From contig JAQGDQ010000051.1 in the NCBI GenBank assembly GCA_030141605.1, positions 766,177 through 830,176 on the forward strand: a stretch of 64,000 nucleotides of DNA, read 5' to 3'. The notes beneath the pieces are model-generated. The model did not search any database and was not told the DNA's origin. It saw only the letters and a program-made list of their open reading frames with translations. Within the stretch, counting starts at the first letter, position 1. Each line of letters opens with the position of its first letter. This stretch comes from Tubiluchus corallicola. Its lineage: Eukaryota > Animalia > Priapulida. Of this stretch, positions 1 through 64,000 are shown piece by piece. A program made the translations under genes and the position numbers.

Positions 1-560
1 TCCAAGACTCATGACTGGTTTGAGGCCAAGTCAACTGCCATGACTCCAGTTAACATTAGTGATGAAGCCAAGCACACTGCCCTTGCTGAGTGGAAGTGCT
101 CACCCAGTGGTGATACTCAGTGGTCAGAAGGAAGGTTCAGCTGACTACAGCTAGACACTGTACCAGCCAGTGCTGGAGTAAGCTTAGTGCAAATAATGCA
201 ACAGCTGTTGCATTTGAAAATTTTGGAAGAATGTACAATGGCAGTAAAAAGCATCAGGACCAGCCTAGAAAACCTCCCCCTCAAATCCACCACAGGGGTA
301 GTAATCACAAACAAAAGGTCTGATGGAAAGATGGGTAGAACACTATTCAAACTTCTACATCAAGAAAATATTGTAGCCATCTATGCCTTTGATGCTGTTG
401 AATACCTGCCAACAATGGATGAGCTAGATGCAGAAACTACTGCAGTGGAGTTAAGCAAGGCCATCGATACCTTGGCCTTAGAAAAAGCCACAAGCAGTGA
501 TGGTATTCACTCAGACCTAATTAAACAAAGTCATATGTCAATGCTGGCAGGAAGGAACTG
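1..560 (+). mobile_element. LINE (RTE-like) ORF2 fragment
   Basis: Decayed frame including ELSKAIDTLALEKATSSDGIHSDLIK, the 'KAxGxDGI' pre-RT motif. Confidence 0.7.
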
Positions 561-1028
561 TATTTTTTTTGTACCTATATCATAAGCAGAGCCCCCCCCC
601 CCGCTGGGTTTGCAATTAATAAAGGTCATTCAACTTTTTATTCATGTTATTAAAATCCCAGGACATCACTCTGATATTTTGTCTGTATATCTGACCAGAC
701 TTTCCATTTCAATTTTTTTCTCTGTTTTCCAATATCGGTCTCATTTTGGCTTACAACAGAAAATTCCCACCTATATAAATCACAAGAGATTGCTTATATG
801 TCCATTTTATTTCAAGAAACTTGTGCAACAGAGTGCTTGAAACACCACGTCTTAATAAATTGATCCTTTACAAAAAATAATGATTTCAATTTGGTGATTA
901 GTAATTCTTGGTGCAGGAAATTGTAGTTAGTAGTGGCCTTTTAAAAGTGCCCACACAACAATTAAAACATCTGTGCAACTGCCAGTCAGACAACACATGC
1001 TCAACAAAATATAGACAGAGGCACTCAC

Positions 1029-1137
1029 CAGTAAAGGTAATAAATGCTACAGTTGTGAATCTCGTAACATCTGCACTCAGCTTCATCGGCCGAAATAAAA
1101 TTTGTAGAGCGGGATTTGGAGGTACACATTCTACACT
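1029..1137 (-). CDS. TMEM131: TMEM131 exon 11
   Basis: ttttgcag|SVECVPPNPALQILFRPMKLSADVTRFTTVAFITFT|gtgagt. Confidence 0.88.
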
Positions 1138-4100
1138 CTGCAAAATATTATATATTCACTTTTGACTAATTTTCAGTAATTCTACTAGTACATTTAATAT
1201 TTACACATTTCTAACTTGAAAGATTTTCTTAATTATTCAGAGCATTACCAAAGCATTTTTTTAAAAAAATTGTGCTAATTTAATTATTTTGTCTGGTGTG
1301 TTCTAAGAAATCTAAGTAGGGCGTATATCGAAGCACAGTATTTACTCTTATAGCTTGCCCTGGTTACTTGGACATAACTTTTCCATATGAACAAGAATGT
1401 ATCTAAGCTCCACCGTGTCGTCTCATCAAGGCCTTTTGCTTGATTTACAACAAGCCACTATTTGTTAACACAGGGAACAGGAAGCATAAGTGACCCTTAC
1501 CCCCCCCCCCCGATTTTGGCTTTCCCTAGCCGCATACTAAAAAATGTGGTCCTAGCTCAAAAATGTAGGAGTTCCAGCCTAACAAAAAACAAAGGACCCA
1601 CCCTAGTGGCCTAGTCCTGTGAGTTTTTTTGGAACTTGTCACTTTTTCATTCACGGCCAGTAGGTCAACGTTCTGAAAGTCATAATATTGCTTCGGTTGA
1701 ATTTGCCATGCTTGACTGACAGAGCTTCAGAGAGTTGCCAAATAACTAATTTTAAGTATCAATAGTATTTTAGCATTAGCACATTCAAACCATTTTTTAA
1801 AGAACAAGAAAACCCTTTACTTAAATAAAGTTAAAAAATTCGTCTTGAAATTTTGTTCTACATACTGGCATATTGTACACAGAGCTTGTATTAGCAGCAA
1901 CGCTGTACAAAACTTGAAAATATAAACTCCCGCAAACATTTTGCTGAATGTTGAGACAGCTTGAATTGAAAAAAGTACTCCATACAGTATACATACAATT
2001 TATTTCGTACATGTAATACAATAAAAAGGCAGTGCAGAATAAAGTTAATATAAAGACACCCAGAGATATGAAAAAACAACAGACATACAATAAATCAAAT
2101 AGGTAAAAAAGTGCTGAAAATATGAAAGTATGACAAATACAGGTAAATACTCAAATCAATACAATAAAAATCAATACTCAAAAAAACACAGTAATAGTGG
2201 TAATTGATATATTCAATGTATATAAAATTCAAAGAAGAGTTATATTGCTCTGTATGCTAATAAATTATACAGATCTTTCCTTTCCAGAAATGTAGGCCCA
2301 TAAATTTGGGAATCGAATACACCAGTTCCAATATTGATCAAAAAATGCACAAGGCGGAAGAATTTAACTGTGAATCAAACCCTCAACATTTAGATGAAAA
2401 AGTTCTGCTGCTCTTACTGACCTATTTCCCCTTTCATTAACAACGCTTGTTTACTAGCTGTTACAATGATGGCACATATACATGTTTATATAATGTGAAA
2501 CTGTATTGTACTTTGGAAGCCAATAAATTTATACATATAATATATAAATTTATTGGCTTCCAAAATACAATACAGTTTCACATGGGGCAAAGCACAACAT
2601 GTACATACAAGTCCATCCAAGTATGAGTGATTACTGGACCTTTACAAGTAGCTCCAATTAAATATCTAAATTTGAAAGTATTACCTAATTTTCAGTCTAT
2701 ACATAATTAATAAAAAGTTCATGTGTCACTTTATAACACATCTGCATCATAAATTTCCATAACTCTATACACAGCTTCAATGCTTTCATGTAAATTTGAA
2801 TGACTGAAAATACTACAACATTCAGAAAAATCAATATTGGAATATCTGCCACGAATATCTTGTGATAAGAAACATTCACAAAAAAATGATGTTCAGTTTG
2901 TATAGCGGGCGGGTCTAGACCACAATAACATATTCTGCTTTCTCTAGGTGTTATTGGTCTATTCCATCAACCAAGCTCAATGGCTAAATTATGAGCAGAA
3001 AGTCTCATTCTAGACCACTAAATCCGGTGTCTCTCATTGTAGCATATCTTTGTACTATATACTGGATTAGGATCCAAATCAGGGTACATACACTTGTACA
3101 CTGCTACTTTACTGTTATTAGTATCATTGTGTAGATCACTCCGTGAAATGTCAGAGAGAACTGGATTTTCACGTAGTGAAGCCACTTCAAAGATATAATT
3201 AGCAAACTGACATCTGAGATTTCTAGCTTGCCATAAGACAATGAAGAAAGGCGAAAAGTTCTCTTCTAAACGGAGTACCTTACTAAAGAACTATTGTTGC
3301 TGATGGTTAATATAAGCGCTTATAGATAGTAGATCAATTTCCAACAAGCATAACTCATTATGAGCACTGCGTCTAACACCAAGGCAAGCCTCGATGCAGT
3401 CCATATAAAGAGTCTTTAACTTAGCTCCAGATGTTTTACCCCAGGGTTCACAGCTGTATAACACCAAAAATGTGACAACAGAACTTAAGATCAACTTTTT
3501 AATCCAAAATGGACAAGACATATTTCTGTTGATAAAGGCTTCATATCTAAACTTATAATTCAGCTTATCACTGAAAGGTTCTAGAAGAACAGATAGCATC
3601 AAACCATCATCTGTTACAAAAGCTCCAAGATAATAATACATAGAACAATAGTTCACAGTCAGATCACCTAGCATCAGAGGGGTCCTATATTCTGGAGTAC
3701 CATTGATGACCATAAATTTAGTCTTTACTTGATTGATGATCATTCCATAACCGCTGCAGAATTCATGCAGAATACATAACTTTGATAAGCATTTTTCTCT
3801 AGAACAGGCAAATAAAACCGAGTCATCCATCATGAAGAGTCCGTGTAAGTTGTTCAAAAAGCTATCATGATCTTATTCTTTTAACTGTCGGATTAGAGGA
3901 TTTATGAATAATGTGAAGAGAAGAGGACTGGAGGGAGCACCTTGTTTTACTCCAATGTTAACATTTACCTTGAGTGTGTTCAAGCATGCGTATGAAACTT
4001 CATACATTGCACGTATGGCACTAAGACTCAGGATACAGGCCGTTACCAAAAACATAATTAAAAATTGCACACATTAGTATAATCTGGCAAACATTTAATC

Positions 4101-7100
4101 AAGCTTGGAGAAATACCATCCAATTCTGCTGCCTTGTTATTCTTCAGTTATCTCACTTGGCTAACTATTTCCTCAAATCTGATGGCACCATGCAAAATTG
4201 GAATTTCAGGGCATTGATCAATATCTATAGTTCATGCAGAAGGATTATCTGCTGAGAGTAGCTGTTCAAATATAACTTAAATGCTGCTTGACTTGGTATC
4301 TAGAAACTATCAATCTGATCTACAGAACCATTCCAATCCACTGCTTTTCGTATAGATGTTATATCATTATCATTTACCAGATTTAACCAACGATTGCCAT
4401 TATTGTACTGGTTGAAACGTGTACATCTACGTGTTCGACAAGAAGTTGCAACTCATATATCATATCTGATAGATCTTGACACACAGTATTGTATTGGGGT
4501 CAAGGTTGACCAATCTAGGCTTAGGTTACTGTCAGTCATGTATATGAGCCCAGTTTCAGGTGCACGTTTTATGCTAGCCAGCTTAGAATTAGCCGGTCAA
4601 TGTTGGTGGAGTTTTAAAAAAATTACATCATCTTGTAGACCAACTCTTTTTCTTTCTGAAGAGCTATAAAACTCCTTTAAACAATCCCAGACGGATGATG
4701 TAATATGAGCAGTAGCAAAGTGGTATTTATTTACACACAGGTACAGCATATGGCCTTCAATTGTCCTAGCCTACTGATGACTCTATACGTAGGCACCACG
4801 TCCTTGCACAAAAATGTAATAGCTGTTGTGTAAGCTTCTCTTCAATTGTACTTTCAAGGGAAATTATATGGGCAAAATATTGTTATGTGTAAACTACTGG
4901 CTGCTGAAATGTTGTGCATTTTTTGGGCATCACCAGTCTTTATAGGCTCTGCACAAATCTCTTAATGTTTGTACCTCAAGTCGACAAAAATCACAAGTCC
5001 TAAAAAAAGTTTCTTGTTAAACTGCATGTCATACTGACTTGTTTCTAAGACTGTCAGCAGACTGGTGTGCTGGTAAAAATCTTTCCAGTAATCAGATCTT
5101 GTTTTAAACTGAAGAAGTTCCAAATGCAGGTTTTAGCACCCGACTTTTTAATAATAGAGAAATCACAGTCTCATTTTTGCAAAATACTGTGCAGAACATT
5201 TAAAATTCATCCATATCTGTGAACACTTGACACTGAACGAAGGAGTGGCCAACACAATACATGTAGTTTTATTGCACATTATGCAAGATGGGTTACATGT
5301 CCAGTACAAAGCAATTGTTAGGCGATACATAAAATGATTATTATAATAATCCAATCTCTAATACACTGTGAAACTTTAAATTTATTTTCACTGAATAACT
5401 GATGTAGAAACCTTAGATTACATTATTCCTAAGTGACCCAGTAAGTAGCGACTCCCTTTCCCATAAAGCAGTATAGGTCAGGAACCCAGAGAGGCTTAAT
5501 GTAAAATTCAAGCACAAAAGGTTTGAAAGCTAAATAGAATGCACAAAGGTAAAGTTTCAAAAATAAGTTTGTCTTGTGTTGTGCAACCAGTCACAAGAAG
5601 TCAGAGGTAGAAGAAGCCAAAAAATAACCATTTAATGCAAAATTTGAGCACAAGAAAATTTTCGTGGCAGTGCATAGAGGATGGTCAGTAGTGCTTAGAC
5701 TCTTGGTCAAGACAAAAAAAATATCAGTCATAAGTGGACACAAGACAAACTTAACCATTGGCCACTGATCACTATTTCACTTAAATTAGAGCACAAGAAA
5801 AATTTTTGTAGGAGCTTGTAGTCCTTGCCTAGTACATGCTAAATTTATACTCAAGACAAAAGAAATGCAGTCATAAATATCCTTAAGACAATGTTCAAAG
5901 TAAGATTTATATAATTAATTTCGATGGTTTAGGGCTTATATAAAATGAGTTTTAAAGCTACAGCTTTAACGACTGCATCATTTTCACAACAATACATGCA
6001 CGAAACAAAATCTCGGGCTACGTGACTTTTTTGCCAGTTTTTTCCTCACAAAACTTATACTTCATATTTCTAGAGAACGAGGACGTGACAGGATGGGGTG
6101 AGTAACGGCACCTAGCGGCACCTGGCGGGGCTACTGGACAGCAAATTATAGCTCTTTGGAAAGAGGAGGCACATTGCTATACAATGATGTGGGTCTCTTT
6201 CTAGGCACCTCTACCATAGCCCAAAAAAGTGGGATATTCAAAGTTATTTTTGTAATTTTTTTCTCTGGTTAGCGATGTCATCCATTATATTCTACCTACA
6301 GAGACTGTAGAATATTCGGCATAATTGATCATTAGTAGAATGGTCTTATAGCACTTTGCACTGCACATAATTGCGCAATTTTTTATTGCATGGTTTCACT
6401 AGCCAGTTGTTTTTGTTGTAGAACATTGCTGCCAGTGTGCTTGTTGTCGTCTTCACAGTCGCCATCGTTGTCAATGGTGGCTGCAGCATGATATCATGTG
6501 GTGGGGTGGAATGCTACATTGTGGGTGGGCTGGTGTGATATTGAGACACAAATTTAAATGCAGTGTTGAGATAAAAATATTTCGGTGGAGCAGGTAAATA
6601 TAAAAACTGTAGGTAAATCAAGAACGTTCTGCTAAGCAGCATCTTCATAGCAAAAACTGGTAGTAAACCAAGAAGATTTCTGCTGTAAAGCAGTATCTTA
6701 ATAACAACAATAATAAAAACAGTGGGTAAATCAAGAAGGTTCTGCTGTACGCAGAATCTTAAATAAAACTGTGGGCAGCTCAAGTGAAGCAAAATCTTAA
6801 TAAATCATAAGGAATTTTGTAGTTCAGCAATGTATAATTAAAAATGTGAATATGCAGAATACATCAATTAAGAGATTTGACTTACTACAAATGCACAATC
6901 TATGTTTTCATAAATCTTTCTGTGATTATTGCAACAGACTAACAGACTTAACTTATCAGAATATATTTACAGATACACATCAGCAAGACAGGATCACCTA
7001 AATTCATAAATTCAAATGAAATAATCTTAACAAACATTAATAATTCAAAGCAGCAATATAGATAGGAATTATTATGTTCGGAGGTTTGATCCAAAGTCTA

Positions 7101-10100
7101 AACACAAAAACTCTGAAATTAAACTTACTGTAATATGCACCGATTTTACACCAGAATTAACAAGATTGAGGTAGAGTGTTTGTGGAGGGTCATGTGTCCG
7201 CAATGTTCCAAAGTCTAGTATTCCTGCATGAGCATAAATACCAGGCACTAAAACAACATACAAATGTTAGTTAGACACAATTAAATGAAGTTAATTACGT
7301 TTGCTTCTATTCGTTTGTTGGGCTCAAAACCCTTGCGCACAGTTTACATGATCTGATAACATTGGACTGCTGGAAGAAGTCGGACAAAGTCGGCTAAATC
7401 GTTTACCATGACATTAAAACTATTCAAGATTTGTAATAGCCTCAAATTCCCTGTTCAATATATTGAACCAAAAGCTGGTTTGACATTCAAACCATTGACG
7501 ATTCGAAATAGTTTCAGACGTACTTGCTCTTACTAAAGGACAAACAGGTAAGTTTGTAACATCTCAGTGAAAATATATATTGTTCTCTAGTATTGGTACT
7601 CCTACTGTCTCATGACTATCAGCCCATTAGAAACTCCCGTTCCACCATTTCCCTGTAGTTCGCATTCAACACAAGTACATCATAGCTTACATTTGACACA
7701 AGATTTAGGTTTAAAGAGCATGGTGCAACTAAAGAAAAGTTACCTATCTAACGATAGGGCTACTTGACCATTACAAACGCTCCTGCTCCTACATGCCCGT
7801 ACTTTACATGTCTTTCTCATTCCACACAAATATTTTAGGTTTGGAAAGCTGGGCAGATAGCCATATTGTTAGATAGCTAATGAGCTAATAGGTGTTACAA
7901 ACTTTTCTTTTGTTGCACCATGCTCTTTAAACCTAAACTGCTCCCGTTCCAGTGGAACTTTATCTAAATGTAATTAAGCAACAAATCACCGTCTGACTGC
8001 CTGCTATCAGTTTAGTTGGGCAAATTATTACCTGTGTAAAAATCATACGTGATCTGGGTTTAGTGAGTTTCTTTATAGAGTGTGAGAGTAGTAAACAAGA
8101 TTTTAATGCTTAACCCTTAGCCAATCAAGGGGTTTTTATATTACAATAAAGACCAAGCGGGGTAAAAAATTACACATGGAAGTATTGCTTAATATGCATT
8201 ACTAACAGGACAGAAAGACCAACTGGTAATTGAGGTGCTGCTATTAGTAAAAAACCAAGTTCTGTGGCAAGTTAGCATACATATATGAGGGCACCAAGGA
8301 TAAAAAGAGGCTTTTCACCATTACATTATGTTGTTTACGCTATATTATTTATGCTTAGTTTTTCAAGTCTTGTGAAAATTTTTATAACAGCCTAACGATG
8401 TTCACTGTTTAATTCTAAGATGTCCACTTCATCTTCACTTGCTAGGTCTTCTAAAATTTAACCTTCATCAGCTTCAAACTTAGTCACCTGAACAGTAAAA
8501 GTTCTCGCCATATTACTAATTGAATTTGTAATGGGCAAGTAGCCATATTGTTAGATATGTCCCCATAGTTTAATATGAAATTTCTTCAGCTGATCGGTAG
8601 AAAAATCTGTTTACAGAACTGTAGGCTAAATTGGAGATTTGCAGCACTTCTCAGTTTTGAAAGTAAACACATGATGCTGCCAAAAAGAAAAATACTGCAA
8701 AGTAAATTCCAAAATTTTGACTACATAAAAGACCAAGGGGGTAAGTAATAAGTTACCCCACGTCAGGTAGCATCTGGCACCCAAGCTTTGTAAAAAAGTA
8801 TGAATCATACTTTTCAACAAAACCAAGACATGATTGCATAACAAATCAAAAAATATTAAATCACTATTAGTTTGTTGTGTGCATCAATAAAAAAGGTGAG
8901 CAAACACTCCTGTGGTAATTTTTTACCCCACCTTTGTTGGCTAAGGGTTAAGGTTACAAAGCAAAAAAATTGTCGCTAAAACGAAATATGCAACATTGAG
9001 TGAAAAACGATATCTAAAGACTAATGCCATTAAAACAAAATGTTTTTAAGTGGAGAATCGTTAAGTAAGGACTTAATGCAAATTGCAAAAAATGGCAAAA
9101 TTTGAGGATGGGAAAGTTTGTAACGGGCAAAGACTCATATCAGTTGACTGCTGGAGAACAATATACATCATTCTTTAGGTGTTAGCATGTATGTACCAAT
9201 ATTGTAATATGCCAAAATTCAAACAAAATGCAAAAAAAGACAAAATTAAAAGTGTGGGAATATGGTAAGAGGAAAGTTTATAAGGAGCAGGTACCCATGT
9301 CGTTATTCAGCTGATAAACAGTTAAAACACCTGAGTTTTTGCAGAGATGTTACAAGGCTTTCTTTGGTTACACCAGCACTTCAAACCCATAATACTTGTT
9401 GAATGCGAAACTCGCGGGAATGTGATGGAATATGGGAATGGGAAAGTTTGTAATGGGCAGTATAAAACATACAGGTACACGTATCCTCATTGAGGTTAAA
9501 CTTTTCTTACGTTACCTCCATCATCTAATAAACCTACTGAACTCTCTCTGGAGGATCAGGAGGTAAAAGCTACAGGAGTTTCTGGATGTGTGTGCATAAT
9601 AATGCATGTAAAAACAATGAGGATCAATGGCACAAAAGTGAATTTTTTCTGATAAGTGAATTTTTTCTGATTTTGCTGGGCATGTCTTAGTGACTTCTTG
9701 TCGACTACATGTCTTGATTTTAGCGGTTCTTTTAGAGCAATAATAGGTGAAAATGGCAACTTGGGTAATTGCATTATTATTAAAAAACAAGCTATTGTCA
9801 CATTACACTGTTGTTTCTGTTCAGTCAGTTGAAAACCCATTGTTAATCCCAGCAATAGCCACCATTTAAGACTACAGCAGTTACAGTAATTTTTACTTTG
9901 TATTACATGTTACAATGAAACATTATTGGATAATGCAGAATGCAGTTATAACACAAGTTATTCAGAACATGATTACAGCATATACACAGTGACAAGTGAG
10001 TGACTGTCACCTGCTATGCGTCTGAGAGCTGCTTGCGCTGTGCTAGAACTTTTTCGTCTAGAAAAGTTAGTTAAAATGCAAAGTTTAGCTAACAACTTTT

Positions 10101-13100
10101 ACAAGGTAACGTATAAGAGACACCACACAAGTTCACACAACTGTAATGATTATTTTTGTCCCTGGATTATAAAATTTTTGTCCCTGGATTGTAAATAAAC
10201 TATAGGAAGAGGTTTGACAAAATGCAATTAAGTTACGCAATATGACTGTGTTTACAAGATATGGTGCTAGTCCGAAATAAATCAAAGACTGACACATCTG
10301 TAAAAATTTACCAAATTTACTCACTTTAGCACCCGCACTTAATTAAGGGCCCGCATGAATCAACACCTGAAGAAACAAAATGAAAAAATAATAACAGTCA
10401 GTGTTTAAGTATTTGCCCAGGCTGCTTAACATTTACAAGATGTTGAATTTGTCTGCTACACTAAAGTATGCACACTATTTAGTTCTAAGCGGTTCTAAGT
10501 TCTATTTAGTTGCCTTTAATAGGAGCTATTTATGCTGCCCATATGAAAGCACTGTGTATAAATGAATGAATAGTCAGATTTTTCCGGCATACATGTAAAT
10601 GTGTTCTACTAGTATCGATATACCCAGTATCCAGTATAGGGGCTAAAAGACTATTAATAAGCACCTGTTTGAATAAGGGTCCAGTAATTAGTTTGGTAGA
10701 AAAAATGAGCCCAAGCTTTAAAACCAGTGAATATGGTATTGATTTTCCTTATTAACTAAAATGTATGGAAAGATGCACAGAAATCCGCAACATTAATAAT
10801 CTACAAACAGATAATCGTGACCATACTACATATGTTATACTTTTTCTAACATTGCAGAGCAAAAAATAAAGCCAACAGTTAAAGTGACATACAAATAAGC
10901 ACAACTCAACTAGACTGTAAAAGTAGAAAAGTAGGTCAAAATCACATATGCTAAAATAACGACTTAATGGCAAAACGAGTAAATGCCAGTAAATATAATG
11001 TGCTTAACTGTTATTAAATCTACATGAGTTTCAACTCTCACCATCTATGTACTTCTGCACTACCTCAACTTGCTTCATTATTTTGTTGTAAAAAGTTACA
11101 AACTGACAACTGTATCGATCATTTAAAAAAAATATTGCGTACCTTTCGTAACCTCGACTTCCATTGGTAAAATGAGACTACTATGTGTAATATTAGTTTT
11201 TATTCGCACGAATACAGTATGGTTATTTTCCTGGCGGCCCATAAAGTTTAACTTCATCACAGGTTTTGTTTCATGTGGCGGTATCTCCTATGGAAAACAA
11301 ACAGATTACTGTTTTTAACTTTCTGCTTCACAAAAGAAATCAACTTGATCTAAACAAAGTAATCAAAACACTTCGGTCCCAAAGCGAGTCTATTAAATGG
11401 CGCCTTCAGAAGTAAAATTTACAACTTCCTGAAGTTCGTTGATAACCATCAAAGAAAATAACTGTGGGCCAAATTGTGTTTGATTACAAGGAAAAGCAAT
11501 GCAGGATCTGGTCAACAAGTGGATAATATGTTTACCCATATATGTGTGTGTGTGTGCGTGCATGCGTGCGTGTATATATATATATATCGATGGCTTCCTG
11601 TTGAAACCTGCTATCTCCATTTTTGCGTAAAAGGGATATAGCAGTATTCATTACAAAACAATTTTGGGGGTTGGATTTAGCTGGTTATTCTATTGTTGTA
11701 TTTCAGCCCTTAAAATGTAGAGAAGGCAATACCAGGTATTATCAGGACATGCCAAGTGCTACGTATTTCATTTTGCATGCAAAATCTCATTTTGGCCAAA
11801 AATGGAGATAGCAGGTTTCAACAGGAAGCCAGTATATATATACCTGCCAGTATATGCAGAGACCCAAGGAAATAGCTGTGTGGTTGACGTGGTGTAATTG
11901 GTTACGAAGTTCAGCACACACGTTTTGTTACAAGTTAATGGGTGACTGTTAGCTCACTAGGGAAAGTAGACAACTATGTTGCATGTTGTTCAAATGGATA
12001 CGAAGTCAAGCAATACCAAGCCTGGTTAGTAAACGAACAGGTGATTGCCGGAAAATCTGCAGGCCTCATTACCCAAAGATTCCGTATACATAATTATCAG
12101 TTACAATAATTTTTATAGAGTGCAACTTAATATGTTTTTACTTTATATTACGACATTACAGTACACTGTATGTTTAGTTTTAATAATGTTTGATTCAAGC
12201 AACATAGCTAGTACAAATTACTAATGTTTTGCTTTTGCTACTTAGCCAATTAATGATAGCAGTTGCTTTGTTATTGTATAGTAAGCACAAACATTTTTTT
12301 CGTTATGCAACATAATAATTTAACTTTCTAATTTTTTAGTTTTTTCATTCTTAATGCATGTCAAACATAAAACTGCTTTCGTATATGTTATTGATTATTT
12401 TGAAATACTTTTTCTTAATAAAAAATATAACCTGTCACATAAAGCACTTTTCTATCGCAGCAGCAGAACCTTACCACAATTTTTGACCCAATCCAAAGTA
12501 CTGACTAATTTATGTAAAGTAATTGACAAATTCAGCAATGTAAATCACTCATCAAAGTTCACTTTATATGTAAAACATTCTTGGTGGTATATATTTTATT
12601 TAGTATTTTTATTTACATGCATAAAATGCAAGATTCTACTGTCAGCAGTCAATACAAGTTTTACACTGACACATGAGACCATTTACCAGAACAAGAAATA
12701 CTACACACAAAAACAGTTTAAAATAATGTTTATTTGTTCATACTACCTATATAGAGACTACATTCACGGCACAAATTCCAGGAAACCTTACCCATAGATT
12801 TTTTGGAGCTTCATTTTCACCAGAGGGCAGTTCCAAGTGTAAATCGCTTCCACTAGAATACATTTCTGTCACCTATACAGGAGTAAAAAAAAGTTAAAAA
12901 TGGCCAAGAGACATGATTAGGGCCCAAAACTTCAAAAAAAAAATTTGATCAAGCTCTTGTAAAACAATAAAACAATTTAGTAATTACACATTAATACTGA
13001 CCATACATACCTGTAATGGTGAATTGTGAGGGTTATGCATCTGTAGTAGAGTTGCATAACTACTATTTAATGGAATTTTTGCTCCTAAAAACGGCCGAAG

Positions 13101-16100
13101 CTTATATAGATTTGGAATGCCAGTGCCGAAAACCTGGAAAAAAACAATAATTTAAATACCTGTTTCACTAGGAATGTAATTATGTAAATAACAAAACAAT
13201 GAGCAGACTAACTAATAAAAAATAACATACCTGATATTTAAAGTGGCCCACTGAAGTGTGAATAAATAACGTGTTTTCTATGCTTCCTTCTTGCCGTGCT
13301 AAAAATACTATGTCAAAGGTTGTATTACCACCTGGCGAAAGATGCTAAAACAAATTGAAAACAATACAAATAACAAAATTTCTCTTGTATGCACAGGAAA
13401 AGAATACAAAAAAACATTGTTTCAGAAAAAAACTTGTATGCGAGACCAGTAACACCAATTTACTAGTCTATAATCTAAAATCGATATAAGCTACTGTGAA
13501 ATAAAGTATCAATTGTGAAAAACAAATTATACAGACTTACCTTATCTTCAAAGAAGGAGCACTGGAAGTGTGCTGTGCTCCCTGATATTGAGTGCAAAGT
13601 AATGCTATTTTCACTGCTAGGATTTTGTACTAAAACTTTTTCCAAGTGTGGCATTCCTATAAAACTGTGTACAAAAGCGTCAAATTATACATTTGCCAAG
13701 TTCGTATAAAACAAATGTCTGTCAAACCTACAGTCATTACAATACCTATACCAAACAAACCTATAACCTTTTCATATAAATAACTTTGACCCACAATTAA
13801 AAAACTGTTTTTCTTTCTGACAGTCTTTTACCAAGTTATAGACAGAACATCATCGCGTTTGACCTTGTACAGCAATAAACTGGTTCATCTAACTAGTTTA
13901 TCTAATCATTTTAATTAGCTTAATTAACACTTGGAATAGTTATACTTTGTGACAGGCTTGTGTTTTCCTGCCCAACTTATTGCCAGAAGCAAGTCGATCA
14001 GGATTTGTTTACTGTTTTGCCAAAGGCAATCATTTCAAATAAACATGTTTATAAAAAACAGCAGTTAAAGTACTAAATTACAGCAAGATGGAAATAAGGA
14101 ATGAAAAGCAGTTGGTTTTCAACCATGCTTAGCTTACATTCTTGTGACAAATCACAAACATCAAGTCGTCTTTCTGATAGAGCTGTTCAGGAAACACACT
14201 AGTCTTATTCATTCATTCATTAAAATGGACTGGTACTATTATTGTTGTTCATTTCAATAAGTTCACTTCATCTTGATTTTACATGTACTTTGTAAAGGTG
14301 GGTGCCACGGCAGCAGCTTATGCCTTACTGGCAGACTCTTTGACTATAATTTATTTACTCATTAATATAAGTGTTATTGTAATGAAATTGTATTATAATG
14401 AATGTCGTAATAAATGATAATGCCTGAATGCAAGTATTCACATTTCTTGACCAAACTTCATTTTGAATGCAATGTAGCACCTCGCCAATATTGCTATAGT
14501 ACTCTAAAATAAATCACTTCAAGTACAATACAATTTTCTGTACATGTCCCACGTGACTTTCTAGATCATTCAAAGATCTTTCCTCACTCTTTGCAACCAA
14601 TAGATTCAGTACCAACTGAATTATCTGCTTTTCTTCATATCTTGTTTTTCCATAGTGAACTAAGTTACCTGTAAGAGCCACTAAAACTGCAAGTAGCAAA
14701 TACTGAGATGTTTTACGTTAACAATGCTAATACTGTAATCTACAACTGTTCTTTGAAAAAATCATTTAATAGTTTACTTCTCCTTTAATTTCATATTTTA
14801 AAATATGTAATAGTTTTGAGGTGATATGCTGACGATTATTTTTTGTTATGTGATTTTATCCAAAATTTTTTGTCGAATCTATGCTTGTCTTTCGATTGCA
14901 CTTTTGTACTTCATAAAACAAATCTGTTTATGTGATCGCACCAAATCTATCTGTATGCCCTTTTACTGTCAATATTGGTCTGGGTACATTAACGTCATAA
15001 CAATTTTAATAGAAAATGGCTTCATAGTTAAGTAAAAACACTTAGTAAGAAGAATTGGAAAGAGTTTCAATTGCTAGGCATGAAATTCAGGCTTGCAGAC
15101 TAAGAAGTGAAGGAGGAGCTCACTGTCAGATAAGATGTAGAGAGGCAACAGTAGTGAAAGACATTGCCAACAGTTCACTGCTATTATTCACTACTACTGT
15201 TATGAGTTGTTACTGTCTCCCTGCTACTATTACATTAAATGGGCTCTATATCTCCAGATGTTGAGAGATGGCAAAATTCAAGATGGGCTGCTGTTCTGCA
15301 AAATGCCATGTTAAATTTTTAAATGGACCAGTACAACTGAGCAGGTACCTATTGGTCAAATAGTAGAGCAGATACCTATTGATCAAATAGTAATGTAATT
15401 AATTTTAAAAATAAACCAAGATAAATAAAAAGTGTTGTTTGTGAGAGAGCTACAGAAGCCACTTGCTGCTGTGTCATAGAAAAGCTTGCATATTATAAAA
15501 CAATATGATTATATTTTTGTAGTATAGAAACCAATAGTGCTCACAGAGAACAAAATGTGAAAATGAAACCAAAGCTCTCAATCTGCTAAAAATTTGAAGT
15601 AAGATATGCTATTTTAGATGCATGATATGATCAGTGGACAGTGACAACTACCTCGTCAAAATAAATTTGATGTGCATAAATTGCATGTAAATGATTGGGT
15701 CTTTGCCCATCTAAATTATGATCTGATGTTGTAGCAAAATAGGGTTTAAACACTCAATATTTTTCAAAACTATTAAACAAAGTTTCATTCAAAAATTACA
15801 CTATTATAGCAAAACTAGTTGATTTATGCACAAATACTTATATCATCATCATCATCATCATCATCATCATATGCCCATTACTTTCATTGCAGACACTGGG
15901 CAGACAGAACTCTAAAATAAAAGAAATCTGCCAGTACTTGAACAGTATACAGGAAATCTCACAAATATTGAAGGAGCGACAAAACAGTTGAAAACTGCTG
16001 CTTATGTACAGCTAAAAATACTTACAGTTGATTCCAACAGTAGTCGCAACAGCAAACAGCAAAAAACTTAACTGGTAGCAATCATAACCATAACCACTGT

Positions 16101-19100
16101 TTGAGTCAAAAACTGATAGCTCTAATAATTATGTTATTAAAAAATACATACTGTTCACCAAAGTCTACCATTGGTGGCTCAAAGCGTATAGGACTTGCAA
16201 ACCCCATATTTTCTTCTGCCCAGTCCAGGCTAAAAATAAAACAATTCAAGATATATTTTGGATTGTACTACAATTATGTAACGATGTGTAACATTGTAGA
16301 TTTCGAAAAAACTTAGTATTAGAATTTACTCTAGACAAATTCTCAGAAAAATGGAACAACAACTAGGAGTTTTTTTCTAAAAGTGGTCTTATCAAGCCAG
16401 TCTTATCAATTTGACTACACTGAACTAAGGAAAGCATTGTCAACTTGAAAAATTAGTGAAAAAGGTCAAAAATGCAAAACAAGTTTTTGTGCAAACACTA
16501 TAAACAAGGAAATTACAAGAAAATTAACACTAGGAATCAATTATGACACTTTTCTAAGGTAACTGGACCTAAAAGGAATCCATTTCTCTTACTTTCACTT
16601 TAGAAATAGTTGCTGTTTTCAAAACGGCGGGCATACAAAATGAAATTTCAAAATCATATAGTTACATCATAAAAACAAAGAGCAAAATATTTTTGTCAAG
16701 TTTACCTTGTTGAATCAAATGAAGGTACTAGTATAAAGGATGCAAAGAGACTGAAATGTCAAATAAGCAATAAATAAAATGGCTACCAGATCCCAGGCAA
16801 ATAATAACTATGTTGAAATAGTATCCTTTTTGCAAACAAAGTGTGCTTAGTTAAGGGTAAAAGTGTACTTCGTAGGTATGTTTGATAAGATTCATGTGTT
16901 ACTACCTTTAATAAGTCAGAGTCGAGAAGGTGTATGTGTTGTAATGCACTGCCGCATAGTAGCACTTTTAAGAGCTAAGTAACTGTAAAATCATTTCTTG
17001 CTTGTTTGGTCAATAATTATTCTTGGAAATCCAAGTTTGTTATTTGCTTCATTATTTGACAAGTGGAATCCAACGTGCTGGTAAAATCACACAGTGTTTA
17101 CATCAAAGGTTAAACAGCCAAAGGTCTAGTCCATCTTCAGGTGTTAGAATGTTTTTCTATGATCATTTTACTGGTTAGGGCATAATTTTTAAAATAGCAT
17201 TCAGAGTATAGATTTTGTAGATGTTAATAAAAATAGAGTTGTAACAAAGAAGATTTTTGGATAGGCCAAGCACTTTGTGTTGCATATTTCCTCGATGAGG
17301 TTCAGGATTTTACAATGGTTTCATAAAATAATACTGGCACTGGAGATTATTTTTCAAGCCCTGTCATGGGAAGGCTCGGAATCGTTGATCTTTGAAAATA
17401 CTTAGAAATATGCTGAATTGGATGTGCATGTCCACATTAATAAACTCACAGGGTTATCTGAAAAGGGGTCATTTTATGAATTTTCTGTTCTTTAATAGTC
17501 CTTTTTAATGTTGAAGCTAATGTATTTATAAAAAAAGGTTTGCCAATCACTTTGACACGAATGTCTTTTTGAGTGAAGCTTTAGCAGTAAAGTTTTTTCA
17601 CTTAACCTGGAAAGACAAAAAAACGCTATTAAAAGTGGGTCCTTGGTTCTCACTTTTTTAGGTAAACAAATTCCATTAAAACACCATTCACTTTTCAGGG
17701 ATACTGGTATAGAAGCCTCGCTACTCAAGAAGAATAAAGCATGTGTCACTTTTCAAATTTATTTTACGTATTCTAAGATCATAATTCCAAAAGCACAAAA
17801 TTTTGATGACTCAAACCCTTTTTGTCTTGTCATAACAGGCTCTTTAAGTCATTTATTACAATTTGCAGCCTGCCTCGAGTTCAATCCCAATTATACATGT
17901 AAACATAAAGCAATATTCTAGTACGTTTTAAGCAAAATATGAAGACATGATCAGGGTTAAAATAGAATATAAATCAACCAAATGCAAATTAAACTATTTA
18001 AAAATACATATGTGGTAATACAAGCTCACTGAGGCCATAACTGAATAGTTCTTGACATTGGATGGCACAGAAGAATGTGCCTAAGTTAACACTACAATAA
18101 CATTAGAAGCAAGTGCTCTACAAAGTTGAAATGTTGCAACACAATATTACAATTTACAACACATTGACTTTTGGCTGCATAAGTTGCAATTTTAGCAAAT
18201 TTAAGTTATGGCCAGAAGTCTTCTGCATGTTAAAAATTTAAATTCCGGAACAATGTCAGTTAATCATGAATTGAAATACAGCCATGTTGACATACTAAAG
18301 CACTCAATACATAGCTAATACATGCTGTAGACATAATTAAAGCATGCTAATACACAATACAATTTGTTATCAAGAAAAATATGACTTAATCCTCTGGACT
18401 ATGGTATCTGAAATTCCCTTAAAGAGTTAGTGTACAAGGGGACTGTTTCATGCAGAAGAATTAAGGCAAAAATTGTTGGCTGCTGAGAAAAAACTACCCT
18501 TTAAAGAAGTAATTGTAATTGTAATGTAAAATATTTTCACAACAGTACAGAACATATACATGTACAAAAATAAAATTATAACCAAAATAACAAAATAATT
18601 AACATCATATCAGAACAATTTACATAGGTCTTACATAGTGTACTGCAGAAAGCTGAGAGCGTGTAAAAAAGCTTTCTGAAGATGAGAAAAAAAGAAGAGA
18701 AAACAAGAACAGTAGTAGTGATAAAGTTTGGAAAAAAAACTAGTGCAAAGAATGGAGACAGATGGAGGGTGGTATAACGTAAATTATATACTGATAATAA
18801 AGGTGGTAGTAGGTGAAGCAGCAGCTCTAACAGATGTTTCACGGAGAAGTACTGTATTAGAAATGTTGACTTTGTAGTCATTTTTAAATTTCTGTATTGA
18901 TGAGAGGATTTTTAATTCATCATCCAAACCATTCCTAACCCCTGTGTCGTGACCTAAATATGATATATTTTGTTTTTGGTAAATTAAGCGACAGTTTATT
19001 TATTTTAAACCAATTAGAGATCCTTTGCAATTCATGATTAATATGATTAATAGGATTATTATTTTTATTAGAAGTGTGAAAAAATATACTTGTGTCGTCA

Positions 19101-22100
19101 GCACACTGAAAAAGATTTGGATTATCTAAGGAATATTTAATATCACTATTGTATATATGAAGCAACTACGGTCCATGAGTTATTTCAGCTTCACTGGAAA
19201 TGGTCCTTATATCTGGCTACTTGAGTTTGCCCCAAAAGATAGCTAGAGATCCATGTGTTTGAAACCCCCTAAGACCATTATGATGCATTCATGATTTACT
19301 GTGTAAAAGGCCTTAGACAGGTTACAAAATACACTCAAAGCTAATTTATTCTGTTCGAAACATTTAATTATATTGTATACTATATCTACCACTGCTAACT
19401 CAGTAGAACTATGAGTTATGAAAACCAAATTGTTTATTATTTACTATGTTAAGTTTGTCTAAGTAATCTAAAATTTTATTATAAACGCCCTGTAGCTTGA
19501 CCTTTGCACTATATTATGGATGCAAACACTAAGAGTCTCATTTTAATAGTTTTATTTTTGTCAATATATGTATGAAACACCCCAAAAAGCTATATTTATT
19601 AGGGAAAACTGATTTTGCTTATTAATTGCGCTAGTTATGCTAATTATCTCATCAACTATGAAGCTCATTGATTTTACAGTAAAAATTATACAAGGACCAA
19701 CCAAGAAAACTTTGCGCACCTCTTTATAATTTTTTTATAGGGCTTACGCTGCATTCGTAAGTTTTTTTGAGCATATCACAGTTTAACTTTGCCATACTAA
19801 AGTTTCACGTTTTTTTGGAAATGGAACGAAGATTTTGCTTTTAGCTTGAGGCAAAATTTAAGAATCCAATTTAGCTCTCCCACCCTCTCGATTAAAAAAT
19901 TCTAAAACAAATCAGAAACTCAAAGTTCCCGACAACAATGATGATGTACTACTGGCCATATGTACACTAAACAGACGTGAACAGATCTTCAATCGCATGC
20001 TTGATGACCCTCTAATGATTCAAGAATAGCTAGCTTTCTTCATAATCACCATTCTCAGTTAAAATAACAATAGAACAGGATTCACAAATAGTTATATTTT
20101 ATGTATAATCAATGTTTTACATTATCAATAAGCCTGTTAAAGGTCCCATGACACTATTTTTTATGTTACTTCCGCTTATAACGTAGGCGGGATTACATAT
20201 TTTCTAACTTTTAAAACAGTTTTGATGCATACTTTTACGTGATATAGCAAGTCATTAGGAATATTTAATTTATCTTAATATAAACTTACTGTAAAACTTG
20301 TTTCTTTGATTTTTTTATCACTTGCTTGTTAACGGTATTAAATTTGAAGCTCCGCCATCATTTCGTTGTGCGAGATGAATGACGCAATTGTTGAAGTATG
20401 AAATAGTTATAGCATATAACTTTCAGTTGCCCTTCATCATTCATGGCTTTGAGCTCTGGTTTACTGATTCCTTGCGTATCAACATAGGTACCATGTTCTT
20501 GCTCAAAAAATCAATGTTGTATATTTTATGGCTTCTTTGCTGTTACTTTTAAATTGTTGTGCTTGACACAGTGATTTATGTGTGCTTATAAACCAAAACC
20601 GTCCATAAGTCGGTATAGTTAAAACTATGTTATGATGCTTCAAAGTAGAAAGCACTAAAAATTTGGTCAAATGTCGATTTTTTATTTTTTATGAAAACAA
20701 ATGCTAAATATATTGGACTTTTATGTTCTAGCATCAAATTATTAGGAAAATGTCCAAAAATACTACAAATCTAATTTTATAACTCTTTACCCAATTTTCT
20801 GTCTTGAAACTACTACTGCAATTGTAAAAAACTTGTGAATTCTAACTCCGATTGTAGTTCTTGGAAGCAGCCATTTTGCTTTGGGTTTTTTCTGTTGACA
20901 AGACCAGGTCTTTGCCAGGAAGAGCCATTACTGGATTTAAACGTAACTTCAATTTGCTCTTGTAAAGTCCACAGCAACCACACTTTCATACAGTTGCTAA
21001 GTGTTTCATAGAGACGCGACAAAAAACAATGGCTAACTCTAACCGCGATTTTCTCAAGATTACATTTTCAGTGCGTAGCCTGCATTTAGAGCCATGAGCT
21101 TGATATCAAAATGATCCTCATGAAATGGAGATTCAGGACTTGTGAATAACTAGAAAAGCTTAGTTACCGATTTATGGACGATTTTGCTATTCAGGCACAT
21201 GTATAATGATTATGATATAAGATTAAGTTTATAACACACTAATGTGAATTAGTGGTCACATATTAAGAAATGTAATTCAACCTTTACAATATGTATATCG
21301 ATTGTTAAGGCTGTACAATGAATAAGGCAGACTATAGTACTGGACATATAATCTATTTTGGCAAGCAGTGCCGGATTTACCATTGTGCTTACCTATTTGT
21401 ATCACGCTAGTCAGAAGTGAATTTTAACAGCAAGTGTCTTGCTCAAAAAATCAATGTTGTATATTGAATGTCAGTGGACCTTTAACAGCTTTAACCTATA
21501 GCTTGTGAATGCTGTATCTATGGAAAATGTAGGATCATGGATGACTTATCACTTATGTGAGTGATCAAAATTGTTGAATTTATAAAGCTGTCATCAATTT
21601 TAATGTCAAAATTCAAATTCTGCAATTAGCATGTAGGCCTTAATGAATTCAAAGCTGATGTTCCTGCAGCTAACATGGCATTTTGATTTTGTGACAAAAA
21701 TTACTTTCAAGAGTAATATTACCCCAGATTCAACCATCTCTGCATGTTAAAATTAAAACATCCATATATCCAAGGTACAGTACTCAATCAAATCTAACGT
21801 CCTCATATTTAACGATCAATTATAATTTACAAACAATTCGCACTGCACAGGTCTAAACTACCTCTACCAACACACCTCTACTTACCCAAGAACTTGACTT
21901 GACAACCCCTGTAAAACACAAATAAGTTTCGGTCATTAGTGAAAACTTTTGATTTGATATAAGACAACAATAATAGTAGGACTTTTGTAGACAGTCAACA
22001 GGGCAACAAGCCACACAATACGGGTGTCATATGATGATATGCTACAATTATCAAAAGCAACTTAAAAATTAAAAAAATACTTTCACTATTACAGGAAGTC

Positions 22101-25100
22101 TTTTTGATATACAGATATATATAGTCTGGTTTGTGACTACATTTCAACTAAAAAAAATCTACATACACTGTACTCAGACAAAAACTGGTGAATATGTCTT
22201 GCAGCACAATGACAACCATTTATTTTTACAAGTAAAAGTATTTTTGATACCGCCCTTCTTATACCTCAGCTTAGGAAATTAAGAAAATCATCACAACCTA
22301 GGTTAACCTAAAAGAGATCCGGAGGCCCAGACTTTTGGGACGGAAAGCCATAAGTTTTGGAGCGAAACCCTGGACCACATACACAATTACACATTAATTA
22401 AATCCACGAGTCTGCAGAACGACCACATACTATAGTTTCTACAGTTCAGATGCTAATTTAACATACAGACATAAGTCATAAATGAGGCTGAATGTAGTTG
22501 GTGGGAAAAGAGGGAATTTGTGGCTACATAAGGACTGGCTGCTCATGACTAGACCTATGCATCAGTAAGGGACATAACCTGTCAAAGACGAGCCGAGCCG
22601 AGTAATGAAATGAAATAATTACAAAATATTTTAAAATTATTTTTCAAATAAATGGGGATCATCATCATCCATACATCTGTCCATTTAGTATCCACAATTA
22701 GTCTTTCTTTCATATTTCTGCAACCTAAGAATTGCGGGCCTTTTGAAGATTAATTAACAAATTAATTAAGACGAATGCTGAACATTTCAAGTAATATTGC
22801 ATGGCATGTCCCAAAGAGTCATTGACCTAAGTTTTTTGTTGATCTGATGATTCACTGCAGAAATATGAGAAAAAGACTAACTGAAATTGTGGAAAGAGGA
22901 TGGACACACATCTCTATTTGCTAGAACTGACTAAAAATAGATCACTTTACACGAGCATTAAAATGCAACTTTCTGAGTTATTTTTCTAAATAATAAGTTA
23001 AACAGTTACCTCATGTATATGTACAGAAATTCCATCTACCATATATCTGAGTTCAGAGTCTGTTTGAATAAATGCTGCAAATATAAAAATTTTAAGTGAA
23101 AATTAAAATCGAGAATAAGATACACAGGCCATGAAATTTCGAGTGATAGCTCATTTACATAAAGCATAGCCTGGGTTTCATTTAAAACGTACTGTTATTA
23201 AGGCCAGTTTTTGGCTGAACTGACCACATAATTTTACGTAATACATTCAACTCAATTTTATATACAGTAGGCGTCGCTCAATAGACTCACAGTTAATAGA
23301 CTCAATCGCTTAATTGACTCAAAAATGCCTGGTACAGACCGCTTCTATTGAAATATACATAAAAACTATCAGTAATTGACTCAAATAACTCCGCATAATT
23401 GACTCAATATTTTTCCTTTATGTACTTTAAATAAAACATTTGTATGTGCCTAAAGAGCCTCTCCTACTTTTATGTCATCTTTACTTCCCTTTTGTGCATC
23501 ATATATGTAGAAACAATCACGTTAAGTACAGTTTTGTTTGTAAGCAGGTTAGTTTATCATGCGCTAATATGCTAGCGTAGCGGTTTTGCTTTGAATCTGT
23601 TACCTGCTTGTCCACTGCGTTACCCAAGAATTTCTGGAAGCTAAACATTTAATCACTTGTCCAGTGGTTTCCTTTTGAAGCTCTAGTTGCAAATCGTACT
23701 TTCACACCTGATCAGTTAACAGTCACTGATGCAGGTACAGTAATTTTTGCAAATAAACAGACTTGTGTGATTTAGACACGTATGTTTTTTAATTTATTGC
23801 TAATTCAGTTATATAAATTAATATTTTGAAATATTTTTTTAAAAATTTTTAACTGCACAAAGAAATTTAGGCATTGCTTCGTTTCTAAAATTCATTATAA
23901 GCCTTTGTAGTGCATACTAAGCTGATGATTCATACTTCTGTACCAGTACTACTACACTCATCAGTTAATAGGTTCAGTCAGTTAAGTGGATCAAAAGGCT
24001 TCGGTCCCAAAGTAAGTCTATTAAGCGGCGCCTCCTGAAAATGTAATTTTATCATGGTTTTAATTACTGCCACATTGATAAACTCCTACATGCTCTTCAA
24101 ATTTTCAAGCTATTATTCGACTTTATCACGTTCTCCATTATTTTACGGAATGTTTTTTATGAACAAACCAACTATTTTTCATCTCTTTTTTGTCACCTTT
24201 TCACTTATAAATTAACTTAGTTTTCATTTGCACCCCTTGTTTCAGAATTTCCTTTTGTTTCATTATCTATCTCATTCATCATTGCTATGATGCTATCAAT
24301 AAATGTTTTCCCAGCTTTAATCATTTCGCATTTCTCTATGCTTGCAGCATATACAGAGCTTTCATATTTTTCAATGAGCAAATTGTTTCCTTGGCTTCAC
24401 TGTTAGTAATTTCTTTTATTTTCTCCTCAACATATTTGAATATTTTTTACCCTTGATACCATCACTCAGTCATACTAATCCTCTGGTATTAATGGCTGAT
24501 AACTCTTTGTAATATTGCTTTAAAAATCAGCTTATTTTTTTCTAATACTTTAGGATCATTCCTCGTCTACTTCTCATTGTTATGGCTTCTCCTATTTTTA
24601 ACTCATCAGTACACTTTCTAAATTCCCAAAACATTTGATTAACTCTTTTATTTAATGTCATTGTTTTCAGCTTGATCTATTCCTTTAATTTCTCTTTTTT
24701 TGTATTTTACAAAATCATGCTGTTCTACATGTCTTAACTTTTTGTTGTACACACTTGCTATTTTTGTTTTCTGCACTTCCTCAAATTTGCTAAGATCTGT
24801 ACTCCTTTTTAGTCACATTTCCCTTTTCAATAAGTTCTTCAATGCTCTTAATCTTTTCTTCTTCTTCCTTCACACTCTTGAGTCCATTTTATCTTCCGAA
24901 CCCCTACTACATGAACACCCGGATACTTATCATCAATTGCACTACTCCGATTAAGATCCATTTAATTGTAATTGCTCTTCTACGTTTTTATCTTACTATA
25001 AGTTCTTATATAACAATTATATATTTTACGATTTCCTAGCTGTTGCCTGTGAAGATGTGATTTGTACTTCTTATTGGTTGAACTTATTTTGTGTAAATAT

Positions 25101-27374
25101 TTAGTTTATATTTCCACTTAAGTTTTTAAGACTAATCTTATTCTGTTTAGTGCAACTTCCTAATGACATGTGCACCTAAAGACAAGCTGATGTGCACCTG
25201 CTTGACTGCCTACCCTGTGTTTACTTTCATTTTAAAACTCAATGGACAGCCATACTCCCTTCTAACTAATTAGCTGAGATTTAATTACTTCTTTGTCCCT
25301 GTCAGAAACCATGGGTAAAACAACAAGCAGAATAACAGAACAGCTGTAATTTGTTAGTAGTTAATATAGAGAACTGTCTACTGTCTAGTGTGATGCACGA
25401 TAAAAATGGCACAAATGCAAAAGTAGGCAAAAATGGCACAGATAGAAATGGGGAAAAAATTGCAAAAAAAGAACCAGCAAAAAGATTCCCAATTTGGCAC
25501 CCGCCTTTGTTCACAAAGTTTCTTGGAAATCTGTTAGATAGTTTTTGCGTAGTATCATATATGGCTTACTGGGATCATATTAGACAAAAAACCAACCAAA
25601 CAAACTATGTTGAAGCATTACTTCCTTGGCAGCATAATCATTCCCCACTGTAACTCTAACTCTAAACACACATTTTGTCCCGTTCCATTCTTATCTGTGT
25701 CATTTTACCTACTTTTCATTTGTGCCATTTTTACCTGTGCCTTTTTTTACATACATTCGTCTAATGCATTTCTTAATTTAATTTTGGGAGAAAAACAATT
25801 AATTTACAGACTTGTTTATAAGATGGGATAAAAGCAAGGTATTTCAAATAAAATAAGTGTGGAAAATGAATGTTACTTAGTATGGGTTTGGGAAATAAAA
25901 TATCATTCCAGTACTGTGTCTAATTTTATATTAATGTTTATTCAGATTTATCACACTTAGAATGTTCACGATAATCTCAATTCAATTCAAATTTTCACTT
26001 TCAGAATAACTTTCATTTGCTACATTAAATAAATCATTTCATCTGTATCAACATTGCTAGCTATTTTTTACTTCAATGTATTTAGGTAAGTGCAGTTAGA
26101 TATTAAGTCTTACAATTTTGCCAACAATTTTTCAGAATAAATACACATTGTTGTACATTTTGCAATCATTTGGTCTCTGGTTCCTTGCTGGGTGAATTAA
26201 CAATTGCATAGTAGCCCAGTGCAGTAAATGGTACGGTCCAATAGACATTTTATTTACAATTAATGAAGTGTATTTCTACTGCAAGCAGGGATGTTGCTGA
26301 AATTTTTGGCAGCATGTTTCAGAAGTTTTACTAGTATTTATCCAATTTACCTATTTATCCAAAACCGCTGAAAAATCTTGGCTAAAATAGTTCAAATAAA
26401 GCAAAAATTTCGTTTACATAACAGTTTGTGACATGCCTTTCACAGCAATGCCGCATATCTTCAGTACTGACCTCTGTGAAGTTTTGAGGTCTCCAGGCCC
26501 AAAAACCGAAATACCAAACCACATTTGAATTTATTTGAGCTAAATCGTTTTTAATTTTATAATTTACGAAATATAGGCAACAAAATATCCACAAAATAAA
26601 ATTTCTTTATTTTAATGAAGTATTATGATCTTTAAACGTTAATCATTAAGGATACTTAAATCCAAAAACCTTGTAACACATTAATTTTTCTAATGTAAAC
26701 CACTCCATCAAACTTGAGGCTCTATACTATAAAATATATGTGTGCTTGCAAGCCAAAATCATCTATAAAAAGTCGGCATAGTTAAAACTACATCATGCTT
26801 TGAAGTAGAATGCACTAAAATTTGGTAAAACGTTAACTTTTTTAAATAAAAACAAATGCTAAATATATTAGACTTTAATATTCTAGCATCAAATTGTCAA
26901 GAAAATGTTTAAAAGGTATTAAAAATTTAATTTTATAATCCCCTACCCACTTTTCTGACTAGAAACTCGTAATGCAATTGTAAAAAAACTTGTACTTCCA
27001 AACTCTGATAGTAGCTCATTTTGCTTCGGGTTTTTCTATTGCTAAGTCCAGACCTTCATCAGAAAGAGACATATTGGATTTTAACATAAATTCAATGTGT
27101 TCTTGCAAAGTCCTAGCAACCAACATTTGTATGATTGCTAAGTGTTTTGTAGAAATGTGACAAAAACAATGGCTAGCTTTAACAGCGATTTCCTCAAGGT
27201 TATATTTTTTGGTATCCAGCGTGCACCCCAACTTCAATGTGGATTATCTCAGCTTGGAAATAACATAGAGTGATGAACTTAGTATCAAAATGATCCTCAT
27301 AAAATGGAGATTCAAGATATGTGAATTCCTAGAAAAGCTTAATTGCCGACTTATAAACGATTTTGCTGTGCATG

Positions 27375-27447
<73 letters not shown>

Positions 27448-28251
27448 ATTATTATTAGTAATTTTATTATAAGTGTTATCAGTGTTTTTATCAGTAATTT
27501 TGTATCACAGCAAATAAAAGCAAACAAACAAAAAGCAAAACATTTTACTTATTTTAGAACTTTCTTTTTTTCAGTTTTAATACAAGTTGGTTTGCGAAAA
27601 TGTTTCTGTTCGGTTTCATTTCGGTATAGGTTTTTTAACTTTCGGTTTGTAAATTCAATTTTGGTAACATCCCTGACGGTAACATCCCTGTCCTTAACGC
27701 CATATAAGGGCTTAAGTTACGCCTGTTCAAACAGCTGTACATATGAAAGTATGAAATTTATTTCACATAACAAAATACATTAATATACATATCAAAAAAA
27801 TTTAAAATAAAACAATTTAAGTAGTGTGAAGAGAGTGTACAACCATTTGTTCATTTACAGACTTACTTTACTTAACAGAAAAAATAATAATATGCATGCT
27901 CTGCAGAAGAGTAGTGTAGATCTGCCCAACAATGCAAATGAGAAGGGTGTAATAACAGCAATAAAAGAGTGAAATTTAGGGAGCGAAAACAATTTTGAGT
28001 GAGTCATGAAAAATGAATTGAAATAGTTACAATTATGAATAATTATATTTAGGCACAGCAACGTAGTCAAATGATTTCGATGACTTGCGAAATAATTGTA
28101 CAGTATAGTAATTAATATCACCTTGACTGTGTGCTGATGCTCCTTTTGAGTGCAAACATATCAGATTGATGGTAAGAAAACCAATCATAAAGCTGACAAA
28201 ATCTATATGCATCTTTTCTGATTGACAACTTTCACTAACCGACACGGACAT
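1029..28251 (-). CDS. TMEM131: TMEM131 (transmembrane protein 131), 5' part; 11 coding exons, gene continues off the left edge
   Basis: Exons 28122-28251, 23010-23074, 21886-21908, 16152-16229, 13541-13664, 13231-13344, 13011-13133, 12792-12872, 11143-11287, 7129-7247 and 1029-1137 are all GT-AG and phase-compatible (1111 nt). The translation (PIRFEPPMVDFGE..GMPHLEKV..PGGNTTFDIVFLAR..LRPFLGAKIPLNSS..EMYSSGSDLHLELP..EIPPHETK..LDFGTLRT) follows the vertebrate TMEM131 N-terminus colinearly. Confidence 0.95.
3150..4700 (-). mobile_element. LINE RT fragment (decayed)
   Basis: GVKQGAPSSPLLFTLFIN, LFMMDDSVL, INQVKTKFMVING, YYYLGA motifs. Confidence 0.85.
6590..6810. repeat. minisatellite, about 4 imperfect ~50-65 bp units
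   Basis: Repeated AAAAC..GTAAATCAAGAA..TTCTGCT..GCAG.ATCTT. Confidence 0.7.
7129..7247 (-). CDS. TMEM131: TMEM131 exon 10
   Basis: PGIYAHAGILDFGTLRTHDPPQTLYLNLVNSGVKSVHIT|gtaagt. Confidence 0.93.
7704..7937. mobile_element. MITE-like hairpin element
   Basis: Perfect 26-bp inverted repeat TTTAGGTTTAAAGAGCATGGTGCAAC at 7704-7729 and 7912-7937. Confidence 0.7.
8114..8947. mobile_element. non-autonomous piggyBac-like element
   Basis: TTAA|CCCTTAGCCAA ... TTGGCTAAGGG|TTAA: CCC-start TIRs with a TTAA duplication. Confidence 0.85.
11143..11287 (-). CDS. TMEM131: TMEM131 exon 9
   Basis: EIPPHETKPVMKLNFMGRQENNHTVFVRIKTNITHSSLILPMEVEVTK|gtacgc. Confidence 0.93.
11591..11831. mobile_element. MITE inserted in a TA-rich microsatellite
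   Basis: Perfect 35-bp TIRs TGGCTTCCTGTTGAAACCTGCTATCTCCATTTTTG; (TA)n on both flanks. Confidence 0.85.
12792..12872 (-). CDS. TMEM131: TMEM131 exon 8
   Basis: VTEMYSSGSDLHLELPSGENEAPKNLW|gtaagg. Confidence 0.93.
13011..13133 (-). CDS. TMEM131: TMEM131 exon 7
   Basis: VFGTGIPNLYKLRPFLGAKIPLNSSYATLLQMHNPHNSPLQ|gtatgt. Confidence 0.93.
13231..13344 (-). CDS. TMEM131: TMEM131 exon 6
   Basis: HLSPGGNTTFDIVFLARQEGSIENTLFIHTSVGHFKYQ|gtatgt. Confidence 0.93.
13541..13664 (-). CDS. TMEM131: TMEM131 exon 5
   Basis: FIGMPHLEKVLVQNPSSENSITLHSISGSTAHFQCSFFEDK|gtaagt. Confidence 0.93.
16152..16229 (-). CDS. TMEM131: TMEM131 exon 4
   Basis: LDWAEENMGFASPIRFEPPMVDFGE, with AG/GT boundaries. Confidence 0.92.
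18900..19490 (-). mobile_element. CR1/L2-group LINE RT fragment
   Basis: HSSTELA, NLSKAFYTVNH, CADDTSIF, WFKINKLSLNLPKTKYIIF. Confidence 0.85.
20141..21481. mobile_element. Kolobok-like non-autonomous DNA transposon with a nested MITE
   Basis: TTAA|AGGTCCCATGACA ... TGTCAGTGGACCT|TTAA; AGG-start TIRs with a TTAA duplication. Confidence 0.7.
20578..21200 (+). mobile_element. ~620-bp MITE family, copy 1
   Basis: Imperfect TIRs (GTGTGCTT..CAAAACCGTCCATAAGTCGG / CCGATTTATGGACGATTTTG..GCACAT); homologous to 26738-27378 and 47036-47631. Confidence 0.8.
21886..21908 (-). CDS. TMEM131: TMEM131 23-nt microexon (exon 3)
   Basis: ttttacag|GGGTTGTCAAGTCAAGTTCTTGG|gtaagt (GLSSQVLG); bridges phase 0 to phase 2. 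Confidence 0.7.
23010..23074 (-). CDS. TMEM131: TMEM131 exon 2
   Basis: tttgcag|..AFIQTDSELRYMVDGISVHIHE|gtaact; resembles vertebrate AFVQSES. Confidence 0.85.
23265..24037. mobile_element. pogo/Tc1-mariner-type MITE
   Basis: TA|CAGTAGGCGTCGCTCAATAGACTCAC ... GTCTATTAAGCGGCGCCTCCTG. A related partial copy lies at ~53940-54433 (ends GCGGTGCCTACTG|TA), and a lone end at ~11370-11410. Confidence 0.75.
24100..24960 (-). mobile_element. decayed LINE ORF2 fragment
   Basis: Lys/Asn-rich decayed frame with KLKAGKH..D and FWEF-like remnants. Confidence 0.5.
25390..25760. repeat. inverted-repeat MITE
   Basis: AAAAATGGCACAAATGCAAAAGTAGG..CACAGATA mirrored by TATCTGTG..CCTACTTTTCATTTGTGCCATTTTT. Confidence 0.6.
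26738..27378 (+). mobile_element. ~620-bp MITE family, copy 2
   Basis: Colinear with 20578-21200 (shared AAATGCTAAATATATT..TTCTAGCATCAAATT; AAAATGATCCTCAT). Confidence 0.8.
27378..27444. repeat. (TA)n microsatellite
   Basis: Directly visible. Confidence 0.95.
28122..28251 (-). CDS. TMEM131: TMEM131 coding exon 1 (signal peptide)
   Basis: MSVSVSESCQSEKMHIDFVSFMIGFLTINLICLHSKGASAHSQ has a hydrophobic core; donor CAAG|gtgata; phase 1 joins to (G)CA-TTT 'AFIQ' of the next exon. Confidence 0.8.
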
Positions 28252-29099
28252 GTTACAAAATTTTCTTGTTTCTTTCCATTAACGGAAATGACGCATATGA
28301 TATTTTGGCTTGTATGGTAGCTCGAAAGAGCAATTGTGGTGATTTCTCCGTTTTTCGTTCTGTTCAGTTCAATTCAGCAGCGGTAATGGCGCTGACAAGC
28401 CTATCTAAATTAAAGTCTATTGTCTTAAATGCTCGCCTGCTTATATGACTGGGCATCCTATTCTCTGCAATGAGTTTCGAGCCTGATCCTTTTTGTATCA
28501 AGATGAGCAGTTACTTGCCAGTTAGTAAAAAACTGGTACTTGGTGAAAAAATATGCCTAATACTTACAAACTTTGCGACGTTTTTTCATAATATCAATGA
28601 TTAAATTTTTACCAATACCAGTATTTTGAAATAAAATCAAATTCATTCTCTCATCACTAGAGCTCCCCACATAAACATTCTTCTTCCGTTTTTGTAGGGC
28701 GAATCATAAGTGCTACATGAAGTTTGTATCTTTGAACAGATCATAGTATAAACAGCAGAATCTAACGACCTCCGTGTCTTAATTAAAAGGTACACTGCAG
28801 TGCAAAATCAAAATTTTGATCAAAATGTACAAATTTCACATTATATTTCTGTGATCCATCTTTTTGGAGCATTCGTTCCAAGTTGAACATTCACTTTTAT
28901 CCTTTCTGGCATATGTGTTGCTTCAGTAACTAATGAGTTTATTTATCATCATTACAACCAATAGGTCGTATTACAGTACAGCATAACATTGCAATTTTTA
29001 AATTTTTAAAAAGAATAAGCAAAGTAGAACATACAGCGACAGGCACTATTACACTGTTACAAGATACATGAACGAAATCAATTAAAATTAAATGAGTCA

Positions 29100-29790
29100 A
29101 AACTTAAATTTGGAAATTAAATAAGCCTATTTAAAACTGTTCTTGAATCTCTCTGTTCTGCATTTAGGTATTTCAGATGGCGGTGAGTACTATATCTGTG
29201 AGTATGGGAATCAGGCAATAGAGTGTGGATTTTATTATTTCGATTTTGGATTGATAAGAACAACTTTTTGCAAGAATTTTGGCGACGGTTAAATAAAGGT
29301 TGAAAATTAGCCAAAAGTAGAGCATTTACATAGTTTTCATTAGGAAAAATTATTTTCAATGGGCGTTTTTGAACTGTTTCTAACAAATCAGAGAGATTAT
29401 GGAAAAGAGATCCATGCCTGACAAGCGTATTCAACAACTGGCCTGATTTATCATATCATTAGGAGATGTCGTAGCTCTTTTCATTAGTCGCAAAAGATAA
29501 ATTCTTTTACTCGCTTTTGCATAAATTGAATGGACATGGATGTTCCATGTTAAATCTCTAGCTATTTGTATACTTAAAAGTTTAACCGAATCAACTTTTT
29601 TACCTTCAAATTAGAGATCGTAATACGAGGAATATCAGGACGCTTAACCATAAAAGTCACAATCATTTCATTGAATTTAGACATATTGAAATTTAAGTTT
29701 ATTGGCGTTTGCCCATTGTAATGCCTGATTAGCTGCGGTTTGAATTTTGAGATAGTCAGTAGAGGAGCCAATGTCAAATATAGTCGTGTC
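29100..29790 (-). mobile_element. LINE 3' fragment interrupted by the BEL element
   Basis: The minus strand starts at (D)DTTI of the RT core and includes LETVQKRPLKIIFP..LFNRRQ. Confidence 0.8.
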
Positions 29791-30219
29791 TGTTATGCAC
29801 ATACACGTTTCCCTACCTGTTAAATTTGGTCTTGCCCCTTTAACTGTCATCAGTCATGTGACCAGGTAGTTGGCCAGGTAGACATTACCTGACATGCAAT
29901 TCAATTGATACGATGTGAATGTTGTAGTTTATTTCTTATTGTTTTTCTTGCAAGTTATAAGTGCCAAAACTCAGGGAGACCACATGTAAGTGTCTAATTA
30001 TGTTTATTGAACTGCTTTATGCTATTAGAACAATTTCGCTGTCATTTTTTTGTACATTATAGACGATAATCACGTTAGCTAATTTAGTAATGTATCTTTA
30101 TCAAACTTATCTTTTTCATTGAAAACTTATTGCTGTAATTTATTATTACAGATAACTGATAAAACGACAATTGCTGCATATTAAACATATTTGATGTTCT
30201 GGAGTTTAAGTGTAGTACA
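29791..30219 (+). repeat. putative 5' LTR of the BEL/Pao element
   Basis: Starts TGTTATGC exactly where the flanking LINE RT fragment stops; ends ..TGTAGTACA after an ATTAAA at ~30180. There is no second LTR to confirm the 3' boundary. Confidence 0.6.
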
Positions 30220-30477
30220 GTTTTATATGCCTCGCCGGGAGTTTCATGTTGCCATTAAGCAGTGACCTTGGTTCAGGTGCAGGAAGTTTGACATGCTTAC
30301 CTGATAGCTTTGCTCATTATGGGCTTCTACAGCGTAGCTGGTTCCTACAGGTAAAGCTGCATGAACTCTGTGAACTTGGACGCGTCAGCTAATGGGCAAT
30401 AGATAACGCTTCGGTCTTGTAAGGTGATCCCAAAATTTTTGCAAAAATTGACACTGACACTTTAATTTCAATTGAAA

Positions 30478-33400
30478 ATGGCATCAGCGTTATTCACTAA
30501 AAGCGAACTGGAAAATAAAGTAGTTGAAGAGCTGAGGCAAATTCTTCGTAGTACGTCTTTCGCGGTTTCTGGCAACAAGGCAAATTTAGTACAACGAATT
30601 TTGAAGCAACAGGAAACCGGTCCTTGTATACCAGGCGCTCCAGATGAATCAGCTGATTTATCGCTACCCTCAATAGCAACTGACCAACCCATGCAAGAGA
30701 AACGTAGGAGCGAAAAGTCCACCAAATCCTCGAGTGTGACGTCGTCGAAGAAGAGTGCCAAGCTAAGAAACCAAGAGCTTATGATTAAAGAACAAGAACT
30801 CAAACTTCAAGCGATGAGAATACGACATGAACGCATGCAGAATGAGTGTAGTTCTGAGGATGAACGTGATGAAGACTGCTTTGGTTCTGCAGCTGATGTT
30901 GAGACCAGGTTAGTGGACCATGGAACATCAGACTCAAAGGTCAAAGCATGGCTAAGGTCAAGGTCAACATACACGGATCCGACAGTTAAACATACACAAA
31001 CTACATGCGAAAGCGATGAGAATTACTTGTCTGAAGCCTTTGTTACTCTAGCAACTACTGATAAGTATGCTTTGGGAGCACTTGTTCTTGCTTCTAGTTT
31101 GCGTCGCACAGGAACAATGAGATGCTTAGTCATCATGGTAACAGAGGGTATTTCTTGTGATATTATGATACTTTTGAGAAATGCATTTGATTTGGTTGAA
31201 CATGTCAGTATTATTGATAGTCATGAGTTTAAAAGGTTACAATTGTTAGGAAGACCAGAACTTAATGTGAGTTTTACTAAGCTACATTGTTGGAGGTTGA
31301 CACGATTTAGCAAATGTGTTTTTGTAGATTCTGATACAATTGTATTAGATAATGTTGATGACATGTTTAGATTTAAAGAGCTTTCAGCTGCCCCTGATGT
31401 AGGCTGGCCAGATTGCTTTAACTCTGGGGTGTTTGTTTACAAACCGAGCATTGATATGTATAATAAGTTAATGTTGTATGCTAAATCAGAGTCCTGTACT
31501 TTTGTTGGTGGGGACCAAGGATTATTGAATCAGTTTTTTAAAGACTGGTCAACTAGTTATGAAAAACATTTGCCATTCACTTATAATGCTGTCATTCAGG
31601 GTCGGTACGGATATTTACCAGCTTTAATGCAACTTGGGAAAAATGTAAAAATTGCTCATTTTTTAGGTCAACATAAACCATGGCACTATATTGAACACGA
31701 TTCGCACACAGCTCACGTGGCGCCACCTGTTGGCAAAAAAGGTTATGAATTCGACATATTCAACAAGTGGATACAGATCTTTGATACTGACGTTAGGCCA
31801 CTGCTGGAAGACAAAAATATTCGTTTGCCTATGCAGCATCCAAGCTCTGGAAATCAGTGTCTGAATGCATCAGCGTCTGCTTTTATTCCACTAGCGCATG
31901 GCAGTAATATACCGCGCGTGAATAGTTATGCTTTTAATTCTACTCAACCTACCATTTGTACTGATAATTTAAGCGACATGCCTAATCATTGCCATCCACA
32001 GAGCAATGACATGGCTATGATCATGAACATCATGCTTGAAGCACAACGTCAACATACCAACATGTACAAAGCAATACAACTTCCAATAGCGGAGTTGGAC
32101 AAATTTGATGGTAACGTTCTAAACTTTTGGCAATTCATGCGACGTTTTGAAGCCAACGTCGAGAGCTACACACAAGATGAGGCTGCGATGTTTCAAAGAT
32201 TAATGCAATTTTGCACAGGCAAAGCCAAAAAAGTTGTGGAAAGTTGTAGCTACATGGACCCCAGTCGAGCATACAAGCATGCAAAGCAGTTACTCGTCGA
32301 CAGGTTCGGCTCCTCGTTTATGGTTACTCAGGCTTGGATGTCAAAAATAATCGAGTTTGACCAAATCAAGGCCAATGACAACGAGAAGCTGCGAGAATTT
32401 GCTGACTTGCTTTTAAGCTGTGTCGAGACGTTGAAAGCAATGAATAATCTCAGCGAAATTAATACACAGACAAGTCTCGTTCAGATTTTTAAAAAGCTGC
32501 CATACAAATTCCATGATAAATGGAAAGACGTGGTGTCCAGGATAGCAAAACATGAAATCAGAAACCCCTGTGTTTATGATTTGCTAACATTCATTCAGGA
32601 AAATGCTGAAAAAATGAACCACCCTGTATATGGTAGCCTCGGCGATTGGGAAAAACCTAAACGAAGCATCTCTGCCAAAAATTATGCCACCTCTGCTAAA
32701 GCACCTCAAGTTCAAGCAAACAATGGCAAGGCGAAAACAAATCAAGAAAAGCCGCAAACCAAAAGCGCCCAATTTTGCAAGAAAGTTTGCATATTTTGCA
32801 GCTCAAAGGAGCATTCTTCTCTTGGACAGTGTGAAGCTTTTGCAGCTATGGACACCCCAGCTAAGTTGATGTTCGTGCGTAAGGAATGCCTCTGCTTTAA
32901 TTGTTTAGCGAAAGGAAAACATAGAGCAGCTAGATGTTTCAAACCGTCTTCTAGTGTTAATGAATGCAACAAGAAGCATTCTGCAAATAGGGGCAGTTCT
33001 AAAGGAAAGAAGATAGCATTGCCTATGGTCAAAGTTCAAGTACATGTACATGGAAGAAAGCCAGTTGAAGCCATGGCTCTGTTAGATCCTGGATCTACAA
33101 ATACGTTTTGTTCCAGGAAGTTGTTTGACAGCATAGGTGCTGAAGGAAAAGAGGATGTTCTTACCCTAACCACAATCGAGAAATGCCAAAGTAAAGCAGA
33201 CACTTTAGTTACAAGTTTCGTTGTTACGGACAGCATTGGTGAAAACAGAATCTTGTTGCCTCATGTTTTTGTTCGACAGTCACTGATGCTAGATACAGAA
33301 TGCTTGGCATCAGTTGCAGATGTTCAAAAATGGCCGCACTTGAAAGAGATAGCGTCATCTTTTGTTGAGTATCACGGACAAGATGAAGACCTAAGCTTAC

Positions 33401-35352
33401 TAATCGGTCTTGACGTACCTGATGCCTTGGCCCCTCTGCAAGTTAGATGTGGTCCTGCAAGCGCTCCTTATGCTGTTAAGACGAAGCTGGGATGGACGTT
33501 GAATGGGCCTATAGCGGGCTGCAAAGTACACAACGTGTCAGTAAATAATTATGTTCTGGTCAAAGAGTCTTCTGAGGCCAAAACAGATGTCTTGCAGCAG
33601 CAAGTCGAGAGATTTTGGAAAATAGATTCTATTTTGGATGATGAGCAGTATTCTAGAGAAGAGATGAAGGTCATCGACATATGGGAAAGCTCAATAATCA
33701 GAAGAGACGGCCACTGTGAATTAGAAATACCATTTAAAGGCAAAAGTCATGTTATTCCTGATAGCTTTCAGATGGCAGCAAAACAGCTCAATGGGCTCAG
33801 AAGAAAATTCACCAAGAATCCCATTCTTCATCAAAAGTACACTGACGGAATCAACGACTTGCTAAACAAGGGTCATGCAGAGCTAGTGGAAGAACAATCA
33901 GCAATTACTCCTACACATCTGACTTGGTATCTTCCTCACTTCCCAGTCTTTAACGAAAATAAACCAGATAAAACCCGTATTGTTTTTGACTGCGGTGCAG
34001 AGTGCGAAGGTATCTCACTGAACAAATTGGCTTTGCAAGGTCCAGACCTTACGAATAATTTGGTTGGTGTCCTCTTGCGATTTAGGCAGTATCCAGTTGC
34101 CGTGCTAGCAGATATACGTGAGATGTATCACCAAGTGTTTGTTTCGCCCAAGCATAGAGATATGCTGAGGTTCATTTGGTGGCCTGAGGGACGAATTGAC
34201 CAGCCTCTTCAGATACTTAGAATGACCGTGCATCTTTTTGGAGGGGTTTGGTCCCCCAGTGCGGCTTCATTTGCCTTGAAATGCACTGCATTGAACTACC
34301 AATATAGCTTTGATAAAGAAACGGTAGCAACTGTGCTTTACAATTTTTATGTGGATGACTGCCTAAAGTCAGTCGAGAATGTGGAGCAAGCATTGAAGTT
34401 AATTACTCAGCTAAAGCTGCTTTTACAGAAGGGTGGATTTTGCTTGACGAAATGGATGTCAAATGATAAACGTGTTCTCGACACTATCCCAATTGAAGAT
34501 AGGGGAAAAGGTGTTAAAGATCTAAACTTGTCACATGACACACTGCCGAATGAGCGTGCATTGGGAATAAGTTGGCAGATGGAGGCTGATATGCTAGGCA
34601 TCCATGTTAAACAAAAGGAGCATCCCAATACAAAGCGTGGATTGCTTAGTTCTCTTTCCAGTATCTATGATCCCCTTGGAATGTGTGGTCCATTTGTTCT
34701 ACAAGGAAAGAAACTGTTTCAAGAAGAATGTCGTTTACCAGACAAAACGTGGGACAGCAAGTTGGACGGCGCCATTCAGAAGAAATGGAAACAATGGAAA
34801 GACGAAAGCACACTGTTAACAGATTTCAAGATTGAGAGATCATTCATGCCTCGTGAGTTTGGTAAGGTAATATCCACAGAGCTTCATTATTTTTGTGACG
34901 CTTCTGAAAGTGCTTATGGTGTGGCAGTGTTCATTCGTCAGCAGAATGAGCTCAACGTTATCCACACTGCCTTTGTCATCGCGAAATCAAGGCTAACTCC
35001 GATGAAAGGACTGGCTATTCCTCGCCTGGAGTTAAGTGCAGCAGCTCTTGCAGCTAAACTTGAAAAGGTGCTACGGAAAGAGCTTACCATCCACATTGAC
35101 AGGTCAATATTTTGGACGGATAGTCTTATTATCCTGCACTACATACGAAATACTGTCAAGCGCTTTCATACCTTCGTGCAGAACAGGGTCACAAGCATTC
35201 TAGAGGTCTCATCACCAGAGCAATGGAGATATGTCCCTTCTGAGAAAAATGCAGCTGACGACCTATCTCGAGGATTAAATGCTTATACACTGTTAGAGTC
35301 GAAACGCTGGAAATTCGGACCTAGATCCCTGATGCTACCAGAAGATGACTGA
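30478..35352 (+). CDS. BEL/Pao polyprotein: SAP - glycogenin (GT8) - Gag/Zn knuckles - aspartic protease - RT - RNase H (premature stop)
   Basis: Open frame of ~1624 aa from the ATG at 30478 (the ORF track starts at the TTG at 30472). The TGA at 35350 lies where BEL proteins typically read 'WP', and homology continues in frame past it (..NRYSSFYRLKKSVAW). Confidence 0.92.
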   Translation: MASALFTKSELENKVVEELRQILRSTSFAVSGNKANLVQRILKQQETGPCIPGAPDESADLSLPSIATDQPMQEKRRSEKSTKSSSVTSSKKSAKLRNQELMIKEQELKLQAMRIRHERMQNECSSEDERDEDCFGSAADVETRLVDHGTSDSKVKAWLRSRSTYTDPTVKHTQTTCESDENYLSEAFVTLATTDKYALGALVLASSLRRTGTMRCLVIMVTEGISCDIMILLRNAFDLVEHVSIIDSHEFKRLQLLGRPELNVSFTKLHCWRLTRFSKCVFVDSDTIVLDNVDDMFRFKELSAAPDVGWPDCFNSGVFVYKPSIDMYNKLMLYAKSESCTFVGGDQGLLNQFFKDWSTSYEKHLPFTYNAVIQGRYGYLPALMQLGKNVKIAHFLGQHKPWHYIEHDSHTAHVAPPVGKKGYEFDIFNKWIQIFDTDVRPLLEDKNIRLPMQHPSSGNQCLNASASAFIPLAHGSNIPRVNSYAFNSTQPTICTDNLSDMPNHCHPQSNDMAMIMNIMLEAQRQHTNMYKAIQLPIAELDKFDGNVLNFWQFMRRFEANVESYTQDEAAMFQRLMQFCTGKAKKVVESCSYMDPSRAYKHAKQLLVDRFGSSFMVTQAWMSKIIEFDQIKANDNEKLREFADLLLSCVETLKAMNNLSEINTQTSLVQIFKKLPYKFHDKWKDVVSRIAKHEIRNPCVYDLLTFIQENAEKMNHPVYGSLGDWEKPKRSISAKNYATSAKAPQVQANNGKAKTNQEKPQTKSAQFCKKVCIFCSSKEHSSLGQCEAFAAMDTPAKLMFVRKECLCFNCLAKGKHRAARCFKPSSSVNECNKKHSANRGSSKGKKIALPMVKVQVHVHGRKPVEAMALLDPGSTNTFCSRKLFDSIGAEGKEDVLTLTTIEKCQSKADTLVTSFVVTDSIGENRILLPHVFVRQSLMLDTECLASVADVQKWPHLKEIASSFVEYHGQDEDLSLLIGLDVPDALAPLQVRCGPASAPYAVKTKLGWTLNGPIAGCKVHNVSVNNYVLVKESSEAKTDVLQQQVERFWKIDSILDDEQYSREEMKVIDIWESSIIRRDGHCELEIPFKGKSHVIPDSFQMAAKQLNGLRRKFTKNPILHQKYTDGINDLLNKGHAELVEEQSAITPTHLTWYLPHFPVFNENKPDKTRIVFDCGAECEGISLNKLALQGPDLTNNLVGVLLRFRQYPVAVLADIREMYHQVFVSPKHRDMLRFIWWPEGRIDQPLQILRMTVHLFGGVWSPSAASFALKCTALNYQYSFDKETVATVLYNFYVDDCLKSVENVEQALKLITQLKLLLQKGGFCLTKWMSNDKRVLDTIPIEDRGKGVKDLNLSHDTLPNERALGISWQMEADMLGIHVKQKEHPNTKRGLLSSLSSIYDPLGMCGPFVLQGKKLFQEECRLPDKTWDSKLDGAIQKKWKQWKDESTLLTDFKIERSFMPREFGKVISTELHYFCDASESAYGVAVFIRQQNELNVIHTAFVIAKSRLTPMKGLAIPRLELSAAALAAKLEKVLRKELTIHIDRSIFWTDSLIILHYIRNTVKRFHTFVQNRVTSILEVSSPEQWRYVPSEKNAADDLSRGLNAYTLLESKRWKFGPRSLMLPEDD
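31033..31806 (+). other. glycogenin-like glycosyltransferase family 8 catalytic domain within the retrotransposon ORF
   Basis: EAFVTLATTDKYALGALVL..RPELNVSFTKLHCWRLT..KCVFVDSDT..ELSAAPDVGWPDCFNSGVFVYKPS..GGDQGLLNQFF..KHLPFTYN..YGYLPA..HFLGQHKPW..IFDTDVRPLL is colinear with the animal glycogenin-1 catalytic core. Confidence 0.96.
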
Positions 35353-36360
35353 CCTCGAATTGATATGACTACACAGAAGGATTTATTACAAGGTGACAAA
35401 GAAGTGAAGCACTCTCCAGTTGTTAATACAATAACAGCGACGACAATGGATAATACACAGCATAATGTCATAAATGATTTGATGAATCGTTATTCTTCGT
35501 TCTACAGGTTGAAGAAAAGTGTTGCATGGTGTTAAAACAGTTCAAAACAGTGTTAAACAACAAAGTTGCCAAAAAGACTTCCAGTTTTCCAAATAAACTG
35601 ACTGTTGCAGAACTCGACTATGCAGAAGAAATAATCAAGTATGTGCAGAAAGGGAGTTTGCCGAAAGAATATAAACACTTAAGCACTAGTCAGAACATCA
35701 TTAAGTCTAGTTGTCTGGTGAAACTTGATCCATTCCTATGTGAAAAGCAACTTATTCGTGTAGGTGGCCGAATAAGGCATGCTGATGTTAACTACAATGC
35801 CAGGCATCCAATTGTTCTACCAAAAGGACATAAATTATCACGTTTAGTCATCCAAGATTTCCACACTACGCATGGACATGTCGGCAAACAGCATGTAATG
35901 TCTTTGATCCGCCAGAAGTTTTGGATTGTTGGAATGCGTGGTATGGTAGCTTTTAGCTGAGTCCAGACAATGTAGACTGAATAGAGCAATGCCACTGCAC
36001 CAGAAGATGGCTGACTTGCCTGTAGACAGATTGCAAAGCTCTGGAGTGTTTGCTACTGTGGGTACTGATTGCTTTGGTCCAATTATGGTAAAACGTGGTC
36101 GCTCAGAAGTAAAACGTTACGGCATCCTTTTTACATGTATGGCTAGCAGAAGCATCCATCTTGAAGTTTTGTTCACGATGACAACTGATTCGTTCATAAA
36201 GGCACTAGATAGGTTTTGCTCCAGAAGAGGTAAACCTGACAAACTAATGTCTGATTGTGGAAGTAATTTTCTGGGAGCAGACAAAGAGCTCCAAAAGTCT
36301 GTAGAATCTTGGAACACCAATGTTGTCACGGAAAACTTACTTCAGAAACATATTGATTGG
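35353..36360 (+). pseudogene. BEL/Pao pol 3' region (linker, integrase Zn finger and core), frameshifted and truncated
   Basis: Frameshifts near 35530 and 35950; motifs LDPF..LIRVGGRI, HPIVLPK, MADLPVDR, RYGILFTCMASRSIHLE, SDCGSNF; ends at HIDW before the catalytic Glu. Confidence 0.9.
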
Positions 36361-39355
36361 GTCTTGATTTGAAGACTGAGAACTTTGATGGCATGCACCA
36401 TGTCCATGCCTTCACCATTTTCCTCCCTGTCGAAGACGTTGTCGTCTCCAGATGGCAAGCTACGAAGGGCATCTGCATTGCCGTGACCTGCTGTTTTCTG
36501 GTACTTGATGTTGTAGTCAAACTGGTTCAGCCACAGGGCCCACCAAGCTAGACGATTAGCTGCAAGAAGTGGCGTCCCTTTCTTTGGTCCGAAGAGTAAA
36601 GTCAGTGGTTTATGATCAGTCACCAGTCTGAAATGACGCCCGTAGAGGTACTGGTAGAATTTCCGTAAGCCGAAGATTATGGCTAGGGCTTCCTTATGTA
36701 TTTGGCTGTAGTTCCTTTCTGCAGCTGTGAGAGTCTTGGACACATTGGCAATTGGGCGCTCGCTTCCGTCCGGATAGCGATGAAACAGGACAGCTCCAAT
36801 TTCAACGTTGGACACGTCACAAGCCAATCCCAGAGGCTTGTCTGGGTTGAAATGCACAAGGACTTGATCTAAGGATAGCACATCTTTCAACAGTTCAAAT
36901 GCTGTTTGCTCCTCATCTCCCCACTACCAGGGGACTGTCTTCTTGGTCAAGCAGTAAAGAGGCTCTGCCATAGTAGCCAGGTTTGGGATGAACTTCCCGA
37001 GGGACTGAACCGAGCCCAAGAAAGACTTCAAGCTTGAGACGTCTATAGGAGGTGGCATCTTCATGACTGCCTCGACATTGGAAACCTTTTGTGACTCCTT
37101 TGGCCGATAGGGTGTGTCCAAGATATTCCACACATGGTTGTGTGAACAAGCATTTTTGTCGATGACATCTGAGTCCTTTGTCATTCAGACGAGTGAGCAA
37201 CCGTCTCAGGTTGCTCAGGTGATCATTTGTGTCTTGCCCACTGGCGAGCATATCGTCTTGGGAGATTGCAACTCCAGGCAGATCACTGGTCAGGTTCTCC
37301 ATGATCTCCTGAAAGTAACCAAGCGCTGACTTGATTCCGAAAGGGAGTCATTGCTGCAGGAGTACCCCACGGTGGGTGCTGAGAGCTAGCCTGCATTGAC
37401 TCTCGGGTGCCAGCTTAATCTGGTTGTAGGCATCAGCAAGGTCGATCTTCGTGTAGCCATATCCGCCTCCCAGCTTCTGTATCTGTTTCCTCTGGGAGTG
37501 GCATCGGATGACAGTGGTCTTCCATCTGATCGTTGATGTCGACTAAGTAGTCACCACAGATCCGCAACTTGGGCTTATGAGTGCCCGGAGTGTGAGCTTT
37601 ACGAATCGGTACCACTGGCGTTCCATATTCGTTGAACTGGACTGGCTTCCAGACACCTTTGGTGATGCCTTCTTCGTAACCTTTGGCCAGGTCAACCCGA
37701 AGAGCAAATGGAACCGTGCCTTGTGAAAAACTGGCTTCGCATCAGACTAGAACTTTACTTCGAGCTCGAAGTCCTTAAGACACCCCAATTCTTCTTTGAA
37801 GAGATCTGGGAACTCGTCACACAGGTTATGGTAATCTCATTGCAGGGAAGCATAAGACGTGTCAGAGGTCTTTGGACATGACGTTTTACACCCTCGCTTT
37901 TGTCTTGACTCTCTATGCTTCTCTGTCCTAGAGCATTGTCCACAGAAATTCCCAGAATCTGGATAGCATTTCGTCCCAGCAGGTTCAGGTCAGGGATCTT
38001 GGTGACGATGTAGGGAATTGAGCTTTGTTTACCAGTCTTTGGATCCTTGGTCTGGCCCATGAAAGTTCCCAGCACTGGCAGGTCGTGCTTGCTGGCAGAC
38101 TCGTAGCGATGTCTGACGTCATCCAGCTTTGGCTTTTCTAGTTGTTTCCAGACCGGCACTGAAATGAAATTTCCTATGGTTGCAGTGTCAAGTTTCATCT
38201 TGAACTGTTGGTCTTGGATGTTGACGTCGACATCCAAACTAGAAGAATCTTCGAGAACTTCACCGAGGATCGCCTTGACAAGCTCATCTTTCGTGATTCT
38301 CCTCACAGACTTCCCAGATTTCCGGTCCCATTGCTGTCGTTGCTTCTTCATGTAAACAGCCTCAAAATGTCCTTTCTTGTCACAGAAATGGCACTTCGGA
38401 TCTTTGTATGGACAGTCTGTCACTTTGTGGGCCTTTCTGCAATGGTAGCACTTTGTATCCGCATCTGTGGAATTTGACTGCTGATGGTTCCTTCGTTGAC
38501 CCTTGTTCTGGTTCAGTTTGACTTTGTTGACGGGCCTGGTCTTGGAACCGTAGACAGTGTCCTTGGCAGCCTTTGCCACGTCTTCTGTCTCAATAGCGAC
38601 TTGGACAGAACAGGTGAAAGTCAGATCTTCGTCCTTGATCTTGAAAATAGCCTTCAAGACAGCTTCGTTGTTGACAGAGCATATGAATCTCTGCCTCAGA
38701 GCTTCATCTTGTGGGTCTTGGATTGAAGAAAAGTCACAGGTAGCAGCGTCTTGGCATATGCGAGCTGCTAACTCCTGGAGAGTTTCGCCTGGCTTCCTTT
38801 GCATGTCACTCCAGAACTTGAAACGTTCTCGCACAATGAAGAGTATCGGGTCAAACTGTTCCTTCATAAAGTCGACAATTTCCTCAATTGTCAGTTTTTT
38901 ATTATGCAAGTTTTTTTATATCCTTGGATGGAGACTGTTGATTTGCCAGATTTGCCAGTTGTTTGTAAATACATGTAGTCTGATTTGTTGGGAAGACTTG
39001 AGCCTTGCGTTGGTCAGCCACGAAGGTACAATATCTTGACCAGTAGTTAGGCCACAGTTCAGAAGTTGGATCAAAAGCAGCAAATGGTGGAATAGCAGCT
39101 GTAAGCACTGATGCAGGTAGAAGATGGGCGCTTGAGCTGGAATCCTCTTCAGGAGTTCGAGCCTGAAGCAGCCTCTTCATAGCATCCATATCTCCTTTGT
39201 GCTGCTGAGCCTGCCCTCTGGGTATGAATCTCCTGCGCCTGCTAATCCATCTGTTCCCTCTGGATATGAATCTGCTGCATGAGGAGCTTGAGAAGTTCAC
39301 CCATCTGCTCCGCCATCATTGCTAGGATAAACAACTGTCCACTGAGTCACCAAGG

Positions 39356-39373
39356 ATCCTGTCGACTGCGCCA
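39356..39373 (-). promoter_or_regulatory. primer binding site, tRNA-Ser type
   Basis: Minus strand TGGCGCAGTCGACAGGAT; its complement ATCCTGTCGACTGCGCCA resembles the eukaryotic tRNA-Ser 3' end (ATCCTGCCGACT(A/G)CGCCA). Confidence 0.8.
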
Positions 39374-39378
39374 AATTT

Positions 39379-39739
39379 TGTTGTGTTTTGTTTCTCTCTG
39401 ACAACGTAGAGAAAACCAGAAAACACATTCTCAAATTGAACAGGTTTATTATGTGAGAATTCTACAACATAAAGTATGAAGGAACGGAAAATGTGAACAG
39501 TCAAGCAATAGGAAAATAGCATACAATAGTTTGAGAATCTGAGATTTATGTGAGAATACGAGAATAAACTTGAGCGGCCAGCTCCGCCTTATATATCAGT
39601 GCAAATGGACAACACCAGAACAATCTAGAAACTACTATGTGCATCGCGTATAGAAAGTTCTCGAATCTACGAGTGCTTCTACAAGGTAAAAAGATTGTTT
39701 CTACTACACTATAGAACATTCTAGTGGGTCTCCACAACA
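39379..39739 (-). repeat. 5' LTR of the Gypsy element (361 bp)
   Basis: Minus-strand termini TGTTGTG...CACAACA form inverted ends; AATAAA inside; PBS 5 nt downstream. Confidence 0.85.
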
Positions 39740-40824
39740 CTGCCTACCTATCCCTTATATTGATATCGTTATCACACCAATGTAGTTTTTTGTACACTTC
39801 ATTCTCCCTGTTCCTAAGGACAGGCAACAATATTACTTGTGTTTTTTAATGGGAAACTATCAGTGGATTCTACGGGCATTGGCGGTGGAGGCGGTTGGCA
39901 GCCCCAATTCACTGAACTCATTCTCATCGACCCATTCTGTTGATTCCTCCACCTCGTGACTGATTATAAGCAGGTAAGCAGCCACTCCTTGTTACACTAT
40001 TTTACCAGAAGATGAAAAAAACGTCAAATAACGATATCATGACTAAATCACATACCTACTTGCATTATAATGGCGTTATCACGTCTACTGGCACCTACCT
40101 ACCCTAAACTTGATATCGTTATAATTATGTGAATGACAGCTGATCAAATGGTACGTGTATGCACTCAATTACCAACGGGCCAAAAAGCGATGCAATGCAC
40201 TATTTTAAAAATCATTGTGCATCAGTGCATCCACACTGCTCTATTATGAGTAAGTTGTATAATGCTGACCCTAGTGAACTTAACAAATGTTCATTAAATT
40301 TTACTGTAATGATAAAAGCTAACAGTAGGAAAAAATAGCTTGGGAAAAGCCAACAAGGTTCTCAGTAAACATGTTTACGGATTACTCTGAGATAAAACAG
40401 TCTTAGAGTAGTGCATTTTACTGCACCAGTCTTGAATTCCTTGAAATTTTTGGTCTTCCTCGCACTCGTTCCATATTATAGGCGCCATAATACTAAACTA
40501 CGCTTATTTTGCATCTGTCATTATATAAATTTCGGTGGTATGGTATGTATAAGATCGGAGGATACAGCTCCAATGACGGCTATTATTAAAATTATTAAAG
40601 GTATTTGCAATTAAGTCTTTACAATAAAATATACGGTATGATAAAAATGGGTTTTGAATGAGGTATTTAAATGAGATTGTGGTTAGTTTGATACTCTCCC
40701 GAGGCACAGTATTGGCAGTAACAGATTATACCGTCCCATTTGTCATGAGTTTTAAGTTGGGAGCATGACAGTATTCATCGGGTAGGTTATTCCATAATTT
40801 GGCTCTTGTATAGCGGAAAAAAAT

Positions 40825-41215
40825 TTAGACTGCAGCTAATGGTTCTGCAATTTGAGATAAGAAATTCTGGTTATCAGATCTTTCTGATACATGAATAAGA
40901 TCGTTTAGTGCCGAAGCATTTATTTTATATATGCATTTATATATCTGTATAGTTATTTCCCTCAATCTGCATAAAGCGAGCTCGGGGCATTTGATTGACA
41001 ATAATAAGCTGTCATAATCCACTTCGTAATCATTAAGAACAAATTGGATAGGTCTTTCTTGAAAATTTTCAAGCTTCATGGTGTTCGTTTTACCTGTAAA
41101 ATGGCAAATGGGAGAACAGTAGTTAAAATGGCACTTAATGAAACCTTGGTAAATGCACATTTTGGTTTCATGATTCAGGTATCTGGACAGCCTTTTTAGA
41201 ACATTCAGTTGACTA
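40825..41215 (-). mobile_element. LINE 3' fragment
   Basis: FIKCHFNYCSPICHF..KLENFQERPIQFV..EITIQIYKCI. Confidence 0.8.
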
Positions 41216-42240
41216 TGAACTATGAGCTATGAATTTTATTTCACACATCAGAAAATACAACATCAAACACATTAATAGATTTAAAATGAAATAATTTTAG
41301 TAGTGCGAGGTGAGTGTACGACCATTCGGTCATTAACACACTCACTTTACTTAAATGAAAAAATGATTATAATTATGCATGCTTCTGTAGATGACTTAAT
41401 AATGTAAATAAGGATGAAGTAAATAATGTAATAATAAGCAATGGTATAAGAGCAATAAACCAGAAAGTTGAGAAAGGAAAACATAATACGTAATTACGAC
41501 TTTCAGTGAGCCTTACTTAAAGAGCGAAAATTTTTAAATAGTTACGAATTTGAATTATCTGATTATCTGTCAATGTACGACTTGCTTGTATTACAATGCA
41601 CCATATTACTTACTGTATATACAATTATATATATATATACACATATATGTACCCAAATTTAAGTAGGGGAGAAGAGATTAAATTATATATTATACTTGTA
41701 TAATATAATTGATGGTAGTAATGTAGCCATCATAACTATTGAAGATAGACCATGGGAGGGGGAGGGGAATTATAACAATATAAGTGATTCATTAGCCAAA
41801 TTAATGCTACAATGATACATTCAAAATTTTTTGTATCATGACGAAAATAATGTTGATTATATGTCCATAATATGCACATAATATTATGTATAATGAACGC
41901 AGAGGGGCATTCATTGGCAAAGTATGATTCTTAATCGAAATTAAAACCAAAATAATACATTCGATTATACTATGTGAATGATAATGATACTTTTCTCACA
42001 TAAATTAATTGGTCAACTAATCAACCAGATACTCTGCTGGTTATAAGCTAAGAGCATTCAATGGCTATTTTCCAAGTGGAAACAGATACAATTATAGGCT
42101 GCGATGAATGAACAATTTCTTTTTAATTGATTTATACCCTTTATTAATAAAAGTAACAAAAGTCGTAAAGATACCTATTAGTAAAAGAAAAACATTAGTG
42201 CAAAAGACACACATGCACAAAAAAGATAAAACCTGGTCTT

Positions 42241-44230
42241 CTATGCCAATGAATATTTACTAATTAAAAATATCTTACATTGCTTGGTAGCTTTTTTAAA
42301 GAAGAAGAGGAAATGATTGTCTTGGACACTATTCCATAAAATAACTCCATTGTGCTGTAAGGTATTTAAGCCATATGCTGTGTTAAATCGTGTTTGAAAA
42401 TAGTGTCCCATGCCAGAAGACCTAGTATAGTGAACATCTTTGATTAAGGTAAAGTAGTTAGTATATAGTTCAGGCAACTGCCGGTTATTAAACTTATACA
42501 TGAATTTAAATAATTCAAGATTATAAATATCTTCTATTTTCAATAAACTAAGATGTATGTACGATGGTGTTGCATGGTCTCTGAAATAGGCGAAAGTCGT
42601 GTATTTAACTATTTTATTCTGAACTGTTAATAGTGGTTGTAATAAGTATTTTTTTGTTTGCCACCAAGACAACACACAGTGTAGGAGGTACGGAGAGACT
42701 AATGCACGGTAGATCATTTTCAAAATAAGCAAATTAATAAAATGTCTTAACTTTGCAAAAATACCAGCTGTTTTGTTTAATTTTGTTGCTGTAGAGGAAA
42801 TGTGGGTAGACCATTTCATATTGTTATCAATATGCAACCCAAGGTATTTTATACTACTACTTTGTTTTAGAGTTATGTCGCCAATTTTCAGGTCAAAAGT
42901 GGAAGAGTCTTGTTGTGAAAAGTTCCTACTGATTAACATATACTTAGTTTGTGTAATTAACAGATAATTTATTTGCTTTCATCCAGTCATCAAATGGAAC
43001 CTTGAGGGACGCCAAGACTAAGATTACACCAATCGCTAGTAATATCGCCGATTTTAACAGTTTGCTGCAATCCTCGGAGGTAACTGACATGTAGTTGGAC
43101 ACTGGATTCTTCCATGCCATATGCTTTTAGCTTGGCAGTTAGGCAAGCAATCAAATACCTTCCTGATTTCAATAAGCATTGCATCTGCGATATTTTTCTA
43201 ATCTATGGCAAGTTTCCAGTTTTTAACTAGCTTAAGTAAGGTAGTTTGGCAGCTGTATCCCTTTCTGAAAGCAGATATGCGATGTGAATGTAGATATCTG
43301 TTGAAGTAGTACTTTTCAAATATTTTAGGTTAGAATGCTGATTGGTTTGCAATTGTTTACAGCTAACGGGTTGTCTTTTTTAAAGATGGGTTTAACAATT
43401 GCAAGCTTGTAGGGTTTGTGTAAACATATTTGTGTAATGTTGGCATTAATCAGGGAAGTAAGTGGTTTGTATATACGATCCAAACAAAGCTTGACTAATC
43501 TGGTTGTGATTTTCGTGTTTACTATACTTTCTCTAGCAAAGTCTGGGTTATTTAAACTATTCAGGTCAGTGGAGTTTGGAGTTAATGCCTCGTCTGTGAA
43601 GAACTTGTTAAAAATGTCAGCCACTATTTTGGGCGATGTTGCCAGGGAATCATTATCCATTATGACAATGCTTTCATTGTGCTGGCATTTGCTACTCAGC
43701 AGGGCTTAATTGTCGGCCAGAAGTTTTGTGATTCTGACCTTGACTGCAACGTTCTCTAAAATATTGCTTCATGGGTTTGATTATAATTTTGGTCCTGTTA
43801 TTGCGAGAAATACGATAGTTTTCTCAGTTTTCATGTGTGGGATATTTATTGTATTTGTTTTTTAATCTAGCTGTATTCATAATTGCCTTACGCTAGGTTT
43901 TGTTTATGTAGGGTGGTGAGGTGGGTTTTACCTTTTTTTGCTTCGACTAAAAGTTTCTCAAAGATAAAGAATTTATCACTTACATCACCAAAACAATCAA
44001 TAATTGGAAAAGGAGCTTAACTAAGATCGCAATGAAGGTCTTCTTTTTTATGTTTTTAAGTTCCTGTAGTGAATAGGTCTAGGCTTAATTACTGGCAGAT
44101 GCTGCTTCATCGCGGTATATATCAACTTGTAGCAGTCACTAAATCGTGCATTACTGACGTTTGCGCATTATTGGCGTTTATAACAAAATCTTTTGCAGGG
44201 CTTTGGCTAGTCTCTATCGTATATGTGAAT
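42241..44230 (-). mobile_element. composite CR1/L2-group LINE fragments
   Basis: PIFKKDNPLAVNNCKPISIL, LGVPQGSI, IKYLGLHIDNNMKWSTHI, YNLELFKFMYK. Confidence 0.85.
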
Positions 44231-44459
44231 TTCGGTGGAATATATATATATACATTCAAACAAAAGGACTCCAGCCACAGATTTGCCATTGGGGGTTTAT
44301 TTTTCAAATCGGGCCCACCGAGAAGAATGGGGGGGCGAAAAACCTCGGAAAAACGCCCTTTGTCGACCATTTTCCGCAAAATTTACACCTCTTATTTCTA
44401 TAGAATGGGAACGGCCCCGACTGGTGGTAATGGTTAGATAGCAATGGTAAATTTCATGG

Positions 44460-45520
44460 CTGTTCCAGGCATTGTTGTCACCCGCCGTTCTACAGTGGTG
44501 TAGATTTCACATGTGAGTAAGTTGTGTTAGGCCAGTACCATGTGAGAAGTGGCAAACAAAACTATGTGGAATGTCTGCCATTATTGATCATTGCTAAACA
44601 GACAAAGAGCCTTATTATAGCACACAGTTTTGACTTTGTATAAAATATTTGGAATGGTTTCACTGTGATGCAGTGCTGTTGGTATTGGTGCTGTAGGTGT
44701 CGTTATCGTTGTCGTCATCATCATCATCGTCATCAACATCGTGATCACTATGTGATGTGGTGGGTGTGGTATATATGCTGTGGAGGTTGTGCTGTAAAAG
44801 GTGTAGCGGGATGATAAGGTGTGTGTGGTGTGGGTGGAATTGTCTGGGTGGAGTGGTGTGGGTGTTAATGTGGGGTGGTAGGGTATGTTCTTTTTTCAAC
44901 CTCCCACGCTATTACATAGATGTATATCCCTTGTCTTTGAGTTTGAGAAATTTTGCGGTTGTTCCAGGCATTGTCTTCACCCGCCATTTTAATGTGTTAC
45001 AGATTGCACATGTAAGTTATATCTGTTATCATCAGAGAAGCAGTAAGCAAAATGTTGTTGACTGTCCGTGCATTATTGATCATTGATGAACGGGTCTAAT
45101 AGCATTTGTCACACAGCACATGAAGATACAACTTTGTGCAAAATATTTTGCATTGTTCTGCCGTGATGCTGGTGTAGGTGTTGGTGTTGTAGGTGTCATC
45201 ATTGTCGTGATTATCATCGCCATCATCATCATGATCACCATTTGATGAAGTGGATTTGGTGTGGTGTGGTGTTGAATGGTGTAGTGGGTGTGGTGAGTGT
45301 ACTGTGGATGGTGTGGTGCAGTGGGCATTGTAGTGGTGTAGTGTGGTGTGCTGCGGATGGTGTGGTGTAGAATGGTGCGATGTATAGGTGGTGTTAATGT
45401 AGTGTGGTGGGTATAGTGTGGGTGGTGTTGGTGTAGTGTGGTGAGTGGCTGTTGGTGACATGGTGCAGTGGTGTTGATGTGAGTTTTGTGCAAAATTCTC
45501 TTTGTAGTAGTTTGACTAGT
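44460..45520. repeat. ~500-bp tandem duplication with GT/CAT-rich low complexity
   Basis: GTTCCAGGCATTGT..CACCCGCC at ~44462 and ~44960, each followed by CATTATTGATCATTG and GTG-rich tracts. Confidence 0.7.
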
Positions 45521-45574
45521 AGTAATAATAATAAGAGTAATGTTTACATGTATTACTAGTAAATAATTAGTAAT

Positions 45575-45810
<236 letters not shown>

Positions 45811-46139
45811 GTGAGTCGGTGACTGTCCTTAACGTAATTAACAAGTGATATGGTCGTGAACGGGTCGAACTGTGCGACGTAATAAAACGGCGCTGATAAA
45901 AAAGAACAGCAAAATCGACAAACTCGTAAGTTATTCTGGAAAGTCGACAATAATCACAGGATGGTGAGATCCTGAGATACTTTAGAGGAAAAATAGGTTT
46001 ACTGTCTCGATAAAAGTATTCTGCTGTACTATCAGCCTGTAGTTTCCTGTTGTTTTGACTGAATTGACATTAGATATAAAGCTAGTACGCTGCCAGTTCC
46101 CATGATTTCTCTGCTCAGTTGGAGTGGAGGGGCGGCGTC

Positions 46140-46211
46140 ATGACGAATATGGAGATCGTTCATGGCGGTTGGCTCACAAAATCTCCTCCAGAAAAAAAGA
46201 TAGGAAAAGCG
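46140..46211 (+). CDS. GAB1: GAB exon 1
   Basis: gcggcgtcATG..GWLTKSPPEKKIGKA|gtaagt. Confidence 0.92.
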
Positions 46212-49200
46212 GTAAGTTCTTATGCTGTAGCAAATCCTGAACTCTGTAAACTTTGAATTTTATGTGTCACCAATAGTTTTATGTTTCACGTATTCCGCAA
46301 ATTTGTAACCCTGTGTTTAAACTATTTTGCTTAATTTACTTAGTTAATGTTAATTACTAAGTTATGCCTACAACTAAATAATTACTATAAAGTACTCTGT
46401 CTACTGAAGGTAATTGGTAATTATCATTTATAGCTGTAAAATTTATCACTTTTCAGCATAATAAGTACGAGAATGAATGACAATTATAATTAAAAAAACA
46501 AAGACGATTGACAAAGATGATAAGTACTACAGTACAATGGTTGCAAAGTATAATGATCAGTAAGCAAAGTAGTAGTGAAGAACTAAAAGTTATCAAAGTC
46601 AGTTGCTTTATCAGATGTACTCACTGCTAGTATAAGAAAGTAATTGAAGGAAAACAGGATGATTTTTCATATCTTACCCAATTTTGAAGTACAGTAAAAG
46701 TATGGTAAATTTTTATTTGTTTAACACCTATAATAATGGTAAAGAGTTTCTGATAATTAAATAGTAGGTTAAAAACTTAATTAACAGTGGCTGAGCCCAA
46801 CTAGTGTTGACATTGGAACTGAACGTATTTTTTAACAGCACACACGTTCTACCAGTGAATTATAGAAAGCGAAAAATGAAATATAGTGCCACAGTACAAC
46901 ATTCACTGTAATCTATAAAAGCTTTGTAGTTTGTTTAAAAATCAAATTTCAAGTCTACAGCGAAGCTCAAGCATGAGCTGTTTGAGCTATAATTTAAGGT
47001 AATGTCCGGTTTTTCTTTAAAAGGTAACTGCTAGATGTGTGCTTGCATAGCAAAATCGTCCATAAGTCGGCAATTAACGTTTTTTAGTTATTCACGCACC
47101 CTGAACCTCCATTTCATGAGGATCATTTTGATACCAAGCCCATTGCTGTGTGTTATTTCTAAGCTGAGATAATCCACGTTGAAGTTGAGGTACAGTAAAA
47201 AACATAATCTTGAGAGAATAGCTGTTAAAGTCAGCACATTGAAGTTATGTTTAAATCCAGTAGATGACTCTTCCTGGCGAAGAGCGAAGATTTGGGCTTA
47301 TCAACAGAAAAAATCCGAAGCAAAATGACAGCTTCCACTAGCTACTATCAGAGTTTGAAAATACAAGTTCTTTGCAATTGCAGTACTAGTTTCTAGGCAG
47401 ATAAATGGGCACTGGATTATAAAATTAAATTTTTAGTATTTTTTGGACATTTTCTTAATAATTTGATGCTAGAATATAAAAGTCCAATATATTTAGCATT
47501 TGTTATTATAATTAATTAACATTTATAAAAAATTAACATTAGACCAAAATTTTGGCGTATTCTACTTTGGAGCATTATAACATTGTTTTAACTATGCTGA
47601 CTTATGGATGGTTTTGGTTTGCAAGCACACGGATAGAAATTTTTTTTCAGATTTTTACCACTCGCGTAGCAAAGCACCTCACAATTATTAAAAATACCTT
47701 ACTTGTCTTGGATCTTCATAGTGTTATCAAAATTATTTTTTTATTCTCGCCTTTTAAACATTTCACTCTATTTTGACCTTAGAAAATTTTCCTGGTGTTA
47801 CTACAACAACATTTAGTGTTGCCGTGCACAAATTCACCTGCTTCTTAACTACTAACTAGCCTAGTTAGAAAAACCTGGAGGATTCTCATGAGTTTCTCTT
47901 GGCCTGTTGACCGTAAGCCCACTTACTTTATAATTTATATTCTCTATCAATAAATTTGGAGTCCCTCGAATCATTGATAAAAGTTGGTGTCAAAATAAGG
48001 GTCTCAAATTTTTTTGGCAAATAGTCTTCATGGAGAAGTTGGTTGAGTGAAACAAAAGAAGCATACCATTGTGACATGAGCCACTTATAAAACATTTGCT
48101 CAAAATACTGATTGGCAGAGGGCCATGGAACTTGGCAAAAATAAGATCTATACAGATACAGAATGTGATCTTTGAACATATTATGAAGTGCATTGTCAAA
48201 ATCATTATAACACTCTATAAGTAACTACATGTAGTATTATAAGCCGAGCACCACTGGTCCGGGGTTTTCACGAGAATCAACTGAAACCCTGAGCATACAG
48301 TGTTGTACTGCATATGTCATTAATTTTGCCAAATATAACATTTAATAATTGTGTCATATTGCACTTATTGCATTAAAATTGAATTATCCTGGATTAGTGT
48401 TATTTTCAGTCAATAGATGTGGCCACAGTAGATGTATCCGGTTGCTACTGGGGCCTGGCAGAAAATGACTGTTTTATTGATGGAAATTGCCGTCTTATTA
48501 CGCACCAACATAATACGCAGTTACGCCTGCCTTTTTGTATTTCAACTAATTAAATGTCGCGCCACAACTCGATACATTTTGGTCATAAACAGAGTGCTGC
48601 TCCGCTTGCTGTCTTGATATAAACTCAAAATGAGCGATGCCAATAGTGCAATTTACAACACAAATGGAATGGAAACGTTATTAGCCGAACACTCCATGGA
48701 CTCATTGTGCCAAGTCTAACAAGGTAAAGACTTCAACTATATTAAAAAATTTTTTGTTCACATGTCTTAATTAGTTTTAAAAAAACTAAGAAGTTATACT
48801 GGAATTCAGTCTACAAGACAAGTTAGTGCTTACATAATGGCATAATTTCTTAGAACTTGTAGTATAGCAAAAGTACGTAAGAATTTTCCAAAACGTCTTT
48901 TACACAGATTCGCTCGGTTTGCTTAACTATAGTGACATGGTTTTTCAGAAGTCGTAGTACAGCAAAAGTAAGAATTTGTCGAAATGTCTTGCACACTGAC
49001 TCACATGGACTTGACTGAACTCACATTAACTTCTCTGGTTGCCCGGAACAATAATGTTAGGGATTTTTTGTCCCTAAAATGTAATCATGGAAGTTTCGAA
49101 TAAATTGTTAACTTTGTTTAGGTATATTGGTATTGCATGCATTTTTGAAGCTTGAAAATTTGAGAAAAGTAATATCGGTCTGATGTAAAAAGTTTTTAAT

Positions 49201-52200
49201 TAACGCAGCTAAATAATTTTAGTTTTCGTTTAAATGAATCAATGCAAACAGGTTCACCTGTTGACTGATGTGTCTGTACACTAAATTTGTGACATGCCAA
49301 TTATAGTATCAGTAAAATCGTGCATAATATTTTGTTTTCATTTTTTGCAAGTTGCGTACTTGAATTCCAGCTAATATTATCATCAATTACTTTGCTTTTG
49401 CTTACTTTACGACATTACACTAATTGTAACGTTGTTGAAAGGTTGCTTTGCACTATAAATATTGCTGAAGTTTCCTGAGCTCCCTGAAGAACTTGCATGT
49501 CTGCAAACAGCTGCGGCCCAAGTAGAACAATAATTATAATTTATGTACACTATATTGTACTGTGTACTGTACTGTGTACAGTATAAACTACTACAAAATA
49601 ACAGTATAACCGCAGTGAAGCAGTACACTTCTCGCTCGCGTTACGGTTCAGTGATTTTGGACTGGCAATCGGAACTATGAGCTTTTTTCAGCACAAAATA
49701 ACACGTTTGCGATTGTTGTTATTTTTGCTGTATGTTTGTGTTTTGTGTGCAGTTTCTGTTTTCCTTATCATCATCTTCTTCATCATCATTGTTGTTATTA
49801 TTACATATGTTTTCTTGCTGCTGCTGTTGATGTTTTTGTTGTTGTTTGTTTGTTTCATGTATGCTGTTTTTATCATTGTCATCATTATCATCATCCACAT
49901 CATCGTTATCATCTTCAGCATCGTCATCATTGTTGTCCTTGTTACATTTGTTATTTTGTTGCTTTTGTTGTTGCAATTATTTTGTAATGAGATATGGAAA
50001 TGCTGTCTTCTGTTTAGTACCAAATTTTCCAGTACCAAACTTTCCTTGTACCAAATTATTGCTGTAATTATAGCAGAATAAATTAACTGTTGTCGATTAG
50101 TTGTGTCTGCTAATTTATTGAAGAGAGTGCTGAGAAACTTTTGGCCAAACCGGACTTGAACCATTAAGTGCCAGAAGTTTGCCATTTCAGTACAAATGAT
50201 TGACTTATGACAAATTACAAAATACTGCATGTTAAAGATATTTATAATTTTTTATTTACTTTCAGGTTATTACAACTGACTTTCAGGCGTCAGGGCAGCT
50301 TCATGTATGTGATGAAACAAACGCTTGATGAATTTGGCTTGGCTGCAGTGCTACATTGCATTATTTGAAACCACAATTAAAAGGCAGTTTTTTTAAAATG
50401 CTCTTATACCTGCATTAAAAAGTATAATGTACGTGCAATGTCTGATTGATAAAAAAACTGACTGACCTTGAAACATGAATAATTTGGTGAAGTGGGGGTT
50501 ATAAGGAGTATATGTGCTGTGGTGAAGTAGAGTAAGGACATGCATTGACTTTGTGGATGGAACGAACAGCGAAGCTTGTAGAAGCTGCAACGTCATGGAA
50601 CTTTGACCTGATCTAAACATGTCAGTTGAACAGACAGTACGTTGCAGATGGACATAGCCTAGTATATACCAAAGAAATGCAAGAAAGGCCAGAAATGCTT
50701 TCCATGGTACTGATTGCACATTCATTAGACTAAGTATAAGTCTATGTCTGCAAACTATGTGTTATTTTTGTAACCAGTTTTTATGAATGTCACTATTCTA
50801 AGAAAAATTGATAATGATGATAAGTGTCAGTGTTACTTCGATACTTGGAATTTATACATATGATTAATGGCTATTCACATCAACGGATTGAGTCGACAGA
50901 CAGTATACAGATCTCAGAATTTGTTAGTGATAAAACTTTTTTGCCAATTGACAGGACTTCGTGATTGCATAATACTACCTGTGTTTACAGCAGGTGTTGC
51001 CAACACAAAACACTATTATTATTATTATCGTCATCATGATCATTGACTAAGAGCACGAGTATCTTAAATCTCATGTAAACAAATAAATTTAGGTTTCCTC
51101 ACAGTTGAACTCACTAAATGGCTAGGCATTCCCTTAACTGATACAATTTATTGTAATTTAATACTAATGCTATGTATTTTTATGCATTATGGAATTATAG
51201 AACTTTGCAAGTACTAGTTTGGCACTCAATGATGGGGGCCTAAAAAAATTTCAAAATTTGTGGTAGTTGTGGCAGGCCTCCAGTTAGCTTATTATCAATG
51301 CTATCATTACATTAGTTTTTGTAAACACTGAACTGACAGAGATCGCTTAATCACATGTGCTAGAGCGTACTTCTTAAGAGGATTTTCCTAGAGATCGGTC
51401 ACCAGGCACCCACCCAATAACTAACTAACTTGACAACTCAACTGTTCTTACATTGTTTAACTAAACTTGTTTAGAGTACTTCGGGCAAAGTGTGTATGTA
51501 GTGTTGGCAATATAATTATAGGAAATCGTGAAAAATTTAAATGTTATACTTAACATTGTTTGTTTTATTAAAGTTTAGATTTATAATGGATGCATTCGAG
51601 TTCGTTCTTATGGGTCAGTATGATGAAAAAAATCTCGACAAAAATAACTACATGCAAGTTATATATGTTATACATGCGTTTTGGCAAGTAGTTATAGCTT
51701 CAGACAAACTAATGTATATTATAATCCGCGTGCCGGGCATCTGATTTTTTCCACTCATGCACTTTCCTTGTGGTTTGTTTATTGCTTCTTATGTGCACTT
51801 GTGTTCATCTCACCAATTGACATTGACATTTTGATGTAACTGTTTCTACAAAGCATTTACATTATAAGATTATAGCTCAGTGTATAATTATGGTAAGAAA
51901 GGGGGAGGGGAGAAAAGGAACACACAAAGACAGATATTCTGAAAGGAGTGAGAGAGAGACAAAACAGAGGCACTGTTGCAACTCTCTAATTTATTCTAAA
52001 TTGCGCATCAGGCTTGCTTCACCCACCTGAGTTTGTAACCTGTATTACCTAGTTTAGTTTTCATAGAGGCTGAAATAATGATGACTGCTTGAGACAGCAA
52101 TTTTCTAACATTTCTGATTTATTATTTTATTAAAGGTTAATAAACTAATTAATAATGTAGCAAATGTATTTCCGGAAGCTTTTTTGCTTTTTGTTCAACT

Positions 52201-55200
52201 TCAACTCATAACAGTACATACACAGAGAGGTAACCAAAGCAGACAGAAAGCAAGGAAGTTTCAAATAGAGAACATACGCAAGTACTGTACAGCACATTTG
52301 GCACAAGTTTGTGCTGATCGAAGCAGCAGCTTCAGGTTTGATGACTAACATGTCCGTTAAAAACTAGGCGCAAATTAAGAATACTGAACTGAAATTGAGT
52401 GTGACGTTTAGGCAACTGTAATATATTTTCTGTAATGTAACAGTAGATAAATTTTACAACTCATGTGGTTTCTAAAGTAAATGCTAGCACGAGTTAACTT
52501 TGTATTCTAAGGGACTAAATGCATAAAAAGCCCCCCAATCGGCTCTTAGTAATGTTTTCTTGTATACAGAATTTCAAACATTATCAAAGTCTGCTATGCA
52601 TGGCCATGTAATGGTATTATTTTATTGCACTGGTTAAACTCGATGACAGTTGATACGTACTGTACAGTATACAGTGTGCACAAGGCCTATTAGATAGTGC
52701 CTGTCATTCAATGTTGTTTTGATAGTAGTGTAACCACTCTCCCGTAAAGAAGTGATTAAACTAGCCCGTCAGCCATGCCTCGTCATTGACTTTGGTGACG
52801 TATGCAATACTGTACTGTCTGAAACCCTGCCTACTTTTTCAAATTTTAGCGTGAATTCAGCCCGATTACGAAAGGACGATAAAGCAGGCTTTAGGTCCCC
52901 ATAAATTCAATTAATTCATACCTTTTTATTTAAAATAATTAAACAGATATCATTTTACCAGGAAGTAAACAAAAACGATAATTTTTTTGTGTCACGTGCG
53001 AGAATTGAATAAGCATGTACTTAAATACTTAGCAATTATTTACATTAAGCCTACTTAAAAAAATTATGCTAAAATTTGTGATAACTTAGGCATTAAAAAA
53101 TCATTGACATAAAAATTCCTGCTAACACTCTGAACGACTTCATCAGGAGAGTAAATGACATTGTCGATGGCTGTCCGTTGCAGAGCAAAAGTAGCCACAC
53201 TAGGTGACCAAACACCTCCAAAAAGATGGACGGTCATTCGATAGGTTTTTATTTCTCCATCCAGATTACCATCTTGCCAGTACATAAAGCGCAGGGTGTC
53301 TCTGTATTCTGGTCTTACCCTGACCTGATAAAACATGGCTTCTATGTCAGCCATAACAGCAACATTGTTTTCCCGAAATCTATACAGGACGCCTAGAAGC
53401 TTACACGTCAGGGACACTCCATTATGCTTGGCCGAACAGTCAAAAACTGGGCGCATTTTTTCAGGCTTTTTAAAGACCGGAAAATGTGGCAAAAACCAGG
53501 TTTTTCCAATTTCTGACTCTTGATCCTCTGGCACTTCTGAAACTTGTTTATAATCTGTAATGATTTGCCTATTTTCGCATAATTAATTCTGTAGTTCTAA
53601 ACTTTAGTAAACGCAAAATCACGCGGTACATGAACCTAATTTGGTAATTTACTAATTTATACAATGTTCTATCAAATTTATAAGATTCTCATTCATTAAA
53701 CTAAAATGTCCAAAGTAATCAGTTCATAATGATTCAAAATAATACAAAATGATGTATTTACTTACATTGTATGTCTCCATAACACAAATCTAGTATTTAC
53801 CAATATATCTGACAAATTATGCCACTATCATACTGTGAAAAACTACTTTTAAAGAAGCCTGCCCAGGTAGAAACAGATCTGCACAGGTGAGTGACCGTGG
53901 TCACGTGACCAACGAGATACTTGGCGAAATTCCCTACAGTTATCCAAAGAATTCCTGGAAGCTAAACATTTAATCACTTGCCTAGGAGTTTCCTTTTGAT
54001 GCTCTGGTTGCAAATTACACTTTCAGGCTTAATGAGTTAACAGTCAAAGATGCAGGTGCAGTATAATCAACTGGTATTCCTTGTGACTTACAGTAAACAT
54101 CGTACAGCAAATAAGAGCAATATAAGTGAGCAGACGATTCAGAACGGTTTTAGTCACACACAACAACAGATTTTCAACGTTTTTATAATTACGAGAACTT
54201 TGTGGGCCAACTACTTCGCGAGAAAATGAAGCAGCTGACTTTGAAGGAATTTTTGTATTTTTGCAAATAAACAGACTTAGAAAAGTCTGTGAATATTTTA
54301 ATATTTTAAAATATTTTTTCTAATTTTTAACTTCACAAAGGAATTTAGGCATTATTTCGTTTCTAAGGTTCAGTCAGTTAATTGGGTCAAAACACATCAG
54401 TCTCAAAGTGAGTCTATTAAGCGGTGCCTACTGTATCTTAGCTTCACAAATTTAGCACAGTCATGTAAATTACTTTATAGTGGTATAAATTAATTGAGTT
54501 TTACCGAGTTTGAAATCAATTATATTTTGCTAATTTCATGTATCTTTCGAAAAAAAGTTCTAAAGCGATTCTAGCACAAATTTTTTGCTCAATGTGTGCT
54601 TTAATGTAACCCTGCTACATTACCCTACCTATTACTACCCTACTACCCTAACAGGTTTCATCTAAATTCTTATTCCTGAATAATAAATGGCGAAAAAATA
54701 GCGTAGGGAACTATATTTTATAACAAGTATTTACAACTACATGATTTACTATATAAGTTGCCATAGTTGCCAATTAAGTGCAACAGCCTACCAAAGTGCA
54801 ATTCTTCTCAGGTCTAGATCTAAAGCAGGTATTTTCAATATAATTAACTTAATTTTCTGTGAAATGCCTAAAATACCTGCAAGGCTGATAGCCAGCCTAC
54901 GCAAAACAATTTAGGGTGGCTTGCTTATTTTTGATTTAGCGGGAAAAGAAACTATTCATAAATGCTGTATACAATGTACATGTATACATATTAACAGATG
55001 TGTACAGCTTGGGAATAGAGATCAATACAGTGTAAAATAATAAAGAATTAGATTTAAAATTAAAGTCTTCGCTAACCCTACTACCATATTTGGAAGACCA
55101 ATATGATTGACTATCATATTAACATCACAAAGCAATCCGGAGGCATTCGGAGATCTGCACTCTTGGAGGCGATTTACTCTCTTAATGTGATGTAACATTT

Positions 55201-56838
55201 GTGACATAAATAAGTGATGGTTTCTTAGTCACAGACATGCTGGCTACTGATTCGCAAAAAATATTCTAAGTGTGGCAGTTAGTCTTTAAGTGTGCAATTG
55301 TCAGTGAGACTTACATTATTTAGTACAATAGAATTTGCCGAATATTCTTCCTTGTCTTGAGATTTAATGCACATGAGAGTATTTTGTAAAAATCAGGGTG
55401 ATCTTGAAATGTGTCATCAGACTTGATGTACTCTGGTGAAGTGACATGAAGTTAGGTAAAGAAATGCATCAGGATGTTTTTCATAAGTTACCATGGCTAC
55501 AAACAAAAATTGGAACAGTTGGCGAAATATTTCACATACAAGTAGCTCTAAGAAAAATGGTAGAAGCTTCAGTTGGCAGTTTTGTTCTGTGGGTTTTGAC
55601 ATGATTTATAAATGATGAACAGATAATATTTGCTACATGGATGCACCAGTGAAACCCATAAATTTCCTTCGAACAGCTTGAGGCGTACTGAACATTCAGA
55701 AGACTAAGGATAGGTCTTTGTGTGCTAGCATGTTGTTTTTTGTTAAAGTTCCCGTGAGCGTTACTAAGCTAAGAAAAGTAATTTTATGATGATGATGGTG
55801 ATGGGCCATGGTAATGACGATGATAAATGGATTTTTAATATGCTTGCAAGATTCATTAATTCTCACTGTTGCTTCAGTAATTGAAATTTATTTGTGAGAT
55901 TAATCGACTATTTTACATTGAGTGAGTGAATGTATGCATCTCAAACCTTGTAATGCTAATGTTTCTTGTCAATTTTAGACATTTCCCTGTAATTTTCTTA
56001 TTTCCATCTATTGATGATTATGTTAAAAAGGTTCGGGGTCCCGATTTCAAACTCAGCTAAAGTCCCACGCCCCAGTCACACAAGCCATTAACACTGACCT
56101 GAATCTTGATCCTGTCTCAAACCTCCAACACCTTTAGCTCTTAATAATAGTTTATATTAATCACACTGATCAAAGCTCTTGTAATGGGTGACAAAATAAA
56201 TGTATTTGAATAAAAATTAGCCATTAACCTGTTCATATCTGCTTAGTGTTTCGTAAAAAAGTCATTCCAGATAAAAAGTAGAGAAGTTGTTCAGTCTTTT
56301 ATTGTTTGATTATTACTTTAAATTTTTAAAAATGTGCTTTACTTTAACTGCTTTAAAATGTCATTACCATAGTATGACCTCTAGAGTGAAATAATAACTT
56401 CGGTAAGTTAAATCATCCCTAACTTTTACATTAATTGTATACATATGTCTTGCACATAGGTACAACACAATCTATAACGTACTAGCATAACATGTAACAC
56501 ACTTATAATTTACTTTCTGTATAATTTATCTGGTTAGCAATTATCGACTGAGAACTGATATTCTTTTTCAGAAGTGGCGCAAACGTTGGTTTGTGTTACG
56601 GCAATCTGGTAATTTACCTGGACAATACTTGCTTGAATATTTCACAGATCACAGCTGTAGAAAGTTAAAGGGAAGCATAGATTTGGATCAGTGTGAACAG
56701 GTAGACGCGGGACTTACTTTTGAAAGTCGTAAACGAGACTTTAAATTTATTTTTGATATCAAGACCAGCACTAGGTAAGTCGGATTTATTAAATCCATTT
56801 ACATCCTCAATTCTAAACTTCTCATTCCTTATTTCCCC

Positions 56839-56870
<32 letters not shown>

Positions 56871-59392
56871 TTCTATTCATTTTTAGTGCATCTTTATTTT
56901 GTTTGTAACTGTGACTTTCTGTTATTTTTAGTAAATTCACTTTTTATTCATTTTCATGCAAATTTTAACCTGTAAATTTTAGATTATAATTGTTGTAACT
57001 TTTTTTACTGTAAACTGTAACTGCCAATTTTTATTCAGTATTCATACTATTCCTAAGTATGTAGAAATTATTCATTATCTACATACTTAGCTATTTCTTA
57101 TAAATTGTAATTGCATAATTATTTTTGTTGCGATTTATTATTGTGATATATATATATATATATATTCGCATATAAAATGTAATTTACAGGCATAATTAGG
57201 TTAATGGATCATAAAATCATAATATGTAATAATAATAAGATATAAGTAATATTTACATTCAATTATTTAAAAAGTTTAGTAGCCTTGATATTATTTCTTC
57301 TTTTGTAAAGCTGGGAATGAAAAATTCATTATGAGCAGTCCAATATAATACATAAGAAACAATATCAGAATGACTATAATATTCATTTTCCCAAATCATT
57401 GCACTAAAGAAAATACAATATACAATATACAATACAAAGTAGTTCTAATAGAATATTGTTTAGAATAGACGTAGTACAACATAGTCAGATCTATTAATCT
57501 TTAGATCTAATAGTAGAATTATTAATCTTTCTATGCAAAATTTGCGACCTTTTGGCTGCAAGGTTAATAAATGAAAGGTTCTATTTCAGCAATGCAATGC
57601 ATCATGCTAACATGGGAATTTTTCGGAAGCAACAGGGCATGGCGTACAGCTTTTCTAAATTCAACGTTTAAAATCTTAATACATTTATCAGATAAGTTAA
57701 AAGTCGAGCAACCGTAAAATGAGCAGCAAAACGATTGAACCAATTTCAATAAAACACGCCTATTTGATATCGATTTAAAAAAGGAAAGCACAGAATTAAC
57801 ACTAGCTATGAAATCATTACAATGCTGTAATGCATCATGAATTGAATTTCTAAAGATTTCAAGAAAGCTTGTGACCTAAATGAGCCACTTCATTATACCA
57901 TTTAGTGCTATTCCATTAATAACAACTTTGGCGTCTGTCCTGTTTCACTGCAACGGAATAAAATGCATTTTGATTCTTGTATATTAGAAAGTGTATCATG
58001 ATCTGTAGCATATTGGGCACACATGTTAAGCATTGCTTTCAAAGCAGTAACTGTAGGGGCGAGAAGAGCAATGTAATCGGCGTAACCTAAAAGAGCACTA
58101 AATACGTTTTGTTAAATGGCATAGTATATGGCTGTCTTACACATCAGGTGCATCAGTTTTTAAAGGCAACATATGTAATTACAAATGAGGCCAGTTGCGT
58201 GAGAGGATGTGGTAAATGGGTACTATTAGAAAAAAGGGGTACCCACCGCGTCTGTCTTCTTGGGCTCCTTTTTGTCACTCTTCTGTCTTCCTTCCTCCTC
58301 TCTTCTCCGCTCCTCTCTCAGCTCTTGCTTTATATGCCTATTTGTTGAACCTCGGAAAAGAAAAAATATACTTAAATTTAGATTATAATAATATTAGGAA
58401 CAAATGGTGTCTACAAAAAAGTTTAAAAAATTCTTTACTTTTTTCAGAAGCTTTCATCCCCTGCCCTCATGGACTTCATCAACTGAAATCAATTTGATAT
58501 AGCTTCTGAACAAAATTAAAGAATTTTTTTAGACTTAATGGCAATTTACCATAGCAAGTCTCAAATGAGCACTATCGTACTTTCATACTCTCTACAAAGT
58601 CTAAATTTCGAGTGTAGTATGACAGTGCATTAGCTTTCGGCTGTAATAGTTACAAGTTTCTAGCTTTAGTGATTTTCAAGTTATGGCCAAAACTTTTGCA
58701 TGTTAAAGAATAAAATGCGGCTAATCCCGAACAGCGTCACCAATCGTCAATAGAAAAAAGGCCAGGTTAACATATAATGTACTCAATACATGGCAGCAAA
58801 AAATAAAGAAAGCAACCAGTTTACATCATGGTTTTCAGTACAAAAGTACAACACAGATAAAGATTTGTTGTCAAGAAAAATGTACTGGTATCTTGAATTC
58901 CACGATGGCTGCACATATCCGTTTGATATGAAGGAATTAAATATAAAAATTGTTGAGTGCTGCAACTAAATGCCCGTGACAGAAGCGAAAAGTGTATCAA
59001 CCGTTGAAAGAAATGCCTTTCGACTTAAATTATGAGAGAGCTCTTCTGAGACTTGACATCTTTAGTATAAAAAAATAGTGCCCTTTATGGTCTTAATACT
59101 GCTTTAACATTTTATCTGCAATTTTCAGCTGGTGATGTCTTCTAGGGTGAAAGCTTCTGAAATAATATGTAATCATTGTTACTGTAAAGGGCATTACATT
59201 TTTTATATTAGAAATGCTTTTGTCTAGTTTGCAAGTGAAAATGGTGGCATAGTAAATACAAATTTGCATGCCGAGTTTAAATGGCTATGACTGAATTAAA
59301 ATTGGACCTTTTGAATGAAAGCGATTTACAAATTATAGCTGTCACAGGAGACCATTGAACTTGCACCTCTGTCTCTCTCTCCCTCTCTCTTT

Positions 59393-59451
<59 letters not shown>

Positions 59452-62400
59452 CTCTCTCTGTCTGTCTTTCTGTCGCTCTTTTCTGCTATTACAAACCATT
59501 AATACTTTGGTGGTTTAAAATGGTTCTGAACAAGTAACAAGACAAGTTAAATAAGTAAAAATAATGAGATAGCTAATCACGACATTTAAGATTCATTAAT
59601 GATACCATTATTCCAGAAACCACTGCTCTCTTCTTTTAACTTTCTTATTGTTAAATATCTCTTTTTTACTCATGGATACATAACACTGCTCATCAAAGTT
59701 TAAGTGATAACTTAACATGAGCTGTGACAATCTTGACATGCTTGAAAATTACAACAAACTTTATAATTATGGTAAGCTGCTGGGATCAGAAAAGCAATCA
59801 TTACAGTGCTTTTCACTATCTTAGATCCATTGCTTATCATTACACTTTTTCTACAATAATAAAATTATTAAAGTATTAACTGCAAAGCCTGCAATGGACC
59901 CCAATGTGATGAACATAATATTGCAGCAAGATTTGGAGACAGTCGTCACACGGGGGTGCCGCATGCAATCCAAAATGGCAGAAGGTGCAATGCACTTGCT
60001 CATTTGATACACGTGCTCGTAATGTTTTTATTAAGTGCTTACTATTATTGCGATAGTGTTATTATTGCATTGTTATTGGGGTGCACCTAGTTAATGAAAC
60101 AAGACAGCACCGTGGTGCTGTTACAATCTTGTATAGGCATTTGAGAGATGATCGGGCGATGACAGTTATTCTAGAATGACAATGGACATTTTTGAAAAAG
60201 ACCGGAAATTTTCTGGAAATTTTCTGATTGTCAGACAACAATTCCATGCTTCATTTTCCTTGCATCTTCACTGTGAAATGGGCCTTAGGTCCAGTCCTTT
60301 AGTGATTTTATACAGCAAAACGAGTTCATGATTTTACATTAATTACAAATTATTACATGACAAGTAAGTGCCTCTTATGCTTTCCTTCTCTTCTCTCCTC
60401 TTTTCTCCACTCTCCTTTCCTCTCCACTCTCCTCTTCCCTCTCCTCTCCTCCCTCTTTCACCTCTCTCGAGGCCCTCGCCTCCACTCTTGCATATGCTTT
60501 TCCCTTCTCTTTGCTCTTCCTTGCTTCTTTGTTCACTGGTCCTTCTTTGCTTGTCCTTTCCTTTCCTCTCTTTTCCCTTCTGTACTCTTCTTTTCTAGAA
60601 TTCTTTTCTCTCCCTCCACTCCTTTCCTCTCTTCACCTCTTCTCTTCTCTATTCTTTTCCCTTCCCTTCTCTCTTTGCCTCTTCTCTCCTCTCCACTCCT
60701 CTCCTCTCTCTTCTCTTTTCCTCTCCTCTCCTCTCCTCCCCTTTCCCCATGTCCAGTCATTGCAGCTTCTGTACCATCGCCTGCCTTCCCCTTCTTTTCT
60801 TTACTTTCCCCTTCAGTCCCATTGCCCCATCTGCTTTTCTTTCCTCTCGTCTCTTTTGTACTCTTCTAGCTCTTCAATTTCTTCTCCTTTTCTCTCCTCA
60901 CCTCGTCTTTCCTCTGTTTTCCCTTTTTCTTTCTGCTCTTCCTTTCCCTTCGTTTTGCTTCTTTCTTCTCTTCTCTTCTCTTCTCTCTTTTCCCCTCTCC
61001 TCCTCTGCTCTTCTCTCTTCACTTCACTTTACTTCTCTTTTTTCCCTTCCCTTTCCTTTCCTTCCCCTCCCTTCCTTTGCTATGCTCTACTCTCCCTTCC
61101 CCTCTCCTCTCCTGTTCGTTTCACAGTTGCATGACTTGAAGGGCATTAGGTTTTCCCGGACAATAACTTTAAAGCAGACTTCACTGATTCGTTTTACTGG
61201 CGTCTCTTACAACGATTTCACTGTCCTGAACAGAAACGTAATCACTGGCTTCAGGCTATGCTGACTGCCTGAGACGCGCCCCTTTTGTTTGCAATGTTTA
61301 TGATACGTTTAGCTAAACCACGTTTTCGAATTTTTTTAATTAAATTAAAAGCCATAGTCAGTGCTTGCTGTAGAAGCTTGTTAATTCTTTGTACTGGGTA
61401 TGATTTTTTTCATTATAGAACCTATTATCTGGTATCAGAGACTGAAGACGACATGAATAAGTGGGTAGATTGTATTTGCCAGGTGTGTGGACTAAAACGT
61501 GCAGATGAAGATGAACAAGAAGCAGGTAAGTATTATAGTCAGGCGCCAGTCAGTATGTAGTATTAATTGTACTACATATATTATGTAAAGACATGTATAA
61601 ATGTATACTATATATATATGTAGTATTAATTGTAGCTTATATGTTGTAATAAACCAAGTGTTTAATTCAAGTTGCATGCATTAAGCTTTCGTTTCAAATT
61701 AGTTGTAAGCAAATTCACATGCAAACTTGGAATTTGTTAAAGTTACGACACTGTAGGCAGTTGCATGCAGCTGATGGCCTACAATAGGCTTCATCATAGT
61801 AGTTTCCTAGAATCCTAGCATGCTCCCGTGGCCCATGAAAGGGCTTAATGAGAATTGTAATGAATAGTTGGCCTATGGTTGTCACCAGTTCATATTGGTA
61901 AGTTTGATATAATAGTTTTATCAGTATGCATTTTAAGAAATCTCAAAATTTATTTAATCCACATTCATACTGGAACAAATATTTGTGATAACTTTTGTCG
62001 CTCGGCAAATAGCTAAAGTTGCCGTCTTTTTGATATTACATTTTCTGCCTCTAGAATAACTCTGGAAGCTAAGGAATGCTCACGGGCAAGGACTTCCCAT
62101 AAGAAATTATGTATATTATTACTCCGCTGCGAAGTCCTTTGTATATAAACAAGAGAGCTGTTTTCTCTAATGTGTTCAAAAATTCATTTGTAGTGAAACA
62201 ACGTCCAGACTTGACACTTAAAACACAACTTTCTCGGCAAGGACAAACCTCCGGTTTGGATGACCCTTCCGTGCTAATAACTTTCTGTGATGAAAACAAT
62301 TCTTAAGAAATCTCTTATGCCACTATGTGTACTAAGTTGGTGTATTTCATTACATTGAATTTTTGACCTGTATATAATTTTTATGACATTTTTATATTCT

Positions 62401-63133
62401 GGCTGAACAAGTTGATTAGAGTTAATGTGATGTCGAGTTCGAGGTAAATAGCTTATCAGGTCAACCATTATTATTCAATGTAGATTGGCAGTAGTGTGTT
62501 CCAATGAAGATGTGAGCTGAGAACAAATTGTTTGAGTTGTGATGTTAAAATTGCCGTTCGTTGCTTAGTAGCAATATTACTTATAATACTGGACTTATAA
62601 GCTTAAGTTAGGTCATCATAATTGTCTTACAACATCTTTGAATTCTAACCTATGTTTTCAGTCAAGTAATAAATTTTTTTCATTTTCATTTACTTTATAA
62701 AGTAACATATAAAGGCTATTGAAGCGCTTTTTTTATCTTTGCACAAAAGTACATAAAACTTGCAATAGAAGTTTGTTCTATATTTTTAACATTCAGTGCA
62801 TTTCATAATTTTACAGTGTTACTTTAAATAAAATGAACATAACAGTTTTTAGTAAATTCTATAAAAAGTAAATTGATGTCAACGTTATTATCATAATAAT
62901 CTAAAAAGTTTATATGCTTCCTGTTTTATAGACTAAACTAAATAATTTTTATTTTTTGTTTCTTTTATTTGAGTGCATGTAAATTATTTTTAGGTACTGT
63001 CAGTCAACATGAATATATTCAAGAGCCTTCAGGAACTGCTGCAATAAGTCATTCTCCATGTGTGACAACTGCACAGCCAGCTCAACGTAGTAGTGTTCAC
63101 TCACTGAACACAAATTCTACATCTAGTTTGCAG
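46140..63133 (+). CDS. GAB1: GRB2-associated binding protein (GAB/DOS family) adaptor, 5' part with PH domain; gene continues off the right edge
   Basis: Exons 46140-46211, 56572-56774, 61419-61525 and 62994-63133 are GT-AG and in phase. They encode MTNMEIVHGGWLTKSPPEKKIGKA/KWRKRWFVLRQSG..IDLDQCEQVDAGLTF../TYYLVSETEDDMNKWVDCICQVCG, the GAB/DOS PH domain. The symbol is family-level only (probably a pro-orthologue of GAB1-4). Confidence 0.93.
47036..47631 (-). mobile_element. ~620-bp MITE family, copy 3 (inverted)
   Basis: Reverse complement of the same family, in GAB intron 1. Confidence 0.8.
53064..53534 (-). mobile_element. BEL/Pao RT fragment in GAB intron 1
   Basis: WFLPHFPV..ADIEAMFYQVRV..RMTVHLFGGVWSPS..NFYVND; related to, but diverged from, the main element. 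Confidence 0.9.
53940..54433 (+). mobile_element. partial second copy of the pogo-type MITE
   Basis: Shares GGAAGCTAAACATTTAATCACTTG and the right TIR with 23620-24037. Confidence 0.75.
56572..56774 (+). CDS. GAB1: GAB exon 2
   Basis: tttttcag|KWRKRWFVLRQSGNLPGQYLLEYFTDHSCRKLKGSIDLDQCEQVDAGLTFESRKRDFKFIFDIKTST|gtaagt. Confidence 0.95.
57530..58130 (-). mobile_element. LINE RT fragment
   Basis: LGYADYIALLAPT (YADD-like) and FCCSFYGCSTF..RKAVRHAL. Confidence 0.75.
58350..58790 (+). repeat. interspersed repeat shared with ~18000-18300
   Basis: Common TCTACAAAGT..AAGTTATGGCCA..TGCATGTTAAA blocks. Confidence 0.6.
59370..59470. repeat. (CT)n microsatellite
   Basis: Directly visible. Confidence 0.9.
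60375..61115. repeat. ~740-bp polypyrimidine low-complexity tract
   Basis: Almost purely C/T on the plus strand. Confidence 0.9.
61419..61525 (+). CDS. GAB1: GAB exon 3
   Basis: cattatag|TYYLVSETEDDMNKWVDCICQVCGLKRADEDEQEA|gtaagt. Confidence 0.95.
62994..63133 (+). CDS. GAB1: probable GAB exon 4 (disordered tail)
   Basis: ttttag|(G)TVSQHEYIQEPSG..STSSLQ|gtattg; phase 1 start matches exon 3; Ser/Thr-rich, with no homology support. Confidence 0.7.
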
Positions 63134-64000
63134 GTATTGTCATTGAGAGTATCTTGGAATATACTTTATGTAAATTTATATAGATAATCTATCAAAGTTT
63201 TCTTCAAATTCATCTAGGTTGCTAACTATAAGTGTAATTATGAATGAATTTGTTTGTATTGTCAGTGATTTTCTCGACTTCTATTGAACCATTTGCAACA
63301 AATGGTGCATCACATGATTTATCTTGGTCTGCTGTGGTCCCTTAGAGGGTTCACTTTTCGATTTTCGATTGTGGAGGAAACAGGTAACAAAAAATTCCAA
63401 CAATTGGTATGTAGTTTTTTTGCAAAATGTAAAACTGAGATCTGAAAAATGTATCTGCAGGAGATAGGGTGCTATATAGGTATCAGGTGGTGCAAAAAGA
63501 TGTGGCAAAGACTGATCATGATATTATTACAAAGAAAATATGAGAATGGCTTGAAATGTGCACACTGATGTTATATAAGCATTCGTGGGGTCTTGGTGGG
63601 AATTTCATAAATTTTCTGGAAAGAAGAACAGGGGTATGCGATGAGATAGGCTTCTTTGGCAAAGTGGGCAGCCATGCTGTTTGGAGAGTTAGTTTCCTGG
63701 TATTATCCTAACACGAATTTCATTTTGACTACTCTTAATTTTATTTTTGGATTATATTGTAACGGTATTGCTGATGCACATTGAACTCAAAAGACGAGTA
63801 TAAAAGAAGACTTGCCAGGAATCTACCTCATATTCTACATGCTGGATGACAAAAACGGGGTAGGTGGAGAGATGTTAAAAATACCTGTCCGCCTACTCAC
63901 TGAACTGACAAGGACATTCCATATCAGCAGTTTTATACCTGGTATGCTATGCTGATATGCAATCGCTCGATAATGGATCAAACCATCACAGTGTGGGTGT

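Follow-up and report, generated by a model that had tools for sequence, protein, structure and literature searches.

Retroelements are known to acquire host sequences, and a few of them keep extra domains. Accessory domains in retroelement polyproteins include the dUTPase of some retroviruses and the chromodomain of chromoviruses; to our knowledge, the extra domains known in retroelements act on nucleic acids or chromatin, and we know of no report of a metabolic sugar transferase as a cargo of Gag. Gag-onc fusions are the product of acutely transforming retroviruses, and transducing retroviruses have usually lost genes of their own and depend on a helper, and their cargo is almost identical to the host gene. 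In the DNA viruses, R707 of mimivirus is a paralogue of glycogenin.

Glycogenin, as described in two publications (PMC9188544; PMC7046021), glucosylates itself at Tyr195, binds glycogen synthase via its GN34 tail, and forms dimers. According to a preprint (bioRxiv 10.1101/764241), Mn2+ is bound by the DxD motif together with a His, and the glucose chains grow to 8–12 residues.

Here, we describe a copy of a BEL/Pao retrotransposon in which a glycogenin (GT8) catalytic domain is part of the Gag-Pol frame. The copy lies in a stretch of 64,000 nt of DNA from the priapulid Tubiluchus corallicola, which is called the window below. The open frame (30466–35352, plus strand) has 1628 codons without a stop, an ATG at 30478, and the following order of parts: SAP motif, glycogenin catalytic domain, BEL/Pao Gag core, protease, reverse transcriptase (RT) and RNase H (Table 1). 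In this one frame, Pfam places SAP at residues 20–47, Glyco_transf_8 at residues 193–409 (5.5e-13; 49.5 bits, where the cutoff is 24.3), DUF1759 at residues 547–690 and Peptidase_A17 at residues 1389–1553 (2.2e-43). The initial annotation had put the GT8 domain (31033–31806) in the same uninterrupted frame as Gag, protease, RT and RNase H, between a SAP/coiled-coil N-terminal region and the DUF1759-type Gag core, and both points are supported: host glycogenins match 31036–31806 without a break and the Pfam order is as described, the coiled coil being judged from the translation only.

Assignment to BEL/Pao (Belpaoviridae) follows from a Pao-type pol (PF05380) with the RT motif YVDD, and from a Gag core (PF03564) that has zinc knuckles and shares its reading frame with pol. 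Relatives from the BEL/Pao family align with the frame from about 32014 to 35529, with 39–42% identity over about 1200 residues; over residues 470–1000, which include the Gag core, the closest of them are 31–36% identical. Four relatives (P0124, P0129, P0136 and P0138) have the same kind of Gag core, protease, RT, RNase H and integrase, and have 156–535 residues before the conserved Gag core, but the element described here has GT8 and SAP, whereas those four have neither (SAP was absent from 4/4 when scanned with Pfam). By BLAST, the N-terminal 182 residues have no similarity to P0124, and similarity to that protein begins only at about residue 507, i.e., within the linker. A scenario in which GT8 had entered between a coiled coil at the ancestral N-terminus and a conserved motif shared with P0124 was consequently dropped.

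Table 1. Features of the BEL/Pao element copy (positions in the window)
Feature	Position	Strand	Basis or remark
5′ LTR (start firm, end approximate)	29791..30200	+	Contigs whose match begins at 29791
Gag-Pol frame of the BEL/Pao element	30478..35352	+	ATG to premature in-frame stop; relatives align through the stop to 35529
SAP motif, N-terminus of Gag	30523..30606	+	PF02037: 2.7e-6 on whole protein, 1e-7 on piece
Charged heptad-like stretch, possible coiled coil	30760..30846	+	Judged from translation alone
Glycogenin (GT8) catalytic domain, intron-free, about host residues 2–263	31027..31812	+	Pfam; phmmer against PDB; predicted fold; conserved columns
Codon 347, Val in window copy where hosts have Asp	31504..31506	+	292 aligned host glycogenins; contigs of X1, X4 and X5
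Fast-evolving linker between GT8 domain and Gag core	31813..32103	+	Without Pfam family
Gag core (DUF1759)	32104..32535	+	Pfam, 6.2e-9
Two Cys/His zinc-knuckle-like Gag motifs	32788..32937	+	Judged from translation; Cys/His clusters also in matching stretches of relatives
Protease motif, RT and Pao-type RNase H region	33079..35124	+	Protease motif 33079–33108; YVDD 34345–34365; Peptidase_A17 34630–35124
Broken integrase in two other frames, truncated at about 36365	35478..36365	+	Integrase_H2C2 3.8e-7; rve 1.7e-5 (rve under Pfam cutoff)

The element was compared with contigs from three other public sequencing runs that match it (X1, X4 and X5; the sample and study of X4 differ from those of X1). 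A further run that may derive from RNA, X6, gave no matching contig, which says nothing for or against expression. The 5′ LTR starts with TGTT, and contigs that begin to match exactly at 29791 have unlike sequence before that position (X1: 12 contigs, agreement 0.46; X4: 6 contigs, agreement 0.52). Over 29734–30201, the summed depth of contigs exceeds that of the more internal sequence about 30-fold, and there are contig starts at 30162 and 30192. With so many different flanks, the LTR, at least, is present at many insertion sites. The element had been called LTR-bounded in the initial annotation; no LTR pair or second LTR copy was found in the 64,000 nt of the window, so what holds of that description is the start of the 5′ LTR at 29791. 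The missing pair is a defect of a truncated copy and is no argument against membership of BEL/Pao.

The copy in the window is dead. The frame ends (35350–35352) at a stop codon within conserved pol sequence, and the matches of relatives in the integrase region change frame near 35530–35600 and 35950. Homology to the relatives stops at 36360, about 200 residues before their integrase ends, and the DUF5641 part seen in them is missing; a minus-strand Gypsy-type RT/RNase H begins where the BEL/Pao homology ends, and beyond 36365 the contigs of X4 and X5 continue with sequence unlike the window. With its premature stop, broken integrase, truncated 3′ end without a 3′ LTR, a Val at an otherwise invariant Asp and seven more departures at near-invariant columns (see below), this copy cannot be functional. 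The other frames of the window that were scanned (n = 19) gave just one weak RVT_1 match.

Sequence comparison identifies the GT8 domain as a genuine catalytic domain of glycogenin. It matches residues 3–263 of rabbit and human glycogenin-1 with an E-value of 8e-82 (phmmer against PDB), and is 44–56% identical (best 55.9%) to 292 animal glycogenins. The predicted fold (mean pLDDT 84.8), of the GT-A type, has TM scores of 0.85/0.87 to rabbit glycogenin (1ll0) at 50% identity, and the structure matches ranked 1–40 are all glycogenin-1 or -2. The window copy keeps 78/86 of the near-invariant glycogenin columns, the 8 departures being Val347 and seven more. Residues K272, D288, D290, D350, Q351, Y381, Y383 and H398 occupy columns that are conserved in 289–292 of the 292 hosts: these include the Mn2+ ligands, i.e., the DxD motif at residues 288–290 (D288 and D290, each 290/292) and H398 (289/292), the catalytic Asp350 and Gln351, and the acceptor Tyr, Y381, which aligns to Tyr195 of human GYG1 in a column that is Tyr in 291/292. 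The active-site Asp pair corresponds to Asp160 and Asp163 of rabbit glycogenin, which we take to be positions whose mutation affects activity. Of this pair (Asp159/Asp162 in the titles of PDB entries, according to which mutants at both positions were studied), D350 is kept, whereas codon 347, at the position of rabbit Asp160, encodes Val in the window and Asp in 292/292 hosts. Val347 is private to the window copy: Asp is encoded here in the contigs of all three other runs (X1, X4 and X5). Three columns conserved among hosts (280, 347 and 390) have a derived residue in the window and the host residue in the other copies.

The catalytic domain is not followed by the C-terminal part of glycogenin. 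No match to the glycogen-synthase-binding motif GN34 was found in the protein or in the six frames of 29000–37000, and BLAST with the C-terminal parts of ten host glycogenins gave no real match (the best, E 0.005, falls in the last part of the catalytic domain). Lacking the GN34 tail, the domain is unlikely simply to mimic the host primer, and the way by which a primer normally leads to a glycogen particle would be weakened.

The model of two copies of the GT8 domain scored 0.35, compared with 0.09 for the best control, with contacts agreeing at 81% or more between runs and a partner pLDDT of at least 81. The mark set for a dimer was reached by 21/30 proteins solved as same-chain pairs and by 0/23 solved as single chains; as glycogenin dimers have already been solved, a pass may reflect memory. 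The prediction for this part of Gag is an active, dimeric enzyme that glucosylates itself with Mn2+ and UDP-glucose. The domain could instead have been kept as a structural module with dispensable catalysis, in which the dimer pairs the N-termini of Gag, or binds glycogen or a host partner. The dimer score is in keeping with this reading, as are the long branch of the domain (see below), the near-invariant columns altered in the window, the change of host Asn12 (267/292 hosts) to Thr and the loss of the GN34 tail. However, all catalytic and metal-binding residues tested are kept, which a pure scaffold would not need, and the acceptor Tyr381 and the motif DGGDQG are altered only by silent changes in the X5 copy; together with the caveat of memory, these make the structural reading unlikely.

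The junctions of the domain were found in contigs of other runs. One X1 contig covers 31001–31874 with 14 letters different from the window, and contigs of X4 cover 30192–31303 (19 letters different) and 31513–32213 (23 different); together these bridge both junctions. The 5′ junction is still crossed in a variant X1 contig with 41 other letters in 317 bases and a 227-base deletion upstream. X5 has a more diverged copy: a gap-free GT8 contig of 591 bases has 43 differences (7.3%), and five other pieces of the element in X5 are 10.9–14.4% different. At the 3′ junction of X5, identity in the linker is below 80%, yet 20/30 letters beyond 31822 match without gaps (hand count); the 5′ junction lies outside the X5 contig coverage. 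Lineages that are 7–13% diverged carry the GT8 domain, and the fusion is neither an assembly artefact nor a one-off. Contig depth is not a copy number; among the X1 pieces listed there are only two versions of GT8.

The differences between the drifted copies are mostly silent. For X5 against the window on 30900–32100, 40 of 77 difference rows were listed, which affect 36 codons, 34 of them in GT8. Silent changes account for 25 of these 34 listed codons and replacements for 9, against 139 silent and 536 replacement sites (binomial P = 5e-11). This comparison across copies, of the dN/dS type proposed with the initial annotation, indicates that the domain has been kept, and since the GT8 differences between drifted copies are mostly silent, the enzyme part likely serves the element. 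Of the 14 differences between the window and the near-identical X1 contig, 10 were listed; they comprise 3 silent and 6 replacement codons and look neutral. The domain might be regarded as a one-off or low-copy passenger, i.e., a piece of host mRNA in one element, drifting neutrally and without a role. The window copy is indeed dead, with damaging private changes in the domain, and the domain (PF01501) is present in 0/46 of the nearest Gag-protease relatives in the protein library. Against a passenger stand the silent excess relative to X5, the junctions found in other samples, also in a lineage with about 13% divergence, the many near-invariant columns kept in a domain only about half identical to host glycogenins, and a frame open through both junctions, so that this explanation is quite improbable.

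The source of the selection signal could also be a host gene: one derived from the element and domesticated, comprising SAP, GT8 and the N-terminal part of Gag. In X4, depth is 500–810 over 30192–32213 and about 60–80 in the pol region, and an X4 contig has a one-base deletion at 32101, as if there were a separate 5′ part; moreover, the X5 contigs do not reach the 5′ junction. However, the near-identical contigs of X1 have an even depth (926, 1053, 1089 and 1389), an adapter-like loose end at 31437 suggests that depth in X4 is odd, and the domain in the window is in frame with a complete Gag-protease-RT-RNase H and is preceded by an LTR whose start is flanked by many different sequences. A domesticated gene as the selected unit is, on these grounds, very improbable. 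That a host glycogenin retrocopy was wrongly joined to a BEL/Pao element in assembly, for which only the general risk of repeat-rich assemblies speaks, can be set aside almost entirely, as independently assembled contigs of other runs span both junctions, the frame is open across both, and neither a poly(A) remnant nor a host 3′ part was found at the 3′ junction.

As to its origin, the domain is intron-free: host proteins align with it without a break, starting at about host residue 2–3, and the window has TTG at the position matching the host start codon. Short GT8-like pieces in X5 (31384–31436 and 31714–31749) have unlike, intron-like flanks, which fits a host gene with introns. Because the domain is intron-free and begins at about the host start codon, capture from a spliced mRNA is suggested, and template switching onto a spliced host mRNA during reverse transcription may have brought the domain into the element. 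A viral source was considered and rejected, as GT8 folds in BFVD are only 18–23% identical among the ten best matches. The annotation had proposed a comparison with host glycogenin by phylogeny; the tree, of a set without vertebrates and non-bilaterians, left the donor unplaced, with the domain on a branch of length 2.22 compared with a median of 0.27 (about 8 times longer). Part of this divergence could reflect a changed function.

The same architecture was sought elsewhere. In a word-indexed search with residues 150–720, the best 120 of 262 matches cover at most 53% of the query and none is a fusion of GT8 and Gag (119 have PF01501 only, and one has no recorded family); a word-indexed search among shorter proteins gave no retroelement family in the best 120 of 4007 matches. 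In an exhaustive search of representatives, the best 150 of 10146 matches align to the GT8 part only (top score 298.6 bits), and a Pfam scan of ten long or odd matches found GT8 alone. The ESM Atlas gave no usable match, and the JGI metagenome gave 19 pattern matches and 0 relatives. The top match among the shorter proteins, P0168, was rejected as a fusion, being the model of a glycogenin from fish that contains a duplication of its own sequence. No retroelement-borne glycogenin was found in the titles and opening parts of abstracts of the literature searched. The supposition that no LTR-retrotransposon family with a glycogenin cargo has been catalogued therefore holds for the protein-library matches listed and for that literature.

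How, then, does this locus compare with the described systems? It resembles gene transduction by retroviruses and LTR elements (Gag-onc fusions; maize Bs1, PMC7264820) in that a spliced host segment lies in sense orientation and in frame with gag, which fits template switching. Unlike transducing retroviruses, the element keeps Gag, protease, RT and RNase H in frame, and its cargo is 44–56% identical to host glycogenins, common to diverged lineages and under purifying selection. As in glycogenin-1 and -2 (GYG1/GYG2), the catalytic domain is whole, with DxD, His, catalytic Asp/Gln and acceptor Tyr, and a glycogenin-like dimer is predicted; it ends near the truncation point, residue 270, of glycogenin crystal structures (PDB titles). 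Unlike in these proteins, there is neither a variable linker nor a GN34 tail, and the domain is embedded between a SAP/charged N-terminus and the Gag core. Like the dUTPase and the chromodomain, it is a domain of cellular origin selectively kept in the polyprotein of an autonomous element; those, however, are in pol and concern nucleotides or chromatin, whereas this is a sugar transferase of energy metabolism in the Gag part. DNA viruses provide a further case of a virus-type entity encoding a GT8 fold (glycosyltransferases of giant viruses, P13 of baculoviruses; BFVD), but as separate genes of low identity (among the ten best matches, as above), in contrast to the approximately 50% identical, animal-type glycogenin fused here into the capsid gene of a retroelement.

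Taken together, the locus is probably best explained as a dead BEL/Pao copy whose Gag-Pol contains an intron-free glycogenin domain, which is carried by diverged copies with mostly silent differences and for which activity, dimerisation and self-glucosylation are predicted. That a host gene was captured and kept in the capsid protein of the element, as the initial annotation had proposed, is supported by a true and uninterrupted glycogenin domain, 78/86 columns, the silent excess and the bridged junctions, with 0/46 relatives having PF01501. The domain would attach a short chain of glucose to its own tyrosine and hence to the element's Gag, and may in this way help the spread of the element. 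What the chain would do is more tentative: the glucosylated N-terminal part of Gag might anchor Gag or its particles on glycogen, or act as a nucleus from which glucan grows on them. Somewhat doubtful is the fullest version, in which a living BEL/Pao lineage glucosylates its own Gag with the captured glycogenin and so seeds, on its particles or around them, a glucan resembling glycogen, as a carbohydrate tether or coat; were it true, the coat or tether could, for instance, let the element reach the germ line together with glycogen stores, or hide it from host surveillance.

What seems to be new here, compared with the host sequences that retroelements are known to acquire, is a metabolic sugar transferase in the Gag part that is under purifying selection. 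If active, the domain would provide a natural example of a glycogenin operating without the tail that binds glycogen synthase. Its glucan would covalently mark the capsid protein of a retroelement and so link transposition with the biology of glycogen, a link that would bear on where in the cell Gag is located, on which tissues permit the element to spread, and on how the host sees the particles.

The BEL/Pao retrotransposon copy has 1628 stop-free codons in one + strand frame (30466-35352; ATG at 30478), and four Pfam matches (SAP, Glyco_transf_8, DUF1759 and Peptidase_A17; see the table) lie in this single frame. In this frame, BEL/Pao relatives taken from a protein library can be aligned between about 32014 and 35529, where some 1200 residues are 39-42% identical, and the protease motif and the YVDD motif of the reverse transcriptase (RT) both lie within the aligned Gag-Pol frame. 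The GT8 domain does share one frame with Gag, protease, RT and RNase H, as the initial annotation had proposed.

Features of the BEL/Pao element and other repeats of the window (residues counted along the element's Gag-Pol protein)
Feature	Residues	Window position	Strand	Support or comparison
SAP	20-47	30523-30606	+	Pfam
Glyco_transf_8	193-409		+	Pfam, 49.5 bits (cutoff 24.3)
DUF1759	547-690		+	Pfam
Peptidase_A17 (Pao-type pol region)	1389-1553		+	Pfam, 2.2e-43
GT8 residue	K272			host K86, kept
GT8 residues	D288, D290			host DxD motif, kept
GT8 residue	D350			host D163, kept
GT8 residue	Q351			host Q164, kept
GT8 residue	Y381			host Tyr195, kept
GT8 residue	Y383			host Tyr197, kept
GT8 residue	H398			host His212, kept
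Gypsy-type element		36342-39315	-	RT_RNaseH_2 (5.6e-33), RT_RNaseH, RVT_1
Second, different BEL/Pao RT fragment		53094-53564	-	54% identical to the element, 47-53% to relatives
Dispersed repeat (~650 bases, three copies)		20574-21205, 26734-27384, 47032-47630 (inverted)		73-81% identical
Further repeat pair		27750-27910, 41228-41394		77%
Long microsatellite (TTA)n		45577-45806		77 copies
Long microsatellite (AT)n		27378-27444		33 copies

The identification of the GT8 part as glycogenin, with its coordinates, was right. It matches residues 3-263 of rabbit and human glycogenin-1 with an E value of about 8e-82, and host glycogenins match 31036-31806 as a single unbroken stretch, usually starting at host residue 5. 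Compared with rabbit glycogenin, the AlphaFold model of the domain (mean pLDDT 84.8, pTM 0.87) gives TM 0.85/0.87 with 50% identity, and the top 40 entries of a PDB structure search with this model are glycogenin-1 or -2 throughout. The window copy keeps 78 of the 86 columns that are at least 95% conserved among 292 host glycogenins, and the residues from K272 to H398 in the table stand in columns conserved in 289-292 of these. Among the fully invariant columns it has lost only one, at residue 347, where Val stands in place of the Asp of 292/292 hosts; this loss is private to the window copy, because contigs of the public sequencing runs X1, X4 and X5 read Asp there. Other element copies likewise hold the host residue at columns 280 and 390, both conserved among hosts. 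The family version of the domain retains all testable residues of the glycogenin catalytic kit. Substitution of rabbit Asp159 reportedly abolishes self-glucosylation (a mutant study of 2005), and PDB titles show that mutants at this residue exist.

Glycogenin is a dimeric GT8 enzyme in which Mn2+ is bound by a DxD motif and a His; it glucosylates its own Tyr195, and the chain is then lengthened to 8-12 glucoses (excerpts of PMC9188544, PMC7046021 and bioRxiv 10.1101/764241). The two-copy model of the element's domain scored 0.35, compared with 0.09 for the best control. Of the proteins solved as pairs of one chain, 21 of 30 attained that mark; of 23 solved as single chains, none did. The two-copy runs had contact agreement of at least 81% and partner pLDDT of at least 81. 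As glycogenin dimers have already been solved, this pass may reflect likeness only. The main rival, a purely structural, dimerising role, is considered unlikely; the kept catalytic kit, taken together with the two-copy pass, leads to the reading of the domain as a predicted active, dimeric, self-glucosylating module. Such a module would add a short alpha-glucan to Gag's N-terminal part and, as a tentative further step, might tether it to glycogen or nucleate glucan on particles. GN34, the conserved C-terminal peptide described in excerpts of PMC9188544 as glycogenin's means of recruiting glycogen synthase, occurs neither in the element's protein nor in any of the six frames of 29000-37000.

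A chimeric assembly, which would have produced the fusion spuriously, is not borne out, since contigs of other runs cross both junctions. Contigs matched to 29500-36500 at likeness of at least 85% numbered 733 in X1, 332 in X4 (another sample and study), 26 in X5 and 0 in X6; four runs of two studies contained about half of the words sampled from 30478-32600, and a run labelled as the same species, from a third study, contained few. X4 contigs span 30192-31303 and 31513-32213, and an X1 contig spans 31001-31874, all bridging GT8 junctions; a second X1 contig crosses the 5′ junction despite differing at 41 of 317 bases and lacking 227 bases at 30613-30841. The X5 GT8 contig (591 bases, gap-free, 31053-31643) has 43 differences (7.3%), and the other five X5 element pieces differ from the window by 10.9-14.4%. 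From 31822 the X5 contig is below the likeness threshold; its next 30 letters match the linker at 20 of 30 positions, ungapped, by hand comparison, and X5 contigs leave the 5′ junction uncovered. Thus, with bridged junctions and diverged carriers, the SAP-GT8-Gag fusion is no assembly artefact and is older than the split of lineages 7-13% apart. Depth is even across the near-identical contigs of X1 (926, 1053, 1089 and 1389, uncalibrated, depth not being copy number). The GT8-bearing element is likely a many-copy family.

In X4, depth over the 5′ 2 kb (30192-32300) is 500-810, compared with 60-80 over pol, which may reflect a library artefact or a 5′ part that is amplified or expressed on its own. 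The X4 contig lacks one base at 32101, and at 31437 there is a loose end that resembles an adapter.

Codon changes between copies were counted on the 40 of 77 X5 differences listed for 30900-32100. Among these, 34 GT8 codons changed, 25 silently and 9 by replacement, with 139 silent and 536 replacement sites in 31054-31728 (binomial P = 5e-11; ratio about 0.1); in the codon for the acceptor tyrosine, and in two glycine codons within DGGDQG, the change was silent. For a near-identical X1 contig, 10 of 14 differences were listed (3 silent and 6 replacement codons), which is compatible with neutral decay. The pattern is that of a retroelement family in which the domain is kept by selection in active lineages and single insertions decay. 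The independent junctions, the diverged carriers and the strong silent excess support the earlier proposal that a host gene was captured and retained.

Near-identity to a host gene, one sign of a one-off passenger, was not seen: the domain is 44-56% identical to the 292 host glycogenins (median 50%), compared with a host-to-host median of 60%. In a 44-row tree (a set without vertebrates and non-bilaterians) its end branch is 2.22, compared with a median of 0.27; this phylogeny gave the domain a long branch and placed it in no supported host group. The domain is intron-free, begins where host proteins begin, and stops after the catalytic part with no poly(A) trace; its third-position GC is 0.31, compared with 0.37-0.43 elsewhere in the frame, and is nearer to that of the AT-rich flanks. 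These features agree with the capture of a spliced host mRNA, which would have proceeded through template switching. As the host Met position is TTG (Leu188, 31027-31029), one step from ATG, the captured piece may start at or upstream of the host start codon. A viral source was rejected, known viral GT8 proteins being just 18-23% identical (ten best matches). X5 contigs also hold short GT8-like pieces (31384-31436 and 31714-31749) between unlike, intron-like flanks, one of which ends like a 3′ splice site; these probably belong to an intron-bearing glycogenin gene of the organism itself, a natural comparison for dating the capture.

The element's Gag opens with the SAP motif, which is absent from all four relatives scanned, and its N-terminal 182 residues have no similarity to the relative P0124; the motif may be another module that was acquired. 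The relatives P0136 and P0138 have 408 and 535 residues, respectively, ahead of the DUF1759 core, without a convincing Pfam family there; the sole match is a sub-cutoff FRG1 (E 0.05, P0138 residues 154-234, no stretch passing alone). In this BEL/Pao clade, extra modules may generally be accommodated at the N-terminus of Gag.

The description of the element as LTR-bounded did not hold, as a repeat finder and self-BLAST found no LTR pair within the window. Only a 5′ LTR start is supported, at 29791, where the sequence opens TGTT: 12 contig matches in X1 start there behind unlike, mutually different sequence, 6 X4 contigs start there, and summed contig depth is ~30 times higher over 29734-30201. 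The relatives' alignment continues across the stop at 35350-35352, which is thus premature; the frame shifts near 35530-35600 and again near 35950, and homology ends at 36360, about 200 residues before the relatives' integrase ends. X4 and X5 contigs also continue past 36365 with sequence unlike the window. By all these defects together, the window copy is dead and 3′-truncated. The Gypsy-type element adjoins it at about 36365, its RNase H end turned towards the broken integrase of the BEL/Pao copy. One and the same point therefore cuts both elements, and the contact is a joint left by rearrangement or deletion rather than by clean nested insertion. In the second BEL/Pao RT fragment, a 55-base stretch is 87% DNA-identical to 34220-34274.

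Transduced genes usually replace element genes and remain close to the host gene; unlike these cases, this element keeps its full gene set, and its cargo is old and selected. Stable extra retroelement domains, such as dUTPase and chromodomain, belong to pol, and their targets are nucleotides or chromatin. No protein combining GT8 with Gag was found among the 46 nearest Gag-protease relatives, the matches listed in two word searches (120 + 120), the best 150 of 10146 representative matches, ten odd long matches, the ESM Atlas or a metagenome scan, and none of the papers found deals with such a retroelement, judged by titles and abstract openings. Because predicted-protein libraries cover eukaryotic repeats poorly, and Repbase and Dfam lay outside the scope, this absence is suggestive and no proof. 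Gene transduction by retroviruses and LTR retrotransposons, e.g. maize Bs1, is itself established (excerpts of PMC7264820); the finding here is an autonomous retrotransposon whose Gag carries a novel enzymatic cargo under selection.
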